Shown: positions 1 to 64,000 of the stretch, one piece after another
Numbering within the stretch: position 1 is the first letter of the stretch
Layout: every line of letters begins with the position of its first letter
DNA from: a bacterium
GTDB taxonomy: Bacteria > UBA8248
Direction of reading: 5' to 3'
DNA: 64,000 nucleotides
NCBI GenBank assembly: GCA_965200245.1
Contig: CBDATS010000004.1
Span: 1,120,001 to 1,184,000, forward strand
The notes under the pieces: model-generated
The model's input: the letters and a program-made list of their open reading frames with translations, nothing else
Told to the model about the DNA's origin: nothing
Database searches by the model: none
Position numbers and translations under genes: made by a program

Positions 1-2
1 TA

Positions 3-164
3 TGGACGGGGGACGACTACCGCCGTGCGATTGAACTTGTGGAAAGCGGCAGGGTCCAGCGCCAGCCCCTGATTTCTCATGTCCTCAATCTGGATGATGC
101 CCAAGAGGGTTTCGCCATACAGGATCAGCCGGATGCCGCCATCAAGGTGGTGCTGAAACCCTGA
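3..164 (+). CDS. C-terminal fragment of zinc-binding (MDR family) dehydrogenase, truncated by window edge
   Basis: Manual translation: WTGDDYRRAIELVESGRVQRQPLISHVLNLDDAQEGFAIQDQPDAAIKVVLKP*, a typical MDR C-terminus (P-L-I-S/T-H ... IKVVL). Confidence 0.75.
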   Translation, partial: WTGDDYRRAIELVESGRVQRQPLISHVLNLDDAQEGFAIQDQPDAAIKVVLKP

Positions 165-188
165 AGTTGAAGGCCCGTTTTTCCGGTT

Positions 189-809
189 CTACTCTTTTCC
201 GATGCCAAGCAACTCTTCTATCAGTTCATTGCGCTTTGACATCAACATCACGGTGATGAGAACGCCAACGACCATCAGTGAAATATCTCCTTTCCCCACG
301 AAAATGACGACGGCGGGCAGCAGCAGGATGGAGATGAGTTCCGCATGATCACGCCTGCCGGTTACGGCGGAGATGAGGAGCGCGACGGTCGCGCAGATCA
401 CGAGGGACATCGGCGATACGGCCAGCAGCGCACCTGAAGTGCTTGCCGTTCCGCGTCCACCGCGAAATCCGTGAAAAACCGGCAATACTTCGCCAAGCAC
501 CACGGTGACACAGGCCAGCGCGGCGATCCAGGGGGAGTCGCTCATGTACCAGGCCAGGCTGAGCACCAGTTGCGCCTTCAGGAGATCGGCGATGAAGACA
601 AGCGTTCCCACGCGATCTCCCAGCACCGTCCAGACGTTCGCGAAATCGAGCGCGCCGCTTCCGTGAATGCGCAGATCGATCCCACGGGCCTTTCCGGCGA
701 ACCATGCGGGAGAAACAGAACCGAAAGAGTAGGAGATGCATCCAACGATGATGGCGGGAGCGAGAATTTCCAAGAAGACCTCCAAACCAATAAATGCCCC
801 GCCCCGCAT
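189..809 (-). CDS. plsY: Divergent glycerol-3-phosphate acyltransferase PlsY (DUF205) family membrane protein
   Basis: SYSFGS, GIDLRIHGSG, DLLKA and PVFHGFRGGRG match the PlsY layout, but the catalytic motifs are degenerate; start codon uncertain. Confidence 0.7.
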   Translation of the reverse strand: MRGGAFIGLEVFLEILAPAIIVGCISYSFGSVSPAWFAGKARGIDLRIHGSGALDFANVWTVLGDRVGTLVFIADLLKAQLVLSLAWYMSDSPWIAALACVTVVLGEVLPVFHGFRGGRGTASTSGALLAVSPMSLVICATVALLISAVTGRRDHAELISILLLPAVVIFVGKGDISLMVVGVLITVMLMSKRNELIEELLGIGKE

Positions 810-965
810 CTTGCAGCATTCTCAAGCGCATGAAAAGGAGCGCGCGCATACGCAGCACCGGGACACGGACGACGCCCGGTTATCGAGGTCTATAAGGGAT
901 GGGGTGCACGTTTTTCTCTCCGTGCCGCGCATGACCGGGGAAACTGCAGCGCAGGATGGGTTTCG

Positions 966-1868
966 TTATTTGTTGAGAACATCTTTCTCGCGTTTCTGGA
1001 GAAAGACGCTGCGAATCAGGGTGTAGTAGTCCAGGGTCAGGGGGTCTTTCTTGAGGATTTCGAGGGGTTCGATGAGGCGTTCGCGGGTGTCGATGCCCTC
1101 GAGAAGCCTCATCCCGTACAGAAGGTCCGCCATGGAGAGGGAGTCCCCGATAATGGCTTTTTTCTCGTCATTCCCGATGGTGCCGGCGTAGTTGAGCGGG
1201 TTGAGGAACACATCGCCTACCTTGGCCAGGCCGTCTCGCACGGTCGAGGGTCCCAGTATGGGAAGCACGAGGTATGCTCCCGCCTCCACGCCCCACACGC
1301 CCAGGGTCTGGCCGAAATCCTCCTCGTGATAGGGTACGCCCATCTCTTTCGCCACGTCGAGCAATCCCCCTATCCCCAGGGTCGTGTTGATCAAAAACCG
1401 GTTCAGGGTTATTCCGGCGCGTTCCCCCTCTCCCTGAAGGATGTCGTTCGCCAGCACGAAGGGAGCGTTCAGGTTACGCATGAAGTTGCGGAACGAGTCG
1501 CGGATGGGCTTGGGAAATATGGCCCTGTACAGCCGGGCGAGCGGAAGGAAAACAATGGCGTCAAACGCCTCGTTGAAACCGAAAACCGCGCGGTTGAACT
1601 CCTCGAACGGATCTACGGATTCGACCGTCTGTTCTTCCGCATCACCCTCGTGTCCGGCCCCCCATGCAGGGGAAGCGGGGGCACAGAACAGCACAAGGCT
1701 CAAAACCAGTGCGATCAGCCCACACGGCCATGCATGCTTTTTCCGGTTTCCTGGCGGGCGAAACAATGGAATTCTCTCCGTTTCCACATCAAGTCGCAAC
1801 GCACGAACATAGCGCAAACAAAATTCTGGAAGCAACCGCGCATATGGCATCATAGATTGACGATTCAA
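966..1868 (-). CDS. mlaA: MlaA/VacJ family outer-membrane lipid-asymmetry protein (true start probably downstream of 1868)
   Basis: DPFEEFNRAVFGFN, RFLINTTLGIGGLLDVA, EDFGQTLGVWGV, YLVLPILGPSTVRD. Confidence 0.9.
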   Translation of the reverse strand: MNRQSMMPYARLLPEFCLRYVRALRLDVETERIPLFRPPGNRKKHAWPCGLIALVLSLVLFCAPASPAWGAGHEGDAEEQTVESVDPFEEFNRAVFGFNEAFDAIVFLPLARLYRAIFPKPIRDSFRNFMRNLNAPFVLANDILQGEGERAGITLNRFLINTTLGIGGLLDVAKEMGVPYHEEDFGQTLGVWGVEAGAYLVLPILGPSTVRDGLAKVGDVFLNPLNYAGTIGNDEKKAIIGDSLSMADLLYGMRLLEGIDTRERLIEPLEILKKDPLTLDYYTLIRSVFLQKREKDVLNK

Positions 1869-1901
1869 GGGAAACCAGAAATTTTTCGGCGATTACGCTC
1901 T

Positions 1902-2891
1902 CTAGGCCAGAGAGCCCCCGCACGACGAACCGGCCCCGGCCGTGCAGCCGAAGCAGTGATCGTCCAGCAGGATTTCGCGGCCCAGCAGTTCGGCGGGCGC
2001 CACGTCCCAAAGCCTGAGCGGCCTGCCGTTGCCCAGGGACATATTGAGCATCTGGTTGAAATCGCAATCATACAAGACGCCGTCCCACCCCACGCTGATG
2101 AGGTTTCGACACATCAGGCCGGGCAGCGTCTCGGAGTTGTAGGCTTCGCGCAACGTATCCATGTAGGAATCCAGCTTGCCGTTCGCCTTCAGATAACCGG
2201 CAAACCGGGCAATGGGCATGTTGGTGATGGTGTAGAGTTGATGAAAGCGGATGCCGTAGCGCCTGAGGAGTTCGCGTTTGTAGTCCGCCTCAAGCGCCTC
2301 CTGCGGCGGAGGGAGGTTGTCGTCCACGGGATTGTAGACGAGGTTCAGGGCCAGATCTCCCGGCGGGCCGAACCCCGCTTCGTTCATATCCTGCAGCGCG
2401 CGGATGGATTTTTCAAAAACGCCGTCCCCGCGCTGGGTGTTCACGTTCTCTTCCAGATAACACGGCAGCGAGCAGATGAGTTCCACGCGGTTCTCGCGGT
2501 AGAAATCTATCAAGTCTCCCTGACCCGGCTCATACACGACCGTGAGATTGCAGCGAACCATGACGTGGCGGCCCTTGCGGCGGGCGCTGGCTACAAGCCG
2601 CCTGAACTGGGCGTTGAGTTCGGGGGCACCTCCCGTGATGTCGACGTTGGGTATCGACGTCTCCTCAAGCCATTCGATGATGCGGCTCGCCGTCTCCTCG
2701 GTCATGATCTCCTTGCGGTGCGGGCCCGCGCCCACGTGACAGTGCGCGCAAGTCTGGTCGCAATACTTTCCTACGTTGACCTGCAGTGTGGAAAGTTCGG
2801 TGCGTTCCAGGCGGGGCGCGTCCTCCCGTATGCGGTCCATGAATCTGACGGCCCCGTTCGAGGATAGAGGCAAGGAAATGCTTGCGGGCAT
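1902..2891 (-). CDS. arsS: Radical SAM / Cys-rich domain protein, ArsS (arsenosugar biosynthesis, DUF3641) family
   Basis: LQVNVGKYCDQTCAHCHV (CxxxCxxC), DITGGAPELN, LMCRNLISVGWDG.LYDCDFNQML, C-terminal HCFGCTAGAGSSCGG. Confidence 0.85.
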   Translation of the reverse strand: MPASISLPLSSNGAVRFMDRIREDAPRLERTELSTLQVNVGKYCDQTCAHCHVGAGPHRKEIMTEETASRIIEWLEETSIPNVDITGGAPELNAQFRRLVASARRKGRHVMVRCNLTVVYEPGQGDLIDFYRENRVELICSLPCYLEENVNTQRGDGVFEKSIRALQDMNEAGFGPPGDLALNLVYNPVDDNLPPPQEALEADYKRELLRRYGIRFHQLYTITNMPIARFAGYLKANGKLDSYMDTLREAYNSETLPGLMCRNLISVGWDGVLYDCDFNQMLNMSLGNGRPLRLWDVAPAELLGREILLDDHCFGCTAGAGSSCGGSLA

Positions 2892-2943
2892 CGTTTCTCC
2901 CGAGGAAATGACTTCGTTCAGTGACGCATTCGGAACAGGTGGC

Positions 2944-3339
2944 TTAAGCGGTCCGTACCAGTTTCCTGCGAAGCGATTTGATGCGTCGTCTCACGCGCTT
3001 GATTTGAACACCGTCTTTCGCCTCGATGTGTTGATCCCGCATGCCCTTGAGAGCCTTGATTTGCTGTTTGACGGCGCTTCTGTCGAGCTTGGAGGTGCGC
3101 TTCGCCTCGATCAACGGAATATCGTTTATCTCCTTGAGTGCCCGGATCAACTGTGTCTTGTCCATTCCGTGGACGCCCGAGATTCTTCCGCCGTAAGCCA
3201 GAGCGGCCTCCTTGAGCTTGGGCACGTTCATCTTGTCGATCTCTTTCGCCGTAAGAGCGGGGCCCGCCTGTTCAGGCGCCTGCGTTTCCCCGGAAGCCTC
3301 CGCTTCGTTTCTTCCTTCTTCCGCCATTTCACTCTCCAT
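2944..3339 (-). CDS. Small basic protein with Rho N-terminal-like domain
   Basis: IDKMNVPKLKEAA...ISGVHGMDKTQLIRAL resembles the Rho_N helix-extended-helix; basic C-terminal coiled coil. Confidence 0.65.
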   Translation of the reverse strand: MESEMAEEGRNEAEASGETQAPEQAGPALTAKEIDKMNVPKLKEAALAYGGRISGVHGMDKTQLIRALKEINDIPLIEAKRTSKLDRSAVKQQIKALKGMRDQHIEAKDGVQIKRVRRRIKSLRRKLVRTA

Positions 3340-3664
3340 TGAAAATCGTTTTCGCCCTGATGTACATCATCGCGCATTCACGGGCGTTTGCCTCGTCAAT
3401 TCATTCCCACCCAGACGGGATGACGGCCAAACTTAACAAAACGGGGTATGATAAGCAACGGCTCTGTACGGGTGTTCCACCGAAAAGAATTCGCGGCGCA
3501 AGGGCCTGGCAGGCCGGGGCCGGCTCTTTGGCCGGGACAGGAGAGTGGATTGTCCAAATGCGTCGAGATTTTTTTCGACTTGCCCGCCGGAGGTCGCGAT
3601 GATAGAAATTGAATATACGTAATTCTGACAGCGCGGTTTTCACAGAACTAAGAAAGGCGTTGCC

Positions 3665-4678
3665 GTGGCCGAGAAACTACTTGAAGTAAAAGACATGGTG
3701 AAACACTTCCCCGTTCGGGGAGGCGTATTCTCCCGGGTGCGCAACTATGTACGCGCCGTGGACGGCGTGAGCTTCGATCTGGAACCGGGCGAAACGCTCG
3801 GGCTCGTCGGAGAGAGCGGATGCGGGAAGTCCACCACCGGCAGGGCCGTGCTGCGCCTGATCGAGCCGACCTCGGGTGAAGTGAAGTTTCAGGGCACCGA
3901 CGTCTGCGGCCTGAACAGGGAGTCGATGCGCAGGCTGAGGCGCGAGATGCAAATCATCTTCCAGGATCCGTATGCGTCCCTGAACCCGCGCATGACGGTG
4001 GGGAGCATCGTCGGCGAGCCGTTAACCATCCACGGTATCGCGAAAGGAAAGGAGAAAGAGGAGAAAGTCGCCTCACTTCTCCACCGGGTGGGCCTGCGGC
4101 CCGAGCACATACGCCGCTATCCCCATGAATTTTCGGGCGGCCAGCGCCAGCGCATCGGGATCGCCCGCGCACTGGCGCTCAACCCCAAGCTCATCATCGC
4201 GGACGAGCCCGTCAGTGCACTGGACGTGTCGATTCAGGCGCAGGTGATCAATCTGCTCGAAGACCTGCAAAAGGAATACGGAATCGCGTTCGTGCTTATC
4301 GCGCACGATCTGGCCGTCGTCCAGCATGTGAGCGACCGCATCGCCGTCATGTATCTGGGCAAGATCGTGGAGATGTCCTCGGCCGACAGGGTGGTGATGG
4401 AGCCGAAGCACCCCTATACCGAGGCGCTGCTCTCCGCCGTGCCGATTCCGGACCCCACGCTCAAGAAAAAACGAATGATCCTGACCGGCGACGTACCCAG
4501 CCCGGTGAACCCTCCCTCGGGGTGCCGATTCCATACGAGATGCCCGTATAAGGAAGACAGGTGCGTTGCGGAGGAGCCGGCAATGCGGGAAATCAGCACG
4601 GGTCACTTCGCCGCGTGTCACTTCTCGGAAAAACTCTATGGCGGCGCGCCGAAAACGAACGGGGCGCCCGTCGGCTAG
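3665..4678 (+). CDS. oppF: Oligopeptide/dipeptide ABC transporter ATP-binding protein (OppF/DppF type); no partner subunits in this window
   Basis: [45 protein letters not shown]. Confidence 0.9.
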
Positions 4679-4765
4679 ACGGTTCCACCCGCAGTCCGGC
4701 GTACGCAGGCGAATCGTTTTTCCTCCGTTTGGTTTCTTGCGCCCGCCGAGGACATCGGCCGACGT

Positions 4766-6319
4766 GTGATGGATGAAAAACCCGGAATATCAGTTTCCCC
4801 CCTTCTGCTCTTTGCGCTTGTGACCGCCCTGTTCGCGGCCGGTACGGTATATTTTGTCCATCGGACCGTCCGGGACGCGCTCCTGAACCGACACGAAGAG
4901 CGCGGCGCGAGACACCTGCAGGACATCCAAACCAGAATACGGGCGCGCATCGACTCCCTGCTCGGAAGGATTCAAGGGGCCGAATTACTCATGGCGGCGG
5001 TTCCGGGCGTCGCGGACAAGGAGGGAAAAGCGCTTTCATTTCTCCTGGGCGGGGAATCGAGAGAATCCTTCGCCGCTTCGATACTGCTCGATGAGCGCGG
5101 CAGGATTCGCGATTCACGCAGGGTGGGAAGCATGCCGCCGCCCGGCGATGAGGAAAAGGGTCTCTGGTCGGGGGCGAGACGTTCGCTCCTCTCCCTGCTG
5201 AAACGCGAAGGGGGACCGCGGAGGAGGAAGTTCGACGTTCAATCGAGCACACTCAACGACGCGCCCATTGCACTGTTGCTGGCGCCCTCGTCGTCTACAA
5301 AGGGTTTTTGGGGCGTCATCGTTCCGGCGGAGTCACTGCTGCCATTGAAAGAGACCGAGCTTACCCCCGGCGAGAGTGTTTTTCTGCTGACCGAACCGGA
5401 ACAAAAGGTTCTCTTCGCCAGGCAGGGGGAGAAGTTTCTGGCGGAAAGCATTGCCGGGGCCTACAAGACGGAACTCGCCTCCGCTCTCGACGTCAAGGTC
5501 TGCTGTGACCCCGCTGCGTTCAATACAGGGAATCGGGGCAAGCGCTCGATGTCGCAGTCCACTTTCTATCTCGGGATGAGGCGGTTGCGCCTCGTTCGCC
5601 TGGCGCAGGGTTCGACAAGAACAGGAACGGGATTGACGATGCTGGCCGGTGTGATGGCGACGTTCTGGCTCGTATCGCTGGCCCTGTTTTATCTACTCAA
5701 GACTCCGGGGGAAGGCAGTCCGGCCGTCTGGGTGAACAGAAGCGGGTTGGATGGCGAAATCTTCGGGAAGGGACTCCCCACGGAGAGGGCCGCGGTCATC
5801 ATGCGGATGAGCGAATCGGTGGCGGAGGGTGTGCATTTTCGCAAGGTCATCGTCAACCTCGTGCGGGAAGTCTCGCGCTTTCTGTCGACAGACAGATATT
5901 ACGCCGCCCTGTACGACGATGCGACGGATCGGTTTCTTGAGGTGTGCCATTCACGCCTAGGGGAGGGTTACCGGCGCGCCGTGACTTCGCCCGACTCCGG
6001 TCTGCCGGAAAGGATCGCCATTCGGGAAAAGGAGATCGTCGAGGTTCCCTGCGCCGATGAATGGCACGGTGCTCCGGAAGTGCTCAGGAGCGAGAAGATT
6101 GGAGGAGCCGTGGTCTTCCCGCTGGTCGCCCTGGGGAAAGTGGTGGGGCTGGCTTCTTTCTACTTCGATGTGCCTCGGGAAAGGACTGAAGATGAGGTCG
6201 ACTATTGCGCCATCCTGTTGCAGCAGGCTGCCGTGGCCATATCGCGCGCCCTGGCCGCCTCCGCACAGGACGTTCCTGCCCGAACGCGCCCGGCGCGTTC
6301 GTCCGGAGATGTGGCATAA
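4766..6319 (+). CDS. Membrane protein: TM, periplasmic region, TM, cytoplasmic GAF domain
   Basis: Two hydrophobic segments; C-terminal GAF-like text (GAVVFPLVALGKVVGLASFY...LLQQAAVAI); no kinase or GGDEF motif follows. Confidence 0.6.
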   Translation: MMDEKPGISVSPLLLFALVTALFAAGTVYFVHRTVRDALLNRHEERGARHLQDIQTRIRARIDSLLGRIQGAELLMAAVPGVADKEGKALSFLLGGESRESFAASILLDERGRIRDSRRVGSMPPPGDEEKGLWSGARRSLLSLLKREGGPRRRKFDVQSSTLNDAPIALLLAPSSSTKGFWGVIVPAESLLPLKETELTPGESVFLLTEPEQKVLFARQGEKFLAESIAGAYKTELASALDVKVCCDPAAFNTGNRGKRSMSQSTFYLGMRRLRLVRLAQGSTRTGTGLTMLAGVMATFWLVSLALFYLLKTPGEGSPAVWVNRSGLDGEIFGKGLPTERAAVIMRMSESVAEGVHFRKVIVNLVREVSRFLSTDRYYAALYDDATDRFLEVCHSRLGEGYRRAVTSPDSGLPERIAIREKEIVEVPCADEWHGAPEVLRSEKIGGAVVFPLVALGKVVGLASFYFDVPRERTEDEVDYCAILLQQAAVAISRALAASAQDVPARTRPARSSGDVA

Positions 6320-6467
6320 AAACAGATGGAAGCGTTGAAGTTGAAATACCGTTGCGCCGACGTGTGAATTTCACCCTTGTCCATCATCCGGACAGGCGCC
6401 GGAATGATGGGCCGCAGGGACAGGTTGCGACCTGACCACACCTGTCACCCAAATCCCTTTGCGGCAC

Positions 6468-7676
6468 TCAGCCTCCCATCTCATCCACCATGTCGGCGAT
6501 GGCGCGTCCTATCATGAGCGACGCCGTCGCACCGGGCGATGGGGCGTTGCAAACGTGAACCGCGCCTTCGGTACTGATGATGGAGAAATCATCGAGCAGG
6601 CCGCCGTCTCGATCCACCGCCTGCGCGCGTACACCCGCGCCTGCGGGAACGAGATCCGATTCCTGTATCTCGGGCATGAGCCTTTGCAGTGCACGTGTGA
6701 ATGCGGACTTGCTGATGGATCGGACCATCTCGCCGAGCCCCGTCTTCCAGTACTTCATGGCCAGTTTCAGGAAACCGGGATAAACAAGGATCTCGAAGAG
6801 ATCGTAGGGATCGATTCGGGTCTTCGTGTACCCTTCTCTCATATAGGCCAGGACGGCGTTCGGCCCCGCCTCGACACTCCCGTCTACCCGGCGTGTGAAG
6901 TGAACCCCCAGGAAGGGGAAGGCCGGATCCGGTACCGGGTAGATGAGACTCTTGACGAGCGAGCGGCGTTCGGGCGTGAGTTCGTAGTACTCCCCGCGGA
7001 AGGGCACGATCTTCATGGGCGGCGTTCCACCCGCGAGTTTCGCGATTCTGTCGGCGTAAAGCCCCGCACAGTTGACGATGAATTTCCCCGCGAAATCCCC
7101 TGCCGTCGTCTCGACACGCCTCTCTCTGTTCGATGCGGCGATACCGGTGACCTGCGCCCCGGTACGGATGCCTTGTCCCGCCTCAACCACGATGCGGGCA
7201 TAAACACGAACGACGGCACCATAGTCGATGATGCCAGTGGAAGGCACTCGAAGCGCCTTGACGCCCCGGGCGTGGGGTTCGATCTCCTTCAACTCCTCGG
7301 GCCCAAGAACCTGGATGTTCTTGATGGCGTTCGCCGTGCCCCGGCGGTGGAGTTCCTCTAGGCGCGGAATTTCCGCCTCGGTGGTGGCGACCACTACCTT
7401 GCCGCAGATTTCATGCGGGATGCCGTGCTCCCGGGCGAAGCGCACCATTGCCGCCGCACCCTCCACGCAGGTCTTCGCCTTGAGCGAGCCGGGTCGATAG
7501 TAGAGTCCGGCATGAATCACGCCGCTGTTGTGGAGCGATTGGTGGCGGCCGACATCGGCCTCTTTCTCGAGTACGAGGACTCGCTTTCGCGGGTGACGCC
7601 GGGTAATCTCCATGGCGGTGGAAAGGCCGAGCATGCCGCCTCCGATGACGATGACGTCCCAGGTTGTCCGGTTCAT
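6468..7676 (-). CDS. lhgO: L-2-hydroxyglutarate oxidase LhgO
   Basis: IGGGMLG FAD motif, HQSLHNSGVIHAGLYYRPGSLKA, PFRGEY, YPVPDPAFPFLGVH, GVRAQA, NAPSPGATASL. Confidence 0.92.
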   Translation of the reverse strand: MNRTTWDVIVIGGGMLGLSTAMEITRRHPRKRVLVLEKEADVGRHQSLHNSGVIHAGLYYRPGSLKAKTCVEGAAAMVRFAREHGIPHEICGKVVVATTEAEIPRLEELHRRGTANAIKNIQVLGPEELKEIEPHARGVKALRVPSTGIIDYGAVVRVYARIVVEAGQGIRTGAQVTGIAASNRERRVETTAGDFAGKFIVNCAGLYADRIAKLAGGTPPMKIVPFRGEYYELTPERRSLVKSLIYPVPDPAFPFLGVHFTRRVDGSVEAGPNAVLAYMREGYTKTRIDPYDLFEILVYPGFLKLAMKYWKTGLGEMVRSISKSAFTRALQRLMPEIQESDLVPAGAGVRAQAVDRDGGLLDDFSIISTEGAVHVCNAPSPGATASLMIGRAIADMVDEMGG

Positions 7677-7779
7677 GGCCTAACCCCTGAACCAGGATGA
7701 GATACGGACGGAGAAATGGTTTCCGGCGATGAGCATATCCCAAAGTGCCGGGAACGGCTCCCGGACGCGCAGTTTACGA

Positions 7780-7808
7780 TTGACATCCAATTCCCCTCTC
7801 GTTATCCT
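7780..7808 (+). promoter_or_regulatory. Sigma70-like promoter for the TAXI operon
   Basis: TTGACA (7780-7785), 17-nt spacer, TATCCT (7803-7808). Confidence 0.6.
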
Positions 7809-7875
7809 CTTTTCAAATGATAATCCTGACCCTGAAATCGTGAAATGCAGGCTGATAGCCAGAGGAGTTCCGAAG

Positions 7876-7920
7876 AAAGCGGCATTCACGAAGCTTTGCG
7901 TGAATGCCGCTTTATATTTT
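7876..7920 (+). terminator. Terminator/attenuator-like hairpin in the TAXI 5' leader
   Basis: Perfect 15-bp inverted repeat AAAGCGGCATTCACG / CGTGAATGCCGCTTT followed by ATATTTT. Confidence 0.45.
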
Positions 7921-7984
7921 CAGGAAATTCTCACTGCTCGACAAGTGCAGTTTCCACCTCACCCCCATTCAAGGAGAATGACAC

Positions 7985-8983
7985 ATGAAAAAGATAATGA
8001 AGTTTTTCATTGCGACCGTAGCGGCAGTTTCGATCGCGGGCGTCGCTGTTCCGGCGAGCGCGGCGAAGTTCCTCGTGGTCGGCGGCGGCTCTACCACGGG
8101 CGTGTACTATCAGGTCGCCCTGAACGTCTGCAAGCTGGTGAACAAGAACCTCAAGAGCCAGGGATACCACTGCATCGGCCGTCCCTCGCTGGGTTCGGTG
8201 TTCAACATCAACGCCATTAAACGCGGTCTCCTGAACTTCGGCGTCGCCCAGTCCGACAGGAACTTCCAGGCGTATAACGGCACTGCCAACTGGAAGGGCA
8301 AAGCCTACAAGGGTCTCCGCAGTGTATTCAGCGTTCACCCTGAAACCGTCATGCTCGTCGCGCGCGCTGATTCGGGCATCAAGAAAGTGGCGGACATCAA
8401 GGGACGCCGGATCAACATCGGGAACCCCGGCTCCGGCCAGCGTGGAAACGCGAGGGACATCCTGAAAATCTACGGCATCGATCAGAACAAGGGCATCAAG
8501 GCCGAGGGTCTCCAGCAGAACGAGGCGAACCGCGCGCTGGTGGACAAGAAGATCGATGCGTTCTTCTACACCGTGGGCAATCCCTGGGGCGGCGGTCTCG
8601 AGATCTCGAACAGCACGGCGATCCGCATGATCCCGATAAACTCGGCGGGCATCCAGAAGCTGGTGGCCGGCAAACCCTACTACGTGATGACGAACATCCC
8701 GGGCGGCATCTACAAGGGCGTGAGCAAGAACGTGCCGACCTACGCGGTGAAGGCGACCTTCGTGACCGGCAAAAATCAGCCCAACGACGTGGTCTACAAC
8801 GTCGTGAAGACCATCTTCGATAACCTTGGCGATTTCCAGAAAACGCACGCTGCGTTCAAATACCTGACGAAAAAAGACATGCTCGGGGGTCTTTCGGCTC
8901 CTTTCCATCCAGGTGCTGAGCGTTATTACGTGGAAAAAGGCCTGATGAAGAAGATGAAGATGAAAAAGAAGATGAAGAAGTAA
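7985..8983 (+). CDS. TAXI family TRAP transporter solute-binding protein
   Basis: Signal peptide, GGSTTGVYY, GSVFNI, VAQSD, IGNPGSGQR, PFHPGAERYY; AGGAG RBS. Confidence 0.92.
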   Translation: MKKIMKFFIATVAAVSIAGVAVPASAAKFLVVGGGSTTGVYYQVALNVCKLVNKNLKSQGYHCIGRPSLGSVFNINAIKRGLLNFGVAQSDRNFQAYNGTANWKGKAYKGLRSVFSVHPETVMLVARADSGIKKVADIKGRRINIGNPGSGQRGNARDILKIYGIDQNKGIKAEGLQQNEANRALVDKKIDAFFYTVGNPWGGGLEISNSTAIRMIPINSAGIQKLVAGKPYYVMTNIPGGIYKGVSKNVPTYAVKATFVTGKNQPNDVVYNVVKTIFDNLGDFQKTHAAFKYLTKKDMLGGLSAPFHPGAERYYVEKGLMKKMKMKKKMKK

Positions 8984-9000
8984 TACGCAAAATCTTCATA

Positions 9001-9040
9001 CCGCACCGATCCGGGGGCCGTGCCCCCCGGATCGGTGCGG
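9001..9040 (+). terminator. Intergenic GC-rich hairpin (mRNA-stabilising element or partial terminator) after the TAXI SBP gene
   Basis: Perfect 17-bp stem CCGCACCGATCCGGGGG / CCCCCGGATCGGTGCGG with 6-nt loop and no U-tract. Confidence 0.6.
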
Positions 9041-9095
9041 TTGGCTGGAACCCCGTTCTTTCACGAAGTGAGGCAGTTGTTTGAGGGGTGAATAA

Positions 9096-11345
9096 ATGAG
9101 CAAGCCGGGCGATTCCGGAGATATCCTGGATGCGGGACTGGATGAAGAATCAAAACGGGCAGCAGAGGAAATAGCCGCAGAGGCGGAATCCGGCGGCAGG
9201 CAACCCAAGAACCTCACGGCATGGCTCGTCTCCGTCCTGGCCATCTCCTGGTCGTGTTTCCAGCTCTATATCGCATACACCCCCCTGAACTCGATCATCG
9301 CCAGAAGTATCCACCTCACCTTCGCCATTACAATGGTCTATCTGGCCTTCCCCGGAACGAAAACACCGGGCGAGGGCTGGGTTCAGCGCATGTCCATCCA
9401 GCTTTTCCCCGGTTTCATGCGGCCGCAGCGCTCCACCAGGGAGGTCATCCCCTGGTACGACTACGCGCTTGCCATTCTCGCAGGCATGGGCGCATTCTAC
9501 ATGGCCTGGGATTATGTGAACATCATCCAGCGTTCGGGTCTTCCCATAACGCGCGATGTCGTCGTGGGAACGATTCTCGTCGTCCTCCTTCTGGAGGCCG
9601 CGCGGCGCGCGCTCGGGCCCGCATTACCGATACTCGCCATCGTATTCCTGCTCTATTGTTTCGCGGGTCCCTACATGCCTTCGTTCATCGCGCATCCGGG
9701 CGTTCCGCTCGAATTCGTCGTGGATCACATGTACCTGAGCGACAGCGGCATCTGGGGCGTACCCATCGGGGTGTCCACGAGCTTCGTATTCCTCTTCGTG
9801 CTCTTCGGCTCGCTGCTCGACAAGGCGGGGGCGGCGAACTACTTCGTGCAGGTTGCCTTCGCGGCGCTGGGCCGCTTCCGGGGCGGACCCGCCAAGGCGG
9901 CCGTGGTCGCCTCGGGCATGACGGGTCTGGTCTCGGGTTCGTCCATCGCAAACGTCGCGACGACAGGAACCTTCACGATTCCGCTCATGAAGAAGGTGGG
10001 CCTGCCCCCCTACAAGGCGGGTGCCGTAGAGGTGGGTGCGAGCACGAACGGACAGCTCATGCCCCCGGTCATGGGCGCCGCCGCGTTCATCATGGCTGAG
10101 TTTCTGGGGCTGGCATATCTCGACGTGGTGCGCGCCGCGATTCTGCCGGCCCTGCTTTCCTACATCGCCCTTTTCTACGTCGTGCATCTCGAGGCGCTCA
10201 AGCTTAACCTGAGGCCGCTCGAAGCGGATGAACTGCCTTCTTTCTGGAGCACGCTGATTGGCGGCATACACTACGTCGTCCCCATCCTGGCCCTCATATA
10301 CACGCTCGTTATCCTGCGCATGTCGGCCGTGGCGTCGGCCTTCAACGCGATTCTGCTGACCATGGCGATCATCGTCATCCAGCGTCCCATGGAAAACACC
10401 ATCCATGTCCTGCGTGACATGAAGCGGGAGAAGGGCGTCGAACACCTTCGGGAGCTGTTCGGCGAGGCACACTTCAGACAGCTCGAAGAACGCCTCTGGC
10501 ATGGGGTGCTCGCCGGCTTCGGGCAGAGCTTCGGCGATGTGTGGCAGGGTCTGATGGCGGGTGCGAAGAACATGATGGGCATCGGCGTGGCGACGGCAGC
10601 GGCGGGCATCATCGTCGGCACCGTGACGCTCACGGGTCTCAGCGGCCGCTTCATCGAACTTATCGAAATCGTCTCGCTCGGCAACGTAGTGCTCATGCTC
10701 GTTCTCACGGCGATCTGCTCCCTCGTGCTGGGCATGGGCCTGCCCACGACGGCGAACTACATCGTCATGGCGACGCTCACCGCGCCCGTCATCGTGAGCC
10801 TGGGTGGAAAGGCGGGCCTCGTAGTGCCCCTGCTCGCGGCACATCTGTTCGTTTTCTATTTCGGTATTCTGGCGGACGACACGCCGCCCGTGGGTCTCGC
10901 CGCGTTCGCCGCCTCGGCGATTGCCAAGTCCGATCCCATCCAGACGGGTGTGCAGGGCTTCGTCTACGATCTGCGAACAGCCGTGCTTCCGTTCGTCTTC
11001 ATATACAACCTGGAACTCCTGATGATGCAGGGTGTCGGTCCCAAGGGCGAGATCATCTGGATAAACGATTTTCTCAAAATCGCCTGGGTGTGCGTGGTTT
11101 CCCTGGCGGCGATGTTCGCCTTCGCATCCGCGCTTCAGGGCTATTTCGCCGACAATTGCAACTGGGGCGAACGCGCGATCCTGATGGTGGTGTGCATTTC
11201 GGCGTTCAGACCTTCGCTCATCACGGATTTCACCGGCGGTTCGCGCCCCGTGGTGCAACTCATTGCCGTGGCGATTTTCGCCGCCCTGTACTGGTATCAG
11301 CGAAGCAGGCGAAACGGGCGCACACCGCAGCCCGAGCCCGCCTGA
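9096..11345 (+). CDS. TRAP transporter 4TM/12TM fused permease
   Basis: RGGPAKAAVVAS, SGSSIANV.TTG.FTIPLMK, GQLMPPVMGAAAF, LGMGLPTTANY, ADDTPPV. Confidence 0.93.
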   Translation: MSKPGDSGDILDAGLDEESKRAAEEIAAEAESGGRQPKNLTAWLVSVLAISWSCFQLYIAYTPLNSIIARSIHLTFAITMVYLAFPGTKTPGEGWVQRMSIQLFPGFMRPQRSTREVIPWYDYALAILAGMGAFYMAWDYVNIIQRSGLPITRDVVVGTILVVLLLEAARRALGPALPILAIVFLLYCFAGPYMPSFIAHPGVPLEFVVDHMYLSDSGIWGVPIGVSTSFVFLFVLFGSLLDKAGAANYFVQVAFAALGRFRGGPAKAAVVASGMTGLVSGSSIANVATTGTFTIPLMKKVGLPPYKAGAVEVGASTNGQLMPPVMGAAAFIMAEFLGLAYLDVVRAAILPALLSYIALFYVVHLEALKLNLRPLEADELPSFWSTLIGGIHYVVPILALIYTLVILRMSAVASAFNAILLTMAIIVIQRPMENTIHVLRDMKREKGVEHLRELFGEAHFRQLEERLWHGVLAGFGQSFGDVWQGLMAGAKNMMGIGVATAAAGIIVGTVTLTGLSGRFIELIEIVSLGNVVLMLVLTAICSLVLGMGLPTTANYIVMATLTAPVIVSLGGKAGLVVPLLAAHLFVFYFGILADDTPPVGLAAFAASAIAKSDPIQTGVQGFVYDLRTAVLPFVFIYNLELLMMQGVGPKGEIIWINDFLKIAWVCVVSLAAMFAFASALQGYFADNCNWGERAILMVVCISAFRPSLITDFTGGSRPVVQLIAVAIFAALYWYQRSRRNGRTPQPEPA

Positions 11346-11437
11346 CCCGCCCGGGCCACACAACCTCACTCCAGCCAATTCAGTTTCTCCCACGGTTCCA
11401 GTGCGAGATCGAGTTGTGGTACGCTTGGCGGCCTTGT

Positions 11438-11518
<81 letters not shown>

Positions 11519-11674
11519 AAACTCCCTCTGCATGCCCATTTCCTGCCAATCGGGATGCGCATCCTGAAACTTCATTCCTGCCTGCAGTGCGCAAACCTGC
11601 TCGATTCTGCTACCTTATGGCCGGATGAATCTCCCATATTCATGAATCGTCGTATTTCTTACAGGAGTGCGTTC

Positions 11675-12862
11675 GTGCAGGAACATTCTCTACCACTGTC
11701 CCGTTTCAAGGTTCTGGATCTTACCCGCGCGCGGGCCGGCCCCACGGCAGTTCGCCAGTTCGCGGATTGGGGGGCGGACGTCATCAAGATAGAAGCGCCG
11801 GCAGGAAGCGGCTTTTCGGACAACATGGCCCAGCCCCGTCACGGGTACGAGGCGCAGAACCTGCACCGCAACAAGAAGGGCATGACACTCAACCTGCGCG
11901 AGGAGAAGGGTCGCGGGATATTCTTCCGCATGGTGGAAGGCGCCGATGTTGTCATCGAGAACTACCGGCCCGACGTGAAGCACCGCCTGGGCGTGGACTA
12001 CGAAGCGTGCCGCGCGGTGAACCCGCGCATCGTCTACGGAAGCATTTCCGGTTTCGGGCAGGAGGGGCCCTACCGCAAGCGACCGGGGCTGGACCAGATA
12101 GCCCAGGGACTGAGCGGTCTCATGTCCGTCACGGGCAGGCCGGGGGACGGACCCATGCGGGTGGGCATTCCCCTCGCCGACCTCTCGGCGGGGTTCATGC
12201 TCGCGCAGGGGCTTCTCATCGCACTGCTCGAGCGCGAAGTATCGGGTGAGGGACAGTGGGTGCACACCTCGCTTCTCGAAGCCCAGATCCAGATGATGGA
12301 CTTTCAGGCCGCCCGGTATCTCCGTTTCGATGAAGTGCCCACCCAGCAGGGGAACAACCACCCCACCTTTTTGCCGGCGGGCGTCTTCGAGACGGCGGAC
12401 GGGCGCATCAACATCCAGTCCGGCCCCCAGCATCTCTGGGAACGTCTCGTGCACGCGCTCGAGATGCCCGAACTGCTCGAGAATCCCGACTATGCGGATA
12501 TCCCCAGGCGCTTCGAAAACAAGGTGGCGCTGCAGGAGACCATCGCGCGTCGGACGAAGACGAAATCGAGTGCCGAGTGGATAGGGATTCTCAACGAGGC
12601 GGGAATCCCTTGCGGTCCCATCTACACGGTGGACGAGACGTTCGCCGACCCCCAGGTCAAGGGTCTGAACATGGCACCCGAGGTGGATCATCCCGAGATC
12701 GGGCCGATCAAGATCGTCGGCCAGGCGGTCAAACTCGCACGAACGCCGCAGAAAATGAGAGGCGCCGCGCCCGAGATGGGTGCGCACACGGAGGAGATTC
12801 TGGGAGAATTGGGCTACGATGCGGACTCAATACGCCAATTGCGCGATGAGGGCATCGTCTAG
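11675..12862 (+). CDS. CaiB/BaiF family III CoA-transferase
   Basis: VLDLTRARAGP, GADVIKIE, HRNKK, ADVVIENYRP, SISGFGQEGP; GTG start after AGGAG (the track's upstream extension runs across the tRNA and is spurious). Confidence 0.9.
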   Translation: MQEHSLPLSRFKVLDLTRARAGPTAVRQFADWGADVIKIEAPAGSGFSDNMAQPRHGYEAQNLHRNKKGMTLNLREEKGRGIFFRMVEGADVVIENYRPDVKHRLGVDYEACRAVNPRIVYGSISGFGQEGPYRKRPGLDQIAQGLSGLMSVTGRPGDGPMRVGIPLADLSAGFMLAQGLLIALLEREVSGEGQWVHTSLLEAQIQMMDFQAARYLRFDEVPTQQGNNHPTFLPAGVFETADGRINIQSGPQHLWERLVHALEMPELLENPDYADIPRRFENKVALQETIARRTKTKSSAEWIGILNEAGIPCGPIYTVDETFADPQVKGLNMAPEVDHPEIGPIKIVGQAVKLARTPQKMRGAAPEMGAHTEEILGELGYDADSIRQLRDEGIV

Positions 12863-12905
12863 GAACGATCCTGCCCCCTCGGGGGCGCAGCGTATGGAGC
12901 AAGGC

Positions 12906-13700
12906 ATGCAGTTATCGACGGAGAAGATGGCTTACGAGGTGGACGACGGTATCGGCTGGATGATCTTCAACAACCCGGAGCGAAGGAACGCGCTCTCACT
13001 CGAGATGTGGGGGGCCATCGCCGAGATACTTAACTGGTATGAGGCCGACGACGCCATTCGCGTCGTGGTGATGAAGGGCGCGGGCGACAGGGCGTTCGTC
13101 TCGGGCGCGGACATCTCACAGTTCGCAAAGAACAGGAGCAACGCCGAGCAGGCCGCCGAATATACGCGGATATCCGAAGAGGCCAAACAGGTCATGGGGG
13201 ACGTGAAAAAACCCCTGATCGCGATGATCCGCGGTTACTGTCTTGGCGGCGGGCTGGGAATCGCGTTGAACGCGGACATCCGCATCGCGGCGGATGATTC
13301 GCAGTTCGGAATCCCCGCCGGGCGTCTGGGCATCGCCTACGGCTTCGACAACCTGAAACAACTCGTCGACCTGGTGGGACCCGCCAGGGCGAAGGAGATT
13401 CTTTTCACGGCCCGGCGCATTCCGGCGACGAAGGCACTTGAAATCGGACTGGTGAACGAGGTGGTGCCCGTGGATGAACTCGAGGATTACGTGATGGACA
13501 TGGCCTCCACCATCGCGGACAACGCGCCGCTTTCGGTCAAGGCGTCGAAGCTCACCATTGGCGAAGTGGTGAAAGACGGCGCGGATCGCGATTTCGAGAT
13601 GATCGCGAGGCTTTCCGAGGAATGCTTCAACAGTGCCGACTACAAAGAGGGCCGCACCGCGTTCATGGAAAAGAGAAAACCCGTCTTCACGGGCCGATAA
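12906..13700 (+). CDS. Enoyl-CoA hydratase/isomerase (crotonase) family protein
   Basis: NNPERRNAL, AFVSGADI, KPLIAMIRGYCLGGGLGIA, DYKEGRTAFMEKRKPVF. Confidence 0.92.
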   Translation: MQLSTEKMAYEVDDGIGWMIFNNPERRNALSLEMWGAIAEILNWYEADDAIRVVVMKGAGDRAFVSGADISQFAKNRSNAEQAAEYTRISEEAKQVMGDVKKPLIAMIRGYCLGGGLGIALNADIRIAADDSQFGIPAGRLGIAYGFDNLKQLVDLVGPARAKEILFTARRIPATKALEIGLVNEVVPVDELEDYVMDMASTIADNAPLSVKASKLTIGEVVKDGADRDFEMIARLSEECFNSADYKEGRTAFMEKRKPVFTGR

Positions 13701-13722
13701 TCCGCCGGGCCGGGAGAATCCA

Positions 13723-14304
13723 GTGAACGATGAGAGATTCGTCAACGTCATCTCTCCCGAGGGTATCCCCAGGATACCGGATGAAGCGCTCAATCCCAGG
13801 CCCGGGACGCTGGGGGGCGCCACTCTCGGAATTCTCGAGAACAACAAGGAGTTTTCCGACTGGGTGCTGGACAGGGTGCGCGAGAGGCTTCGGGATTCCT
13901 TTGACATCAAGAACGTCGTCCAGCGCTGCAAGCATCACCTCGCCCAGCCGGCGGCACCTGAAATTCTCGAAGAACTGAGCGCAAACTGCGATGTCGTCAT
14001 GGTCGGTGTGGGCCACTGAGGCTCTTCCACGTCGTGGAGTGTCCGCGACGCGGTCCGGCTCGAAAGGCTGGGGAGTCCCGCCTGCGTTATCGTGAGCCGG
14101 GGCTTCAGCTACAGTGGGCGCGCGATAGCGCGCAGACAGGGCTATGGCGGCCTGCCTGTCATCGAGATGGATCACCCCCTCGCCGCTCCCGAAAGGGATG
14201 CGCTTCATCCGAAGGCGGACGCCATCGTGGAGGAAGTCGTTTTCGCCCTCACGCGCAACGCGGAGAAAAAATTCCGGGGGCCGGTGAATCTTTGCCCGAA
14301 ATAG
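13723..14304 (+). CDS. UGSC-family selenoprotein (193 aa); Sec encoded by TGA 14017-14019; motif G-H-U-G-S-S
   Basis: ORFs 13633-14019 and 14092-14304 are in the same frame, separated only by one TGA; read-through gives DVVMVGVGH-U-GSSTSWSVRDAVRLERLGSPACVIVS...HPLA; GTG start after GGGAGA; SECIS-like hairpin follows the TGA. Confidence 0.8.
14030..14050 (+). promoter_or_regulatory. Candidate bacterial SECIS element
   Basis: Stem CGTCGTGGA / TCCGCGACG (9 bp, one G-U pair), apical loop GTG, starting at +11 after the TGA. Confidence 0.65.
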
Positions 14305-14316
14305 GGGAGAGGGGAT

Positions 14317-15389
14317 TTGGCCGGGAACGCAGGAAACCCCGCCTCCGGGGCGGGCAGGCGGATTCTGCCGATCGCGGGTTCCCTCGAAGAGGTGAACACC
14401 TATTTCTACGAGCACGGCTGGACGGACGGCCTGCCCATCGTCCCGCCAACGCGCGAACGGGTGGAGACCCTGCTCGCAGGCTGGACGGACGACCGGATGA
14501 GGAGATCGCGGAAGTTCCTCCGCTAATGGGGGTGGCAACGGTACGTGCCGTCGCGGTGAACGCCGTGATGGCGGGATGCTTGCCCGAATATCTGCCCGTG
14601 GTCGTTGCGGCCCTGTCCGCCGCCACCAAGCCGCGCTATGGGCTCAGTCACCGTCAAACGACGACTCACCCCGCCACCGCGCTCATCATCGTGAACGGTC
14701 CCATCGCCAAGCGGCTCAGGATTAATTCGGGTTCGGGCCTGTTCGGCCCCGGCTGGCGGGCGAACGCGACGATAGGCCGTGCGCTCAGGCTATGCCTCAT
14801 CAACCTGGGCGGCGCCGTTCCCGGCGAGGTGGACCGCGCCCAGCACGCACATCCGGGGAAATACACCTACTGCATTGCGGAAAACGAAAGGGCGAACCCC
14901 TGGGAGCCTTATCACGTCGAGCGCGGCTTCGCGCCGATGGAGAGCACGGTGACACTCACCTGCGGCGAGGCCCCCCACTGCATCACGGACAACTACAACA
15001 CTGACCCCCACACGCTTCTTTTCGGCTACGCGGACTCGATGGCCACACTGGGCGGGAACAATCTCTCCTCCCAGGGAGAGCCCGCCCTGGTCATGGCGCC
15101 CGAACACGCCGCCTGTATCGCACAGGCGGGCTGGAGCAAGGCGGACGTGAAACGCTACCTCTTCGAGAAGGCGAGGAAACCCTGGAAGCATGTGGGCGTC
15201 CGGGGAAAATCGAAAGGCCCGACCTTTCCTGTCTGGGTCGACAGGACGGACCCCGAAGCCTCCGTGCCCATCCTTACCCACGCTGACGCCCTCATTCTCA
15301 TCGTGGGGGGAGGCGAGGGCCAGAAATCCATGTGGACACCCACCCCCGGCGCGCAGACGCTGAGCGTGATCGAAAAAATCCGGGAATAA
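14317..15389 (+). pseudogene. UGSC-associated uncharacterised protein (~357 aa) interrupted by a 1-nt frameshift near 14482-14495 (real or sequencing error)
   Basis: N-terminal part FYEHGWTDGLPIVPPTRERVE is in one frame; AVNAVMAGCLPEYLPVV...IVNGP...RANATIGRALRL...HPGKYTYCIAENE continues in another. Confidence 0.75.
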
Positions 15390-15781
15390 GGGCAGGAACT
15401 TGTGGCAGGAATTTCTGGTCTCCTGCATGAAAACGACGGGAAATGGTGAAATGAAAAACCCTGCCAGGTTATGAGACCCAGTGGATCAACCCAGGATGAA
15501 AGAAGATATCGTTTTTCCCTTGAGTCTGCTTTCGAAGAGTGAGGTCCAGCGCTCATCGCGACCTGCGTTGGACGACACCCGCGCACCAGGAGCACGTCGA
15601 AGGTAGCCGCCGATACCGGTTATGGGTAGAAAGAGCCCCTGCAAGGCACTCTTGCCTGACGGAAATCACCGAGTGCGCCACCCTGCCCAGGGTCACGCGC
15701 GCCCTGGGCTTTCATGTTCATCCATCGGCCCGAGAGGAACGTGACTTCCCTCGTCTCTCCCACAATATCCGGGGAAAAAAT

Positions 15782-15810
15782 TTGAGAGATTTTTCCCGTT
15801 GTGTTATCCT
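15782..15810 (+). promoter_or_regulatory. Sigma70-like promoter of the aap operon
   Basis: TTGAGA, 17-nt spacer, TATCCT with extended -10 TG. Confidence 0.5.
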
Positions 15811-15892
15811 GAATCATCGAAACGGAATATGAACATTTGTGAGTGTTTATTATCCCTGAACGTCCGTGAGAACCCACAAGGAGAGGACTGAA

Positions 15893-16918
15893 ATGAAAAA
15901 GTACATGTTCAACGTAGTTTTCGTAATGACCATCCTAGCAATGACAGCAGGTGCCGCATTCGCTGCCAGCCCGACCCTGGAAACGGTGAAAAAGCGGGGC
16001 CAGCTCATTTGCGGTGTCAACACCGGCCTCACCGGCTTCTCGGCACCCGATGACAAGGGTGTCTGGAGGGGTTTCGACGTCGATTACTGCCGCGGCATCA
16101 GCGCCGCCGTATTCGGCAACCCCGACAAGGTGAGTTACAAGCCGTTGACTGGAAAGACGCGTTTCCCGGCGCTTCAGTCGGGCGAGATCGACGTTCTCTC
16201 GCGTAACACGACATGGACTTTCAAGCGTGACGTGAACCTCGGCTTCGAGTTTGTGGGCGTGTTGTACTACGACGGGCAGGGCTTCATCGCGCGCAAGTCC
16301 CTGGGCGTCAAGAGCGCCAAGGAGCTGAACGGTGCCTCGATCTGCATCCAGACGGGCACGACGACCGAGCTCAACCTAGCGGACTTTTTCCGCAGCAACA
16401 AGATGAAGTTCAAATCGGTCGTCGTCGAGGATGCGGCCGAGGCGCGCCAGAACTACGCCGCGAATCGCTGCGATGCATACACGACGGACCGTTCCGGCCT
16501 CGCAGCACAGCGTTCCGTGCTCAAGAACCCCGCCGACCACGTGATTCTTCCCGAAATCATCTCCAAAGAGCCTCTCGGCCCCGTCGTTCGCCACGGCGAC
16601 AATGTGTGGGGCGACATCGCCCGCTGGGTGCGCAACGCTCTCATCGTCGCGGAAGAATTCGGCGTCACCTCGAAGAACGTCGACGCGATGAAGAAGTCGA
16701 ACAACCCCGAGGTGAAACGCCTCCTCGGTCAGGAAGGCGACTTCGGAAGCATGCTCGGCCTCCCGAAAGACTGGGCCTACAACGTCATCAAGAGCGTGGG
16801 CAACTACTCGGAGATCTACGAGCGCCACATCGGCCCCAAGACGGCCATCGGCCTCGCTCGCGGCTACAACCAGCTTTGGACGAAGGGCGGCATTCTCTAC
16901 GCGCCTCCGTTCCGCTAA
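15893..16918 (+). CDS. aapJ: General L-amino acid ABC transporter substrate-binding protein
   Basis: TLETVKKRGQLICGV, GFDVDYCR, LSRNTTWT, YYDGQGF, ISKEPLGP, GILYAPPFR. Confidence 0.93.
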   Translation: MKKYMFNVVFVMTILAMTAGAAFAASPTLETVKKRGQLICGVNTGLTGFSAPDDKGVWRGFDVDYCRGISAAVFGNPDKVSYKPLTGKTRFPALQSGEIDVLSRNTTWTFKRDVNLGFEFVGVLYYDGQGFIARKSLGVKSAKELNGASICIQTGTTTELNLADFFRSNKMKFKSVVVEDAAEARQNYAANRCDAYTTDRSGLAAQRSVLKNPADHVILPEIISKEPLGPVVRHGDNVWGDIARWVRNALIVAEEFGVTSKNVDAMKKSNNPEVKRLLGQEGDFGSMLGLPKDWAYNVIKSVGNYSEIYERHIGPKTAIGLARGYNQLWTKGGILYAPPFR

Positions 16919-16977
16919 GCCAGCCAAACTGATAAAGCAAGAACGCACCGTCGGCGATTTTTTCATTCCGGGGGCAC

Positions 16978-18180
16978 TTGATGGCGGCGGGTACTCAAGA
17001 AGGCGGCGGACGCCAAGGTTCCTCGAGTTGGTGGTACGACCCGAAAACCCGGGCGATCGTGTTTCAGGTCGCCTTCGCATTGTCCCTCATCGGCATTGCG
17101 ATTTACCTCGTCCACAACACGCTCATCAATCTCGAAAAACGGAACATCAAGACGGGTTTCGATTTTCTTTTCAACCCGGCGGGCTTCGAGATTCCCCTCA
17201 CGCTCATCCCGTATTCCGTCGAGACGGGCTCGACCCACGGAGCGGTCTTCATCGCCGGCCTGCTGAACACGTTCCTGATATCGGCCCTCGGGATCGTGCT
17301 GGCGACGGTTCTCGGCTTCATACTCGGCGTGCTCAGGCTCTCGAACAACTGGCTGGTATCAAGACTGGTGGGCGTCTACATCGAGTCGGTACGCAATGTG
17401 CCGCTTCTGCTGCAGTTCCTGTTCTGGCATTTCGCGGTCTTTCAGTCGCTGCCCCTGGTACGCCGGGCAATACCGATTTTTGACACGATTTACATCCATA
17501 ACCGCGGCCTCACGGTTCCCAGACCCATACCCCTGCCGGGCTTCATGGTGGTAGCAGTGTCGGTCTTCGTCGCGGTCGCGGCGATTATCTATCTCAGGAA
17601 ATGGGCGCGCAGGCGGCAGGACGAGACGGGTGAGCAGTTCCCCGTCTTCTGGGCATCGCTTGGCATCCTGATAGGTGTTCCGTTACTCGCCTCGGCCGTG
17701 GCCGGCTTTCCGCTCACATGGGAATACGCAAAACTGGGCCGGTTCCGCTTCACGGGTGGGCTGGAAATCCAGATAGAGCTCTTCTCCGCATTGACTGCGC
17801 TCACGGTCTACACTTCATCGTTCATCGCCGAGATCGTGCGGGCGGGCATCCTCGCCGTATCGCACGGACAGCGCGAAGCCTCCTATTCGCTGGGAGTACG
17901 GCCGGAGCCGACATTACGGCTCGTCATCATCCCCCAGGCACTCCGTGTCATTGTGCCGCCACTGGTGAGTCAGTATCTCAACCTCACGAAAAACTCCTCG
18001 CTCGGCATCGCCATCGGCTATCCCGATCTGTTCAACGTCTTCGGCGGCATCTCGCTGAACCAGACTGGACAGGCCATAGAGATTATCTTCATGTGCATGG
18101 TCGTCTATCTGACCTTCAGTCTGCTGATATCGCTCTACATGAACTGGTACAACAGGCGCATTTCGCTGGTGGAGCGGTGA
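16978..18180 (+). CDS. aapQ: General L-amino acid ABC transporter permease
   Basis: GLLNT, RNVPLLLQ, AEIVRAGI, SQYLNLTKNSSL, LNQTGQAIE. Confidence 0.92.
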   Translation: MMAAGTQEGGGRQGSSSWWYDPKTRAIVFQVAFALSLIGIAIYLVHNTLINLEKRNIKTGFDFLFNPAGFEIPLTLIPYSVETGSTHGAVFIAGLLNTFLISALGIVLATVLGFILGVLRLSNNWLVSRLVGVYIESVRNVPLLLQFLFWHFAVFQSLPLVRRAIPIFDTIYIHNRGLTVPRPIPLPGFMVVAVSVFVAVAAIIYLRKWARRRQDETGEQFPVFWASLGILIGVPLLASAVAGFPLTWEYAKLGRFRFTGGLEIQIELFSALTALTVYTSSFIAEIVRAGILAVSHGQREASYSLGVRPEPTLRLVIIPQALRVIVPPLVSQYLNLTKNSSLGIAIGYPDLFNVFGGISLNQTGQAIEIIFMCMVVYLTFSLLISLYMNWYNRRISLVER

Positions 18181-18184
18181 TTCC

Positions 18185-19315
18185 ATGAGCGCATTCGCGA
18201 ACAATCCGGGCGGGGGCTTCGTGCGCACCGAGCACATACTGCAGTCACCACCGCCGGTCTCGACCGTAGGCATCCTGGGCTGGATGCGGGCGAACCTCTT
18301 CTCTTCGCCGTTCAACACGGCACTCACGCTGCTTACACTCTACATCCTGTATTCCTTCGTTCCGCCGCTGTTCGAGTGGGCCTTCATCAACTCGCTCTGG
18401 GAGGGGCAATCCAACAAGGACTGCCGGGGCATCGAGGGTGCCTGCTGGGTACTGGTGCCGAAGCGATTCGGACAGTTCATCTACGGCTTCTACCCGGAAC
18501 CCGAACGCTGGCGGGTGAACCTGACCTTCATCCTGTTCTGTCTGAACCTTCTGCCGGTGCTCTCGGACAGGGTACCGGGCCGCACGTTCGCGGCGCTTTT
18601 CCTGGTCTTCGGTTTTCCCGTCATCGCCTACTTTCTGCTCCACGGGGCTTTCGGACTGGAGACCGTACCGACGAACAACTGGGGTGGCCTGACGCTCACG
18701 CTCGTATTCGCCTCGGTTGCCATACTGTTCTCCCTGCCCATCGGGATTCTGCTCGCACTCGGGCGGCGCTCGGAAATGCCCGTCGTCCGCACCGTCTGCA
18801 TCGCCTTCATCGAACTCTGGCGCGCGGTGCCGCTCATCACCGTGCTCTTCATGGCCTCGTTCATGCTCCCCCTGTTCACGCCGGAGGGAGTGAACGCCAA
18901 CGAACTGCTGCGCGCCCTGATCGGCTTCACCATGTTCTCATCCGCCTATATGGCCGAGGTCGTGCGAGGCGGTCTTCAGGCCCTTCCCAAAGGCCAGACG
19001 GAAGCCGCCCAGGCGCTGGGGCTCAACTATTGGCTCTCGATGCAGCTCATCATTCTGCCCCAGGCACTCAAGATCGTGATTCCAGGCATCGTCAACACCT
19101 TCATCGCGCTTTTCAAGGATACGGCGCTGGTCTCGATTATCGGACTGTTCGACTTGCTGCTCGTGGCCCGGTCCGCCGTAACGGACCCCAAATGGCTGGG
19201 CCTTGAGCATGAATCCTATACCTTCGCCGCCGTCATCTATTTTGTTTTCTGTTTCAGCATGTCGCGCTACAGCCTCTGGCTTGAGCGCAAGCTAGACACG
19301 GGCCACAGAAACTAA
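18185..19315 (+). CDS. aapM: General L-amino acid ABC transporter permease
   Basis: [40 protein letters not shown]. Confidence 0.92.
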
Positions 19316-19332
19316 GGGGAGAGAATGCGCCC

Positions 19333-20073
19333 ATGAGTGAACCGATTATCCGAATCGAGGGCATGAACAAGTGGTTCGGGCAGTTCCACGTCCTGCGCGA
19401 CATCGATCTGACCGTCAACCGGGGAGAGCGCATCGTCATCTGCGGGCCTTCGGGATCAGGCAAATCGACGCTCATCCGCTGCATCAACCGCCTGGAAGAG
19501 CACCAGAAAGGCACGATCATCGTGGAGGGCATCGAACTCACCGGGGACCTCAAGCAAATCGACAACGTGCGCCGTGAAGTCGGCATGGTGTTCCAGCAGT
19601 TCAACCTTTTCCCGCACCTGACAGTGCTCGAGAACTGCACGCTCGCGCCCATCTGGGTACGCAAGACGCCGCGCGCCGAGGCCGAAAAGCTCGCCATGGA
19701 ATATCTGACCCGCGTCAAGATTCCCGAGCAGGCCATGAAATACCCCGGCCAGCTATCGGGCGGGCAGCAGCAGCGCGTCGCGATTGCGCGTTCTTTGTGC
19801 ATGCGGCCCAAGATTATGCTGTTCGATGAACCGACCTCGGCGCTCGACCCCGAGATGATAAAGGAAGTGCTCGATGTCATGGTCGAACTCGCCGAGACAG
19901 AGATGACGATGCTCGTCGTGACGCATGAGATGGGCTTCGCGCGCCAGGTCGCCCACTGCGTCATCTTCATGGACGAGGGCCAAATCGTCGAGCGGAACGA
20001 ACCCGAAGAATTCTTCAACAATCCCCAGTCCGACCGCACGAAACTCTTCCTGAGCCAGATACTTTCGCATTAG
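19333..20073 (+). CDS. aapP: General L-amino acid ABC transporter ATP-binding protein
   Basis: [35 protein letters not shown]. Confidence 0.94.
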
Positions 20074-20230
20074 AGGGGTGGAGCAGCGGGCACCCTGCAT
20101 CCATGTTCAGTGCATCGGAAGCACATGTATCCGTCATTCTCAATAAATCAGAAGTCATGCGAATCGCGCCTCGCTTTTTTCCCGGGGAATCGCTCCGGAA
20201 AAATCGTCAAGCCAGACAAGGAGGCAGAAA

Positions 20231-20380
20231 ATGGAATCGTTGCCGCTTAACGAAATCCTGACCGTTTTCCTGACCATGATTGTTGCAGTACCAGTGGCGC
20301 CCCGGGCAAAATCTACGCAGGATCAGGTAAAATCAGGGGAATTGCATATCAGGGATGACGGGCGACCCGATCATCGGTGA
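20231..20380 (+). CDS. Putative 49-aa small protein with hydrophobic N-terminus (or a gene remnant); below the track length cutoff
   Basis: AAGGAGG at 20218-20224, then MESLPLNEILTVFLTMIVAVPVAPRAKSTQDQVKSGELHIRDDGRPDHR*. Confidence 0.35.
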   Translation: MESLPLNEILTVFLTMIVAVPVAPRAKSTQDQVKSGELHIRDDGRPDHR

Positions 20381-20869
20381 AGCTTGAGCGAAAGCAAAAG
20401 AGACCAATCGTGACCCGGCGCTTTCTCTGCCGCATCGCCCGCAGGAGGCAGTCTCAAGTCCTGCGTCCCTGTACTGATATCCCGTCGAATTCAATACGGG
20501 AACAAGCCACCGGCACCATCGGGAAAATCGCGGGATTCCAGCCTGAAGCGCATATGATTGAACCCGGGGGAGACGACTGGGAGGCCGCTTCCGGGCAATC
20601 CCCCGGGAGAGATCCGGCTGATTCCGGCCTCTTGAGGGGACCCTGCGCAAGATAGCGGTCCGGGCGCACCTGCGACACAGCTGGATATGGCATCTGTTCA
20701 GGTCGGATGCCCTCATCCATGGTCCTGTTCAGGGAGTCATCTCCCTTTTCCCCGCACGCAGGCTCCCCTCCATTCCCTGTCCGATCCGTTGCTGCCCTTG
20801 TCCTGCAGCGGAAAAAGCTGCACATAACTCATCATTATCAATGTTAGACATGCGGCTTCCTCAGGGAAC

Positions 20870-23800
20870 ATGGTTACCACCTGTCCAGGGAGAGAATTGC
20901 GACATGCTCGGAATCCGGAATTTCTTCGGCGGTTTCAACTTGACAAGTCGGAAATGTACCCGACACGATCGCATCGCCGGATGCGTACCATGAGAGCGGT
21001 GACAGGATGGTGGGGCTGCCTGGGCGGTCAGGTTTCTGCGTCCGAACCCTGCCTTTCCCTTCCCGCCGGCCGACGCTCCGCATCCCGCGGCCGCGCGTCA
21101 TCCTTCAGGGGTTTCGGACCCTGCGTCCTTGTTGGTCTGCTGCTGGCCGTTCTCCTCGCCAACCCCGCCGCCCTTGCAAACAACGAATGCGGCGACCCGC
21201 CCACCAGCGGTGGCGAGATCATATGCGACGGAGACGATCAGACCAATGCTGGGAGCGGCATCAAGTACTCGTTCCCCAGCACCGACACCGACGACTACAC
21301 CATCAAGATACAGGCAAATTCAGGCGGCACCATCAAGACCGGATCCGGCGCGAGTGCAGGCTCCGGGGCCGACGGCATCTACGTTGAAAAGCTCGGCACC
21401 GGACCCTCCAGCATCACCCTGTCGGGCGGCAGCATCCATACGAAAGGAAACGATGCCCTAGGCATCCATTCAAAAACCTCAGGCAACACCGCATCCATCG
21501 TCATGTCGGGCGGCAGCATCGATACGGAAGGGGAACGGGCCCACGGTATCCAGGCATTTCCCCACCATTCCGGCCCAACAAACACTGGCAACATCAATAT
21601 CGGCCTGAAGATCGGCAGCGTTGGCACCGGAGATTGCATGAGCAGCACCGGTTCTGGCTGCGACATCCATACAATAGGATCGTACGCCAGAGGCATCTTT
21701 GGCGACGCTGAGGTCGAACAGAAAGGCCCAAACTATTACCATCCGAGCGGCACCGTCGACATCTCCATGTCCGGCGGCGACATCCTGACGGAAGGGAGAG
21801 GCGCCCACGGCATCCATGGCCGGCACGAAGGTACCGGCAAGCTCACCGTCAACATGACCGGCGGCACCATCACGACAACCGGAAACAGCGCCTACGGCAT
21901 CTACGTACAGCGCACATGGACCGGCGACCTCGACCCCGTTGTGGTCGAGAACAGCACTATCTCCGCGGCCGGTGCGGAAGCGATCCGGCTCAACGCCGTC
22001 CCCGCCAAGATTCTGAGGCTCCGGAACAGCACGATCGAACGCGGCAACGCCGGAGACGCGATCTGGTTCAGCGGCAACACCGACGACACCCTGACGGTCC
22101 TGGGACATGAGGACGCCGGCATGACGGCCACGACCACGATCGGGGGCGATGTGGCCTTCGGCGGCGGAACCGACAGGCTCGTCTTCAACGCCTGCCTGCA
22201 GGCCGATGTCGACGACACGGGCGATACCGACTGCACGGCTGCCTATGGCGAGCTGAAGATAAGCCATACCGGCATGCTCATCGGTCTCGAGAATATCTCC
22301 AAGATCGGCTCGGGCACCGTCCGGCTGGGCGACCTGACAAGCCGGGGCAGCACGATGGCGCTGGAGGACGGTGACCTGCGCCTCACCGGCCATCTCGATC
22401 TGGGCGCCTCCGGGACGCTCACCATCCACGACGCGTCGCGGCTGATCTTCGGGGCCACGTACGACGATCAGGGCCAGCGTACTCACGGCAAGATTACCGC
22501 CGAGAAGGTGAAGTTCGACGATCCGGACTGGCAACGGCTGTTCATGGAGGATGGCGCGCTGGCGGCGGGCGATGGTATGCTCCTGGATGCGGGGAAATTC
22601 TACAAGGCCAACGGCATCACCAAGGTCGTTCCGGGGCTTTACGACCTGAACGACGCGATGCTGACGACGGTTTCGGTTGACGGTATCGTGCAGGCAGTGG
22701 ACGGTAACGAATGCGGCGACCCGGTATCGGGGACCGTTACCTGCAACGAGTTCACCTACATCTACCAGACCGACGATGCCGTCTCCCCCGCCGACCCCGG
22801 CATCGAGTACGAGTTCTCAGATACCAACGACTACATCATCAAGCTCCAAGACGGTCTTGGCGTCGACACGACAGAAGAGGATGACAGCGGCCTTTTTGGA
22901 ATGCACCGCAGCGGCGGTGACTTCACCATCGCCATGTCGGTCGTCAGTGGCAGCGACCCCGACATCCATACCGAAGGAGACAACGCCCACGGCATCCATG
23001 GGATGCACTCCGGCACCGGCGACATTGAAATCAATATGAAGGACGGCCGCATCCGCACCACAGGACGAGACGCCTACGGCATCTACGGAAGACGCGCGGC
23101 CAATGCCGGCTGCAATACCGACCCCGAAGACTACAACTGCGATATCACCATCAGGATGTCCGGCGGCACCATCGATATCAGCAGTGGTCACGGCATCGCC
23201 GGCACACACCGCAGCGGCGGTGACTTCACCATCGCCATGTCGGTCGTCAGTGGCAGCGACCCCGACATCCATACCGAAGGAGACAACGCCCACGGCATCC
23301 ATGGGATGCACTCCGGCACCGGCGACATTGAAATCAATATGAAGGACGGCCGCATCCGCACCACAGGACGAGACGCCTACGGCATCTACGGAAGACGCGC
23401 GGCCAATGCCGGCTGCAATACCGACCCCGAAGACTACAACTGCGATATCACCATCAGGATGTCCGGCGGCACCATCGATATCAGCAGTGGTCACGGCATC
23501 GCCGGCACACACCGCAGCGGCGGTGACTTCATGGTCATGGTGAGCGGCGCGACCATCTCGTCCGCTCAGGGAAACGCAATCAATCTCAATACCGAAGGCA
23601 CGGCGACTGTAGAGATCGGAGCCGGCACCACGGAGATCAGGGGCAACATCGCTGGGGCTGACAAGCTCATATTTAACCCGCTCATGGCCACGGACGAACT
23701 GACCTTCGTCCATACTGGCATGATCACGGGAGCCCCGCCCATTTCCAAGATTGGCTCGGGCACAGCTCGGCTGACCGATCTGGGCGCGGCGGGTGCGATG

Positions 23801-24681
23801 ATGTCGCTGGAGGACGGCGACCTGCGCCTGACGGAGGCCGTCCTGGAGGGGTATCCGGTGCGCAGGGGAAGCGGTCCGGACGGGCGTTCGGTGAGGTTCG
23901 GGCTCCGCGGGGGTTCCGGAACCCGCGCCGTCTCCCTCGACATGGACCTGCGTCTCGGGGCGTCGGTGGCCCCCCTCGCCGAGGCGTTCTCGGATTCCCG
24001 GGACGAATCGGCCGAGGTCGAGCTCACGGGCGAGGTCTACGCGGCCGGTCTGGGCTGGCGGGGAGACGCGTTTTTCTCCGACGTGGCGCTCGCCCACGGC
24101 CGCTCGCGCGTATCATCACGGACGCTGGAGGCCACTGGCCTGTTCAGGGGCTCGTTCGACGTGAAGCAGACCCATGCCGAAGCGAGGACAGGTCGGCTGT
24201 TCCCCGCCGGAGGCATGCGCATCACCCCGTCGGTGTCGGTGTTCGCCGGTTCCCTGGACCACGGGGGCCACACGGCGGAGGGCGCGGTGATGAGGGCCGA
24301 GATCCCGGGCTACTCGCAGGACTACCGGGGATGTCGGGCCGGGGTGGAGGTCGCGACGGCGGAGTGGCTGGAACTCTCCCCGCGCTGCGCTGGCGGCCCG
24401 ACCTGCAACTGGATCTGGCACACACCACGACGGACGGACCGGAGACGCTGACGGTGCGCAAGGCGGACCATGCCGGGGTCATAAGCTTCCCCGAGAAAAA
24501 ACGGGTGATCGGCGTGCCCCGGGAGGCGTTCCGCCTCGGTCTGGGCGTCACGCTGAAAGGCAGTTCGGATGCCTGGAGCCTGCGCCTCGGTTACCGGGGA
24601 GAATGGACCGGCGGCGAGGACGAATGGGCCGGCCGTGAGGACGAACATTCCGTGCAGGCGGGCTTCTCGATACGGTTCTAG
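20870..24681 (+). CDS. Autotransporter/adhesin with beta-helical repeat passenger and C-terminal beta-barrel; frameshifted at C4 tract 24378-24381; true start probably downstream
   Basis: Signal-like VLVGLLLAVLLANPAALA; G/T/D-rich repeats (I.T.G..A.GI); barrel-like strands continue in ORF 24331-24681, ending in VQAGFSIRF with terminal Phe. Confidence 0.78.
22904..23531 (+). repeat. Exact in-frame tandem duplication, unit 303 bp (101 aa), two copies plus 22 bp
   Basis: CACCGCAGCGGCGGTGACTTCA recurs at 22904, 23207 and 23510; the two units read identical by eye. Confidence 0.93.
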
Positions 24682-24689
24682 AACCACTT

Positions 24690-24730
24690 CCCGACAGCCC
24701 GGCAGTCCCCGTGACTGCCGGGCTGTCGGG
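24690..24730 (+). terminator. Strong hairpin right after the autotransporter stop codon
   Basis: Perfect 18-bp stem CCCGACAGCCCGGCAGTC / GACTGCCGGGCTGTCGGG with 5-nt loop and no U-tract. Confidence 0.6.
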
Positions 24731-25043
24731 CGGGGCAGTGGATCCCGGTCGGGCCCGAGGCGAAGCACCGACCGGGAAACGTCTTTCGGGCAGCACGCAA
24801 CCCCTCCCCGTAACAGGTTAACCTGGATATATGTCTCCCAAAAATCAGCGAAGGAATCAGAGGTTCACCAAAGACAAGAGGAAGAACCGAACACAAGAAC
24901 TGCAATGTCAGGTTATTCTTCAGAAATGGAACGAATGACTCGGGGTATTTCAAACCTGAAAAGATTCAAAGGATTCTCAGTCCCAGCGACCCGGGCAAGA
25001 CGCAATACGCCCCTGATTTTTCCACCCGGCCCTGAGTCAGATC

Positions 25044-26729
25044 CTACGCCGGCGGTCCGTAGGCTCCTGGTGCCAAAGCTTCGATGTCGGTCACGACGTC
25101 GAGAATGACGGGGCCCTTGTTCATGCTGAATGCCTGATCGATCGCACTCCCCAACTCGCCCGGTTTTTCCACCCGCATGCTCTCGGCACCCATCGACCTT
25201 GCGATCTCGGTGAAGTTCGTGCGGTTGAAGTGCCAGAGTTCATACGCCTTGCCGCGCTGTGCACCGCCGTAGGCGTCGTCGAAAATCCTGGTTTCCTGGT
25301 TCTGGGAGCCGTTGTTGTTCACGAGAATGACGGCGTTGATCCCCCAGCGCACGGCAGTCTCGACTTCTGCGATGTGATACCAGAAGCCCGCATCACCCGT
25401 GAAGAGGATAACGGGCCGATCGGGCGCGCCGCACTTCGCGCCGAGCGCTGCGGGGAATCCCCAGCCCAGGTGGCCCGCCGCACGCATGAAACCGGTGTCA
25501 GGACTTTTCAGGTCCAGGTAGCCGCCCGTCCACATGCCCGAATGCCCGGTATCTGCGAGCACGATGGCGTCTGGGGGCAGATGCTCGCCCAGTGTCCTGC
25601 AGACACGCTCCGGCCGCATGGGCGAAGCGTCAGAATCGAGCAGCGGCGCGAATTCCGCCCGCCACGCCGCACATACGCTCTCGACGTACGAGAGCCACGC
25701 CCCGCGTTCAGGGGCTTCTTCCGCGGTTTCGGTGAGTTTCCCAAGCGCGATTTTCGCGTCCCCGATGATGGAGGCCCTGAGCGGGTAGTTGCGTCCAAGT
25801 TCTTCCGGGTCGATGTCGAGCTGAATCGCCGCGACACCGATTTTCGGCACGCGCCAGAAATGGGTGGTCATGCCGCCCGTCTGAGTGCCGATGAAAAACA
25901 CGAGGTCGGCTTCCGATACGAGTTCGTTCGCGCATCTTCTCGAATAGGTTCCCACCACGCCGACCGAGAGGGGATGATCACCCGGAATCGTTTCCTTGCC
26001 GTTCATGGAGGTGGCAACGGGGATTTGGAACTTCTCGGCAAAGGTCACGAGTTCGGCGTTCGCGCGCGAGGTCCGGACACCGCCGCCCGCGACGATGATG
26101 GGTCGTTCGGCCCCCTTGATGACCTCGATCGCGCGGGCAATACTCGCGGGTTCGGGTTCGGGCCGGAAGGCCGGGACCTGCCTGAAGTTTTCCTCCACGA
26201 TGAGTTCGAGATCGGCCATGTCCTGTTCCACCTGTCCCAGGTTCCCGCCGAAGCGCAGGTGTACGGGGCCGGGCGTGCCCGAGGTGGCGACACGGAACGC
26301 CTGCCTCAGCAAGTCCGGGAAGCGCTCCACTGTATCCACCATGGCGTTGAACTTCGTGACGGGATCGAACGCGCTGACGTCCTCCGTTTCCTGATAGGCG
26401 TTCCTGTAGCGAATCCCGGGCGTGGTGCCGCCCGTAAGCGCGATGATGGGCGCGCAGGCCAGGTGCGCGTCGCGAAGTCCCGCCGCCAGGTTCACGCCGC
26501 CGACTATCTGTGCCATGCAGACGCCGGGGCGGCCCGAGGCGCGCGCGTAGCCGTCCGCCATGTAGGCTGCGGCCTTTTCCCCGTGGGTGAGGATACGGGC
26601 GATGCCCGTGCCGCGTTCCTCCATCTGCGCGAGGGAGTGGCTCAGAATCGTCGGCACGAAGAAAATATGGGTGACACCGTACGCGTGAAGGGCGTCAGCC
26701 ATGAACTGCGCTCCGCTCATCCTGGGCAT
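25044..26729 (-). CDS. Thiamine diphosphate-dependent enzyme (acetolactate synthase-like fold)
   Basis: THGEKAAAYMADGYAR, FRVATSGTPGPVHL, ThDP motif GDAGF...NN. Confidence 0.9.
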   Translation of the reverse strand: MPRMSGAQFMADALHAYGVTHIFFVPTILSHSLAQMEERGTGIARILTHGEKAAAYMADGYARASGRPGVCMAQIVGGVNLAAGLRDAHLACAPIIALTGGTTPGIRYRNAYQETEDVSAFDPVTKFNAMVDTVERFPDLLRQAFRVATSGTPGPVHLRFGGNLGQVEQDMADLELIVEENFRQVPAFRPEPEPASIARAIEVIKGAERPIIVAGGGVRTSRANAELVTFAEKFQIPVATSMNGKETIPGDHPLSVGVVGTYSRRCANELVSEADLVFFIGTQTGGMTTHFWRVPKIGVAAIQLDIDPEELGRNYPLRASIIGDAKIALGKLTETAEEAPERGAWLSYVESVCAAWRAEFAPLLDSDASPMRPERVCRTLGEHLPPDAIVLADTGHSGMWTGGYLDLKSPDTGFMRAAGHLGWGFPAALGAKCGAPDRPVILFTGDAGFWYHIAEVETAVRWGINAVILVNNNGSQNQETRIFDDAYGGAQRGKAYELWHFNRTNFTEIARSMGAESMRVEKPGELGSAIDQAFSMNKGPVILDVVTDIEALAPGAYGPPA

Positions 26730-26763
26730 GTATTCTGTCCTCGAAAGTGTGGGTGAAAAACCG

Positions 26764-27558
26764 TCAAATCCCTGTCAGCACTTTCGCATCATCGACGTTC
26801 GCGATTTCGCGGCCCATTTCCCTTGCAATGCGCGCGATGCGTGCGACGTGATCGGCATTGTCGCCGAGTTCACCGGGGTAAAGGTAAGGCTCATCCTCGG
26901 TACCCACACGCACGTGGCCGCCGTGCATGACCGCCATCGTCTGCATGTGAATGTGCCTGGAGCCGGTAGCGCTTGTGATGTAGATCGAATCCGCGGGCAG
27001 ATTGGAGACGCGGTGCAGGAACTCGCTCAGGGAAGGCGGCGACCACGCGCCTCCCGGACGCCCGAAGAAACACGTCATCAGAATGGGCGGTTCCAGGAGC
27101 CCTTTCTGGAGCAGATCGTCGATCATCCAGGTCTCGCCCAAGGTGAAGACCTCGAATTCCGGCTTCACGTTATAGTTCCTGCAAAGCCGCATCATCTCGG
27201 CGAGTTCCTCGCGGGGGTGAAGCATCATCACGTCGCGCGCGATGAAGGCCATGTTGTGCGCCCCCACGGCGACGGACATCATCTCGGGGTAGTTCTTCAC
27301 CACTTCCTTTCGCTGCTCGACCGTCTGGGTCGAGATGCCATACTGGAGCATGATCCCGCATCTCTCCCTGATGGCCCTGGAGTGTGACGCCCAGGCCTCG
27401 TAGTTCGTGGGCGGTGCGTGGATGTGGGCGATGCACGCGCCCGCCTCGCAGGCCTTTTCCACAGAATCGGCGAGGACTTCGGAATCCGTGAAACGCGCGG
27501 GAACACCCTCGTGCATCGAGGTGTCCGCCGCGCAGTTGATGATCATCATCTTTTCCAT
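26764..27558 (-). CDS. Beta-keto acid cleavage enzyme (BKACE/Kce, DUF849), paralogue 2
   Basis: EAGACIAHIH, VKPEFEVF, GGHVRVGTED. Confidence 0.88.
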   Translation of the reverse strand: MEKMMIINCAADTSMHEGVPARFTDSEVLADSVEKACEAGACIAHIHAPPTNYEAWASHSRAIRERCGIMLQYGISTQTVEQRKEVVKNYPEMMSVAVGAHNMAFIARDVMMLHPREELAEMMRLCRNYNVKPEFEVFTLGETWMIDDLLQKGLLEPPILMTCFFGRPGGAWSPPSLSEFLHRVSNLPADSIYITSATGSRHIHMQTMAVMHGGHVRVGTEDEPYLYPGELGDNADHVARIARIAREMGREIANVDDAKVLTGI

Positions 27559-27588
27559 GAACCGCTCCTTTATGATGCCGGAAATCCA

Positions 27589-28392
27589 TCAGGCCATGCC
27601 GAGTATCTTCTTCGTCTCATCGACCGTGGCCGGGTCGCGGCCGAGTTCGTGACCGATTCGCGCGATGCGTGCGACGAGCTGCGCGTTGTTCTCGCACAGC
27701 ACGCCCTCGGTGTAGTAGGGCTCATCCTCGGTTCCCACGCGCACGTGGCCCCCCTCGATGATGGTGACGGTCTCGAGCGCGTTCGAGGTGGGCCCTGCGC
27801 AACTGCACGAGAACACACACCCTTCAGGCAGGTGGTCGATGCGGTGGAGAAGTTCCCTGAGCGTCGCGGGGGCGTAGAAGCCACCCGGCCAGCCGAAGAA
27901 GATGGTGATGACGACGGGGTTTTCCACCAGTCCCTTGTCGAGCAGCCACTCCAGATTCCACAGGTGGCCCAGGTTAAAGCACTCGAACTCGGGCTTCACG
28001 CCGTAATCGTTGAAAAGGCGTACCTGATCCTCTATCTCCTGGCGGGAGTGTTCCACCAGCAGATCGGCGTCGACGAAGGCGAAATCATGGGAGCCCAGGG
28101 CGATGGAAGCCATATCCGGCTTCAGGTGGATGATCTTTTTTCGCCCAGGGAGGCCCATTGCGGCGATCCCGAACTGGATCAGCACCTCGGGACAGGCCTC
28201 GCGTACCGACTCGGTGAGCGGTTCCCAGCTTTCGAGTTGCATGGGGATGCCATGGATGTGGGCGATGGCCGCACCCGCCTCGTGGCTTTCCCTGACCTCC
28301 CTGGCAACGGCTTCGGGCGTCTGCAACCGCTTGGGGACGCCCGCGTGCTTGCGGCTGTCCGCCGCGCAGTTGGTGATGATGAGTTTCTCCAT
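27589..28392 (-). CDS. Beta-keto acid cleavage enzyme (BKACE/Kce, DUF849), paralogue 1
   Basis: EAGAAIAHIH, KPDMAS, VKPEFECF, GGHVRVGTED, NAQLVAR...GRDPATVDE. Confidence 0.88.
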   Translation of the reverse strand: MEKLIITNCAADSRKHAGVPKRLQTPEAVAREVRESHEAGAAIAHIHGIPMQLESWEPLTESVREACPEVLIQFGIAAMGLPGRKKIIHLKPDMASIALGSHDFAFVDADLLVEHSRQEIEDQVRLFNDYGVKPEFECFNLGHLWNLEWLLDKGLVENPVVITIFFGWPGGFYAPATLRELLHRIDHLPEGCVFSCSCAGPTSNALETVTIIEGGHVRVGTEDEPYYTEGVLCENNAQLVARIARIGHELGRDPATVDETKKILGMA

Positions 28393-28428
28393 TCAGTACG
28401 CTCCTGAGAGAGAATGGGCCTCCCGTGT

Positions 28429-29202
28429 CTAGTCCAGGGAACCTTCCACGTAGAGGAGGTTTCGTATCTTCTGCGTGAGTTCGACGAACATCTCCTCTCC
28501 CATCGTGGAGAGCGAGCGCGGCCGCGGGATGTCAACGGTGATGATCTGCGAGATGCGGCCCGGTCTCGGCGTCATGACGATTACCCGATCGCCCAGGAAC
28601 ACGGCCTCGGGGATGGAGTGGGTAATGAAGAACACGGTTTTCCTGCTCTCCAGCCAGATTCTCTGGAGTTCGAGGTTCATCTGCTCGCGCGTCATGGCGT
28701 CGAGCGCGCCGAAGGGTTCATCCATCAGCAGGACGTTCGGATCGTGAATGAGCGCGCGGATGATGGCGTTTCGCTGGCGCATGCCACCTGAGAGTTCGTG
28801 GGGGTATTTGTCCTCGAAACCATCAAGACCCACCAAGCGGATGAGATCGTGCGCGCGCGGAAGGATTTTCTTCACGTCGAGACCCAGAATCTCGGCGGGC
28901 AGCATGGTGTTCTGGAGTACGTTTCGCCACAGAAGCAAAACCGGATCCTGAAACACGATGCCCACATCGTCCCGCGGGCCGTTGATGGGCGTGTTCTTGA
29001 GCGTGCAGTCGCCAGAGGTCCTGGAGAGCAGGCCGCCCAGGATTTTCAGAAGCGTGCTCTTGCCGCAGCCGCTCGGCCCGACGACGGAGATGAACTCGCC
29101 CTCGGCGATCTCGAAGTTGATGTCGGTGAGGGCATGCACGACCTCGCGGTTCGCGGTAATGTATTCCTTCTCCAGATTCGCTACCGAAATATATCCGTTC
29201 AT
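28429..29202 (-). CDS. NitT/TauT family ABC transporter ATP-binding protein
   Basis: GPSGCGKST, LSGGMRQR, DEPFGALDAMTR, THSIPEAVFL. Confidence 0.92.
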   Translation of the reverse strand: MNGYISVANLEKEYITANREVVHALTDINFEIAEGEFISVVGPSGCGKSTLLKILGGLLSRTSGDCTLKNTPINGPRDDVGIVFQDPVLLLWRNVLQNTMLPAEILGLDVKKILPRAHDLIRLVGLDGFEDKYPHELSGGMRQRNAIIRALIHDPNVLLMDEPFGALDAMTREQMNLELQRIWLESRKTVFFITHSIPEAVFLGDRVIVMTPRPGRISQIITVDIPRPRSLSTMGEEMFVELTQKIRNLLYVEGSLD

Positions 29203-29263
29203 CTTTTCCCGAAACTCCCGGCGAATCGAGTCGTCCGGGGCCGTTTCCTCAAGAATATCGCCT

Positions 29264-30184
29264 CTAGGCGCCCATCGTCTTGTCCGTCTCCGGTGCCCAG
29301 AAAAGCACTTTTTTCTTCACGAAACGCACGACCTGGTGCATCCCCAGCCCCATGACCGAGAGGATCACCAGGATGGCGAACGTGCCCGTCGTGTCGCTGC
29401 TGAAGCTCATCTGCATAAGCAGGATCCCCAGGCCGCACTGGCCCCGGCCACCCCACATACACTGGCCGGCGCCGACGAACTCGCCGAGTATCGCGCCAAG
29501 CAGGCTGAACACCACCGCTATCTCGAAGCCCGCGAAGATGAACGGCAGGGCGTTCGGGAATTGCATCTTCCAGAACATCTGCCAGCGCGAGGCGGAGAGC
29601 GAACGCATGAGGTCTATCTGGTCGGACGCCGCGGATTTCAGCCCCACCATCGTGTTCACCAGCAGGGGGAAGAACGCCACGAGACCCGCAAGGAAAATTT
29701 TCGACTTCACCTCGTAGCCGAACCAGATGATGAACAAAGGCGCTATGGCGAGCTTGGGCAGGGTCTGGAATGCCACCACGTAGGGCATGATGATCGCCTC
29801 GATCCATTTCGACTGCATGAATACGAGCCCGAGGCCAAGACCGATGAGGCTGCCCATGAAAAAGCCCATGACGGCCTCGAACAGCGTGTGGCTAATGTGG
29901 TTGTAGAAACTCGTCTTCATCAGGCCCATGAAGTCGGCGGCCCCCCCCACGTTTCCGCCCACGTCGTAAAAGAACAGCCCGCGCAGAAGTGCCGTGGCCA
30001 CGCCCGAGGGTGCCGGGAAGATGAAGTCGTCCACCTCGAAGTAGCGCACCGTCCATTCCCAGACGATCAGAAGCACCACGAAGGATATGCCGAACAGCAG
30101 ATACGGCCTCTGGAGCAGCGTCTCGGATAACGAGGGGCCGTCCACGTTCCTGGGGGTTTCTTTCTTCCGGCTGGTAGTCGCCAC
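29264..30184 (-). CDS. NitT/TauT family ABC transporter permease
   Basis: QTLPKLAIAPLFIIWFG, FFPLLVNT, PNALPFIFAG, GAILGEF. Confidence 0.9.
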   Translation of the reverse strand: MATTSRKKETPRNVDGPSLSETLLQRPYLLFGISFVVLLIVWEWTVRYFEVDDFIFPAPSGVATALLRGLFFYDVGGNVGGAADFMGLMKTSFYNHISHTLFEAVMGFFMGSLIGLGLGLVFMQSKWIEAIIMPYVVAFQTLPKLAIAPLFIIWFGYEVKSKIFLAGLVAFFPLLVNTMVGLKSAASDQIDLMRSLSASRWQMFWKMQFPNALPFIFAGFEIAVVFSLLGAILGEFVGAGQCMWGGRGQCGLGILLMQMSFSSDTTGTFAILVILSVMGLGMHQVVRFVKKKVLFWAPETDKTMGA

Positions 30185-30196
30185 TACAGGTGCCCC

Positions 30197-31342
30197 CTAC
30201 TTTTGCATCTTCATCATCGCCTTGAACTTCTTCAATTCCCTGGCGAAGTCGAAGTTCCTGGCGCGCTTGATGACCTCGTTGCGGTCGAAGTTGTTGACCT
30301 CATCAATCAGTTCGTTGGTGTAGAGGGATTTCACCTGGGCGTCGGTGAGCTTCTTGTCAAGACCCACGAATTTCACGTATTCGGCCCATTCTCCATCATG
30401 GTGCGCGCCGAACTTGTTGATCTTCTCATCATCGAGTTTCAGCTTAGGTGCGCGCGCCTTGAGCACCTTGATCATCAAGGCGGTGGCCTTCTCGTCACTC
30501 ATGCCCTTCGGCTTGGATTCGGGATAAAGCACCCAATGGATCTGGAGCGCGGCTTCTGGATTCGTGTAGAAGAAGAGACTCCCCTTCGCCAGGCCGCGCA
30601 GGAAGCCCACCACGGTGTCGCGGTTGTCCGCCAGGAACTTCTTGTTGATCCAAACGACGTTTCCGAAGAGGTTCTGCGTCCAGCCTTCCTGGTAGGGGAT
30701 CATATCGAACTTGAAACCGCGCGCCTTCGCCAGGGTGTACTGGATGTCCACGTTCGCCCAAGCGTCCACGCGGCCGAGCTTCATCGCCGTGGCGGCCTTG
30801 GAAACCGGCCCGACGGGGAGATACGTCACGTTTTGCTTGTCGGCGGGAATGCCGCAGGTCTCGAGCGCCTTGCGCACGAAGATGGGTCCGGAATCGCGCT
30901 GGCTCATGACGCCGACTTTCTTGCCCTGCAAGTCGCATACCGACTTGATCTTGCTGCCAGGCGGTACAGCCACGCCGTCTGCGTAGATGGCGTCTCTGTT
31001 CAGGATGTAGACACCCTTGACGGGAGGCATTTTCTTGCCGCGCGCAGCGCGGAAAAGAATCGGGATCGGCCTCGGCAGGCCGACGTGCGTGCGTCCCGAA
31101 AGCACCCAGCCCATCGCCTGGGCTCCGCCCTGGGCGGCGACGAACTGCGCGTCCACACCGCTTTCCTGGTAGTAGCCCAGGAAATTTCCGATCCAGAGAA
31201 ACGATATGCCCGGGTTGAAGAGCGGGTTGGCCATCGTCACCTTGATGTTCTTGAGTTTCCTGGCAGCCCCGGATGGGGTCGGCGTCGCAATGACGAGCGC
31301 AAACAGTGTCGCGACGACGAGTACGAGTCGGAATTTCTTCAT
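30197..31342 (-). CDS. NMT1/THI5/SsuA-like ABC substrate-binding protein
   Basis: Signal peptide, GYYQESGVD, IKSVCDLQGKKVG, FLRGLAKG, YTNELI; adjacent to permease and ATPase. Confidence 0.85.
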   Translation of the reverse strand: MKKFRLVLVVATLFALVIATPTPSGAARKLKNIKVTMANPLFNPGISFLWIGNFLGYYQESGVDAQFVAAQGGAQAMGWVLSGRTHVGLPRPIPILFRAARGKKMPPVKGVYILNRDAIYADGVAVPPGSKIKSVCDLQGKKVGVMSQRDSGPIFVRKALETCGIPADKQNVTYLPVGPVSKAATAMKLGRVDAWANVDIQYTLAKARGFKFDMIPYQEGWTQNLFGNVVWINKKFLADNRDTVVGFLRGLAKGSLFFYTNPEAALQIHWVLYPESKPKGMSDEKATALMIKVLKARAPKLKLDDEKINKFGAHHDGEWAEYVKFVGLDKKLTDAQVKSLYTNELIDEVNNFDRNEVIKRARNFDFARELKKFKAMMKMQK

Positions 31343-31370
31343 GAGAGTTTTCCTTCCTGAGAGTTATGGG

Positions 31371-32156
31371 TCAGCAAGAATCCTCTTCCTGATCCTCCAA
31401 TATCGCGACCGGTCGCACCCATGAGCCGCTCGCGTCCTTCACGTTGATCGGGAAACAGCATATCTTGAAACCGTACGGCCTCGGGATTGCCCCGATGTTG
31501 GCGATCTGCTCGATCTGGAAATATTCGCGCCGTCTGCCAAGGATGTGGTGGCACGGCATGAGCGACTCACGCTTACCCGCCTTGAACTCGGGCACCTGGA
31601 AGCTGAAGGGCCTGTCGAAACCGAATGCGTCGATGCCGATGACGCGCACGCCGCGATCGAGAAGATACTCCGTCGCCGGGATGCTCATTCCCGGGTGGAG
31701 TTCGGGATAATCGGGGCTGTTCCTGTGTTCATCGGTACCCGTCCACAGGAGCACGATGTCGCCTTCCTTGACCTCGTAGCCGATTTTGGCGAGGCAATCC
31801 ATTATATCCCCTTCGGTAATCCAGTCTCCCGTTTTCTTGTATCTCAAATCCAGCACCACGCCGTCGCCGTAGCACCACTCGAGCGGCACCCTGTCGATCT
31901 TGCGCGAGGGCTTGCCCGCCACGGTGGGGCCGTAGTGCCAGGGGGCGTCCATATGGGTGGCCGAGTGGGTGGATACGGTGACGAACTCGGCCGCCCCGCC
32001 CACGCCGTCATGAAGCTCCTCCATCGGGATATCCCAGCCCTTGGCCGAGCGCGCGCCGAATTCCTCATGGTCGAGGTAGGTGACCTCGGGTGGACGTGGT
32101 TCGTTCGAGCCGTTCATGATTGGGGTGCTGAGATCGATGAATCGCGTAGCGCACAT
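31371..32156 (-). CDS. Cyclase family (kynurenine formamidase-like) metal-dependent hydrolase
   Basis: IDLS, HSATHMDAPWH, GDIVLLWTG, VIGIDAFGFD, QIE...N, P....ASGSWVRPVA. Confidence 0.88.
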   Translation of the reverse strand: MCATRFIDLSTPIMNGSNEPRPPEVTYLDHEEFGARSAKGWDIPMEELHDGVGGAAEFVTVSTHSATHMDAPWHYGPTVAGKPSRKIDRVPLEWCYGDGVVLDLRYKKTGDWITEGDIMDCLAKIGYEVKEGDIVLLWTGTDEHRNSPDYPELHPGMSIPATEYLLDRGVRVIGIDAFGFDRPFSFQVPEFKAGKRESLMPCHHILGRRREYFQIEQIANIGAIPRPYGFKICCFPINVKDASGSWVRPVAILEDQEEDSC

Positions 32157-32197
32157 AACCTTTCCTTCGCTGGTTGAAAGTCGTTTCCCCAAACCGC

Positions 32198-33433
32198 CTA
32201 GACGACCCAGAGTTTCCTCTCCTGCGGGTAGATGAACTCATATCCGGTTTCGGTGACGACGACGGTTTTCTCTATCTGGGTTCCGCCCATGCCGAATATC
32301 TGGCAGGGGTTTTCCACGCATATCGTCGTGCCCGCCTCCAGCGGGAAATCGCTCGACTCCGGCAGGAACGGGCTTCCCTGCGGCGATGGGTCCGCGAGGA
32401 CGTAGGGAACTTCGCGCTGCTCCAGTCCAATGGCGTGGCCCGCGAAGTTGCCGTTGTGTTCGGGAAATCCTGCCGCGCGGGTGGCCTCGAGCATGGTCCG
32501 GAAGATGGTGGAGCCGAGCACACCCGCCCTGACCTTCGCCATCGCGGCCTCGAAGCCCTCTTCGGTCGCCTTCCAGAGGTCGAGCTGCGCCCTGGTCGGC
32601 TCACCCAGCACGCCCCCCCAGCCGGTGTCCCCCTGGTAGTTGTTCAGGACGACACCGGCATCGAACTTCCATATCTCGCCCCTGGCGATCTTCTTGTCCG
32701 TGGGCGGGAAGATGCCCGTCGCCCGGCGGCCCGAGCAGAAGTGGAACCATTGCCACTTGCCGCCCATGCGCCCGACTTCCGCCGCGAAGACCGACGCCAC
32801 TTCGCGCTCGGTCGCTCCCTCACGCACGGCGTTCGAGGCGGCGATTCCCGCCTTCTCGTTCACCTCGGCGGCGGCGGCGAGTGCGGCAATCTCATCGGGC
32901 GTCTTGACCATGCGGATCAGGCGGAAGAAATCCGCCGCGTCGGCGATTTCCGCATCCGGCAGTGCCGCCTCTATCTGGGCGCGCACGTTCGGCATCACGC
33001 GCTCCTGATCGAGTGCGAGGCGCCCCTTCGTGAGGCCGCGTGCCTCAAGCGCAATCCCCAGGGCTTCGCCCGGGTTCCTGCCGCGTTTCCCGTCGTCGTT
33101 GTACATGTCGAGGTAGGTTTCTTCCTCGGGGGTTCGAGCCTGCTCTCCGGGCGGCTGGATGAGAGCGCTCTTTCCGCCGAAGGTGTAGAGGTCCCTGATC
33201 CAGGACTGCTGGACCGAGACGTAGGTGACCTCCTGACCCGGCACGATGAGTGCGGGGGCGACTCCCTCGTCGCACGCGAAGACGGCGAACATGTGGACAG
33301 AATAGGCGTAGACCTTGTTCGACCAGCCCACGGTGCCCGCAAGATAGGTGACGTTCTCGGGCGTGCTGGCAATCATGGCGTCGAAGCCGAAATCGGCCAT
33401 CAGCCCCCGCGCGCGATCCGCGTTCAGATACAT
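32198..33433 (-). CDS. M24 family (Xaa-Pro peptidase / creatinase-like) hydrolase
   Basis: PENVTYLAG, RMVKTPDEI, D.G....YQGD, GHAIGL, VENP, QIEKTVVVT; GGGAGG RBS. Confidence 0.88.
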   Translation of the reverse strand: MYLNADRARGLMADFGFDAMIASTPENVTYLAGTVGWSNKVYAYSVHMFAVFACDEGVAPALIVPGQEVTYVSVQQSWIRDLYTFGGKSALIQPPGEQARTPEEETYLDMYNDDGKRGRNPGEALGIALEARGLTKGRLALDQERVMPNVRAQIEAALPDAEIADAADFFRLIRMVKTPDEIAALAAAAEVNEKAGIAASNAVREGATEREVASVFAAEVGRMGGKWQWFHFCSGRRATGIFPPTDKKIARGEIWKFDAGVVLNNYQGDTGWGGVLGEPTRAQLDLWKATEEGFEAAMAKVRAGVLGSTIFRTMLEATRAAGFPEHNGNFAGHAIGLEQREVPYVLADPSPQGSPFLPESSDFPLEAGTTICVENPCQIFGMGGTQIEKTVVVTETGYEFIYPQERKLWVV

Positions 33434-33539
33434 TGTGCCTCCCTCAATCCTCAGGGGATACGGTAGACGCCGAGGCTTCCCCGTCAGGAACCCGGCGATT
33501 CCGGGCGATCCGCGTTATGTCGATAGCGGATAGCCTATC

Positions 33540-34830
33540 AAATCGACTGGGTAGTGAAAAGAGAAGCGAGGGTTCAGTGGTACGCAGTAGGTTAACTGAT
33601 AATCGTTTAATTCAGGGCATATTCAGTATATAGCAAAGATTGGAGACACCAGACAGGAATTAATCGGGATATCTTTCCCCAGTATTAATAAGATACTTAT
33701 AACTCTTACATCTCCTCGTCGTCGCGTATTTGTCGCAGGACCTTACCCTCGTACTTCCACGAATCAGGGCCGCTTACAGCTTGCCAATTCTTGCCCGTAT
33801 CGAGAAGCACGCTATTAGCGGCGTCAGACAGGCTGGTAGTTTTCCCCTTGAACATTACCTTCGAGTCGTTCACGACTTCGCAGGTTACTTTTTCGTCCCA
33901 TACCGACGTTAGAGTTGAACCGGGTTTGATGCCAACCATATTGAATTTGAAATTTTCTCGCCTATTTTTGAAGCCACCGTCATTGACATCTTCTTTCGGG
34001 GCAACATCCTTTATCCCGAACTGTTCAAGAATGGCGATTGGTTGATGGGGCGAGATTTCGAAGAACTCACGATTGGGCCTCACGCGTCGGTCCTCGAACG
34101 CTTGGTGTAGCGTTGACTCGACCTCCTTGGCATCTTGAAATTCCCACGCAGCGACGCAATCAAAGGGGTGCGGTACACCAGTGGAGTCTAATTCACGAAG
34201 TCGGTTTTTGATGGTTTTTTTAGTCTTGCCAATTTTCACGAGACCCGGCATTGTCGGGTTTGTCAGAACGTAAACGATTTCCATTTTACCTTTCCTTGGG
34301 CGCTAGTTCGGCTAAGGGGGTGTAAGCACTCTTGAGGGTCTTGGTATGTGGTAAGTACAAAGGGAGCAATGCAATAGGGGGTCATCAGGACAAGTTGAAC
34401 TCTCCAACCATTTTGAACACGGTGACACCATCAAGGAACAGGCACATCAACTTGATCAGTCTCACATCTTCTCTATCGCTCTTACCCAGACCTTTCTTCT
34501 CTTCTGATATCCTTTCACTTACTTTCGTTCATGCTACCAGAGTTTGTAATTTTTGCATATTATTCCCAATCTATATCATAATCGCCCAGAACTACATCTT
34601 GTGGTGGTTTATCCACGTTGTGATTAGCCCCGAATCAGAATATGGTGGCCGGTTCTTCAAGGGCGTAGTCACGGTTTTTGCTTTCTGATTGATTCCCACC
34701 AATAGCGGGGGTTCTTGGACCTGTCGGAGAGGGTCTACGCTCATGGGTTAACTTGATTTGTACCTGAGCGCATTGCACTAAGATTCAGTCCGAAAAATTT
34801 CAGCTACCCTTGCATTAGTGCGCAGTGGCG
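33540..34830. other. Low-GC islet, probably horizontally acquired (approximate boundaries)
   Basis: Visibly more AT-rich than the flanks; carries a nuclease gene and degraded ORF fragments. Confidence 0.6.
33706..34284 (-). CDS. GIY-YIG nuclease family protein (T5orf172/MUG113 type) with RAMA/DUF4357-like C-terminal domain
   Basis: VYVLTNPTMPGLVKIGKT...RLREL..TGVP.PF...E..LH..F...R..PNREFF; C-terminal F.G...SLS.AA.......SGP..W. Confidence 0.8.
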   Translation of the reverse strand: MEIVYVLTNPTMPGLVKIGKTKKTIKNRLRELDSTGVPHPFDCVAAWEFQDAKEVESTLHQAFEDRRVRPNREFFEISPHQPIAILEQFGIKDVAPKEDVNDGGFKNRRENFKFNMVGIKPGSTLTSVWDEKVTCEVVNDSKVMFKGKTTSLSDAANSVLLDTGKNWQAVSGPDSWKYEGKVLRQIRDDEEM

Positions 34831-34979
34831 GGCCGGGTTACAGGGTTCGGAGGTAGTTCATCTTCCGTGAAGAATTTGGGCCCAGGCCCAAAATTGACGC
34901 AGCCCGTCAAAGGTCATAGAGTGGACCATAATGGTTCTTGGGAAGAGTCCTGCAAACGCCTTTCGCGCGAGGAATCGTC

Positions 34980-35495
34980 ATGACGACTTTCCTGCAGACG
35001 CTCATCCGTCCCGACAGGGAGGAAAGCGGCCAGCGCGCCGAAGTCGCCAAGGCGGCGAGCCTGCTCCAGGTGGGGGAATTCCAGTTCCTCCAGCTCGCCT
35101 ACAGCGAATGGCACGGGGAGGAAATGTCCGAAGAACTCATCAACAACCTGTTCATGTCCTACATGCTCTATGATCAGGTGCCTTGCTGGGCGCGCCACCA
35201 CGCTCACCAGATACTGGCTCTGGACAAACGAGGCGAGTTGAACGAGAACGACCCCGCCTATCACAGGTACGACAAGGATTACGGCAAAAGGTTTCCCGGG
35301 GACATCAAGCGATTCATCGTGACCGCCACCCTCATGGTGTCGATCATGACCGGAATCGTCTGGCTCAGTCACCTCGTAGCCGGGGAGAGCACCTCTTTCC
35401 TGCCTCCCTATTTCGAGAAAAAAGAATTGAAGAAGATGGGGAAAGAGCGCAAGATCGAGGACACATCCCTGACTACGGGCCGTTACAGCAGATAG
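34980..35495 (+). CDS. Hypothetical membrane-anchored protein
   Basis: Genome-typical codon usage, GAGGA RBS, one TM segment near the C-terminus. Confidence 0.65.
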   Translation: MTTFLQTLIRPDREESGQRAEVAKAASLLQVGEFQFLQLAYSEWHGEEMSEELINNLFMSYMLYDQVPCWARHHAHQILALDKRGELNENDPAYHRYDKDYGKRFPGDIKRFIVTATLMVSIMTGIVWLSHLVAGESTSFLPPYFEKKELKKMGKERKIEDTSLTTGRYSR

Positions 35496-35524
35496 AGAGG
35501 ATTCCCTACAGAACCGAGGCCGAC

Positions 35525-35725
35525 ATGTTCGATTTCGCAGGCGAGAATCAACAGGCCGTAAACTTCATCTTCCTGTTCGTCACGGGATTCATCGCCATCA
35601 AGGCGATCCGCACGAAAAATCCCGACGGCGGATCCGATTTCGTGCACCTGCTCTTCGGCTGCATCGCCGCGGTGTTCTTCTTTCTGGTCCTGTTCCAGGA
35701 CGTGCTCAACATCGTGCGCTTCTAG
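35525..35725 (+). CDS. Small two-TM membrane protein (66 aa)
   Basis: MFDFAGENQQAVNFIFLFVTGFIAIKAIR...HLLFGCIAAVFFFLVLFQDVLNIVRF after GAGG RBS. Confidence 0.65.
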   Translation: MFDFAGENQQAVNFIFLFVTGFIAIKAIRTKNPDGGSDFVHLLFGCIAAVFFFLVLFQDVLNIVRF

Positions 35726-35768
35726 ACTGCAACTCCTTCAAATTTGCAGAAACGCTCCTCCCGAAAGC

Positions 35769-36383
35769 TCAGGGCTTGTACATCCGCTGTGCCCTGTCGA
35801 TTTCCGGAACGCGGAGCAGGCGTTTTTCCGGCGGGAGGATGAGTTGTTCTTTCAGATAAATCGCGCGTTTGCGCACGGTGGATGGATTCGGCGTGCCGTA
35901 GATCACCTTGTCGATGATCCCGGGTCCGTCAACCGCCCCCCAGTCGGCCCTGAGCGCCTCGACGTAATCGGCGAGCGCCTCCCTGTAACGGCCTCGCCTG
36001 TCATGGACGATGCCCCGGTTGGCGTAGGCCGCCGCCATGACGCCTCCGCCCGTCGGGTCGTCGGGTTTCAGGTTTTTCTTGAGATAGTCGATCAGGTAGG
36101 TGAGCTCGGCCAAGGCCTTGTCGTATTGCTTCGTCTGGATAAACACAAGCGCGCGTCCCATCAGCGCGCCGCGGTGATTGGGCCGTTCGTGCAGCGCCCG
36201 GTTGAAACTCGCCAGAGCCTCCTCGTAGTTCCCCTCGGTCAGGCGGATGTCACCCTCCCTGGTGGCGTAATCCCCGGGAGCTTCATTGGCGTACATCGCC
36301 CACAACGCCCACAGGGAGAACATGACGAAGATGAGAATCGCCATGTTCTTGATGAAGCGCTTGAGCACACGCGGGTTCATCAT
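35769..36383 (-). CDS. Membrane-anchored tetratricopeptide repeat protein
   Basis: N-terminal TM, GNYEEALASFNRAL, AAYANRGIVH...YREALADY; ATGA overlap with the upstream gene. Confidence 0.82.
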   Translation of the reverse strand: MMNPRVLKRFIKNMAILIFVMFSLWALWAMYANEAPGDYATREGDIRLTEGNYEEALASFNRALHERPNHRGALMGRALVFIQTKQYDKALAELTYLIDYLKKNLKPDDPTGGGVMAAAYANRGIVHDRRGRYREALADYVEALRADWGAVDGPGIIDKVIYGTPNPSTVRKRAIYLKEQLILPPEKRLLRVPEIDRAQRMYKP

Positions 36384-36619
36384 GGTCCCCGGAAAAGAAA
36401 ATTCATGTAGAAGTAGGAGAACACGAAGCAAAGCAGCACCGCCGTCACCCCCGCGCGCTTCTTCAGTGCGAGACGCTCTTCGTCTGACGTCTCCACTCCA
36501 TCTCTCTCCGCGCGCCTGACGTAGAGCACCCAGATGAGTTGGCGCACCGGCAGAAACAGCGCGGTGCCCAGCGCAAGCACCCAGAGGAGGACATATCTGG
36601 CGGTGAACAATTCAGCCAT
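36380..36619 (-). CDS. Small two-TM membrane protein
   Basis: 79 aa, two hydrophobic segments, translationally coupled to the TPR gene. Confidence 0.7.
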   Translation of the reverse strand: MAELFTARYVLLWVLALGTALFLPVRQLIWVLYVRRAERDGVETSDEERLALKKRAGVTAVLLCFVFSYFYMNFLFRGP

Positions 36620-36654
36620 CGGGGCGTTCAGTCACAAGGGCAGCGAAAAACAAC

Positions 36655-36684
36655 ACGGGGGAGGAGTTCACACCCCTCCCCCGT
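36655..36684 (-). terminator. Terminator-like hairpin after the SSS symporter gene
   Basis: ACGGGGGAGG / CCTCCCCCGT stem, followed on the minus strand by GTTGTTTTT. Confidence 0.5.
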
Positions 36685-36719
36685 ATGGCGATACCTGAAT
36701 CATCGCGGTTCGTCCAGGA

Positions 36720-38687
36720 CTACCTTGCCTGTTGCGCAGCCACGTCGCCGATATCCTCCACGAGTGCCTCGATTTCCCTTTCAGGCACGGTGGACATCTC
36801 CATCTTGTAGGCGAGCAGCCACATCATACCCACGCCAAGGGCCCAGAAGAGAATCTGCCAGGCCCATATCGAGGGCATGCCGAATATCCACCCCGCCGGG
36901 CCCGCGTTCGGGGCGCCGAAAATCCAGTTGCCGATGACGGCGCCCGGTCCGATGCCGAAGAACATCCAGGCCAGCGTGACGGCCCACGCCATGGGGACGA
37001 GGCCCTGTTTCTGAGGCGAGAGCGAAGCATGCTCGGCCAGGAAGTCGTGATACTTCTGCCGGTGAGCCGCCGCTGCCGCATCCTGCGTATTTGTGGAGAT
37101 GATCCAGCACACCGCCACGTTGAAGATGATGCCCCAGCCTGCAGAGTGAATCGTCCACGGCCAGCGGCCCCAGATGTCGATGCCGATACCATTCAGGATG
37201 GTGAGGCCGAAGTTCTCCGTGAAGATGACAGCCAGCAGACCCGCCGCCAGGCCCCACGTGACACCTTGCCCGGTAATCTTCGGCATCCAGCACACCGCCG
37301 CCAGTGCCGGCCACATCTGGAAGCCGAAGGCGACGGCGAGTCCTCCAAGCAACACGAGGGCATCCCTCGAGAACGTCGCCACCAGAAGCGCCGCGACGAC
37401 GATGAATACGACGCCTATCCGGCCTGCGACCTTTTGTGTGTCATGCGAGGCGCCGGGGTTCAGATATCTCTTGTACAGATCGCGGGTAAGCATGCCGCCC
37501 GCCGTGGACATGTATGCCGCACCCGTGGACTGCATGGCGGCCAGGGCACATACGGCCAGCAGTCCGACCAGCCACGGCGCCGCATCCGCAATGTAGTTGA
37601 AGTAGTGCGGTACCAGAGAGTCGGGTTTTTTCGCGATGGCTCCCGTGAGTACGTCCGTCATCGCCAGTCCCGCCTTCGTGACCGCGGGGTTTGCGCCGAG
37701 CAGGTGTGCACCCATTCCCTGGGACGCGGTGAAGAAGAACAGGATAAACCCGATACCCGCCGAGGAAGCCCACACCTGCTGGGGTGCAAAGGGGCGCGGG
37801 TTGTTGTTCGAGAACGCCCACATCGAGAACGCGGGGGAAGACTGAATCCCCATGAGCGCGAACATGTAGGTCAGGCACATGATGCCCGTCCACAAACCGC
37901 CCACGGGCGTCTGCTTGCCCAGGCCCGCCGTGAACTGGATGACACCCGGAATGGCGAAATAGGCGTTATAGTCGCCGCCGCCGTATCCTTTCGTCGTCCC
38001 CCACTGGCCCACCGAAGAGGCCGCCAGCTTGGCAAGGCCCGTGTTCAGGGAACCCCATCCGCCGGCGATGCTCAGCGCGATGCATCCGGTAATTATGATG
38101 CCCAGCGCGAGAAGAATGCATTGCAGCGTATCCACGTAGGCAACGGCGCGCAGACCCCCGGCTGCCACGTAGATGAGCACGACCGCCGAGAGCAGCCACA
38201 TGCCCACGTTGACGCTGAAGAGACCGTCGGTCAGCACGTTGAACAGGAAGCCCGAAGCCCCGAGTTGGACGCCGAGGTAGGGAATCGAAAACAACATGGC
38301 CACGATCACCGTGAGTATGCGGATGGCGTCGCCCTGAAAGTAGTCGGCGAACATTTCACCGGGTGTGACATATCCATAGCGCTTGCCCAGCATCCACTGG
38401 CGCTTCAGGAATATCACCCCGGTAAAGGGAATGGTGATGGTGTAGAAAGATGCATAGGCGTACTGGAACCCGTCTCGATAGATGAGTCCCGGGTGTCCCA
38501 TGAACGTCCATCCCGAAAATGACGTCGCCGTCGCCGCCAGGACGAACACCCACATCGATAGCTGGCGACCCGCAATGAAGTAGTCACCCGCCGTTCTTGC
38601 CATCCTCGCGCACTTGATGCCCCAGAAAATACAGTAGGCCCAATAGAGCACGACGAAGGCGAACAGCCAGAAAATCTTCGCATTCAT
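36720..38687 (-). CDS. Sodium:solute symporter (SSS) family protein
   Basis: DYFIAGR, ATSFSGWTFMGHPG, GGLRAVAYVD.LQ, LAAMQST, RDLY; AGGAGG RBS before MNAK. Confidence 0.92.
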   Translation of the reverse strand: MNAKIFWLFAFVVLYWAYCIFWGIKCARMARTAGDYFIAGRQLSMWVFVLAATATSFSGWTFMGHPGLIYRDGFQYAYASFYTITIPFTGVIFLKRQWMLGKRYGYVTPGEMFADYFQGDAIRILTVIVAMLFSIPYLGVQLGASGFLFNVLTDGLFSVNVGMWLLSAVVLIYVAAGGLRAVAYVDTLQCILLALGIIITGCIALSIAGGWGSLNTGLAKLAASSVGQWGTTKGYGGGDYNAYFAIPGVIQFTAGLGKQTPVGGLWTGIMCLTYMFALMGIQSSPAFSMWAFSNNNPRPFAPQQVWASSAGIGFILFFFTASQGMGAHLLGANPAVTKAGLAMTDVLTGAIAKKPDSLVPHYFNYIADAAPWLVGLLAVCALAAMQSTGAAYMSTAGGMLTRDLYKRYLNPGASHDTQKVAGRIGVVFIVVAALLVATFSRDALVLLGGLAVAFGFQMWPALAAVCWMPKITGQGVTWGLAAGLLAVIFTENFGLTILNGIGIDIWGRWPWTIHSAGWGIIFNVAVCWIISTNTQDAAAAAHRQKYHDFLAEHASLSPQKQGLVPMAWAVTLAWMFFGIGPGAVIGNWIFGAPNAGPAGWIFGMPSIWAWQILFWALGVGMMWLLAYKMEMSTVPEREIEALVEDIGDVAAQQAR

Positions 38688-39186
38688 ATAGACGCCTCCT
38701 TGTTTGGAAAACAGCCCAATATGCCGTACATCATGAATGCGGGACCCGAGCCCCAAATCCCGCGCCGCATGCATTGAGTATCTTCCGGCAAAAATTCCTG
38801 CCTCATGATGGAAACAATTCAAACATCACAGGTCGAAATCTTCATTGGCGCACATATAAATACTTTCGTTTATATGCCCTTGATTGTAACCTTTTCCTGA
38901 CAAAAAGCAAAATACCAAAAATCGGGGCACCTCTGCGAAATCCTCCATACAGGCGTTATTTCCAGCAAAAACAATCGTTTCATATGGAAGCATCCGGCAA
39001 AAGATTTTCCGGGCAAAAGGTTCCGTTTCCCGGGTGGATTTGGTGAAATCCGAATCCTGAACCAGGTAAAGGAGACGAGGCCCGAAACCGACAATGGACA
39101 TCCGCCGGACCAATGAAGGATATGGAGGTGGGGCTAGGGGAGGATAAGGAAGGGAACTTCCCCGATATCCAATGGAATGCCTGAAC

Positions 39187-39217
39187 CAAAAAGGCCGGGG
39201 CAGTGTGGCCCCGGCCT
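39187..39217 (-). terminator. Intrinsic terminator of tRNA-Arg
   Basis: AGGCCGGGGC / GCCCCGGCCT stem with a U-tract on the minus strand. Confidence 0.75.
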
Positions 39218-39228
39218 CTCGTTTTGTA

Positions 39229-39305
<77 letters not shown>

Positions 39306-39620
39306 GCTCCTGTCTCTTTCCCTTATAGCCCGCAAGACGGGCACCATGCAAACAAAAGCGGGGAAACTACCCCTTCCCGGAAACAGGGTCAAGAGGGCGC
39401 AGAATGCGCGGCAGGTTCCATCCATCCCCACCTCGATTCCGGCCCGGACACCCCTGTACTTCATACGAATTATTTTTCACGCGCGCGCTTGAAAACGCAC
39501 CCTCCTATCCTTTAGACTTCCCCTGCGGTTTTGGGGAAACAATACATTTTTTCGCGGTTTCGGGAGTTGCGGTTGTGCGCTTCGCCCTGTCGCACTATGG
39601 CCCGGAGGATACGCTTCATC

Positions 39621-40289
39621 ATGATGAGTTGGCTCCCGGAGAATATTTCTATCGAAGGAGAGGAAATCGATTTTCTCTTCTACATCTCCTACTACCTGAC
39701 GGCGATCGTCTTCATTCTGGTCACCGTCGTCATGGCGTATTTCATCATCAAATACCGCGCCAGGCCGGGCGTGAAGGCGAAATACACGCACGGCAACAAC
39801 ATTCTGGAAATTCTCTGGACGGTAATCCCTTCATTCATTCTGCTCGTTTTCATTCTGATGACGCAGACCTCCTGGGCAAAGCTCAAGCTGGCCATTCCCC
39901 AGAACCCGCCCGTGCGCGTCGAGGTGACCGGCAAGCAGTTCAACTGGATCGTCCGATATCCCGGAGACGACGGCAAGTTCGGCACCAAGGACGACTTGGT
40001 ACTCGACAACCAGTTGAACGTCCCGGTGAACAAGCAGGTGTTCATCGCTCTCAAGGGCGCCGACGTCATCCACAGTTTCTTCATACCCCAGGCCCGCATG
40101 AAGCAGGACGTGGTTCCGGGCCGAACGATTCCGCTGTGGTTCACGCCGACCAAGGTGGGTAAATTTGAAATCCCGTGCGCGGAACTTTGCGGCTTCGGGC
40201 ATTCCGGCATGAACGGAGAGTTCATCGTCCACTCCGAGGCGGACTACGCGAAGTGGCGCAAGAAGGCATGGGAAGAGAAAGACAAGTAA
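39621..40289 (+). CDS. coxB: Cytochrome c oxidase subunit II (CuA, no fused cytochrome c)
   Basis: LEILWT, DVIHSF, CAELCGFGHSGM. Confidence 0.95.
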   Translation: MMSWLPENISIEGEEIDFLFYISYYLTAIVFILVTVVMAYFIIKYRARPGVKAKYTHGNNILEILWTVIPSFILLVFILMTQTSWAKLKLAIPQNPPVRVEVTGKQFNWIVRYPGDDGKFGTKDDLVLDNQLNVPVNKQVFIALKGADVIHSFFIPQARMKQDVVPGRTIPLWFTPTKVGKFEIPCAELCGFGHSGMNGEFIVHSEADYAKWRKKAWEEKDK

Positions 40290-40384
40290 ACGGCCTTATC
40301 CATGAGGGCGTGCGCCCTTTTTCTTGAACGTGTCGGCGGAAGCTTTTCTCCGATAAACCAAATTTACGAGGGATTCAGGAAACC

Positions 40385-42346
40385 ATGAGCGAAACCACGG
40401 CAGACGCGCACGGCGCCCACGACCACCACGAAGGCGGGTTCTGGAGCACATACGTCTTCTCGCTGGACCACAAGATGATCGCCAGACAGTTCCTCTGGCT
40501 TGGCCTCATCATGATGGTCGTCGGCGGCATTCTCGCCCTGATGTTCCGCTGGCAGCTCGCCTGGCCGGAAACCTCCATCTGGGGCCTAGGCTGGATATCC
40601 GACGAGAGCGAAGGCCTGCCCGAGGGCTTCATGACCCCGAACTTCTACAACATGGCCGTCACCATGCACGCGACGATCATGGTGTTTCTCGTCGTGATGC
40701 CGATTCTGGTGGGTTGTTTCGGGAACTTCCTCATCCCGTTGATGATCGGGGCGCGCGACATGGCGTTCCCGGTGCTGAACATGCTCTCGTTCTGGGTCGC
40801 CGTTCTGGGCGCCGTCATCATGTGCGCGGGATTTCTCGTCGAGGGAGGGCACGCCGCTTCCGGCTGGACCGGCTATGCGCCGTTATCCACCGTGCCGGAA
40901 TATACAGGCGTTTTCATGGGACAGACTTTATGGGCATTGAGTCTGTTCGTGCTGAGTTTCTCTTCACTCATGGGTTCGATCAACTACATCACCACGCTCA
41001 TCAACATGCGTACCGAGGGTATGACCTGGTTCCGGGTGCCACTCGTCGTCTGGTCCCTGTTCATCACGGCCATCCTGGGTCTGCTGGCTCTCCCGATTCT
41101 GGGCTCAGCGGGCGCGATGATGATTTTCGACCGCGTGTTCGAAACGAATTTCTTCAACCCGCAGAAGGGGGGTGAACCCCTCCTGTGGCAGCACCTGTTC
41201 TGGTACTTCGGCCATCCGGAAGTCTACATTCTCATTCTTCCGGGCATGGGCATCGCTTCCGAGTTGCTGCCTGTGTACTGCAGAAAACCGATATTCGGCT
41301 ACCGGGCCATGGTGTACGCCATGCTCTCCATCGCCTTCCTGTCGTGGATCGTCTGGGGTCACCACATGTTCCAGTCCGGCATGAACCCGGCACTGGGCTC
41401 GGCTTTCATGATGACGACGCTTGTCATCGCGATACCTTCGGCGATCAAGACCTTCAACTGGCTGGGTACCCTGTGGGGAGGCTCAATCCGCTTCACCGTG
41501 CCGATGCTCCACGCCCTGGCTTTCGTCATCCTGTTCGTCATCGGCGGGTTGAGCGGTATCTTCATGGCATCGAACGTGGTGGATATCTACATCCACGACA
41601 CCTACTTTATCGTGGCGCACTTCCACTACGTCATCTTCGGTGGCAGCGTCTTCGCGCTGTTCGGCGGTATACAGCACTGGTTCCCGAAAATGTTCGGCAG
41701 GTCAATGGACGAAGCGTTGGGCAAGTTGCATTTCTGGCTCACGTTCATCTTCTTCAACCTCGTATTCTTCCCGATGCACATACTCGGCGTGGGCGGTCAC
41801 ATGCGACGCATCTACAACCCCATGCAATATGAGTTCCTGCAAGGAATGCAGCCGATCAACGTGATCATCACCCTCTCCGCGTTTGCGCTGGGGCTCTCGC
41901 AGATCCCCTTCGTGTTCAACTTCTTTGCCACCGTCTTTCGGTGGAATGCGAGATGGTTCCGCGTGCTCACCCAGGCGGTCTCTGCCCTCGCGGTCGGTTT
42001 CATTGGCTACAAGAGCGTGGCGGTGATGTTCGAGGGCATGATGGAACCCGAACCCTCAACGGGCGGACGCATCGTGGGCACCATAGTCGCCATCGCGCTT
42101 GCGGCATGGATTTACCGCTATCTGGAGAAGAACATGGCTCCATTGGGAGCCGATGCACCCCGGAATCCCTGGGACGCCAACACGCTCGAATGGGTAGCAC
42201 CCACGCCGACCCCGCACGGAAATTTCGGCCCCACGTTGCCGGTGGTCCGGCGCGGACCCTATGAATACAGCGTCCCCGGCGAGAGTGCGGACTGGGCACC
42301 GCAGACCGAAGCCATCGATCCGGCTCTCGCCGAAGCCGGACACTAG
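40385..42346 (+). CDS. coxA: Cytochrome c oxidase subunit I, A1 type
   Basis: DHKMI, TMHATIM, FGHPEVY, WGHHM, VAHFHY, MRRI. Confidence 0.96.
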   Translation: MSETTADAHGAHDHHEGGFWSTYVFSLDHKMIARQFLWLGLIMMVVGGILALMFRWQLAWPETSIWGLGWISDESEGLPEGFMTPNFYNMAVTMHATIMVFLVVMPILVGCFGNFLIPLMIGARDMAFPVLNMLSFWVAVLGAVIMCAGFLVEGGHAASGWTGYAPLSTVPEYTGVFMGQTLWALSLFVLSFSSLMGSINYITTLINMRTEGMTWFRVPLVVWSLFITAILGLLALPILGSAGAMMIFDRVFETNFFNPQKGGEPLLWQHLFWYFGHPEVYILILPGMGIASELLPVYCRKPIFGYRAMVYAMLSIAFLSWIVWGHHMFQSGMNPALGSAFMMTTLVIAIPSAIKTFNWLGTLWGGSIRFTVPMLHALAFVILFVIGGLSGIFMASNVVDIYIHDTYFIVAHFHYVIFGGSVFALFGGIQHWFPKMFGRSMDEALGKLHFWLTFIFFNLVFFPMHILGVGGHMRRIYNPMQYEFLQGMQPINVIITLSAFALGLSQIPFVFNFFATVFRWNARWFRVLTQAVSALAVGFIGYKSVAVMFEGMMEPEPSTGGRIVGTIVAIALAAWIYRYLEKNMAPLGADAPRNPWDANTLEWVAPTPTPHGNFGPTLPVVRRGPYEYSVPGESADWAPQTEAIDPALAEAGH

Positions 42347-42379
42347 CGCCGCCGCAAACCACCCCGGGAGAGAACGCGC

Positions 42380-43324
42380 ATGGCACCTGAAAGCCATGTC
42401 GGCCTTCCCGCCGCGAAAGGGGGAGGCTGGCCTTACCGTTTCGCCACCCTCACCTACGTCTTCACCGTCGTGCTTATCCTAGCCGGCGGCCTGGTGACGA
42501 GTACGGGTTCGGGCCTCGCGGTTCCCGACTGGCCCACCACTTTCGGCTACAACATGTTCCTCTTCCCGTGGTCGAAGATGGTGGGCGGCGTCTTCATCGA
42601 ACACTCTCACCGCCTGCTCGGATCGCTGGTGGGGTTCCTCACCATCCTGACGGCCCTCGCCGTCTGGCGAACGGACGAGCGCCGCTGGATGCGCCACCTA
42701 GGCCTGTTCGCGGTCGGTCTGGTGATTTTACAGGGTGTGCTCGGCGGCATGCGTGTCGTGCTCATCAAGCTCAACCTGGCCATCGTCCACGCCTGCATCG
42801 CGCAAGTCTTCTTCGGCCTGATGGTGAGCATGTCGCTGTTCACCTCACGCAGCTGGCGGGAGGAGACCGCACAGGCGAGCGACAGGGGACTGGCGAGGCT
42901 GGCCCTCATCACGGTGCTGCTACTCTACGTACAGATCATATTCGGCGCGGTACTGCGACACACAGGAAACAGGCTCGACGCTCACCTGCTCTTCGCCGCG
43001 CTGAGCAGCATCCACGTCATCCTTCTCGCTTGCAGGATTCTGAAACTTCCGAACCCGGGCGCGCTCTCGAGAGAGGCGAACTGTCTGTGGATTCTACTGA
43101 TCGTTCAACTGGTGCTCGGCGGGGCATCCTGGGTCGGAAAATACGCCGACATGGGCGAGGCCTTCACTCCCGGGCTCATCATCGCGACCACTTCCGCGCA
43201 CGTCGTGGTGGGGGCGATGCTCTTCGCAGCCTCGCTCGTCGTGGCCCTTCGCCTGAACAAGGGCACGCTGTCCACTCTCAAGACCCCCGAAGCGCCTGTC
43301 GCGGCGAGAGGTGTGCGTGCATGA
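42380..43324 (+). CDS. ctaA: Heme A synthase (COX15/CtaA family), lacking the N-terminal Cys pair
   Basis: GGLVT..GSGLAVPDWP, EHSHRL, QGVLGG, VHAC, GAVLRH, AHVVVG. Confidence 0.85.
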   Translation: MAPESHVGLPAAKGGGWPYRFATLTYVFTVVLILAGGLVTSTGSGLAVPDWPTTFGYNMFLFPWSKMVGGVFIEHSHRLLGSLVGFLTILTALAVWRTDERRWMRHLGLFAVGLVILQGVLGGMRVVLIKLNLAIVHACIAQVFFGLMVSMSLFTSRSWREETAQASDRGLARLALITVLLLYVQIIFGAVLRHTGNRLDAHLLFAALSSIHVILLACRILKLPNPGALSREANCLWILLIVQLVLGGASWVGKYADMGEAFTPGLIIATTSAHVVVGAMLFAASLVVALRLNKGTLSTLKTPEAPVAARGVRA

Positions 43325-44211
43325 CGAACTTTCGCACAGAAGCCGTGAATCTCGACGCCCCGAGGAGAAGGGCAGCGGATTATCTGGAACTCACCAAGCC
43401 ACGCATCCTGCCGATGGTTCTCGTCGTGACCGCAGCAGGTTACTACCTCGCCTCGAATACAGGTCTGGACGTCGTTCTGCTCATCCACACCCTCATCGGT
43501 TCGGCCCTGGCGACGGGCGGCGCACTCGCCCTGAACCAGGCCTCAGAAGAAGACCTGGACGCACGGATGTTCCGCACACAAAAGCGTCCGCTGCCCGACG
43601 GGCGCCTTCTGAAATTCGACGCGCTCCTTTTCGGCTCCGTCATCATGCTGTCGGGCGTGGCCTATCTGGCCATTTTCGTGAACCCCTTTACGGCACTCCT
43701 CATCACGGCCACCGGCGGGCTGTACCTGTTCATCTACACGCCGCTCAAGCGCACGACCTCGCTCAACAGCGTGGTGGGCGCGGTTCCGGGAGCCATGCCG
43801 CCGGTCATCGGCTGGACGGCGGCCACGGGCACGCTTTCGATAGAAACGTTCGTGGTGTTCTGCATCATGTTCCTGTGGCAGATTCCCCACGCGCTGGCGA
43901 TCGCCGTGATGTACCGCGAGGATTTCGCGCGAGCCGACATCAAGCTTTTGCCCATAGAGGACCCGGGAGGGGCCAGCACGGGCAGGCAGGTCGTTTCCTA
44001 CTGCATGGCGCTGATTCCCGCCGGCATGGCTCCGGCTCTGATAGGCATGGCGGGTCCCGTCTACTTCGCGGTCTCCACTGTCCTGGGTCTTGTCTATCTG
44101 GGTTACGGCATACACATGGCCAGAAAAAAGGGGCCCGCATCCGCGAGGCGTCTGTTCTACTTCTCCCTGATTTATCTGCCGGCACTTCTTCTGGCCATGA
44201 TCTTCGTATAA
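43321..44211 (+). CDS. ctaB: Protoheme IX farnesyltransferase (heme O synthase)
   Basis: ELTKPRI, D.RM.RT..RPLP.G, YTPLKR, GAMPPVIGW, WQIPH. Confidence 0.93.
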   Translation: MTNFRTEAVNLDAPRRRAADYLELTKPRILPMVLVVTAAGYYLASNTGLDVVLLIHTLIGSALATGGALALNQASEEDLDARMFRTQKRPLPDGRLLKFDALLFGSVIMLSGVAYLAIFVNPFTALLITATGGLYLFIYTPLKRTTSLNSVVGAVPGAMPPVIGWTAATGTLSIETFVVFCIMFLWQIPHALAIAVMYREDFARADIKLLPIEDPGGASTGRQVVSYCMALIPAGMAPALIGMAGPVYFAVSTVLGLVYLGYGIHMARKKGPASARRLFYFSLIYLPALLLAMIFV

Positions 44212-44219
44212 GGAAGCCA

Positions 44220-44330
44220 ATGGACAAGTCGCAGACAAAGAACAGGAACCGGCGCACCGGGGTGTTTCTGGTTCTGTTCATCGTCTGTCTGGCCGCGTTC
44301 GCGTGGACCGTGGCCATCCTCAAGAACTAG
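44220..44330 (+). CDS. 36-aa single-TM peptide in the cox operon
   Basis: AAGGAAG RBS; MDKSQTKNRNRRTGVFLVLFIVCLAAFAWTVAILKN fills the gap between ctaB and the first subunit III gene. Confidence 0.55.
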   Translation: MDKSQTKNRNRRTGVFLVLFIVCLAAFAWTVAILKN

Positions 44331-44337
44331 AGAGGAG

Positions 44338-45039
44338 GTGTTTTCGTTGAATCCGGTACTCGAAGCGCCTCCAAAAGAAAAACCCGACCGTTGGGAAGGT
44401 GCCCCTCCCCTGCCTCCGCCGGACGGCAACGGTGGAAACGGAGGCGGTGGAGGAGACGATTCCCGGGATTCCTCATCCTCCGGGAAACCCCTGCCCGGAA
44501 ACACCCAGATTGCCATGCTGGTGCTGATCGCGGCCGAAATCATGTTCTTCTCCGGCCTGATCGGGGCCTTTCTGGTCTTCCGCTTCAGTGGCAAGCCCTG
44601 GCCGCCGCCCTTTCAGCCGCGTCTGCCCGTGGAAGTCACCGCCGTCAACACGGCCTTTCTGTTACTGAGCAGTTATACGATGGTGCGCGCCCAACTCGCT
44701 CTCAAACGCAGCGACTTGAAGTCGCTGCCCCGGCTGCTCACCATCACGGGTGTTCTGGGGGTCGTTTTTCTCGCAATCCAGGGATATGAGTGGGTACGAC
44801 TGGTCAATTTCGGTCTCACCGCGTCGGCGAACGTCTACGGCTCGATCTTCTACAGCATCATCGGAACGCACGGGTTCCACGTATTGAGTGCGGTCGTCTG
44901 GCTCGTGGCGGTTCTGGTACGCGCGTATCTGGGGAAATACTCCGCCCGCAATCCCAACGGCGTCGTCGCTTGCGCGATGTACTGGCATCTGGTGGTGGGG
45001 CTCTGGCCGATTCTGTTCTACCTGGTCTACCTGCTCTAG
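44338..45039 (+). CDS. coxC: Cytochrome c oxidase subunit III family protein (copy A)
   Basis: AEIMFF, NT.FLLLSS, Q.YEW, GTHGFHV, YWHLV. Confidence 0.88.
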   Translation: MFSLNPVLEAPPKEKPDRWEGAPPLPPPDGNGGNGGGGGDDSRDSSSSGKPLPGNTQIAMLVLIAAEIMFFSGLIGAFLVFRFSGKPWPPPFQPRLPVEVTAVNTAFLLLSSYTMVRAQLALKRSDLKSLPRLLTITGVLGVVFLAIQGYEWVRLVNFGLTASANVYGSIFYSIIGTHGFHVLSAVVWLVAVLVRAYLGKYSARNPNGVVACAMYWHLVVGLWPILFYLVYLL

Positions 45040-45061
45040 TGACGCGGAAGCCGCCAAAACA

Positions 45062-45091
45062 TTGACACTTTCTCTGGGCAGGTGGCATACT
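45062..45091 (+). promoter_or_regulatory. Internal sigma70-like promoter in the cox operon
   Basis: TTGACA (45062-45067), 18-nt spacer, TG-G-CATACT. Confidence 0.45.
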
Positions 45092-45109
45092 CGCCTCAAG
45101 GAGATTCGA

Positions 45110-45346
45110 GTGAAACGATTCGCTGCCATGTTCATCGCCACAGTATCGGGCGTCGTCCTTTCAGGTCCGGACCATTCCTTCGCCTGTGCAGTGTGCGGAG
45201 TAGACCCAGAGCCGGGCTTTCTCTGGAGCATGGGTTTTCTGATCAGCATGCCGTTCGCAATCGCCACGGTAGCGGGCAGTTATTTCGTATACAACAACCG
45301 GCGCGCGAAGAGAGCGCCGGAGAACGAGGATATGTTTTCCGAATGA
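45110..45346 (+). CDS. Small exported/membrane protein with CxxC (CAVC)
   Basis: AAGGAG RBS and GTG start; signal-like segment, ACAVCG, then a TM helix. Confidence 0.65.
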   Translation: MKRFAAMFIATVSGVVLSGPDHSFACAVCGVDPEPGFLWSMGFLISMPFAIATVAGSYFVYNNRRAKRAPENEDMFSE

Positions 45347-45361
45347 GAAGGAGAAAGTGCT

Positions 45362-45985
45362 GTGAGTGAAGCCGCCGCCGTGGATCACGCCCACGGAGTG
45401 GAACCAGCGGAAACTCCCCTTACCCCCGAAAGCTGGGGCAAACTGGGGATGTGGGTATTTCTGGCGGGCGACGCCATGTCGTTCGGAACCTTGCTGGCGG
45501 GCTACGCAATCTTGCGGGGCAACAGCGCGAACTGGCCGGTGCCCACCGAGATTCTGGGAATCTCGCTGACGGCCTTCATGACGTTCCTGCTCATATGCAG
45601 CAGCGTGACGATGGTGAAGGGCCTGGACGCCATCAAACGAGGCGATCAGGCAGGGCTCGTGAAGTTCCTTTGGCTCACCGTAGGCGGCGGCATCATCTTC
45701 CTCGGCTTGCAGGCCTATGAGTGGACCCATCTGATACAAGTGGGGCTCGGCCTTGCAGACAACAAGTGGGGTGACAGCCTCTTCGGTACCACCTTCTACA
45801 TCATCACAGGTTTCCACGGCATGCACGTGACCGGCGGCGTCATCTATCTGGCCGTCATCGCAATGCGAGGCGCAAAAGGCGCTTATTCAGCGACGAACTG
45901 GAACGAGGTGGAAATCGCAGGCCTCTACTGGCACTTCGTGGACCTCGTCTGGATTCTCGTCTTCACGTTCATTTATCTGCTGTAA
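45362..45985 (+). CDS. coxC: Cytochrome c oxidase subunit III family protein (copy B)
   Basis: KLGMWVFL, TFLLICSSVTM, QAYEW, TGFHGMHV, GLYWHFVDLVWI. Confidence 0.92.
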   Translation: MSEAAAVDHAHGVEPAETPLTPESWGKLGMWVFLAGDAMSFGTLLAGYAILRGNSANWPVPTEILGISLTAFMTFLLICSSVTMVKGLDAIKRGDQAGLVKFLWLTVGGGIIFLGLQAYEWTHLIQVGLGLADNKWGDSLFGTTFYIITGFHGMHVTGGVIYLAVIAMRGAKGAYSATNWNEVEIAGLYWHFVDLVWILVFTFIYLL

Positions 45986-46040
45986 TCATCCGCAGCGCGC
46001 CCAGGGCGTGCCCGGTTCGTTGAGGGAGAGCAAATACATT

Positions 46041-46337
46041 ATGGCAAGTGGAAGTCACGCGAAGCACGACGATCATCATGTGAACTACATGGCCATCTTC
46101 TGGTGGCTCTTGGCACTCACGATACTGGAAGTCCTGGCAGGCATCCCTCATGCGAGCCCGGCCTATCCGCAACTCCTGAAGGGGGCGCTCCTGGTCATCA
46201 TGGCCGTCGCAAAGGCGGCACTCGTGGGACTTTACTTCATGCACTTGAAGTTCGAGAAGCTGGCACTGGGCTTCATCGCCATGATACCGCTCGTCCTGTG
46301 CGTGTTCGTGGTGTTGATGGTGCTGCCGGACTTCTAG
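46041..46337 (+). CDS. ctaF: Cytochrome c oxidase subunit IV family protein
   Basis: L..LT.LE, KAALVGLYFMHLKFE. Confidence 0.85.
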   Translation: MASGSHAKHDDHHVNYMAIFWWLLALTILEVLAGIPHASPAYPQLLKGALLVIMAVAKAALVGLYFMHLKFEKLALGFIAMIPLVLCVFVVLMVLPDF

Positions 46338-46384
46338 GCCGTTCCGACTACACGCTGCCAGAAGTTCCAGAAAACAGGAAATTC

Positions 46385-46810
46385 ATGTCGCTCCGGGATC
46401 TGCCCACCCTGAACGCCCTGTTGAACACGACGAGCGCTGTCCTCCTCATGATCGGGATAAGGCGCATCTACGCGAAAAATGTGGAAGCCCACAAGCGATG
46501 CATGGTAAGTGCGTTCCTTGTCTCCTCCCTGTTCCTCGTCTCCTATCTCATCTACCACTTCAACGTGGGTTCGGTGGGCTTCCGGGGCGAGGGCTGGATT
46601 CGCCCTGTCTATTTCATCATCCTCATCACGCACTCGGTTCTGGCCGTCTTCGTGCCGCCCATGGCGCTCATCACCCTTTACCGTGCCTGGAAGGGGGATT
46701 TTGAGCGGCACCGCCGTATCGCGCGCTGGACGTACCCCATCTGGCTCTACGTTTCCTGGACAGGCGTCGCGATCTATCTCTTCCTCTACGTCTTCAACCC
46801 CAGGGCATGA
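46385..46810 (+). CDS. DUF420 (YozB/CtaM-like) membrane protein
   Basis: LP.LNA.LN, HKRCM, FL.SYL.YH, H...ARWT.PIWLYVS.TG. Confidence 0.85.
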   Translation: MSLRDLPTLNALLNTTSAVLLMIGIRRIYAKNVEAHKRCMVSAFLVSSLFLVSYLIYHFNVGSVGFRGEGWIRPVYFIILITHSVLAVFVPPMALITLYRAWKGDFERHRRIARWTYPIWLYVSWTGVAIYLFLYVFNPRA

Positions 46811-47184
46811 GAGAACTCTTGCGCGCCCTGAGACGCGGGTGCGCCCTGATGTGCCCGAGATGCCCTGCACCCCTCTTCACGGGGCTTTTTCGCATGCACG
46901 AAAGATGCCCGGGTTGCGGCTACCTCATCGAGCGCGAGCAGGGCTATTTCGTCGGCGCCATCTACGTCAACTACACCATCACTGTCATCATTTGCCTGGG
47001 CGGCTATCTGCTCACCGAATTCTTCATCGCACCCGGACTCTCAACGCAGATCATTGTCTGGGGTGGGCTTTGCATCCTGATTCCGTTATTCTCGTTCCGC
47101 TACTCCCGTGCAATCTGGCTGAATGCAGACCATTATTTCAGCCGGAAACTCTCACCCGAAGACGATGGGGACCTACCGAAGTGA
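46807..47184 (+). CDS. DUF983-like Zn-ribbon membrane protein
   Basis: CPRC..CPGC, ERE.GYF.GA.Y, two TM segments. Confidence 0.75.
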   Translation: MRELLRALRRGCALMCPRCPAPLFTGLFRMHERCPGCGYLIEREQGYFVGAIYVNYTITVIICLGGYLLTEFFIAPGLSTQIIVWGGLCILIPLFSFRYSRAIWLNADHYFSRKLSPEDDGDLPK

Positions 47185-48146
47185 ACCCGAGCACAGGCCC
47201 CGCACTGAACGTACAGGGCGTCACCCACCGCTACGGCAGTCGCGTCGCGCTCAGGGACGTTTGCTTCGAGGTTTCAGAGGGTGAGATCTTCGCGCTCCTG
47301 GGTCCTAACGGCGGTGGCAAGACCACCCTGTTCCGCATCATCACCACCCTCATGCGTCCCACCGCAGGTGACGTGCAGGTTTTCGGTTACTCGGTTCGCG
47401 ATGACCCCCACGGGGTGAGAAAAAAAATCGGTGTCGTCTTCCAGCAGCCCGGTCTGGACCCCAAGCTCACCGTTCTCGAGAACATGACCCACCACGGCAG
47501 GCTCCACGGTATGCTCGGGAACACGCTGCGGGAAGCGACGGATGCGCTCCTGTCGCAATTCGGCCTGGGCGACAGGAAAAAAGATTACGTCGAGACACTC
47601 TCCGGCGGGCTTCAGCGCAGGGTGGAACTCGCCAAGGCGCTCCTGCCCCGGCCCGATATCCTGTTTCTCGATGAACCCAGCACCGGTCTCGATCCCGGAG
47701 CCAGAATCGATTTCAGGAACGAACTCCAACGACTGAGAAACGAGACGAACACCACGGTCGTGCTCACCACGCATTTCATCGAAGAGGCCGACCACGCGGA
47801 TCGCGTGGGCGTCATCCACGAGGGACACCTCGTCGCCATCGGTGCACCCGATGCGCTCAAAAAGGAAGTAGGCGGGGATGTACTGACCATCGAGGCACAG
47901 GAGCCGGACGCCATGCGCATGAAACTCAAGGAGATATTCCCTTGTGAGGTGAAGAGCGTGGACGGCTCCTTGCGCGTCGAGATGAGCGATGCCCACCTGG
48001 CCATCCCCAGGATTGCGAAGGCATTTTCCGGCGAGGTGCGATCCATTACGCTTGGCAAGCCCACGCTAGAGGACGTGTTCATCAACAAGGCGGGAAAACG
48101 CCTCATCGACGCGGACGAGAACGTATCCGAGGCGCGAAAGGGATGA
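47181..48146 (+). CDS. ABC-2 type exporter ATP-binding protein
   Basis: GPNGGGKTT, LSGGLQRR, LDEPSTGLD, PTLEDVF. Confidence 0.9.
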   Translation: MNPSTGPALNVQGVTHRYGSRVALRDVCFEVSEGEIFALLGPNGGGKTTLFRIITTLMRPTAGDVQVFGYSVRDDPHGVRKKIGVVFQQPGLDPKLTVLENMTHHGRLHGMLGNTLREATDALLSQFGLGDRKKDYVETLSGGLQRRVELAKALLPRPDILFLDEPSTGLDPGARIDFRNELQRLRNETNTTVVLTTHFIEEADHADRVGVIHEGHLVAIGAPDALKKEVGGDVLTIEAQEPDAMRMKLKEIFPCEVKSVDGSLRVEMSDAHLAIPRIAKAFSGEVRSITLGKPTLEDVFINKAGKRLIDADENVSEARKG

Positions 48147-48922
48147 CGCCATACCTTCTGTGCGCGGGAACGATATGGCAGCGCGAGATCGTGCGCTTCG
48201 TGCGCCAGCGAAGCCGCATCATCGGCGCGCTCGGCCAGCCTCTCCTCTTCTGGCTGCTGCTGGGCAGCGGCTTCGGACAAAACTTCCGCTATGCGGGCGG
48301 CGGAGGTGCAGGCTATCTGGAATATTTCTATCCGGGCATCATCGCGATGGTGGTGCTCTTCACGGCTATCTTCTCGACTTTCGCCATTGTGGACGACAGG
48401 AAGGCGCGCTTCCTGCAAGGCGTGCTCGCAGCGCCCGTCCCGCGTTCGGCCATCGTGCTGGGACAGGTAATGGGCGGGGCAACGCTCGCGCTTCTGCAGG
48501 GAATCCTTTTGCTCACCGCCACTCCCCTGGCGGGTGTTCCACTCGACCTGGAAGCCACCCTCGCCTCCATCCTGGTGATGGGCCTGCTCGGCTTCGCGCT
48601 GACCGCGCTCGGCCTTCTGCTCGCATGGCGGATCGAATCCACGCAAGGATTCCATTCCATCATGAACCTCATGCTGATCCCCCTGTGGCTGCTATCGGGC
48701 GCGGTGTTTCCCGTCGCGGGCGCGCACCCGCTCATCAGCGTCATCATGCAGGTTAACCCGCTCACCTACGGCGTGGCGGCTTTGCGGAGAACGCTCTACC
48801 TGAACGCGCCCGAGGCCGTGGCCTACCTGCCGGGACTCTGGCTGTCTGTTTTGATCATGACTGTCTTTGGCGGCATCTGCTTCGTCCTGGCGGTGAAGAT
48901 AGCCGAACGAAGCGAGGGGTGA
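48143..48922 (+). CDS. ABC-2 type exporter permease
   Basis: Y.EY..PGI, LSGAVFP, NPLTYGV. Confidence 0.9.
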   Translation: MTPYLLCAGTIWQREIVRFVRQRSRIIGALGQPLLFWLLLGSGFGQNFRYAGGGGAGYLEYFYPGIIAMVVLFTAIFSTFAIVDDRKARFLQGVLAAPVPRSAIVLGQVMGGATLALLQGILLLTATPLAGVPLDLEATLASILVMGLLGFALTALGLLLAWRIESTQGFHSIMNLMLIPLWLLSGAVFPVAGAHPLISVIMQVNPLTYGVAALRRTLYLNAPEAVAYLPGLWLSVLIMTVFGGICFVLAVKIAERSEG

Positions 48923-48996
48923 ATTCCGGCTGAATGGTGAGGGATGGGCAAGGCGCCGCATCAATTGGGGGCGCAGGGCCATGCCGGCCAGCAACC

Positions 48997-49320
48997 TCAG
49001 CGAAGACCGTTTACGTACTTCGCCAGGTTGTCGAGTGCTTCGCTCCGTATGTGGGGCAGGGCGGGCATCTTGTTCTTGCCCCTGCGCACGACCTCCTTGA
49101 TGTAGGAGAGAGGAAGCGCGCGGCCGCGCAGGGAATTTCCCAGCCCGCCTTTCCCCTCACCATGCGCGCCGTGACAGACAGCACAGGTCTGCGCGAAGAT
49201 CGTTGCGCCGTCGCCCGTGATCAAGGGCACTTCCTTTTGCTCGGGATCCTGGAAGAAGAGCAGGAAAACGACGAGCGCGCCACCCAGGACGACGAACGAG
49301 GCGACAACCAGCTTGCCCAA
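48997..49320 (-). CDS. Membrane-anchored monoheme cytochrome c
   Basis: TM segment, G.TIFAQTCAVCHG (CxxCH), axial MP; GGAGG before a TTG start. Confidence 0.85.
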   Translation of the reverse strand: MGKLVVASFVVLGGALVVFLLFFQDPEQKEVPLITGDGATIFAQTCAVCHGAHGEGKGGLGNSLRGRALPLSYIKEVVRRGKNKMPALPHIRSEALDNLAKYVNGLR

Positions 49321-49341
49321 GTTCGGATGGCCTCCGGCGAC

Positions 49342-50655
49342 TTATTCGTTCAGGGGAAGCGGCCTGTGGAGGAATGTTCGCGCGTCTGCCCCCTCGTAGT
49401 CCGAAACCAGGTGACCGTTCCCTTCGAGCTGGTACTTGTACGTCACCAGACCTTCGAGACCCACCGGGCCTCGGGCGTGAATCTTGTCGGTGGCGATCCC
49501 TACCTCGGCGCCGAAACCATAGCGAAAACCGTCCGCCAGGCGTGTGGACGCGTTCCACATGACGCTTGCGGCATCGACTCTGGAAAGAAAGGTCCGCGCC
49601 GCCGACTCATCGGAGGTGACGATGGCGTCGGTGTGACGCGAGCCGTAGCGGTTGATGTGATCGACAGCCTCGGCGAGTGATTCCACTACCCGGACGGAGA
49701 GGATGAGATCGAGATATTCCGTTTTCCAGTCCTCTTCCGAAGCAGGGCCCGCACCCGCCAGAATTGCCCGTGTGGCATCGCAGCCCCGGATGGCGACTCC
49801 TTTTTCCGCCAGCACCCCGGCCGCACGGGGAAGGAATTCGTCCGCTTTCCTCTCGTGCACCAAGAGAGTCTCTATTGCGTTACAGACGGCGGGATACTGC
49901 GTCTTGGCGTCGAACGCAATACGCACGGCCATATCGATGTCCGCCGCCTCGTCCACGTAGAGATGACAGATGCCGTCCGCGTGGCCGAGCACTGGAATAT
50001 TCGAGTGCTCCTTGATATGGCGGACGAATTCGTTGCTCCCGCGCGGTATGAGCAGATCGATCGCATCGTCGCGGGACAGAAGCGCCTGCACATCCTCTCG
50101 CGCCTCGACGAGTTGGAGCGCATCGCCTGGAATCTCTCCCGCCGATGAAGCGGCGGCCCTCAGCAGTCCTGATACGAGGCGGTTCGTGCGCGCGGCCTCG
50201 CGGCCACCCTTCAGGATGGCGGCGTTGCCCGATTTCAGGCAAAGCGAGGCAATCTGTACGAGCGCGTCGGGGCGGGATTCGAAAACGGCGGCGATGACAC
50301 CCAGAGGACATGTGACTCGCCTGAGGGTCAACTCCTCGTCGAGCAGTGTAGCCATGCGCGCCACGCCCAGAGGATCGGGCAAGGCGGCCACCGCGCGCAC
50401 ACCCTCGGCCATCTGCGCGATTTTGCGCTCGCTGAGTTCCAGACGCCTGACCAAGGGCTCGGACATCTCCCCGCTCGCGACGAGCAGTTCCGCCGCCGCC
50501 ACGTCTTCCGCATTCGCTTCGAGAATTGTTCCTGAGTTTTCGTCAATCGCGTCCGCCATGGCGGCCAGGGCGCGATTCCGCGCCTCGTTCGAAAGAGGGG
50601 CAAGCGCAAGGGCCGCGCTTCTCGCCGCAAGGCATATGGCGTCGATGTCGCTCAA
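49342..50655 (-). CDS. proA: Gamma-glutamyl phosphate reductase
   Basis: PLGVI..VFESRP, KSGNA.ILKGG.EA, PRGS, CNA.ET, GAEVGI.T.K.HARGPVG. Confidence 0.96.
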   Translation of the reverse strand: MSDIDAICLAARSAALALAPLSNEARNRALAAMADAIDENSGTILEANAEDVAAAELLVASGEMSEPLVRRLELSERKIAQMAEGVRAVAALPDPLGVARMATLLDEELTLRRVTCPLGVIAAVFESRPDALVQIASLCLKSGNAAILKGGREAARTNRLVSGLLRAAASSAGEIPGDALQLVEAREDVQALLSRDDAIDLLIPRGSNEFVRHIKEHSNIPVLGHADGICHLYVDEAADIDMAVRIAFDAKTQYPAVCNAIETLLVHERKADEFLPRAAGVLAEKGVAIRGCDATRAILAGAGPASEEDWKTEYLDLILSVRVVESLAEAVDHINRYGSRHTDAIVTSDESAARTFLSRVDAASVMWNASTRLADGFRYGFGAEVGIATDKIHARGPVGLEGLVTYKYQLEGNGHLVSDYEGADARTFLHRPLPLNE

Positions 50656-50728
50656 AACGAGTCTCCCTTTTCCCTTCTGAAAACCAGCGGTGGATTATAG
50701 GCCGGAGCGAAGTGACCGGCAAACCGAT

Positions 50729-51625
50729 TCACTCATTTTTCCTCTTCCAGTCTTTGTGGCATCGCTCGACGTACTCGACGATAACGGGCGCGACCGCAGG
50801 GCCCCCTGCGCGTTCCACGCCCTCGAAACCGGGAGCCGCGTTCACTTCCAGAACCAGAGGGCCCCTTTGTGTCTCCAGCAAATCCACGCCTGCGATTTCA
50901 AGACCACACAGCCTGGCAGCACTTATCGCGAGTCCTGCGGCTCTTTTGGTGGGGGTGGTTTTCTTCACGATACCTCCTTGATGCAGGTTTGTGCGAAACC
51001 CATCTCCAGAGGCACGTCTCCTGACGGCGGCGGCGACCTCACCGCCTACGACGATGATTCGCAAATCCCCCTGCCTGGCGTCTTCCACATATTCCTGGAC
51101 GATGGCATCGCGCTGCAGGTTCCACATCACGTCCGAGATGGCCTGGGCCTCTTCGGCGTCGTGGGCGCGCATGACACCCTTGCCCTGCGTGCCGCGAGGC
51201 AGCTTCATGACGACGGGCGCACCGCCCACGCTCTCAAGTGCCGCCCGCAGATACGCCGGATCGGGTGCGAATGCCGTCTTCGGCACGGGCAGGCCGTTTC
51301 GCGCCAGAAGCTGAAGTGTACGCAGCTTGTCGCGCGCCGTTTCTATTGCTCGTGTACCATTGATGACCAGTGCGCCTGTGGCTTCCAGGTGACGGATAAG
51401 AGCCAGAGAATGTTCGGATATGTTCGCTCCCAGGCGCGGTAGAAATACGTCCGCCCCCGAAAAGGGTTTTCCCCAAAATTCGAGGGACATCTCTCCCGTA
51501 CTCAGCTTGAGCAAAAAGCGGTATGGGTCCAGCACACGCACGCGGTGTTTCCTGCGCCTCGCGTACTCTGCAATTCTCCGCACGCCGTGCAGCGTCCTGT
51601 CGCGACACAGGATTCCGATCCTCAC
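50729..51625 (-). CDS. rimK: RimK family alpha-L-glutamate ligase (ATP-grasp)
   Basis: GTG start after AAGGAG; ARDKLR.LQ.L, GTQG.GV, QEY, D.R..V.G, FRTNLH.GG, GVDL, LEVN..PG.EG. Confidence 0.85.
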   Translation of the reverse strand: MRIGILCRDRTLHGVRRIAEYARRRKHRVRVLDPYRFLLKLSTGEMSLEFWGKPFSGADVFLPRLGANISEHSLALIRHLEATGALVINGTRAIETARDKLRTLQLLARNGLPVPKTAFAPDPAYLRAALESVGGAPVVMKLPRGTQGKGVMRAHDAEEAQAISDVMWNLQRDAIVQEYVEDARQGDLRIIVVGGEVAAAVRRRASGDGFRTNLHQGGIVKKTTPTKRAAGLAISAARLCGLEIAGVDLLETQRGPLVLEVNAAPGFEGVERAGGPAVAPVIVEYVERCHKDWKRKNE

Positions 51626-51950
51626 ACCTCTCTCCTTACACAGAACATGAACGAGGCGAAATTCTACCATCCGTACGGTGGCTTCGGAATGACTCGAAAG
51701 GTTTGCAGTGGGGATTCCCCTCCCGGCGGCTCCTTGCCGGACAGCGTGAGCCGCCAGGGGGGAGGTATGTGGGGCGCAGCCCAATGGTTGGGCCACGGCA
51801 GGATTTTCTATGCGGCTCCCTGGAGAGCCTCTTTTCGGCTTCGTCAATCCCTGCATCAGCAGGACGTGGACATTTACTCCCTTCCCTGAGACGCGGCGCG
51901 ATGTTTGCGAACCCGAACCGCAGTGCCCGGGAAACTACCATTTGAATTTA

Positions 51951-51967
51951 AGCAAAATGCGTGCCAA
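51951..51967 (-). promoter_or_regulatory. Sigma54 (-24/-12) promoter facing rimK
   Basis: Minus strand TTGGCACGCATTTTGCT matches TGGCAC-N5-TTGC. Confidence 0.75.
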
Positions 51968-52563
51968 ATCCAGAAATTTCCAGGAAACATCTAACTTACA
52001 AGGGTTTATCGCAGGACACCGCTTGCAGAGGCGATACAAAACGTGACACATGGATACGATATATCGTTATTATACGATTTTTCACATATTTCATCTTGCT
52101 TCAAGCCTATGGAAACAGAAAACCGTTGTGAACAGCGACTGTGGGGCGGAGGCATTCGCACGGAAGGTCCAACCCCGGTGCGGTTCGAGACATCCGGGAC
52201 AGGAGGCGAGCCTTGCGCAATTCGCCAACACAAGAAAAAACGGCAGATTGGGGAGGTCGCAGACAGGAATCTTCGCCGTGAGGGTCATCTCCGGAAATGC
52301 CACCTCTTGGATCCTTTTCCCGTGCCACCGGTTTCAGTCAGAAACTACCTGCCCATACAGGAAAAGCGCCTGCCAAAACAGAAAAAACGAGGCAACCCCA
52401 TGAATTCAGGGATACATATAGGGATTGGCCTCTGAAAATACGAACGGGAGAGACCAAAAATGACGATTTTTCATAGTCATGACGCCCGGCGTTGACATTT
52501 TGTCCTGTTTACCCAAAACGGCGAAGGAGAAATTGCTCTCCTGAACTTGCCCAAACGCCTCTT

Positions 52564-53235
52564 TCAGGATCTGAAGGTCCGTTCTCCGTCCTTCAGGCGG
52601 TTGAAGAAATATCCCGCGCAAAGACCCAGAACCACCCAAAAGGCAACGGAAGAAGCGAGCGCGGTGAAGATGAAGTTCCTGAGCAGCGCCTGGGGAACCG
52701 GCCCCCCGGTAGACTCCGGGTGCGGGACGCCGATTGCGTGCGGCAAGACAATCAGGACGACCCCCAGTCCCTTGAAGGCCGCACCCTGCTTGAATGCGAG
52801 AAGGACGAGGCCCGCCGCCGTGACCACGACGGTAACAACCCACCAAAGCTGCCTGTGTGGCAAGGGGGCCGCCTCAACGCCGGGGAGTTCCGGCGGCAGA
52901 CCCAACGAGGGCGCGAGCGAGAAGACGATGAATCCGCCCAGTCCCCAAAGGATTCCCCGCCGCCAGTCCACCTTTCCATGAAGGGCGAAGCAGCCGACGA
53001 GCAAGAGCGCGAAACCCACTGCAGAGACGATGTTCGAGACCAGGGTGAGCGCCAGGCGCGAAGTATCCCCCTCCCCGTCCGTGTCATCTTCATGTGTTTT
53101 GGGGAGGGGAGTTCGCTGCTCGTATCTTTCGGCCTCGTATATCAGGGGGATAAGATGTACCGACTGCACCGCGGTGGCGAAAAGCCCCGCAATGACTCCC
53201 GATATGACAGCCGAGAAAAAGATTCTCTGGAACAT
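52564..53235 (-). CDS. cbtA: CbtA family putative cobalt transporter
   Basis: PLI..AE.YE, G.LWGL.GF, PSLGLPPELPG, RQLWW, PH.IG.P. Confidence 0.85.
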   Translation of the reverse strand: MFQRIFFSAVISGVIAGLFATAVQSVHLIPLIYEAERYEQRTPLPKTHEDDTDGEGDTSRLALTLVSNIVSAVGFALLLVGCFALHGKVDWRRGILWGLGGFIVFSLAPSLGLPPELPGVEAAPLPHRQLWWVVTVVVTAAGLVLLAFKQGAAFKGLGVVLIVLPHAIGVPHPESTGGPVPQALLRNFIFTALASSVAFWVVLGLCAGYFFNRLKDGERTFRS

Positions 53236-53258
53236 CGCAGGTGCCCGGACCTCGCCCG

Positions 53259-53642
53259 CTACTTCATCTCCATGAGTTCGACAACGACGCCATCAGGACC
53301 TTCCACGTAGGCGAAGTAGAGTTCATCTGCCTCGCCCTCGGCGATAACATTCCCGCCCCTGGATCGAACCTCGGCAACCGCATCGGCGAGTTTGCCTTCC
53401 ACGCAGAATGCGTAGTGATCGATACTGTAGCGTGGCCAGCCACCCGGCCCCGGAGCGAGTTCCTCCCCGTCGCGCTTGCCGCGAATGATGATGCTCACCC
53501 CGTGCACATCAAGGTAGACCTGCGGCGCCCCGCCGCGATCGATGCGGTTCGTCTCGCTCGCTCCGAACACGTCCGCATAGAAGGAAACCGCCTCGTCCAC
53601 GTCGGTGTGAACGCAATGGATGTGATCGTACGTCAACTTCAT
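53259..53642 (-). CDS. VOC/glyoxalase family protein
   Basis: DHIH...D...A..FY.DVFG, DHYAF.V, GPDG..VE. Confidence 0.85.
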   Translation of the reverse strand: MKLTYDHIHCVHTDVDEAVSFYADVFGASETNRIDRGGAPQVYLDVHGVSIIIRGKRDGEELAPGPGGWPRYSIDHYAFCVEGKLADAVAEVRSRGGNVIAEGEADELYFAYVEGPDGVVVELMEMK

Positions 53643-53691
53643 CGCTTTCTCCTGTCGAGTATGGATTGAAAAATCCGTTTGGCCATTTGCC

Positions 53692-54129
53692 TCAAGCTGC
53701 CGGGTCCACCCAGTTGAGTTCGAGCAGGTTGCCGTCGGGATCCTTGAAGAATACCGTCTTTCTCTCAGGCACGCGGGACAAAATGTCAGACAGCAGTTCC
53801 ACACCCGCATCGCGCAGGTGTGCGACGGCCGCCTCCATGTCCTTCACCCAGAAGGTGAGATATCGAAACCCGGCCGCCGAATCCGCGAGCGCGTCAACGG
53901 AGCCAGGCGCATAGGCGAATTCAAGTAACTTGATGAGAACCTCGCCCGATTTCAGGGCGTGGAGCTTCACGCCGTCGGTGGCGAAGCCCGCCGCGCGCAC
54001 GAAATCGGCCGGCACCTCGATGACCGCCGCCTCCTCGAGCCTCAGCACCTCGGTGTAGAATTTCTTCATTGCGGCGATATTTCTCGTCGCAAGCCCCACG
54101 TCCACGCCGCCGCGCGTAGTCTCGAACAT
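53692..54129 (-). CDS. VOC/glyoxalase family protein
   Basis: FY.EVL.L, LTFWV.D, FFKDPDGNLLEL; GAGGAGG RBS. Confidence 0.85.
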   Translation of the reverse strand: MFETTRGGVDVGLATRNIAAMKKFYTEVLRLEEAAVIEVPADFVRAAGFATDGVKLHALKSGEVLIKLLEFAYAPGSVDALADSAAGFRYLTFWVKDMEAAVAHLRDAGVELLSDILSRVPERKTVFFKDPDGNLLELNWVDPAA

Positions 54130-54334
54130 TTCTGCCTCCTCACGGGCGCAAGCCGAAAAGGAACCGGCACCTTCAAACGGATTGCGCGAAAAGAGCAATG
54201 AAGATACATTATTTTCCCATAAAGAGTAAATCTGCCGGAAAGCCTGCGCCGTTTGAGCATGAACAGACCCCTGAGCGGTTTCGTACAGCGACGGGGGTTC
54301 AGGAACCGACGGTGCCAGGAGAACGGAACCAGGT

Positions 54335-54811
54335 ATGCGCAAGGCCGATCTGATAACGGGCGTCGCCTTTCTCGTGTTCACTATCGTCGCATTCGCGTAC
54401 CTCATTCCGTATCAAATCGTCTCCTCCATCCCCATCGACGAATCGACACCCGCCGTGTTGCGGCCCGAGTTCTTTCCGCAGCTCACCATGGTGCTCTTCG
54501 CCGTGACCTGCGTACTGATGATGGGCGCCGCGCTCAAGAACTTCTCGAACAAGAGGTTATGGGACGACGCGAAAGGTTCACTCACCCGGGTGTTTTCCGT
54601 CCTCGCCCTCACGTTCCTGTACGTACAGGCGCTTGAACTCTTCGGATTCTCCTATACCTCGCCCATTTTCATGGCCGTCATCATCTGCATGCTCGGAATC
54701 AGGAACTGGCGACTGATCGTCTCGACCGCCATCTTCTTCCCGTTGTTCCTGACGTATTTCTTCTGGCACAGCTTCCAGGTCGTCCTGCCAGAGGGGAGCC
54801 TGTTCCCTTGA
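54335..54811 (+). CDS. tctB: Tripartite tricarboxylate transporter small subunit
   Basis: P..FP motif, four TM segments, F.V.LP.G terminus; directly upstream of tctA. Confidence 0.82.
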   Translation: MRKADLITGVAFLVFTIVAFAYLIPYQIVSSIPIDESTPAVLRPEFFPQLTMVLFAVTCVLMMGAALKNFSNKRLWDDAKGSLTRVFSVLALTFLYVQALELFGFSYTSPIFMAVIICMLGIRNWRLIVSTAIFFPLFLTYFFWHSFQVVLPEGSLFP

Positions 54812-56304
54812 TCGAACAAATCATCGAGGGCATCTCGATCGCGCTCACATTCGAGGCGCTGGGCATGGTGGCGATCGGCGTTTTCGCGGGCATTACCGTG
54901 GGAGCGATTCCCGGCCTCACCGGCGTGATGGCGACTGCGATTCTCGTGCCATTTTCCTTTTTCATGGCGCCCACGCTGGGCATCCCCTTCCTTCTGGGCG
55001 TTCACAAGGGCGCGCTCTTCGGCGGTTCGATTCCGGCGATCCTGGTGAACACGCCCGGTACGCCGCCCGCGGCGGCCACCTGTCTCGACGGATATCCGCT
55101 CGCCCGGAAGGGCGAGGCGAAAAGCGCGATCCAGATGGCACTCTACTCCTCCACCCTGGGCGATACGTTCAGCGACATCGCGCTCATCGTCGCGGCCATC
55201 CCGCTCGCAGCGCTGGCGCTCAAGTTCGGACCGGCGGATTTCTTCGGCCTGCTCGTCATGGGCCTCACCGTTATATCGAGCGTCACGGGCGCATCCGTTT
55301 CCAAGGGCATCCTCTCCGCCCTCATCGGGTTGATGTTCGGCCTGGTGGGGCTCGATGCCATCTCCGGAGCGGAACGTTTTACCTTCAGCCTGCCCACGCT
55401 CGAGGGCGGCATTGGTCTCGTTCCCCTGCTCATCGGCCTGTTCGCGGTGAGCGAGGTACTCATCCAGGTAGAGAAGAAGATATCGCAACTCGCCGAAAAA
55501 CCACCGACCTCACACCTAAGGGGCGGACGATCACTCAGGTTCGGGGAATTCACCGCCTCCGGCAGGACAATCTTCCGCTCTTCCATCATCGGCACCATCG
55601 TTGGCGCGATTCCGGGGACGGGCTCTTCCATCGCCACCTTTATCGGCTACGGCGCGGCGAAGCGGGCTTCGAAAAAACCCGAGGAATTCGGCCACGGCAG
55701 CTACGAGGGCGTGGCGGCGGCAGAGGCGGCCAACAGCGCCGTGGCGGGTGCGGACCTGATTCCCACTCTCACGCTGGGCATCCCCGGCGGCGGGACGGCA
55801 GCCATTTTGATGGGGGCGTTCATCGCGCAGGGACTTCGGCCGGGACCCTCGCTGTTCGAGGAAAACGCCACCACGATGTACGCCATATTCGCCCTGCTCC
55901 TGATCGGGAACCCGATCATGCTCATCCAGGGCTGGCTGCTCACGGGCATATTCGCCTGGGTGGTCACCATCCGGCAGTCGCTGCTGCTGCCCTGCATCAT
56001 CATGTTTTGCGTAGTGGGGGGCTACATCTTCCAGAACAACCTGGGCGACGTGGAACTATCCCTCATCGCGGGTGTGTTCGGCTATCTTCTCAGGAAGATG
56101 AACTACCCGCTTGCGCCGCTGGTCATCGCCTACATCATCACGCCGATGGCGGAGCGTTCCTTCAAACAGGCCCTCTTGCTCTCGCAAGGCGATTACTCTG
56201 TGTTCTTCACGCGTCCGATTTCGCTGTTCTTCATGGTTTTGGCTGCACTGATTCTTTTCATGAGCATCTGGAAGCGGCCCTGGGCGACGCCCGGGGGTGA
56301 ATAG
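54808..56304 (+). CDS. tctA: Tripartite tricarboxylate transporter large permease
   Basis: GAIPGL, GGSIPAIL.NTPGTP, DGYP, AAEAAN, P.LTLGIPG. Confidence 0.93.
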   Translation: MIEQIIEGISIALTFEALGMVAIGVFAGITVGAIPGLTGVMATAILVPFSFFMAPTLGIPFLLGVHKGALFGGSIPAILVNTPGTPPAAATCLDGYPLARKGEAKSAIQMALYSSTLGDTFSDIALIVAAIPLAALALKFGPADFFGLLVMGLTVISSVTGASVSKGILSALIGLMFGLVGLDAISGAERFTFSLPTLEGGIGLVPLLIGLFAVSEVLIQVEKKISQLAEKPPTSHLRGGRSLRFGEFTASGRTIFRSSIIGTIVGAIPGTGSSIATFIGYGAAKRASKKPEEFGHGSYEGVAAAEAANSAVAGADLIPTLTLGIPGGGTAAILMGAFIAQGLRPGPSLFEENATTMYAIFALLLIGNPIMLIQGWLLTGIFAWVVTIRQSLLLPCIIMFCVVGGYIFQNNLGDVELSLIAGVFGYLLRKMNYPLAPLVIAYIITPMAERSFKQALLLSQGDYSVFFTRPISLFFMVLAALILFMSIWKRPWATPGGE

Positions 56305-56330
56305 ATGCCTACCCCAAAAGGAGACCGGAC

Positions 56331-57326
56331 ATGAAAATCACGAAGATGCTCCCGGCAGGACTCGCGCTTGCGCTCGCACTCGCACTCGTTTTCCTGACGT
56401 GCGTGGCGCCTGCCGACGCCGCCAGAAAGTTTCCGTGGAAACCCATCCGCGTCATCGTGGCCCTGGGCGCGGGCGGTTCGCACGACATGAATTCCCGCGC
56501 AGTGGCGAGCGTGGCCAACGATTACTTCGGCCAGCCGATGATCGTGCAACTCATGCCGGGCGGCGGCGGAAAAATCGGGATGACGGCACTGAAGCGCGCG
56601 AAACCCGACGGCCACACCATCATGCTGGCTTCCGCCTCCCATCTCACCATCGGCCCGCACGTGCGCAACATGGGCTATGACCCGCTCAAGGACTTCGTGC
56701 CCATTTTCATGATCAACAAGGCAGACTACATGATGGTCTCCCCGGCATCGAAGCCCTGGAAGAATTTCAAGGAATTCGCCGCGGCGGCCAGGAAAAATCC
56801 CGGGAAGGTGAGCTACGGATCCTCGGGCATCTACGGCACGGGGCATCTGATGATCCTCAAGATCATGGCGGATACGGGCATCAAGCTGAACCACATTCCC
56901 TTCAAGGGCGGTGGCCCCGCCTTCCGCGCCATGCTCGGCGGCCACGTGGACAGTGCGGGCGCGCTTCCGGCCACGGGCGGCACACTGGGACGTTACAGGC
57001 GCGGACAATTGAACATCCTGGGCGTCTGCTCGGAGAAGCGGGTGAAACTGTTTCCAAAGGTTCCGACCATGAAGGAGAACGGTGTGGACTTCCTGCTGGC
57101 GTCGAAGCGCTTCTACATCGGACCGAAGGGAATCCCGCAGGATCGCATCGATTTTCTCGTGGAAGGCTTCAAGAAACTGCTGAAAAACAAGTCCTACCGC
57201 AGACTCATCAGCAAAATGGGCGAGACGCCCACACCGCTTTACGGTGATGCGCTCAAAAAGGACATCGCGGATGAGTATGAACGTTTCGGAAAGATTTTCG
57301 CCAGCATCGGCGTAAAGAAGAAATAA
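56331..57326 (+). CDS. tctC: Tripartite tricarboxylate transporter substrate-binding protein (Bug/TctC)
   Basis: FP.KPI..IV..GAGG..D, PGGGG, PDG.T, PFKGG, VPT.KE.G. Confidence 0.92.
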   Translation: MKITKMLPAGLALALALALVFLTCVAPADAARKFPWKPIRVIVALGAGGSHDMNSRAVASVANDYFGQPMIVQLMPGGGGKIGMTALKRAKPDGHTIMLASASHLTIGPHVRNMGYDPLKDFVPIFMINKADYMMVSPASKPWKNFKEFAAAARKNPGKVSYGSSGIYGTGHLMILKIMADTGIKLNHIPFKGGGPAFRAMLGGHVDSAGALPATGGTLGRYRRGQLNILGVCSEKRVKLFPKVPTMKENGVDFLLASKRFYIGPKGIPQDRIDFLVEGFKKLLKNKSYRRLISKMGETPTPLYGDALKKDIADEYERFGKIFASIGVKKK

Positions 57327-57364
57327 GGATTCGCGCAAATACCCGGCGGTTTCACCTTGACGCT

Positions 57365-58096
57365 TCAGGATTCCGCAACCGGCGGCCAGATGCGTTTTCC
57401 CGTGCTCGGCGAGCCGGGGGCATGTACGAGGCTGCCCACCATCTCGCGTGACCACGCTTCACTCTCCAGTTCCTTGTGGAAATAATGCTCGACGGACGTG
57501 TTCAGGTCGAACTCATAGAGCACGGCGTGCTTGGCCCATCCGTAGACAGAGACGAGTTTCCGCATTCCCACGCAACCCTCGAGAGTATTCATGCGGGGGA
57601 AGCGAAGCTGTACATACCATGCGCCCATGCGCTCCTCGTTTTCAAGCGCGTTGCTGTTGAAGCTGCCCATCTGGATTCTGGGACCCGGTGTGATGTCGGG
57701 GCCGCGCTGCGCGATTTCGGGGCCGTTGATCCGTCCTGTCTCCACGAAAACGCACTCGCGAACACCTGCGCGTATCCCCAGCATCTCACGCGTATCCGGC
57801 CCCCGGTCTTCTGCCAACTGCGCAGGTGAGGGATCCAGAAAGGTGTGGACGCTCTCCGCACCGAAGAGCATGAGATACCCGTTTCCGGTCGGAACGGCGG
57901 GATCGTCGGTATGGGTGAGGCGCCTGTTCACGTTTTGTTTCCGCTCCTCGCTCTTGTCGTTGTCGACATGGGCCGCCCACAGATAACCCGTGCGTTCGAG
58001 CATTTCGGGCAGATGTACCTCGTGCAGCCATGCGAGGTATTCTTTCGTACCGTCGGCGGGCAAGTCATACCATGTGGCCCAAATCGCCCTGTCCAT
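57365..58096 (-). CDS. Hypothetical protein with two alpha/beta (EthD/DUF4286-like) halves
   Basis: Internal duplication EY.AW.HEVH.PE / AWY...RFP; AAGGAG RBS. Confidence 0.55.
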   Translation of the reverse strand: MDRAIWATWYDLPADGTKEYLAWLHEVHLPEMLERTGYLWAAHVDNDKSEERKQNVNRRLTHTDDPAVPTGNGYLMLFGAESVHTFLDPSPAQLAEDRGPDTREMLGIRAGVRECVFVETGRINGPEIAQRGPDITPGPRIQMGSFNSNALENEERMGAWYVQLRFPRMNTLEGCVGMRKLVSVYGWAKHAVLYEFDLNTSVEHYFHKELESEAWSREMVGSLVHAPGSPSTGKRIWPPVAES

Positions 58097-58116
58097 CGAA
58101 TTTCTCCTTATACGAT

Positions 58117-59679
<1,563 letters not shown>

Positions 59680-59773
59680 TTTTGATCCTCCTCGTCTCCA
59701 AATGGACAGAAAAGAAGGGTATCATATCCCAAAGGGATTTGAGGCTTTTAATTCGCCAGGAAAAGATCGCGCC

Positions 59774-60937
59774 ATGAAGCCGCTGTCACTCTACGTCCAT
59801 ATACCTTTTTGCATCGCCAAGTGCGGATACTGCGACTTCAACTCCTACGCCCTCGACACCCTGCTGGAAAAAGGCCACGCGGACGAGGACTGGGGGCGTC
59901 GCTACGCGGATTCACTGGTCGAGGAGGCAGCCAGCCGCGTCGAGGAGTACTCCCTACGGGGCAGAAAACTCACGACGATATTCTTCGGAGGCGGCACGCC
60001 CTCACTGTTTCCGGCGGGAGAAACGAGACGCGTTCTGGACTTCATCGCCGCATCGTTCGACCTGTGCACCGATTGCGAGATCACGCTCGAGGCGAACCCG
60101 GGCGCGGCGGAGTGCGAGCGTTTCAGCGCGTTGCGCGAGGCGGGCGTCAACCGCATCAGCATCGGCGTCCAGACATTCGACAACACAGATCTCCAGAAAC
60201 TCGACCGCGTTCACACGGGCGACGACGCCCGAAACGCATTTCGCTCCGCGCGCGAGGCGGGTTTCACCAACGTATCGCTCGACCTCATGTTCGGAATCCC
60301 GTATCAGACGATTGCCATGGCTGAACGAGACATCGAGTGCGCCATCGCCCTCGGCCCCGAACACCTCTCAGCCTACGAACTGACCATCGAGCGGGGCACG
60401 GAGTTTCATGCGCGTCAGGCGCGGGGCAAATTGAGCGGTCTTCCCGATGAGGAGACGGCCCTTCGCATGTGGGAGATCAGGGATTCGGCCCTCGCTGAAG
60501 CCGGCTACGAACGTTATGAAATAAGCAATTTCGCAAAACCCGGTTTCGCGTGCAGGCACAACCTGAACTACTGGAAGAGGGGGGACTACCTGGGAATCGG
60601 CGCAGGCGCGCATTCGCTTCTCGAGGGGGAACGCTTGTGGAACTATGCGAGACCTGACGTCTATGCACGCAATGCGGGAGCCCCCACCGCAGGTTCCGAG
60701 CGCGTGGACGACCCCGAAAAAGTGATTGGCGAGGCCCTGATGCTCGGCCTGCGCATGAGGGAGGGCGTTTCGCTTGATCGAATCGCGCGGGATTGCGGCA
60801 CAGACCCCGAAGATGTGTTCGGGGAGTTGTTCGAGGAACTGGAAAAGGCAGGCCTGGTGGCGAGAGAGAACGGCAGCCTTCGACTTTCGGACAGGGGAAC
60901 GTTGCTGGCGAATCAAGTGTTGGCGAAATTCGTATAA
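59774..60937 (+). CDS. hemW: Radical SAM heme chaperone HemW
   Basis: LYVHIPFCIAKCGYCDFN, GGGTPS, YEISNFA, HNLNYW. Confidence 0.92.
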   Translation: MKPLSLYVHIPFCIAKCGYCDFNSYALDTLLEKGHADEDWGRRYADSLVEEAASRVEEYSLRGRKLTTIFFGGGTPSLFPAGETRRVLDFIAASFDLCTDCEITLEANPGAAECERFSALREAGVNRISIGVQTFDNTDLQKLDRVHTGDDARNAFRSAREAGFTNVSLDLMFGIPYQTIAMAERDIECAIALGPEHLSAYELTIERGTEFHARQARGKLSGLPDEETALRMWEIRDSALAEAGYERYEISNFAKPGFACRHNLNYWKRGDYLGIGAGAHSLLEGERLWNYARPDVYARNAGAPTAGSERVDDPEKVIGEALMLGLRMREGVSLDRIARDCGTDPEDVFGELFEELEKAGLVARENGSLRLSDRGTLLANQVLAKFV

Positions 60938-60949
60938 AGGAGAACACGC

Positions 60950-61372
60950 ATGCCTCCCGTAGCGGTCATCGAAAAAATACGCGCCCCGGCGCAAGAGGTG
61001 TTCCACTTCATCGGTCACGTGGAAACGCATCCGGAAATCGCGGATTTCAGCCAGAGCGTCCACATCATCTCCGAGCGGAAAAGCGGCGTGGGGACACGCT
61101 TTCACCAGGTCTACACGAACGGGGCGGAACACGTTTCTGAAATTGTCGTCTGGGAGCCGAACGAAAAAATCGTCTGGCATAACTTCGAGGGAGACGAAAA
61201 AACACCCGTCATGATCATCAGTTACTACTTCGAGGAGGAAGGCCCCTGCACCCACGTTCTCCACACGGTAGAGTGCGAGGAATACGAAAACCAGACCAGA
61301 CACCGAGACGGCACACTCCGGAACATCCGCGAACTGGCGAACCTGAAGAAGATTCTGGAAGGGGGAGCGTAG
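60950..61372 (+). CDS. SRPBCC/polyketide cyclase family protein
   Basis: I.AP...VF, GVGTRF, WEPN, L.NLK..LE. Confidence 0.8.
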   Translation: MPPVAVIEKIRAPAQEVFHFIGHVETHPEIADFSQSVHIISERKSGVGTRFHQVYTNGAEHVSEIVVWEPNEKIVWHNFEGDEKTPVMIISYYFEEEGPCTHVLHTVECEEYENQTRHRDGTLRNIRELANLKKILEGGA

Positions 61373-61429
61373 GGACAGTACCCATCCTGAACAGGGACAA
61401 CCCCTTCGCAGGTTACCCGACTCTTCCCC

Positions 61430-63199
61430 TCATGAAACCTCCTCCCATTGCTCGCTGAGGCGACGTCCCAGATCCGGTTCGACAAGAATCGTCTCATGCG
61501 CCCCGAGCAGAACCTGACCGGGGCGGCCCCCTCCAGGCCTCCTCAAGCGCGAGAAGGGAAGATAGGCGACGATGAGTTTGGAATCCGTCCGCCCCCGACT
61601 GAAATACGCCGCGAACGCCGCCGCCTGGGCGAGAATCTCAGGGTCCGGATCCCCCGCTTCGCCGTCTGTGCGGCGCAAGAGCACGTGGCTGCCCGGCACC
61701 TCCCGGGCGTGAAGCCAGGTATCATTGGCCCGGCCCACGCGCATGAATATCTCGTCGTTTCCCATAGCGTTCCTGCCGACGACGACCTCCCAGCCTGCCT
61801 GGGAGACGAACCGCCTGTAGGGCCTGGCGCGTACAGCCTGCCTTCCCCTGGCGCGCGCTTCCTTTTCCTGCCTCTCGCCCCTTTGCCCAGCGTAGCCCGC
61901 TTGCGCGAGCGATTCTTCCACTACCGAGACGTCCTCGACCTCTTCCGCCGTCTCGAGGTCAAAGGCCAGAACGGCGATGAACTTCTTTTCTTCTTCCATC
62001 TCCTGCAAGCGCACAAGTGCTGTCGAGGCGCGCCGCTTCAGCTTCTTGTAGCGGCGAAAATACCTCTGTGCGTTTTCAGAAGGCGTGAGCCGGGGGTCGA
62101 GAGTGATTTCGAGCGGTGCATCCTTGTCCTGAAAGCAGAAAACTCCGGTCTTCTCATTCACCTCGCCCAGATGCGCAAGCAAAAGCTCCCCTTTTCTCAG
62201 CACGTGTTCCGCCTCGTCGGCGGAGGCCAGATCCCTGCGCACCGCCTCGATGGAGACGTCCAACCGATCCCCCGCGCGACGCAAGGTCCTGGCAATCCGT
62301 TTTTTTCGCTCAACGAGGCGAGCGTCTTTCACGAACCGCCCGAAAAACGCATCCGCCGCCTCGTTCATGGAATCGAACGCGCGGTATGTGCCCGGGTTCG
62401 CGTCAGGGATTCGGGCTGCACTCAGCCCCACAGGACCGCCGTCCGGTCCCAGCACCCAGGCGGGGGCGAATTCCCGTTTCCGGTAACTCTCGATCGCGCC
62501 CGTCAGTGCATCCACAGCGCCTGTCCATCCATCCCCGGAACCTGAGATGAGAGATATCTCCCGTGCCAGGGCCGGACTCACACCCGCCACCGTGCGTACC
62601 AGCCAGCGCGCGAACTCTGCCCGGTCAGCTGATGCGAGATTCGCCTTGTGAATCATTTCCGACAATCCTTCTTTCGTGAGATCGGCCGGATTCTGCTTTT
62701 TCTGCTCGGGCGGAAGCCGGTATCTGCCGCCTCTCTCCAGCGGACGCGGGTTGTGCGGGCCGGGCGAAACAAGTCTTTTGGCTTCCAGTATCTCGCCCGT
62801 CGCGCCTTTCAGGAGCACGAAGTTGCTCCAGCGGCCCATGACTTCCGCCATGAGCGCGAAAGAGTCGTTTCCCGGGCCCCCTCCACGTTCGAAGGAAAAC
62901 TGGAGCACGCGTTCCCACTCTCCCGCCGCTGCCCGGGTGAGCCGAAGGCCGGTCAAGTGTTTTCTGAGTGCCCGGCAAAATGTGGGCGCCTCGGGCAGGC
63001 TCGGGGGAGGGTCTTCGCACAGATGAACGCGCGGGTACGCGGGGTCCGCGCTCATGAGGAGGGCACACCTTCTCCTTCCCCCGCCCGAGAACAAGAGGAC
63101 TACCGTATGCGCGTCAGCTTGAGAGATTCTTTCCAAGCGTGCGCCCAGAAGATTTTCGCTCAACTCCGCCACAATCGCCTGAAGCACGAAGGTATCCAT
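61430..63199 (-). CDS. rqcH: Ribosome quality control protein RqcH (FbpA/NFACT)
   Basis: P.FC..LRKHL, E.MGR.SN, NAQRYF..Y.K.KR, VGRN...ND, WLH....PGSHV. Confidence 0.9.
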   Translation of the reverse strand: MDTFVLQAIVAELSENLLGARLERISQADAHTVVLLFSGGGRRRCALLMSADPAYPRVHLCEDPPPSLPEAPTFCRALRKHLTGLRLTRAAAGEWERVLQFSFERGGGPGNDSFALMAEVMGRWSNFVLLKGATGEILEAKRLVSPGPHNPRPLERGGRYRLPPEQKKQNPADLTKEGLSEMIHKANLASADRAEFARWLVRTVAGVSPALAREISLISGSGDGWTGAVDALTGAIESYRKREFAPAWVLGPDGGPVGLSAARIPDANPGTYRAFDSMNEAADAFFGRFVKDARLVERKKRIARTLRRAGDRLDVSIEAVRRDLASADEAEHVLRKGELLLAHLGEVNEKTGVFCFQDKDAPLEITLDPRLTPSENAQRYFRRYKKLKRRASTALVRLQEMEEEKKFIAVLAFDLETAEEVEDVSVVEESLAQAGYAGQRGERQEKEARARGRQAVRARPYRRFVSQAGWEVVVGRNAMGNDEIFMRVGRANDTWLHAREVPGSHVLLRRTDGEAGDPDPEILAQAAAFAAYFSRGRTDSKLIVAYLPFSRLRRPGGGRPGQVLLGAHETILVEPDLGRRLSEQWEEVS

Positions 63200-63314
63200 G
63201 AATCGATCCAAATCCGGGAATATCCGACCCGTGAGCGTAAATTGACACGCCTTGTACGGAAAATTATTGTAGTCTTTTTCCGGTTGACTGTTAACGATGC
63301 ATGATAGGGCGAAC

Positions 63315-64000
63315 ATGATAGACAGCATGACGGGTTACGGTTCGGGGGAGAGGCCGCTGGGTGAGGCTCATATCAGCGTAGAGATACGTTCGGTGAACCA
63401 CCGCTACCTGGAAGTCTCCTGCCGGGGGCCGCGCTGGTCTCTCGCTCTTGAGGGCGAGGTGCGCGAGGCGGTGAAAAAGCGCTTTTCCCGGGGGCGTTTC
63501 GACATCTATATCCGATCGGGCGAGGAGGGAAATCACGCATCTCTCATCGACGCCGAGGCCGCGAAATCCATTCTTGCGGACCTCACGACACTGAAAAAAA
63601 AACTGGGCATTTCCGGCGAAGTCGACCTTTCGATACTCATGGGCTTTCGGGATCTGATTAAACGCGCCGAGCCCGAACCGGACAAGGAGGAGATTCATTC
63701 CGCCCTCCTGGAATCCCTGGACGATGCGCTGGGCACCCTGGGAAGTATGCGTGAAAAAGAAGGCAGCGCGCTCGCCAGCGACATTCTCGAGCATCTCGCC
63801 TCCGTGAAGTCCGGATGCAATGAGATACGCGATCGCCTGCCCGAGGCGCGCAAGCTGCTCACCGAGCGGATGCGCGAGCGGATTCTTGAACTCGCAGCCG
63901 GTGTCGAGGTGGACAGGGGGCGTCTCGAACAGGAGATGATCTACGCAGCCGAACGCGGGGACATCAGCGAAGAACTCAGCCGTCTCGACAGCCACGTCGC
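63315..64000 (+). CDS. yicC: YicC/YloC family endoribonuclease, 3'-truncated by window edge (not in ORF track)
   Basis: Manual translation MIDSMTGYG...VEIRSVNHRYLE...FSRG...MREKEG...DISEELSRLDSH. Confidence 0.92.
   Translation, partial: MIDSMTGYGSGERPLGEAHISVEIRSVNHRYLEVSCRGPRWSLALEGEVREAVKKRFSRGRFDIYIRSGEEGNHASLIDAEAAKSILADLTTLKKKLGISGEVDLSILMGFRDLIKRAEPEPDKEEIHSALLESLDDALGTLGSMREKEGSALASDILEHLASVKSGCNEIRDRLPEARKLLTERMRERILELAAGVEVDRGRLEQEMIYAAERGDISEELSRLDSHV

Follow-up and report, generated by a model that had tools for sequence, protein, structure and literature searches.

Eight open reading frames (ORFs), all on the minus strand, occupy positions 25044..33433 of the window (the whole 64,000-nt stretch of DNA analysed), which comes from a sponge-associated member of the Nitrospinota related to marine nitrite-oxidising bacteria. 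From the first gene to the last they encode an M24 metallohydrolase, a cyclase-family metal hydrolase, the binding protein, permease and ATPase of an ABC importer, two BKACE paralogs and a ThDP enzyme. A check of the ORFs of the window returned the coordinates first given, and Pfam placed all eight proteins in the families named by the initial annotation, with E-values from 5e-24 to 1e-57 and all scores above the gathering scores. The description as a single co-directional unit with gaps under about 62 nt is equally borne out, and gaps calculated from the coordinates are 34, 30, 36, 61, 12, 28 and 5 nt from the ThDP gene to the M24 gene. The cyclase probably starts at Met13 (32156), given that its homologs are 255 aa long, and its distance to the M24 gene would then be 41 nt. 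No regulator gene is adjacent, as had been claimed; according to Pfam, the flanking ORFs encode a T5orf172-domain protein, a 1193-aa product without family and a TPR protein. The upstream intergenic region (33434..33705, minus strand), presumed to contain promoter and leader, is poorly conserved between genera, and neither an Rfam match nor a sigma-70 consensus site was found in it. In two metatranscriptome libraries of a single study, contigs lie on all eight genes, 16 of 17 and 17 of 19 contig pieces being at ≥99% identity, and those over the M24 gene stop at 33505 and 33487. As such libraries may carry over DNA, these contigs are weak evidence for transcription of the operon.

None of the eight proteins reached a curated or equivalog cut-off of NCBIfam, and hence no reaction can be assigned from these models. 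According to Pfam, none of the eight genes encodes a redox enzyme or an aminotransferase. The initial annotation had recognised no described pathway in this combination; our literature search likewise returned no matching pathway, and the operon probably degrades a small organic compound via a hitherto undescribed route.

The M24 metallohydrolase (32198..33433, 411 aa) combines Creatinase_N (PF01321, 2e-08) and Peptidase_M24 (PF00557, 3.3e-32) domains. All five metal ligands of prolidase 1pv9 have aligned counterparts, D258, D269, H333, E374 and E388, which are invariant in 10 relatives (alignment A1). The best NCBIfam match, at 84 bits, fell well below its cut-off (850), as did the equivalogs PepQ (73 vs 630), DoeA (48 vs 613) and DddP (44 vs 600). 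Among solved structures, aminopeptidase P (85 bits) and prolidases (73 bits) are the best relatives, and creatinase 1chm matched with 32 bits. These best relatives and the intact metal ligands would suit a small peptide or cyclic dipeptide that contains proline, with the cyclase opening a diketopiperazine lactam, the M24 enzyme acting as a prolidase on Xaa-Pro, and BKACE and ThDP enzymes serving a linked other purpose. Moreover, an M24–ThDP gene pair elsewhere (locus L067) adjoins PutA and Opp/Dpp-type permeases, and the operon of a free-living marine Nitrospinaceae (L014) gains a CocE/NonD hydrolase of the S15 (X-Pro dipeptidyl-peptidase) family. However, no amino acid is a beta-keto acid, which would leave four of the eight genes unexplained; the importer is not of Opp/Dpp type, PepQ falls short as given above, and across phyla the partners of the cyclase are ThDP and BKACE rather than M24 enzymes. 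We consider a peptide substrate improbable.

The ThDP enzyme (25044..26729), encoded by the last gene, has three TPP domains (PF02776, PF00205 and PF02775), and its catalytic glutamate E51 is invariant in alignment A3. The best NCBIfam match, PRK06112, scored 350 bits (cut-off 673); acetolactate synthase (ALS; TIGR00118, 334 vs 538), Gcl (260 vs 791) and Xsc (235 vs 676) were also below cut-off. The best solved relative is BbmA (246 bits). Over the whole protein, ALS and HACL are nearly equal (205 and 201 bits), whereas the middle domain alone matches HACL/OXC (85 bits) better than ALS (55 bits), and HACL/OXC are its most similar relatives apart from BbmA. The N-terminal motif is YQE in place of F/Y-E; it looks ALS-like, and on that basis the substrate would rather be a free 2-oxo acid. 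In HACL/S, Arg260 binds acyl-CoA and Arg276 binds ADP (PMC11271303). In our alignment to 8vzc these positions are Gly and Gln, the chain being numbered 3 higher than ApbHACL/S of the paper (an offset deduced from the Arg positions of the chain itself). An invariant Arg264 lies four residues beyond, inside a 7-residue insertion specific to the subfamily.

The importer consists of a binding protein (30197..31342; PF09084, 5.4e-24) with a signal-peptide-like N-terminus, one permease (29264..30184; PF00528, 1.1e-27) and one ATPase (28429..29202; PF00005, 2.7e-30). Pfam thus shows the composition of a NitT/TauT-type system with an NMT1/THI5-like binding protein, and transporters of this type are known for nitrogen- or sulfur-containing solutes. 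Among 83 matches of the binding protein, the named ones at ≥52% identity are all labelled Nitrospinota or Nitrospinaceae, and the more distant ones comprise one at 43% and 35 at ≤36% identity. In NCBIfam, the binding protein scored 66 bits with SsuA_fam (cut-off 163) and the ATPase 220 bits with its best matches SaoA and TauB (cut-offs 360 and 357), and every match to a taurine, sulfonate, nitrate or Sao equivalog was below cut-off. That the best named matches are taurine, sulfonate and Sao systems could indicate an organosulfur osmolyte (sulfonate or sulfonium), for which the M24 enzyme would be a DddP-like lyase or a taurine-conjugate amidase and the ThDP enzyme an Xsc-like desulfonating enzyme. 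Both Xsc and DddP are among the weak NCBIfam matches, and TauD-family genes adjoin the operon in L009 and a BKACE–ThDP pair in L024. However, the Xsc and DddP scores are below those of ALS and prolidase as well as their own cut-offs, sulfite exporter and sulfite oxidase are absent from the operon, and both BKACE enzymes would be left without a role. Hence, we give an organosulfur substrate little credence.

BKACE paralogs 1 (27589..28392, 267 aa; PF05853, 9.8e-58, 196 bits) and 2 (26764..27558, 264 aa; PF05853, 9.5e-50, 170 bits) both exceed the gathering score of 24.8, are 45% identical to each other and are the only BKACE genes in this genome. Their best NCBIfam and PDB match is Kce of lysine fermentation (2y7d). 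In alignment to Kce, both keep the HxH motif, the PEFE glutamate and R..ED, with H46, H48, E143, R226, E230 and D231 all matched; these six residues comprise the zinc-binding HxH and Glu, a catalytic Glu, and Arg and Asp of the active site. The position of Ser82 is Gly in both paralogs. The two proteins resemble Kce in fold family, HxH...E zinc site and catalytic glutamate, but they are below the Kce equivalog cut-off (NF052387, 164 bits for paralog 1 and 143 for paralog 2 against 382), occur as two paralogs and have no lysine-fermentation context. The TAL equivalog NF053538 (101–121 bits against 430, aligned over the C-terminal half only) and the 3-oxoadipate BKACE equivalog NF053568 (at best 132 against 350) were also below cut-off. 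Paralog 2 has relatives at 62–69% identity in Beta- and Alphaproteobacteria. The BKACE family is said to have been studied by Bastard et al. in 2014. Its generic reaction and zinc site are documented in PMC11961710, and family groups G6 and G7 do not perform the reaction according to PMC4922564 and the NetSyn preprint. Another family member without BKACE reaction is cis-epoxysuccinate hydrolase (5zmy). The two paralogs here are predicted to cleave a beta-keto acid with acetyl-CoA.

The cyclase-family hydrolase (31371..32192; PF04199, 1.1e-34, 120 bits) carries the HxxxHxDxxxH metal motif as H76, H80, D82 and H86, invariant in 11 related sequences. It is below the cut-off of the arylformamidase/kynurenine formamidase equivalog (TIGR03035, 33.5 bits against 223), and the closest solved relatives are isatin hydrolases (5nna and 4j0n) at only about 32 bits. 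Isatinate, the product of isatin hydrolase, is a 2-oxo acid of the kind taken by ThDP decarboxylases. This would fit the pairing of cyclase and ThDP genes, a cyclase-family gene being found near 59 of 78 relatives of our ThDP enzyme at 55–64% identity. No isatin-pathway genes are near the operon.

From the M24 and cyclase families, the initial annotation had derived a nitrogen-containing substrate. The families stand, but the step to nitrogen is less secure, as DddP, an M24 enzyme, is a lyase with a sulfonium substrate. Likewise, the cyclase-family dihydrophloroglucinol cyclohydrolase (DPGC) breaks a C–C bond in partnership with a BKACE (PMC10470551). According to the same paper, the anaerobic phloroglucinol cluster of Clostridium scatologenes encodes together, like our operon, a cyclase-family hydrolase (Mn-dependent and ring-opening) and a BKACE, which act in one pathway to acetoacetate and acyl-CoA, so that a cyclase step followed by a BKACE step is proven for phloroglucinol. 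As described in PMC10470551, the cluster also depends on two redox enzymes, an SDR and a hydroxyacid dehydrogenase, neither of which accompanies the cyclase and BKACE genes in the window's operon, and has no M24 enzyme, ThDP enzyme or ABC importer. The cooperation of DPGC with the BKACE TAL argues for a substrate without nitrogen, such as a cyclic beta-diketone, a phloroglucinol-type phenol or a pyrone; the cyclase would then be a retro-Claisen C–C hydrolase or a lactonase, and BKACE would cleave a polyketo acid. In accordance with this, among 74 cyclase relatives from other phyla, 17 have a BKACE gene in the fetched flank (15 of them directly adjacent), and many of these 17 loci are from anaerobic Deltaproteobacteria. 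In addition, the ThDP gene of free-living marine Nitrospinaceae (L014) is directly followed by genes for an SDR and a HIBADH-like dehydrogenase, which are both kinds of redox step needed for phloroglucinol. However, the window's operon itself has no reductase or dehydrogenase, the BKACE scores with the TAL model are low and cover half of the protein as given above, and M24 and ThDP enzymes would have no role. The NitT/TauT type of the importer also argues against this substrate. We regard it as unlikely, though less so than the peptide or organosulfur substrates.

A cluster search bore out the conservation of the locus. Of 22 related Nitrospinota loci, 12 have the complete set of eight genes in identical order, and therefore the arrangement is not due to chance; the remainder comprised 7 loci interrupted by contig ends and 3 variants. 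Gene order was maintained between genera, even at identities as low as about 70%, and an M24 ortholog (≥60% identity) is present in 39 of 51 Nitrospinota genomes. The term eight-gene operon holds for these 12 loci, but the set is variable: the second BKACE is missing from the uncut loci L010 and L011, the first BKACE from L049 and the transporter from L008. In free-living marine relatives, the operon is extended by three further enzyme genes, namely the SDR, HIBADH-like dehydrogenase and S15 hydrolase genes annotated in L014; the extension in L013, L016 and L017 was deduced from their common downstream layout.

In other phyla, the genes occur in smaller combinations. The cyclase and BKACE partners there are distant (40–50% and 26–35% identity, respectively); a cyclase–BKACE pair adjoins Liv-type ABC genes in L127, and the minimal unit in L112 is a TrmB regulator, cyclase, BKACE and a Liv-type ABC system. 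A ThDP gene adjoins 14 of 16 M24 relatives outside the operon. Near the 78 ThDP relatives, we found a family III CoA-transferase gene in 27 cases, a BKACE-like gene in 5 and a SucCD-like ligase in 3 (both subunits in 2 loci, a single subunit in L190). A CoA-ester-forming gene lies near only about 35 of the 78. A second operon in the same genome has the order cyclase, SucC-like, SucD-like and ThDP, and its ThDP enzyme is 64% identical to that of the first. These neighbours and the second operon indicate that the ThDP subfamily recurs with a cyclase and a CoA-thioester-forming enzyme. ThDP genes of oxalyl-CoA decarboxylase (with formyl-CoA transferase) and of 2-hydroxyacyl-CoA lyase/synthase similarly lie, reportedly, beside the gene of an enzyme making the acyl-CoA (PMC11271303, PMC7176365); the corresponding partner in our operon or near the ThDP relatives would be BKACE, the family III CoA-transferase or the SucCD-like ligase.

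Modules found apart in this way, together with the dispensability of the ABC genes and of one BKACE, might mean that M24–ThDP, cyclase–BKACE and transporter modules are unrelated parts of one transcription unit, or that the operon serves biosynthesis instead of degradation. This has a low probability in our view, because order is retained across genera, the binding-protein-dependent importer indicates uptake, and the cyclase–BKACE, cyclase–ThDP and M24–ThDP links are better explained by shared intermediates. In view of the same pairings in other phyla, we treat the initially proposed order of two hydrolyses followed by C–C cleavage as provisional.

We see about an even chance that the locus is one catabolic operon for a small organic compound that is imported, hydrolysed to a beta-keto acid and then processed by BKACE and ThDP steps. 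According to this model, the NitT/TauT-type system would import the compound, and the M24 and cyclase-family hydrolases would open a ring and/or strip an acyl or amidino group to give a beta-keto acid. Because the operon has no redox enzyme or aminotransferase, the beta-keto function must pre-exist latently in the substrate. BKACE would cleave the beta-keto acid with acetyl-CoA, and the ThDP enzyme would cleave or decarboxylate beside a carbonyl, most likely on the resulting acyl-CoA (a 2-hydroxy- or 2-oxo-acyl-CoA) or on a free 2-oxo acid. CoA-transferases and thiolases encoded elsewhere may channel acetoacetate into acetyl-CoA; this genome encodes at least two thiolases and five family I CoA-transferase subunit pairs, and no acetoacetyl-CoA synthetase scored above cut-off. 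In favour of the model are the intact catalytic residues, the conservation of the unit, the recurring gene pairs in other phyla, the second operon and the HACL/OXC-like middle domain of the ThDP enzyme. Points that weigh against it are the sub-threshold equivalog scores, the BKACE-family members with other reactions, the unmatched HACL arginines and ALS-like YQE motif, the missing redox enzyme and aminotransferase, the modest number of CoA-ester-forming neighbours, the low identity of cyclase and BKACE partners in other phyla, and the missing acetoacetyl-CoA synthetase.

As substrate we moderately favour a nitrogen-containing ring, either a lactam or a cyclic amidine, as the likeliest class. 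In ectoine degradation, a cyclic amidine ring is opened by the M24 enzyme DoeA, after which DoeB, another hydrolase, removes the acyl group; this is a precedent for an M24 enzyme and a deacylase acting on a nitrogen heterocycle. However, the DoeA model scored below its cut-off as given above, the aminotransferase and dehydrogenase of that route are absent here, and BKACE and ThDP enzymes play no part in ectoine breakdown. In the oxidative deoxyribonate pathway, BKACE-type cleavage yields glyceryl-CoA, a 2-hydroxyacyl-CoA like the one that our ThDP enzyme is proposed to take; as described in the preprint (bioRxiv 10.1101/205583), this is a sugar-acid route with dehydrogenases and without M24, cyclase or ThDP enzymes.

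More tentatively, and in our judgement doubtful though possible, the operon may be the Nitrospinota form of an unrecognised multi-phylum scheme of ring opening by the cyclase, CoA activation and cleavage of the acyl-CoA by ThDP, to which an M24 enzyme and a lineage-specific importer have been added, feeding nitrite oxidisers on one dissolved heterocycle. The CoA-activating enzyme of this scheme would be BKACE, the family III CoA-transferase or the SucCD-like ligase, and its ThDP subfamily would be a dedicated one, distinct from ALS and from HACL/OXC. If true, nitrite oxidisers of the open ocean and of sponges would gain carbon, and possibly nitrogen, from this heterocycle.

In the ocean, nitrite is oxidised mainly by Nitrospinota, which are usually regarded as autotrophs. 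To our knowledge, urea and cyanate are the sole organic nitrogen sources known for them. The conserved importer and enzymes, with the M24 ortholog in most Nitrospinota genomes and the contigs in RNA libraries, suggest a specific organic substrate; Nitrospinota may thus use an organic food source that was not previously recognised. The three pairings (cyclase–BKACE, cyclase–ThDP with a CoA-activating enzyme, and M24–ThDP) span hundreds of uncharacterised genes of soil and marine bacteria. Hence, one solved member would annotate many others, and might uncover a new reaction for a ThDP subfamily.

Pfam matches and ORF coordinates agree on the eight co-directional minus-strand genes of named families, without a regulator, that the initial annotation placed at 25044-33433. 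From high to low coordinates, and all on the minus strand, they encode an M24 protein with a Creatinase_N domain (32198-33433; Pfam 3.3e-32), a cyclase-family (PF04199) hydrolase (31371-32192; 1.1e-34), an NMT1-type binding protein (30197-31342; 5.4e-24), an ABC permease (29264-30184; 1.1e-27), an ABC ATPase (28429-29202; 2.7e-30), BKACE1 (27589-28392; 9.8e-58), BKACE2 (26764-27558; 9.5e-50) and a three-domain ThDP enzyme (25044-26729; domain matches 2.2e-39, 6.3e-31 and 1.5e-23). Intergenic gaps are 5 to 61 nt. Since cyclase homologues are 255 aa long, the real start of the operon cyclase is probably Met13 at 32156. Pfam analysis of the flanking ORFs gave no regulator gene adjoining either side. 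A T5orf172/MUG113-domain protein (33706-34284, minus strand) lies just upstream, and a 1193-aa ORF without Pfam or NCBIfam family (20870-24451, plus strand) lies directly downstream. At 34001-36000, G+C is lower (0.528 vs about 0.60) and small ORFs have no family; the T5orf172/MUG113 stretch may be a small inserted element. Elsewhere in the window, 39531-46810 (plus strand) holds a cytochrome c oxidase cluster of COX2, COX1, a CtaA-like gene, two COX3-like ORFs and DUF420.

The gene set is conserved. Relatives of BKACE1 at 76-95% identity came from MAGs labelled Nitrospinota, Nitrospinaceae or just 'bacterium', and 42 BKACE1 loci (genome stretches around homologues, numbered L001 onwards) were searched with tblastn, dropping matches that covered less than half of the query. 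The complete eight-gene set, ordered as in the window, was found in 12 of the 22 Nitrospinota-type loci (L002-L007, L009, L013, L014, L016, L020, L021), while contig ends interrupt seven (L001, L012, L015, L017, L018, L019, L022). The three uncut variants are L008, without the transporter genes, and L010 and L011, without the second BKACE. The scan with the M24 alignment returned 42 loci, of which 25 were examined; L049 has no first BKACE, and L064 and L065, from MAGs labelled Tectomicrobia, carry the operon with one BKACE and inserted extra genes. An obligate BKACE1-BKACE2 heteromer was rejected on the grounds of these uncut loci (L010, L011, L049, L064, L065), which keep only one BKACE. One BKACE, of either kind, can thus suffice.

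At the genome level, an M24 ortholog (at least 60% identity) was found in 39 of 51 Nitrospinota genomes examined and was missing from all eight genomes of two other families (92-100% complete). Nitrospinota genomes also hold M24 paralogs at about 38-47% identity, usually two. The window's genome (3.68 Mb, 15 contigs, 95.8% complete) has two of them, at 41% and 39% identity, and its only BKACE genes are the two of the operon. One M24 paralog adjoins a TAXI-TRAP transporter and lies ~760 nt from a DarTG-type pair, a DarT-like ADP-ribosyltransferase and a macro-domain protein (L167:6797-8507, ~330800-332500 of contig C4 of this genome, G000). Among the related operons, tandem binding-protein copies 88-94% identical to the window's occur in L021:5753-8185 and L022:3-2028, the BKACE genes of L002 are separated by an opposite-strand ORF of 526 aa without Pfam family (L002:10868-12448, minus strand), and several other loci have 0.3-0.8 kb gaps ahead of the ThDP gene.

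Scores against curated NCBIfam families were all far under the cut-offs, and no operon enzyme is a known equivalog. The ThDP enzyme scored 350 bits against PRK06112 (cut-off 673) and 334 bits against acetolactate synthase (ALS) TIGR00118 (cut-off 538), the BKACE paralogs 164 and 143 bits against Kce (cut-off 382), and the cyclase 33 bits against arylformamidase (cut-off 223). The best match of M24 reached 84 bits (cut-off 850), with 48 bits for DoeA (cut-off 613) and 44 bits for DddP (cut-off 600). Alignments nevertheless indicate that the catalytic machinery of the BKACE pair, M24 and the cyclase is intact. BKACE1 and BKACE2 both keep the HxH, PEFE glutamate and R..ED positions of Kce (2y7d), M24 residues D258, D269, H333, E374 and E388 align with the metal-ligand positions of prolidase 1pv9 and are invariant in ten relatives, and the cyclase keeps H76, H80, D82 and H86. 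The Kce positions presumably have the catalytic roles described by Bellinzoni et al. 2011. A creatinine/creatine route, with the cyclase as creatininase and M24 as creatinase, was set aside because M24 keeps the metal ligands and reaches only 32 bits against creatinase, and because the BKACE enzymes would be left without a substrate. The 83 homologues of the binding protein did not point to an informative ligand family: every named one with at least 52% identity was labelled Nitrospinota or Nitrospinaceae, one other stood at 43%, and the remaining 35 were at 36% or less.

Whether the ThDP enzyme belongs with the acyl-CoA-cleaving HACL/S subfamily was considered from several comparisons. The middle domain alone scored 88 bits against the solved BbmA, 85 against HACL/S-OXC, 79 against glyoxylate carboligase, 63 against pyruvate oxidase and 55 against ALS, and the whole protein matched ALS (205 bits) and HACL (201 bits) about equally. 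HACL R260 (acyl-CoA-binding) and R276 (ADP-binding) correspond to Gly and Gln in the operon enzyme, when the numbering of chain 8vzc is taken as 3 higher than that of ApbHACL/S, an offset inferred from the positions of the chain's Arg residues. An invariant Arg264 stands four residues further, inside an insertion peculiar to the operon's ThDP subfamily. The N-terminal YQE motif is one that we take to resemble the FQE of ALS. By these comparisons, the operon enzyme falls outside the HACL/S subfamily. For the best solved relatives, BbmA and CsmA, no paper on either enzyme was found in the literature, and ESM Atlas gives only 'putative thiamine pyrophosphate-binding protein' for the operon enzyme.

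Parts of the operon recur as pairs in other phyla. Cyclase relatives of 40-50% identity were surveyed in the best 80 stretches of 525 relatives, equal to 79 loci; five operon loci were removed and 74 examined. A BKACE gene was present in the flank of 17 of these 74 and directly adjoining in 15. In L112 the unit consists of a TrmB regulator, cyclase, BKACE and a Liv-type ABC importer, and in L127 Liv-type ABC genes precede the cyclase-BKACE pair, with a gene of the NAD-dependent epimerase/dehydratase family immediately ahead of the cyclase. A ThDP gene (47-55% identical to the window's) directly adjoins M24 in 14 of the 16 non-operon loci L067-L082, and 13 of these 14 come from marine Alphaproteobacteria (Rhodobiaceae, OCS116). 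In L069 and L081, the two of these that were annotated, genes for a CitE-like lyase, a family III CoA-transferase and an ABC system are also present, together with FMN-dependent 2-hydroxyacid dehydrogenase, HIBADH-like and DHDPS-like genes. The nearest BKACE2 relatives outside Nitrospinota are betaproteobacterial (62-69% identity), and an FMN-dependent 2-hydroxyacid dehydrogenase adjoins them in all four annotated loci. No dehydrogenase of this proteobacterial-cluster kind was found in the window's genome (tblastn, 1e-15, 60% coverage).

For the ThDP enzyme, the best 80 relatives (55-64% identity) were taken, two operon orthologs removed, and the neighbours in the 78 remaining loci identified by de novo ORF clustering followed by Pfam and tblastn. 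The cyclase family was present in 59 of the 78, mostly directly upstream, a TctC binding protein in 37, a family III CoA-transferase in 27, an MR/MLE enzyme in 19, a CitE-like lyase in 6, a BKACE-like gene in 5 and M24 in none. In the window's genome, tblastn located a ThDP paralog of 64% identity at C4:542107-543768. It belongs to a second operon of cyclase-family (96 bits), SucC-like, SucD-like and ThDP genes (G000:C4:542107-546861, equal to L169:9090-13861, minus strand), and the same arrangement occurs in the Nitrospinota loci L172 and L173. From the neighbourhood surveys and this second operon, the operon's ThDP subfamily therefore keeps a cyclase-family hydrolase and a CoA-thioester-making enzyme as its partners, the latter being BKACE in the operon and a CoA-transferase or ligase elsewhere. 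In L014, a locus of free-living marine Nitrospinaceae whose operon is extended, the ThDP gene is followed by CocE/NonD (S15) hydrolase, HIBADH-like dehydrogenase and SDR genes, and genes on the other strand encode a second ThDP enzyme (47% identity to the window's) as well as a family III CoA-transferase. By tblastn, L013, L016 and L017 have the same downstream ThDP copy on the opposite strand (47-49% identical). The window itself carries a TAXI-type TRAP transporter (NMT1_3 binding protein, fused DctM) followed by CoA-transferase and enoyl-CoA hydratase genes at 7985-13700 (plus strand); this family III CoA-transferase (~11675-12862, plus strand) is 61.5% identical to the one adjoining the extended operon of L014.

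Isatin hydrolase opens a lactam to give a 2-oxo acid. In published work, dihydrophloroglucinol is opened by a cyclase-family enzyme before a BKACE acts (PMC10470551), the BKACE reaction yields acetoacetate and acyl-CoA from acetyl-CoA and a beta-keto acid with the help of one Zn (PMC11961710), and the acyl-CoA esters that HACL/OXC-type ThDP enzymes cleave come from a CoA-transferase or ligase (PMC11271303; PMC7176365). In the operon, the imported compound would be hydrolysed by M24 and the cyclase to a beta-keto acid, which BKACE would turn into acetoacetate plus an acyl-CoA. Either this acyl-CoA or the corresponding 2-oxo acid may be the substrate of the ThDP enzyme. The FMN-dehydrogenase and CoA-transferase partners found elsewhere would be in keeping with a 2-hydroxy- or 2-oxo-acyl-CoA. 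Acetoacetate could then give acetyl-CoA, possibly via family I CoA-transferases and thiolases, of which the genome has five subunit pairs and at least two, respectively; for acetoacetyl-CoA synthetase, the best match (391 bits) was under the cut-off of 521. We infer which of the first two steps comes first, the bond that each enzyme would cut and the identity of the substrate. The earlier outline of import, hydrolysis and C-C cleavage is reasonable, with its nitrogen content and step order conjectural.

An Rfam scan of 24000-36000 (E up to 1) gave no match, and therefore no known riboswitch hinting at the ligand. Sigma-70-like sites numbered 0 in the promoter scan against 2.3 expected by chance, and the count of terminator-like sites (11 vs 8.5 expected) was about that of chance. 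Across the aligned upstream regions of eight Nitrospinota loci, column identity averaged 41% and no structured element was conserved. Their only shared part is a short ATTTGA-like word (window ~33540-33550, minus strand; L002, L010, L011, L013, L014, L016), in loci that span several genera. Two metatranscriptome libraries of one study contained 70% and 52% of sampled words, and their contigs fall on all eight operon genes, at 99% identity or more in 16 of 17 and 17 of 19 pieces; cover was missing at 33868-35000 and over most of 24268-25035. Runs X8-X17, with small word shares, were left out of the expression evidence, as were uncovered stretches. Because contigs are no proof of transcription and may stem from carried-over DNA, these data weakly suggest that the operon is possibly expressed.

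No paper was found on the combination of BKACE, cyclase, M24 and ThDP enzymes. The main texts of the NetSyn and ASMC preprints name no cyclase, M24 or thiamine partner for BKACE, and their supplements may list such partners. With no described match in the literature and no NCBIfam equivalog, the view that this combination is not a recognised pathway holds. The operon is real and conserved, without a match among described pathways, and the recurring cross-phylum pairings, together with the link of the ThDP subfamily to the cyclase and a CoA-activating enzyme, are new points.
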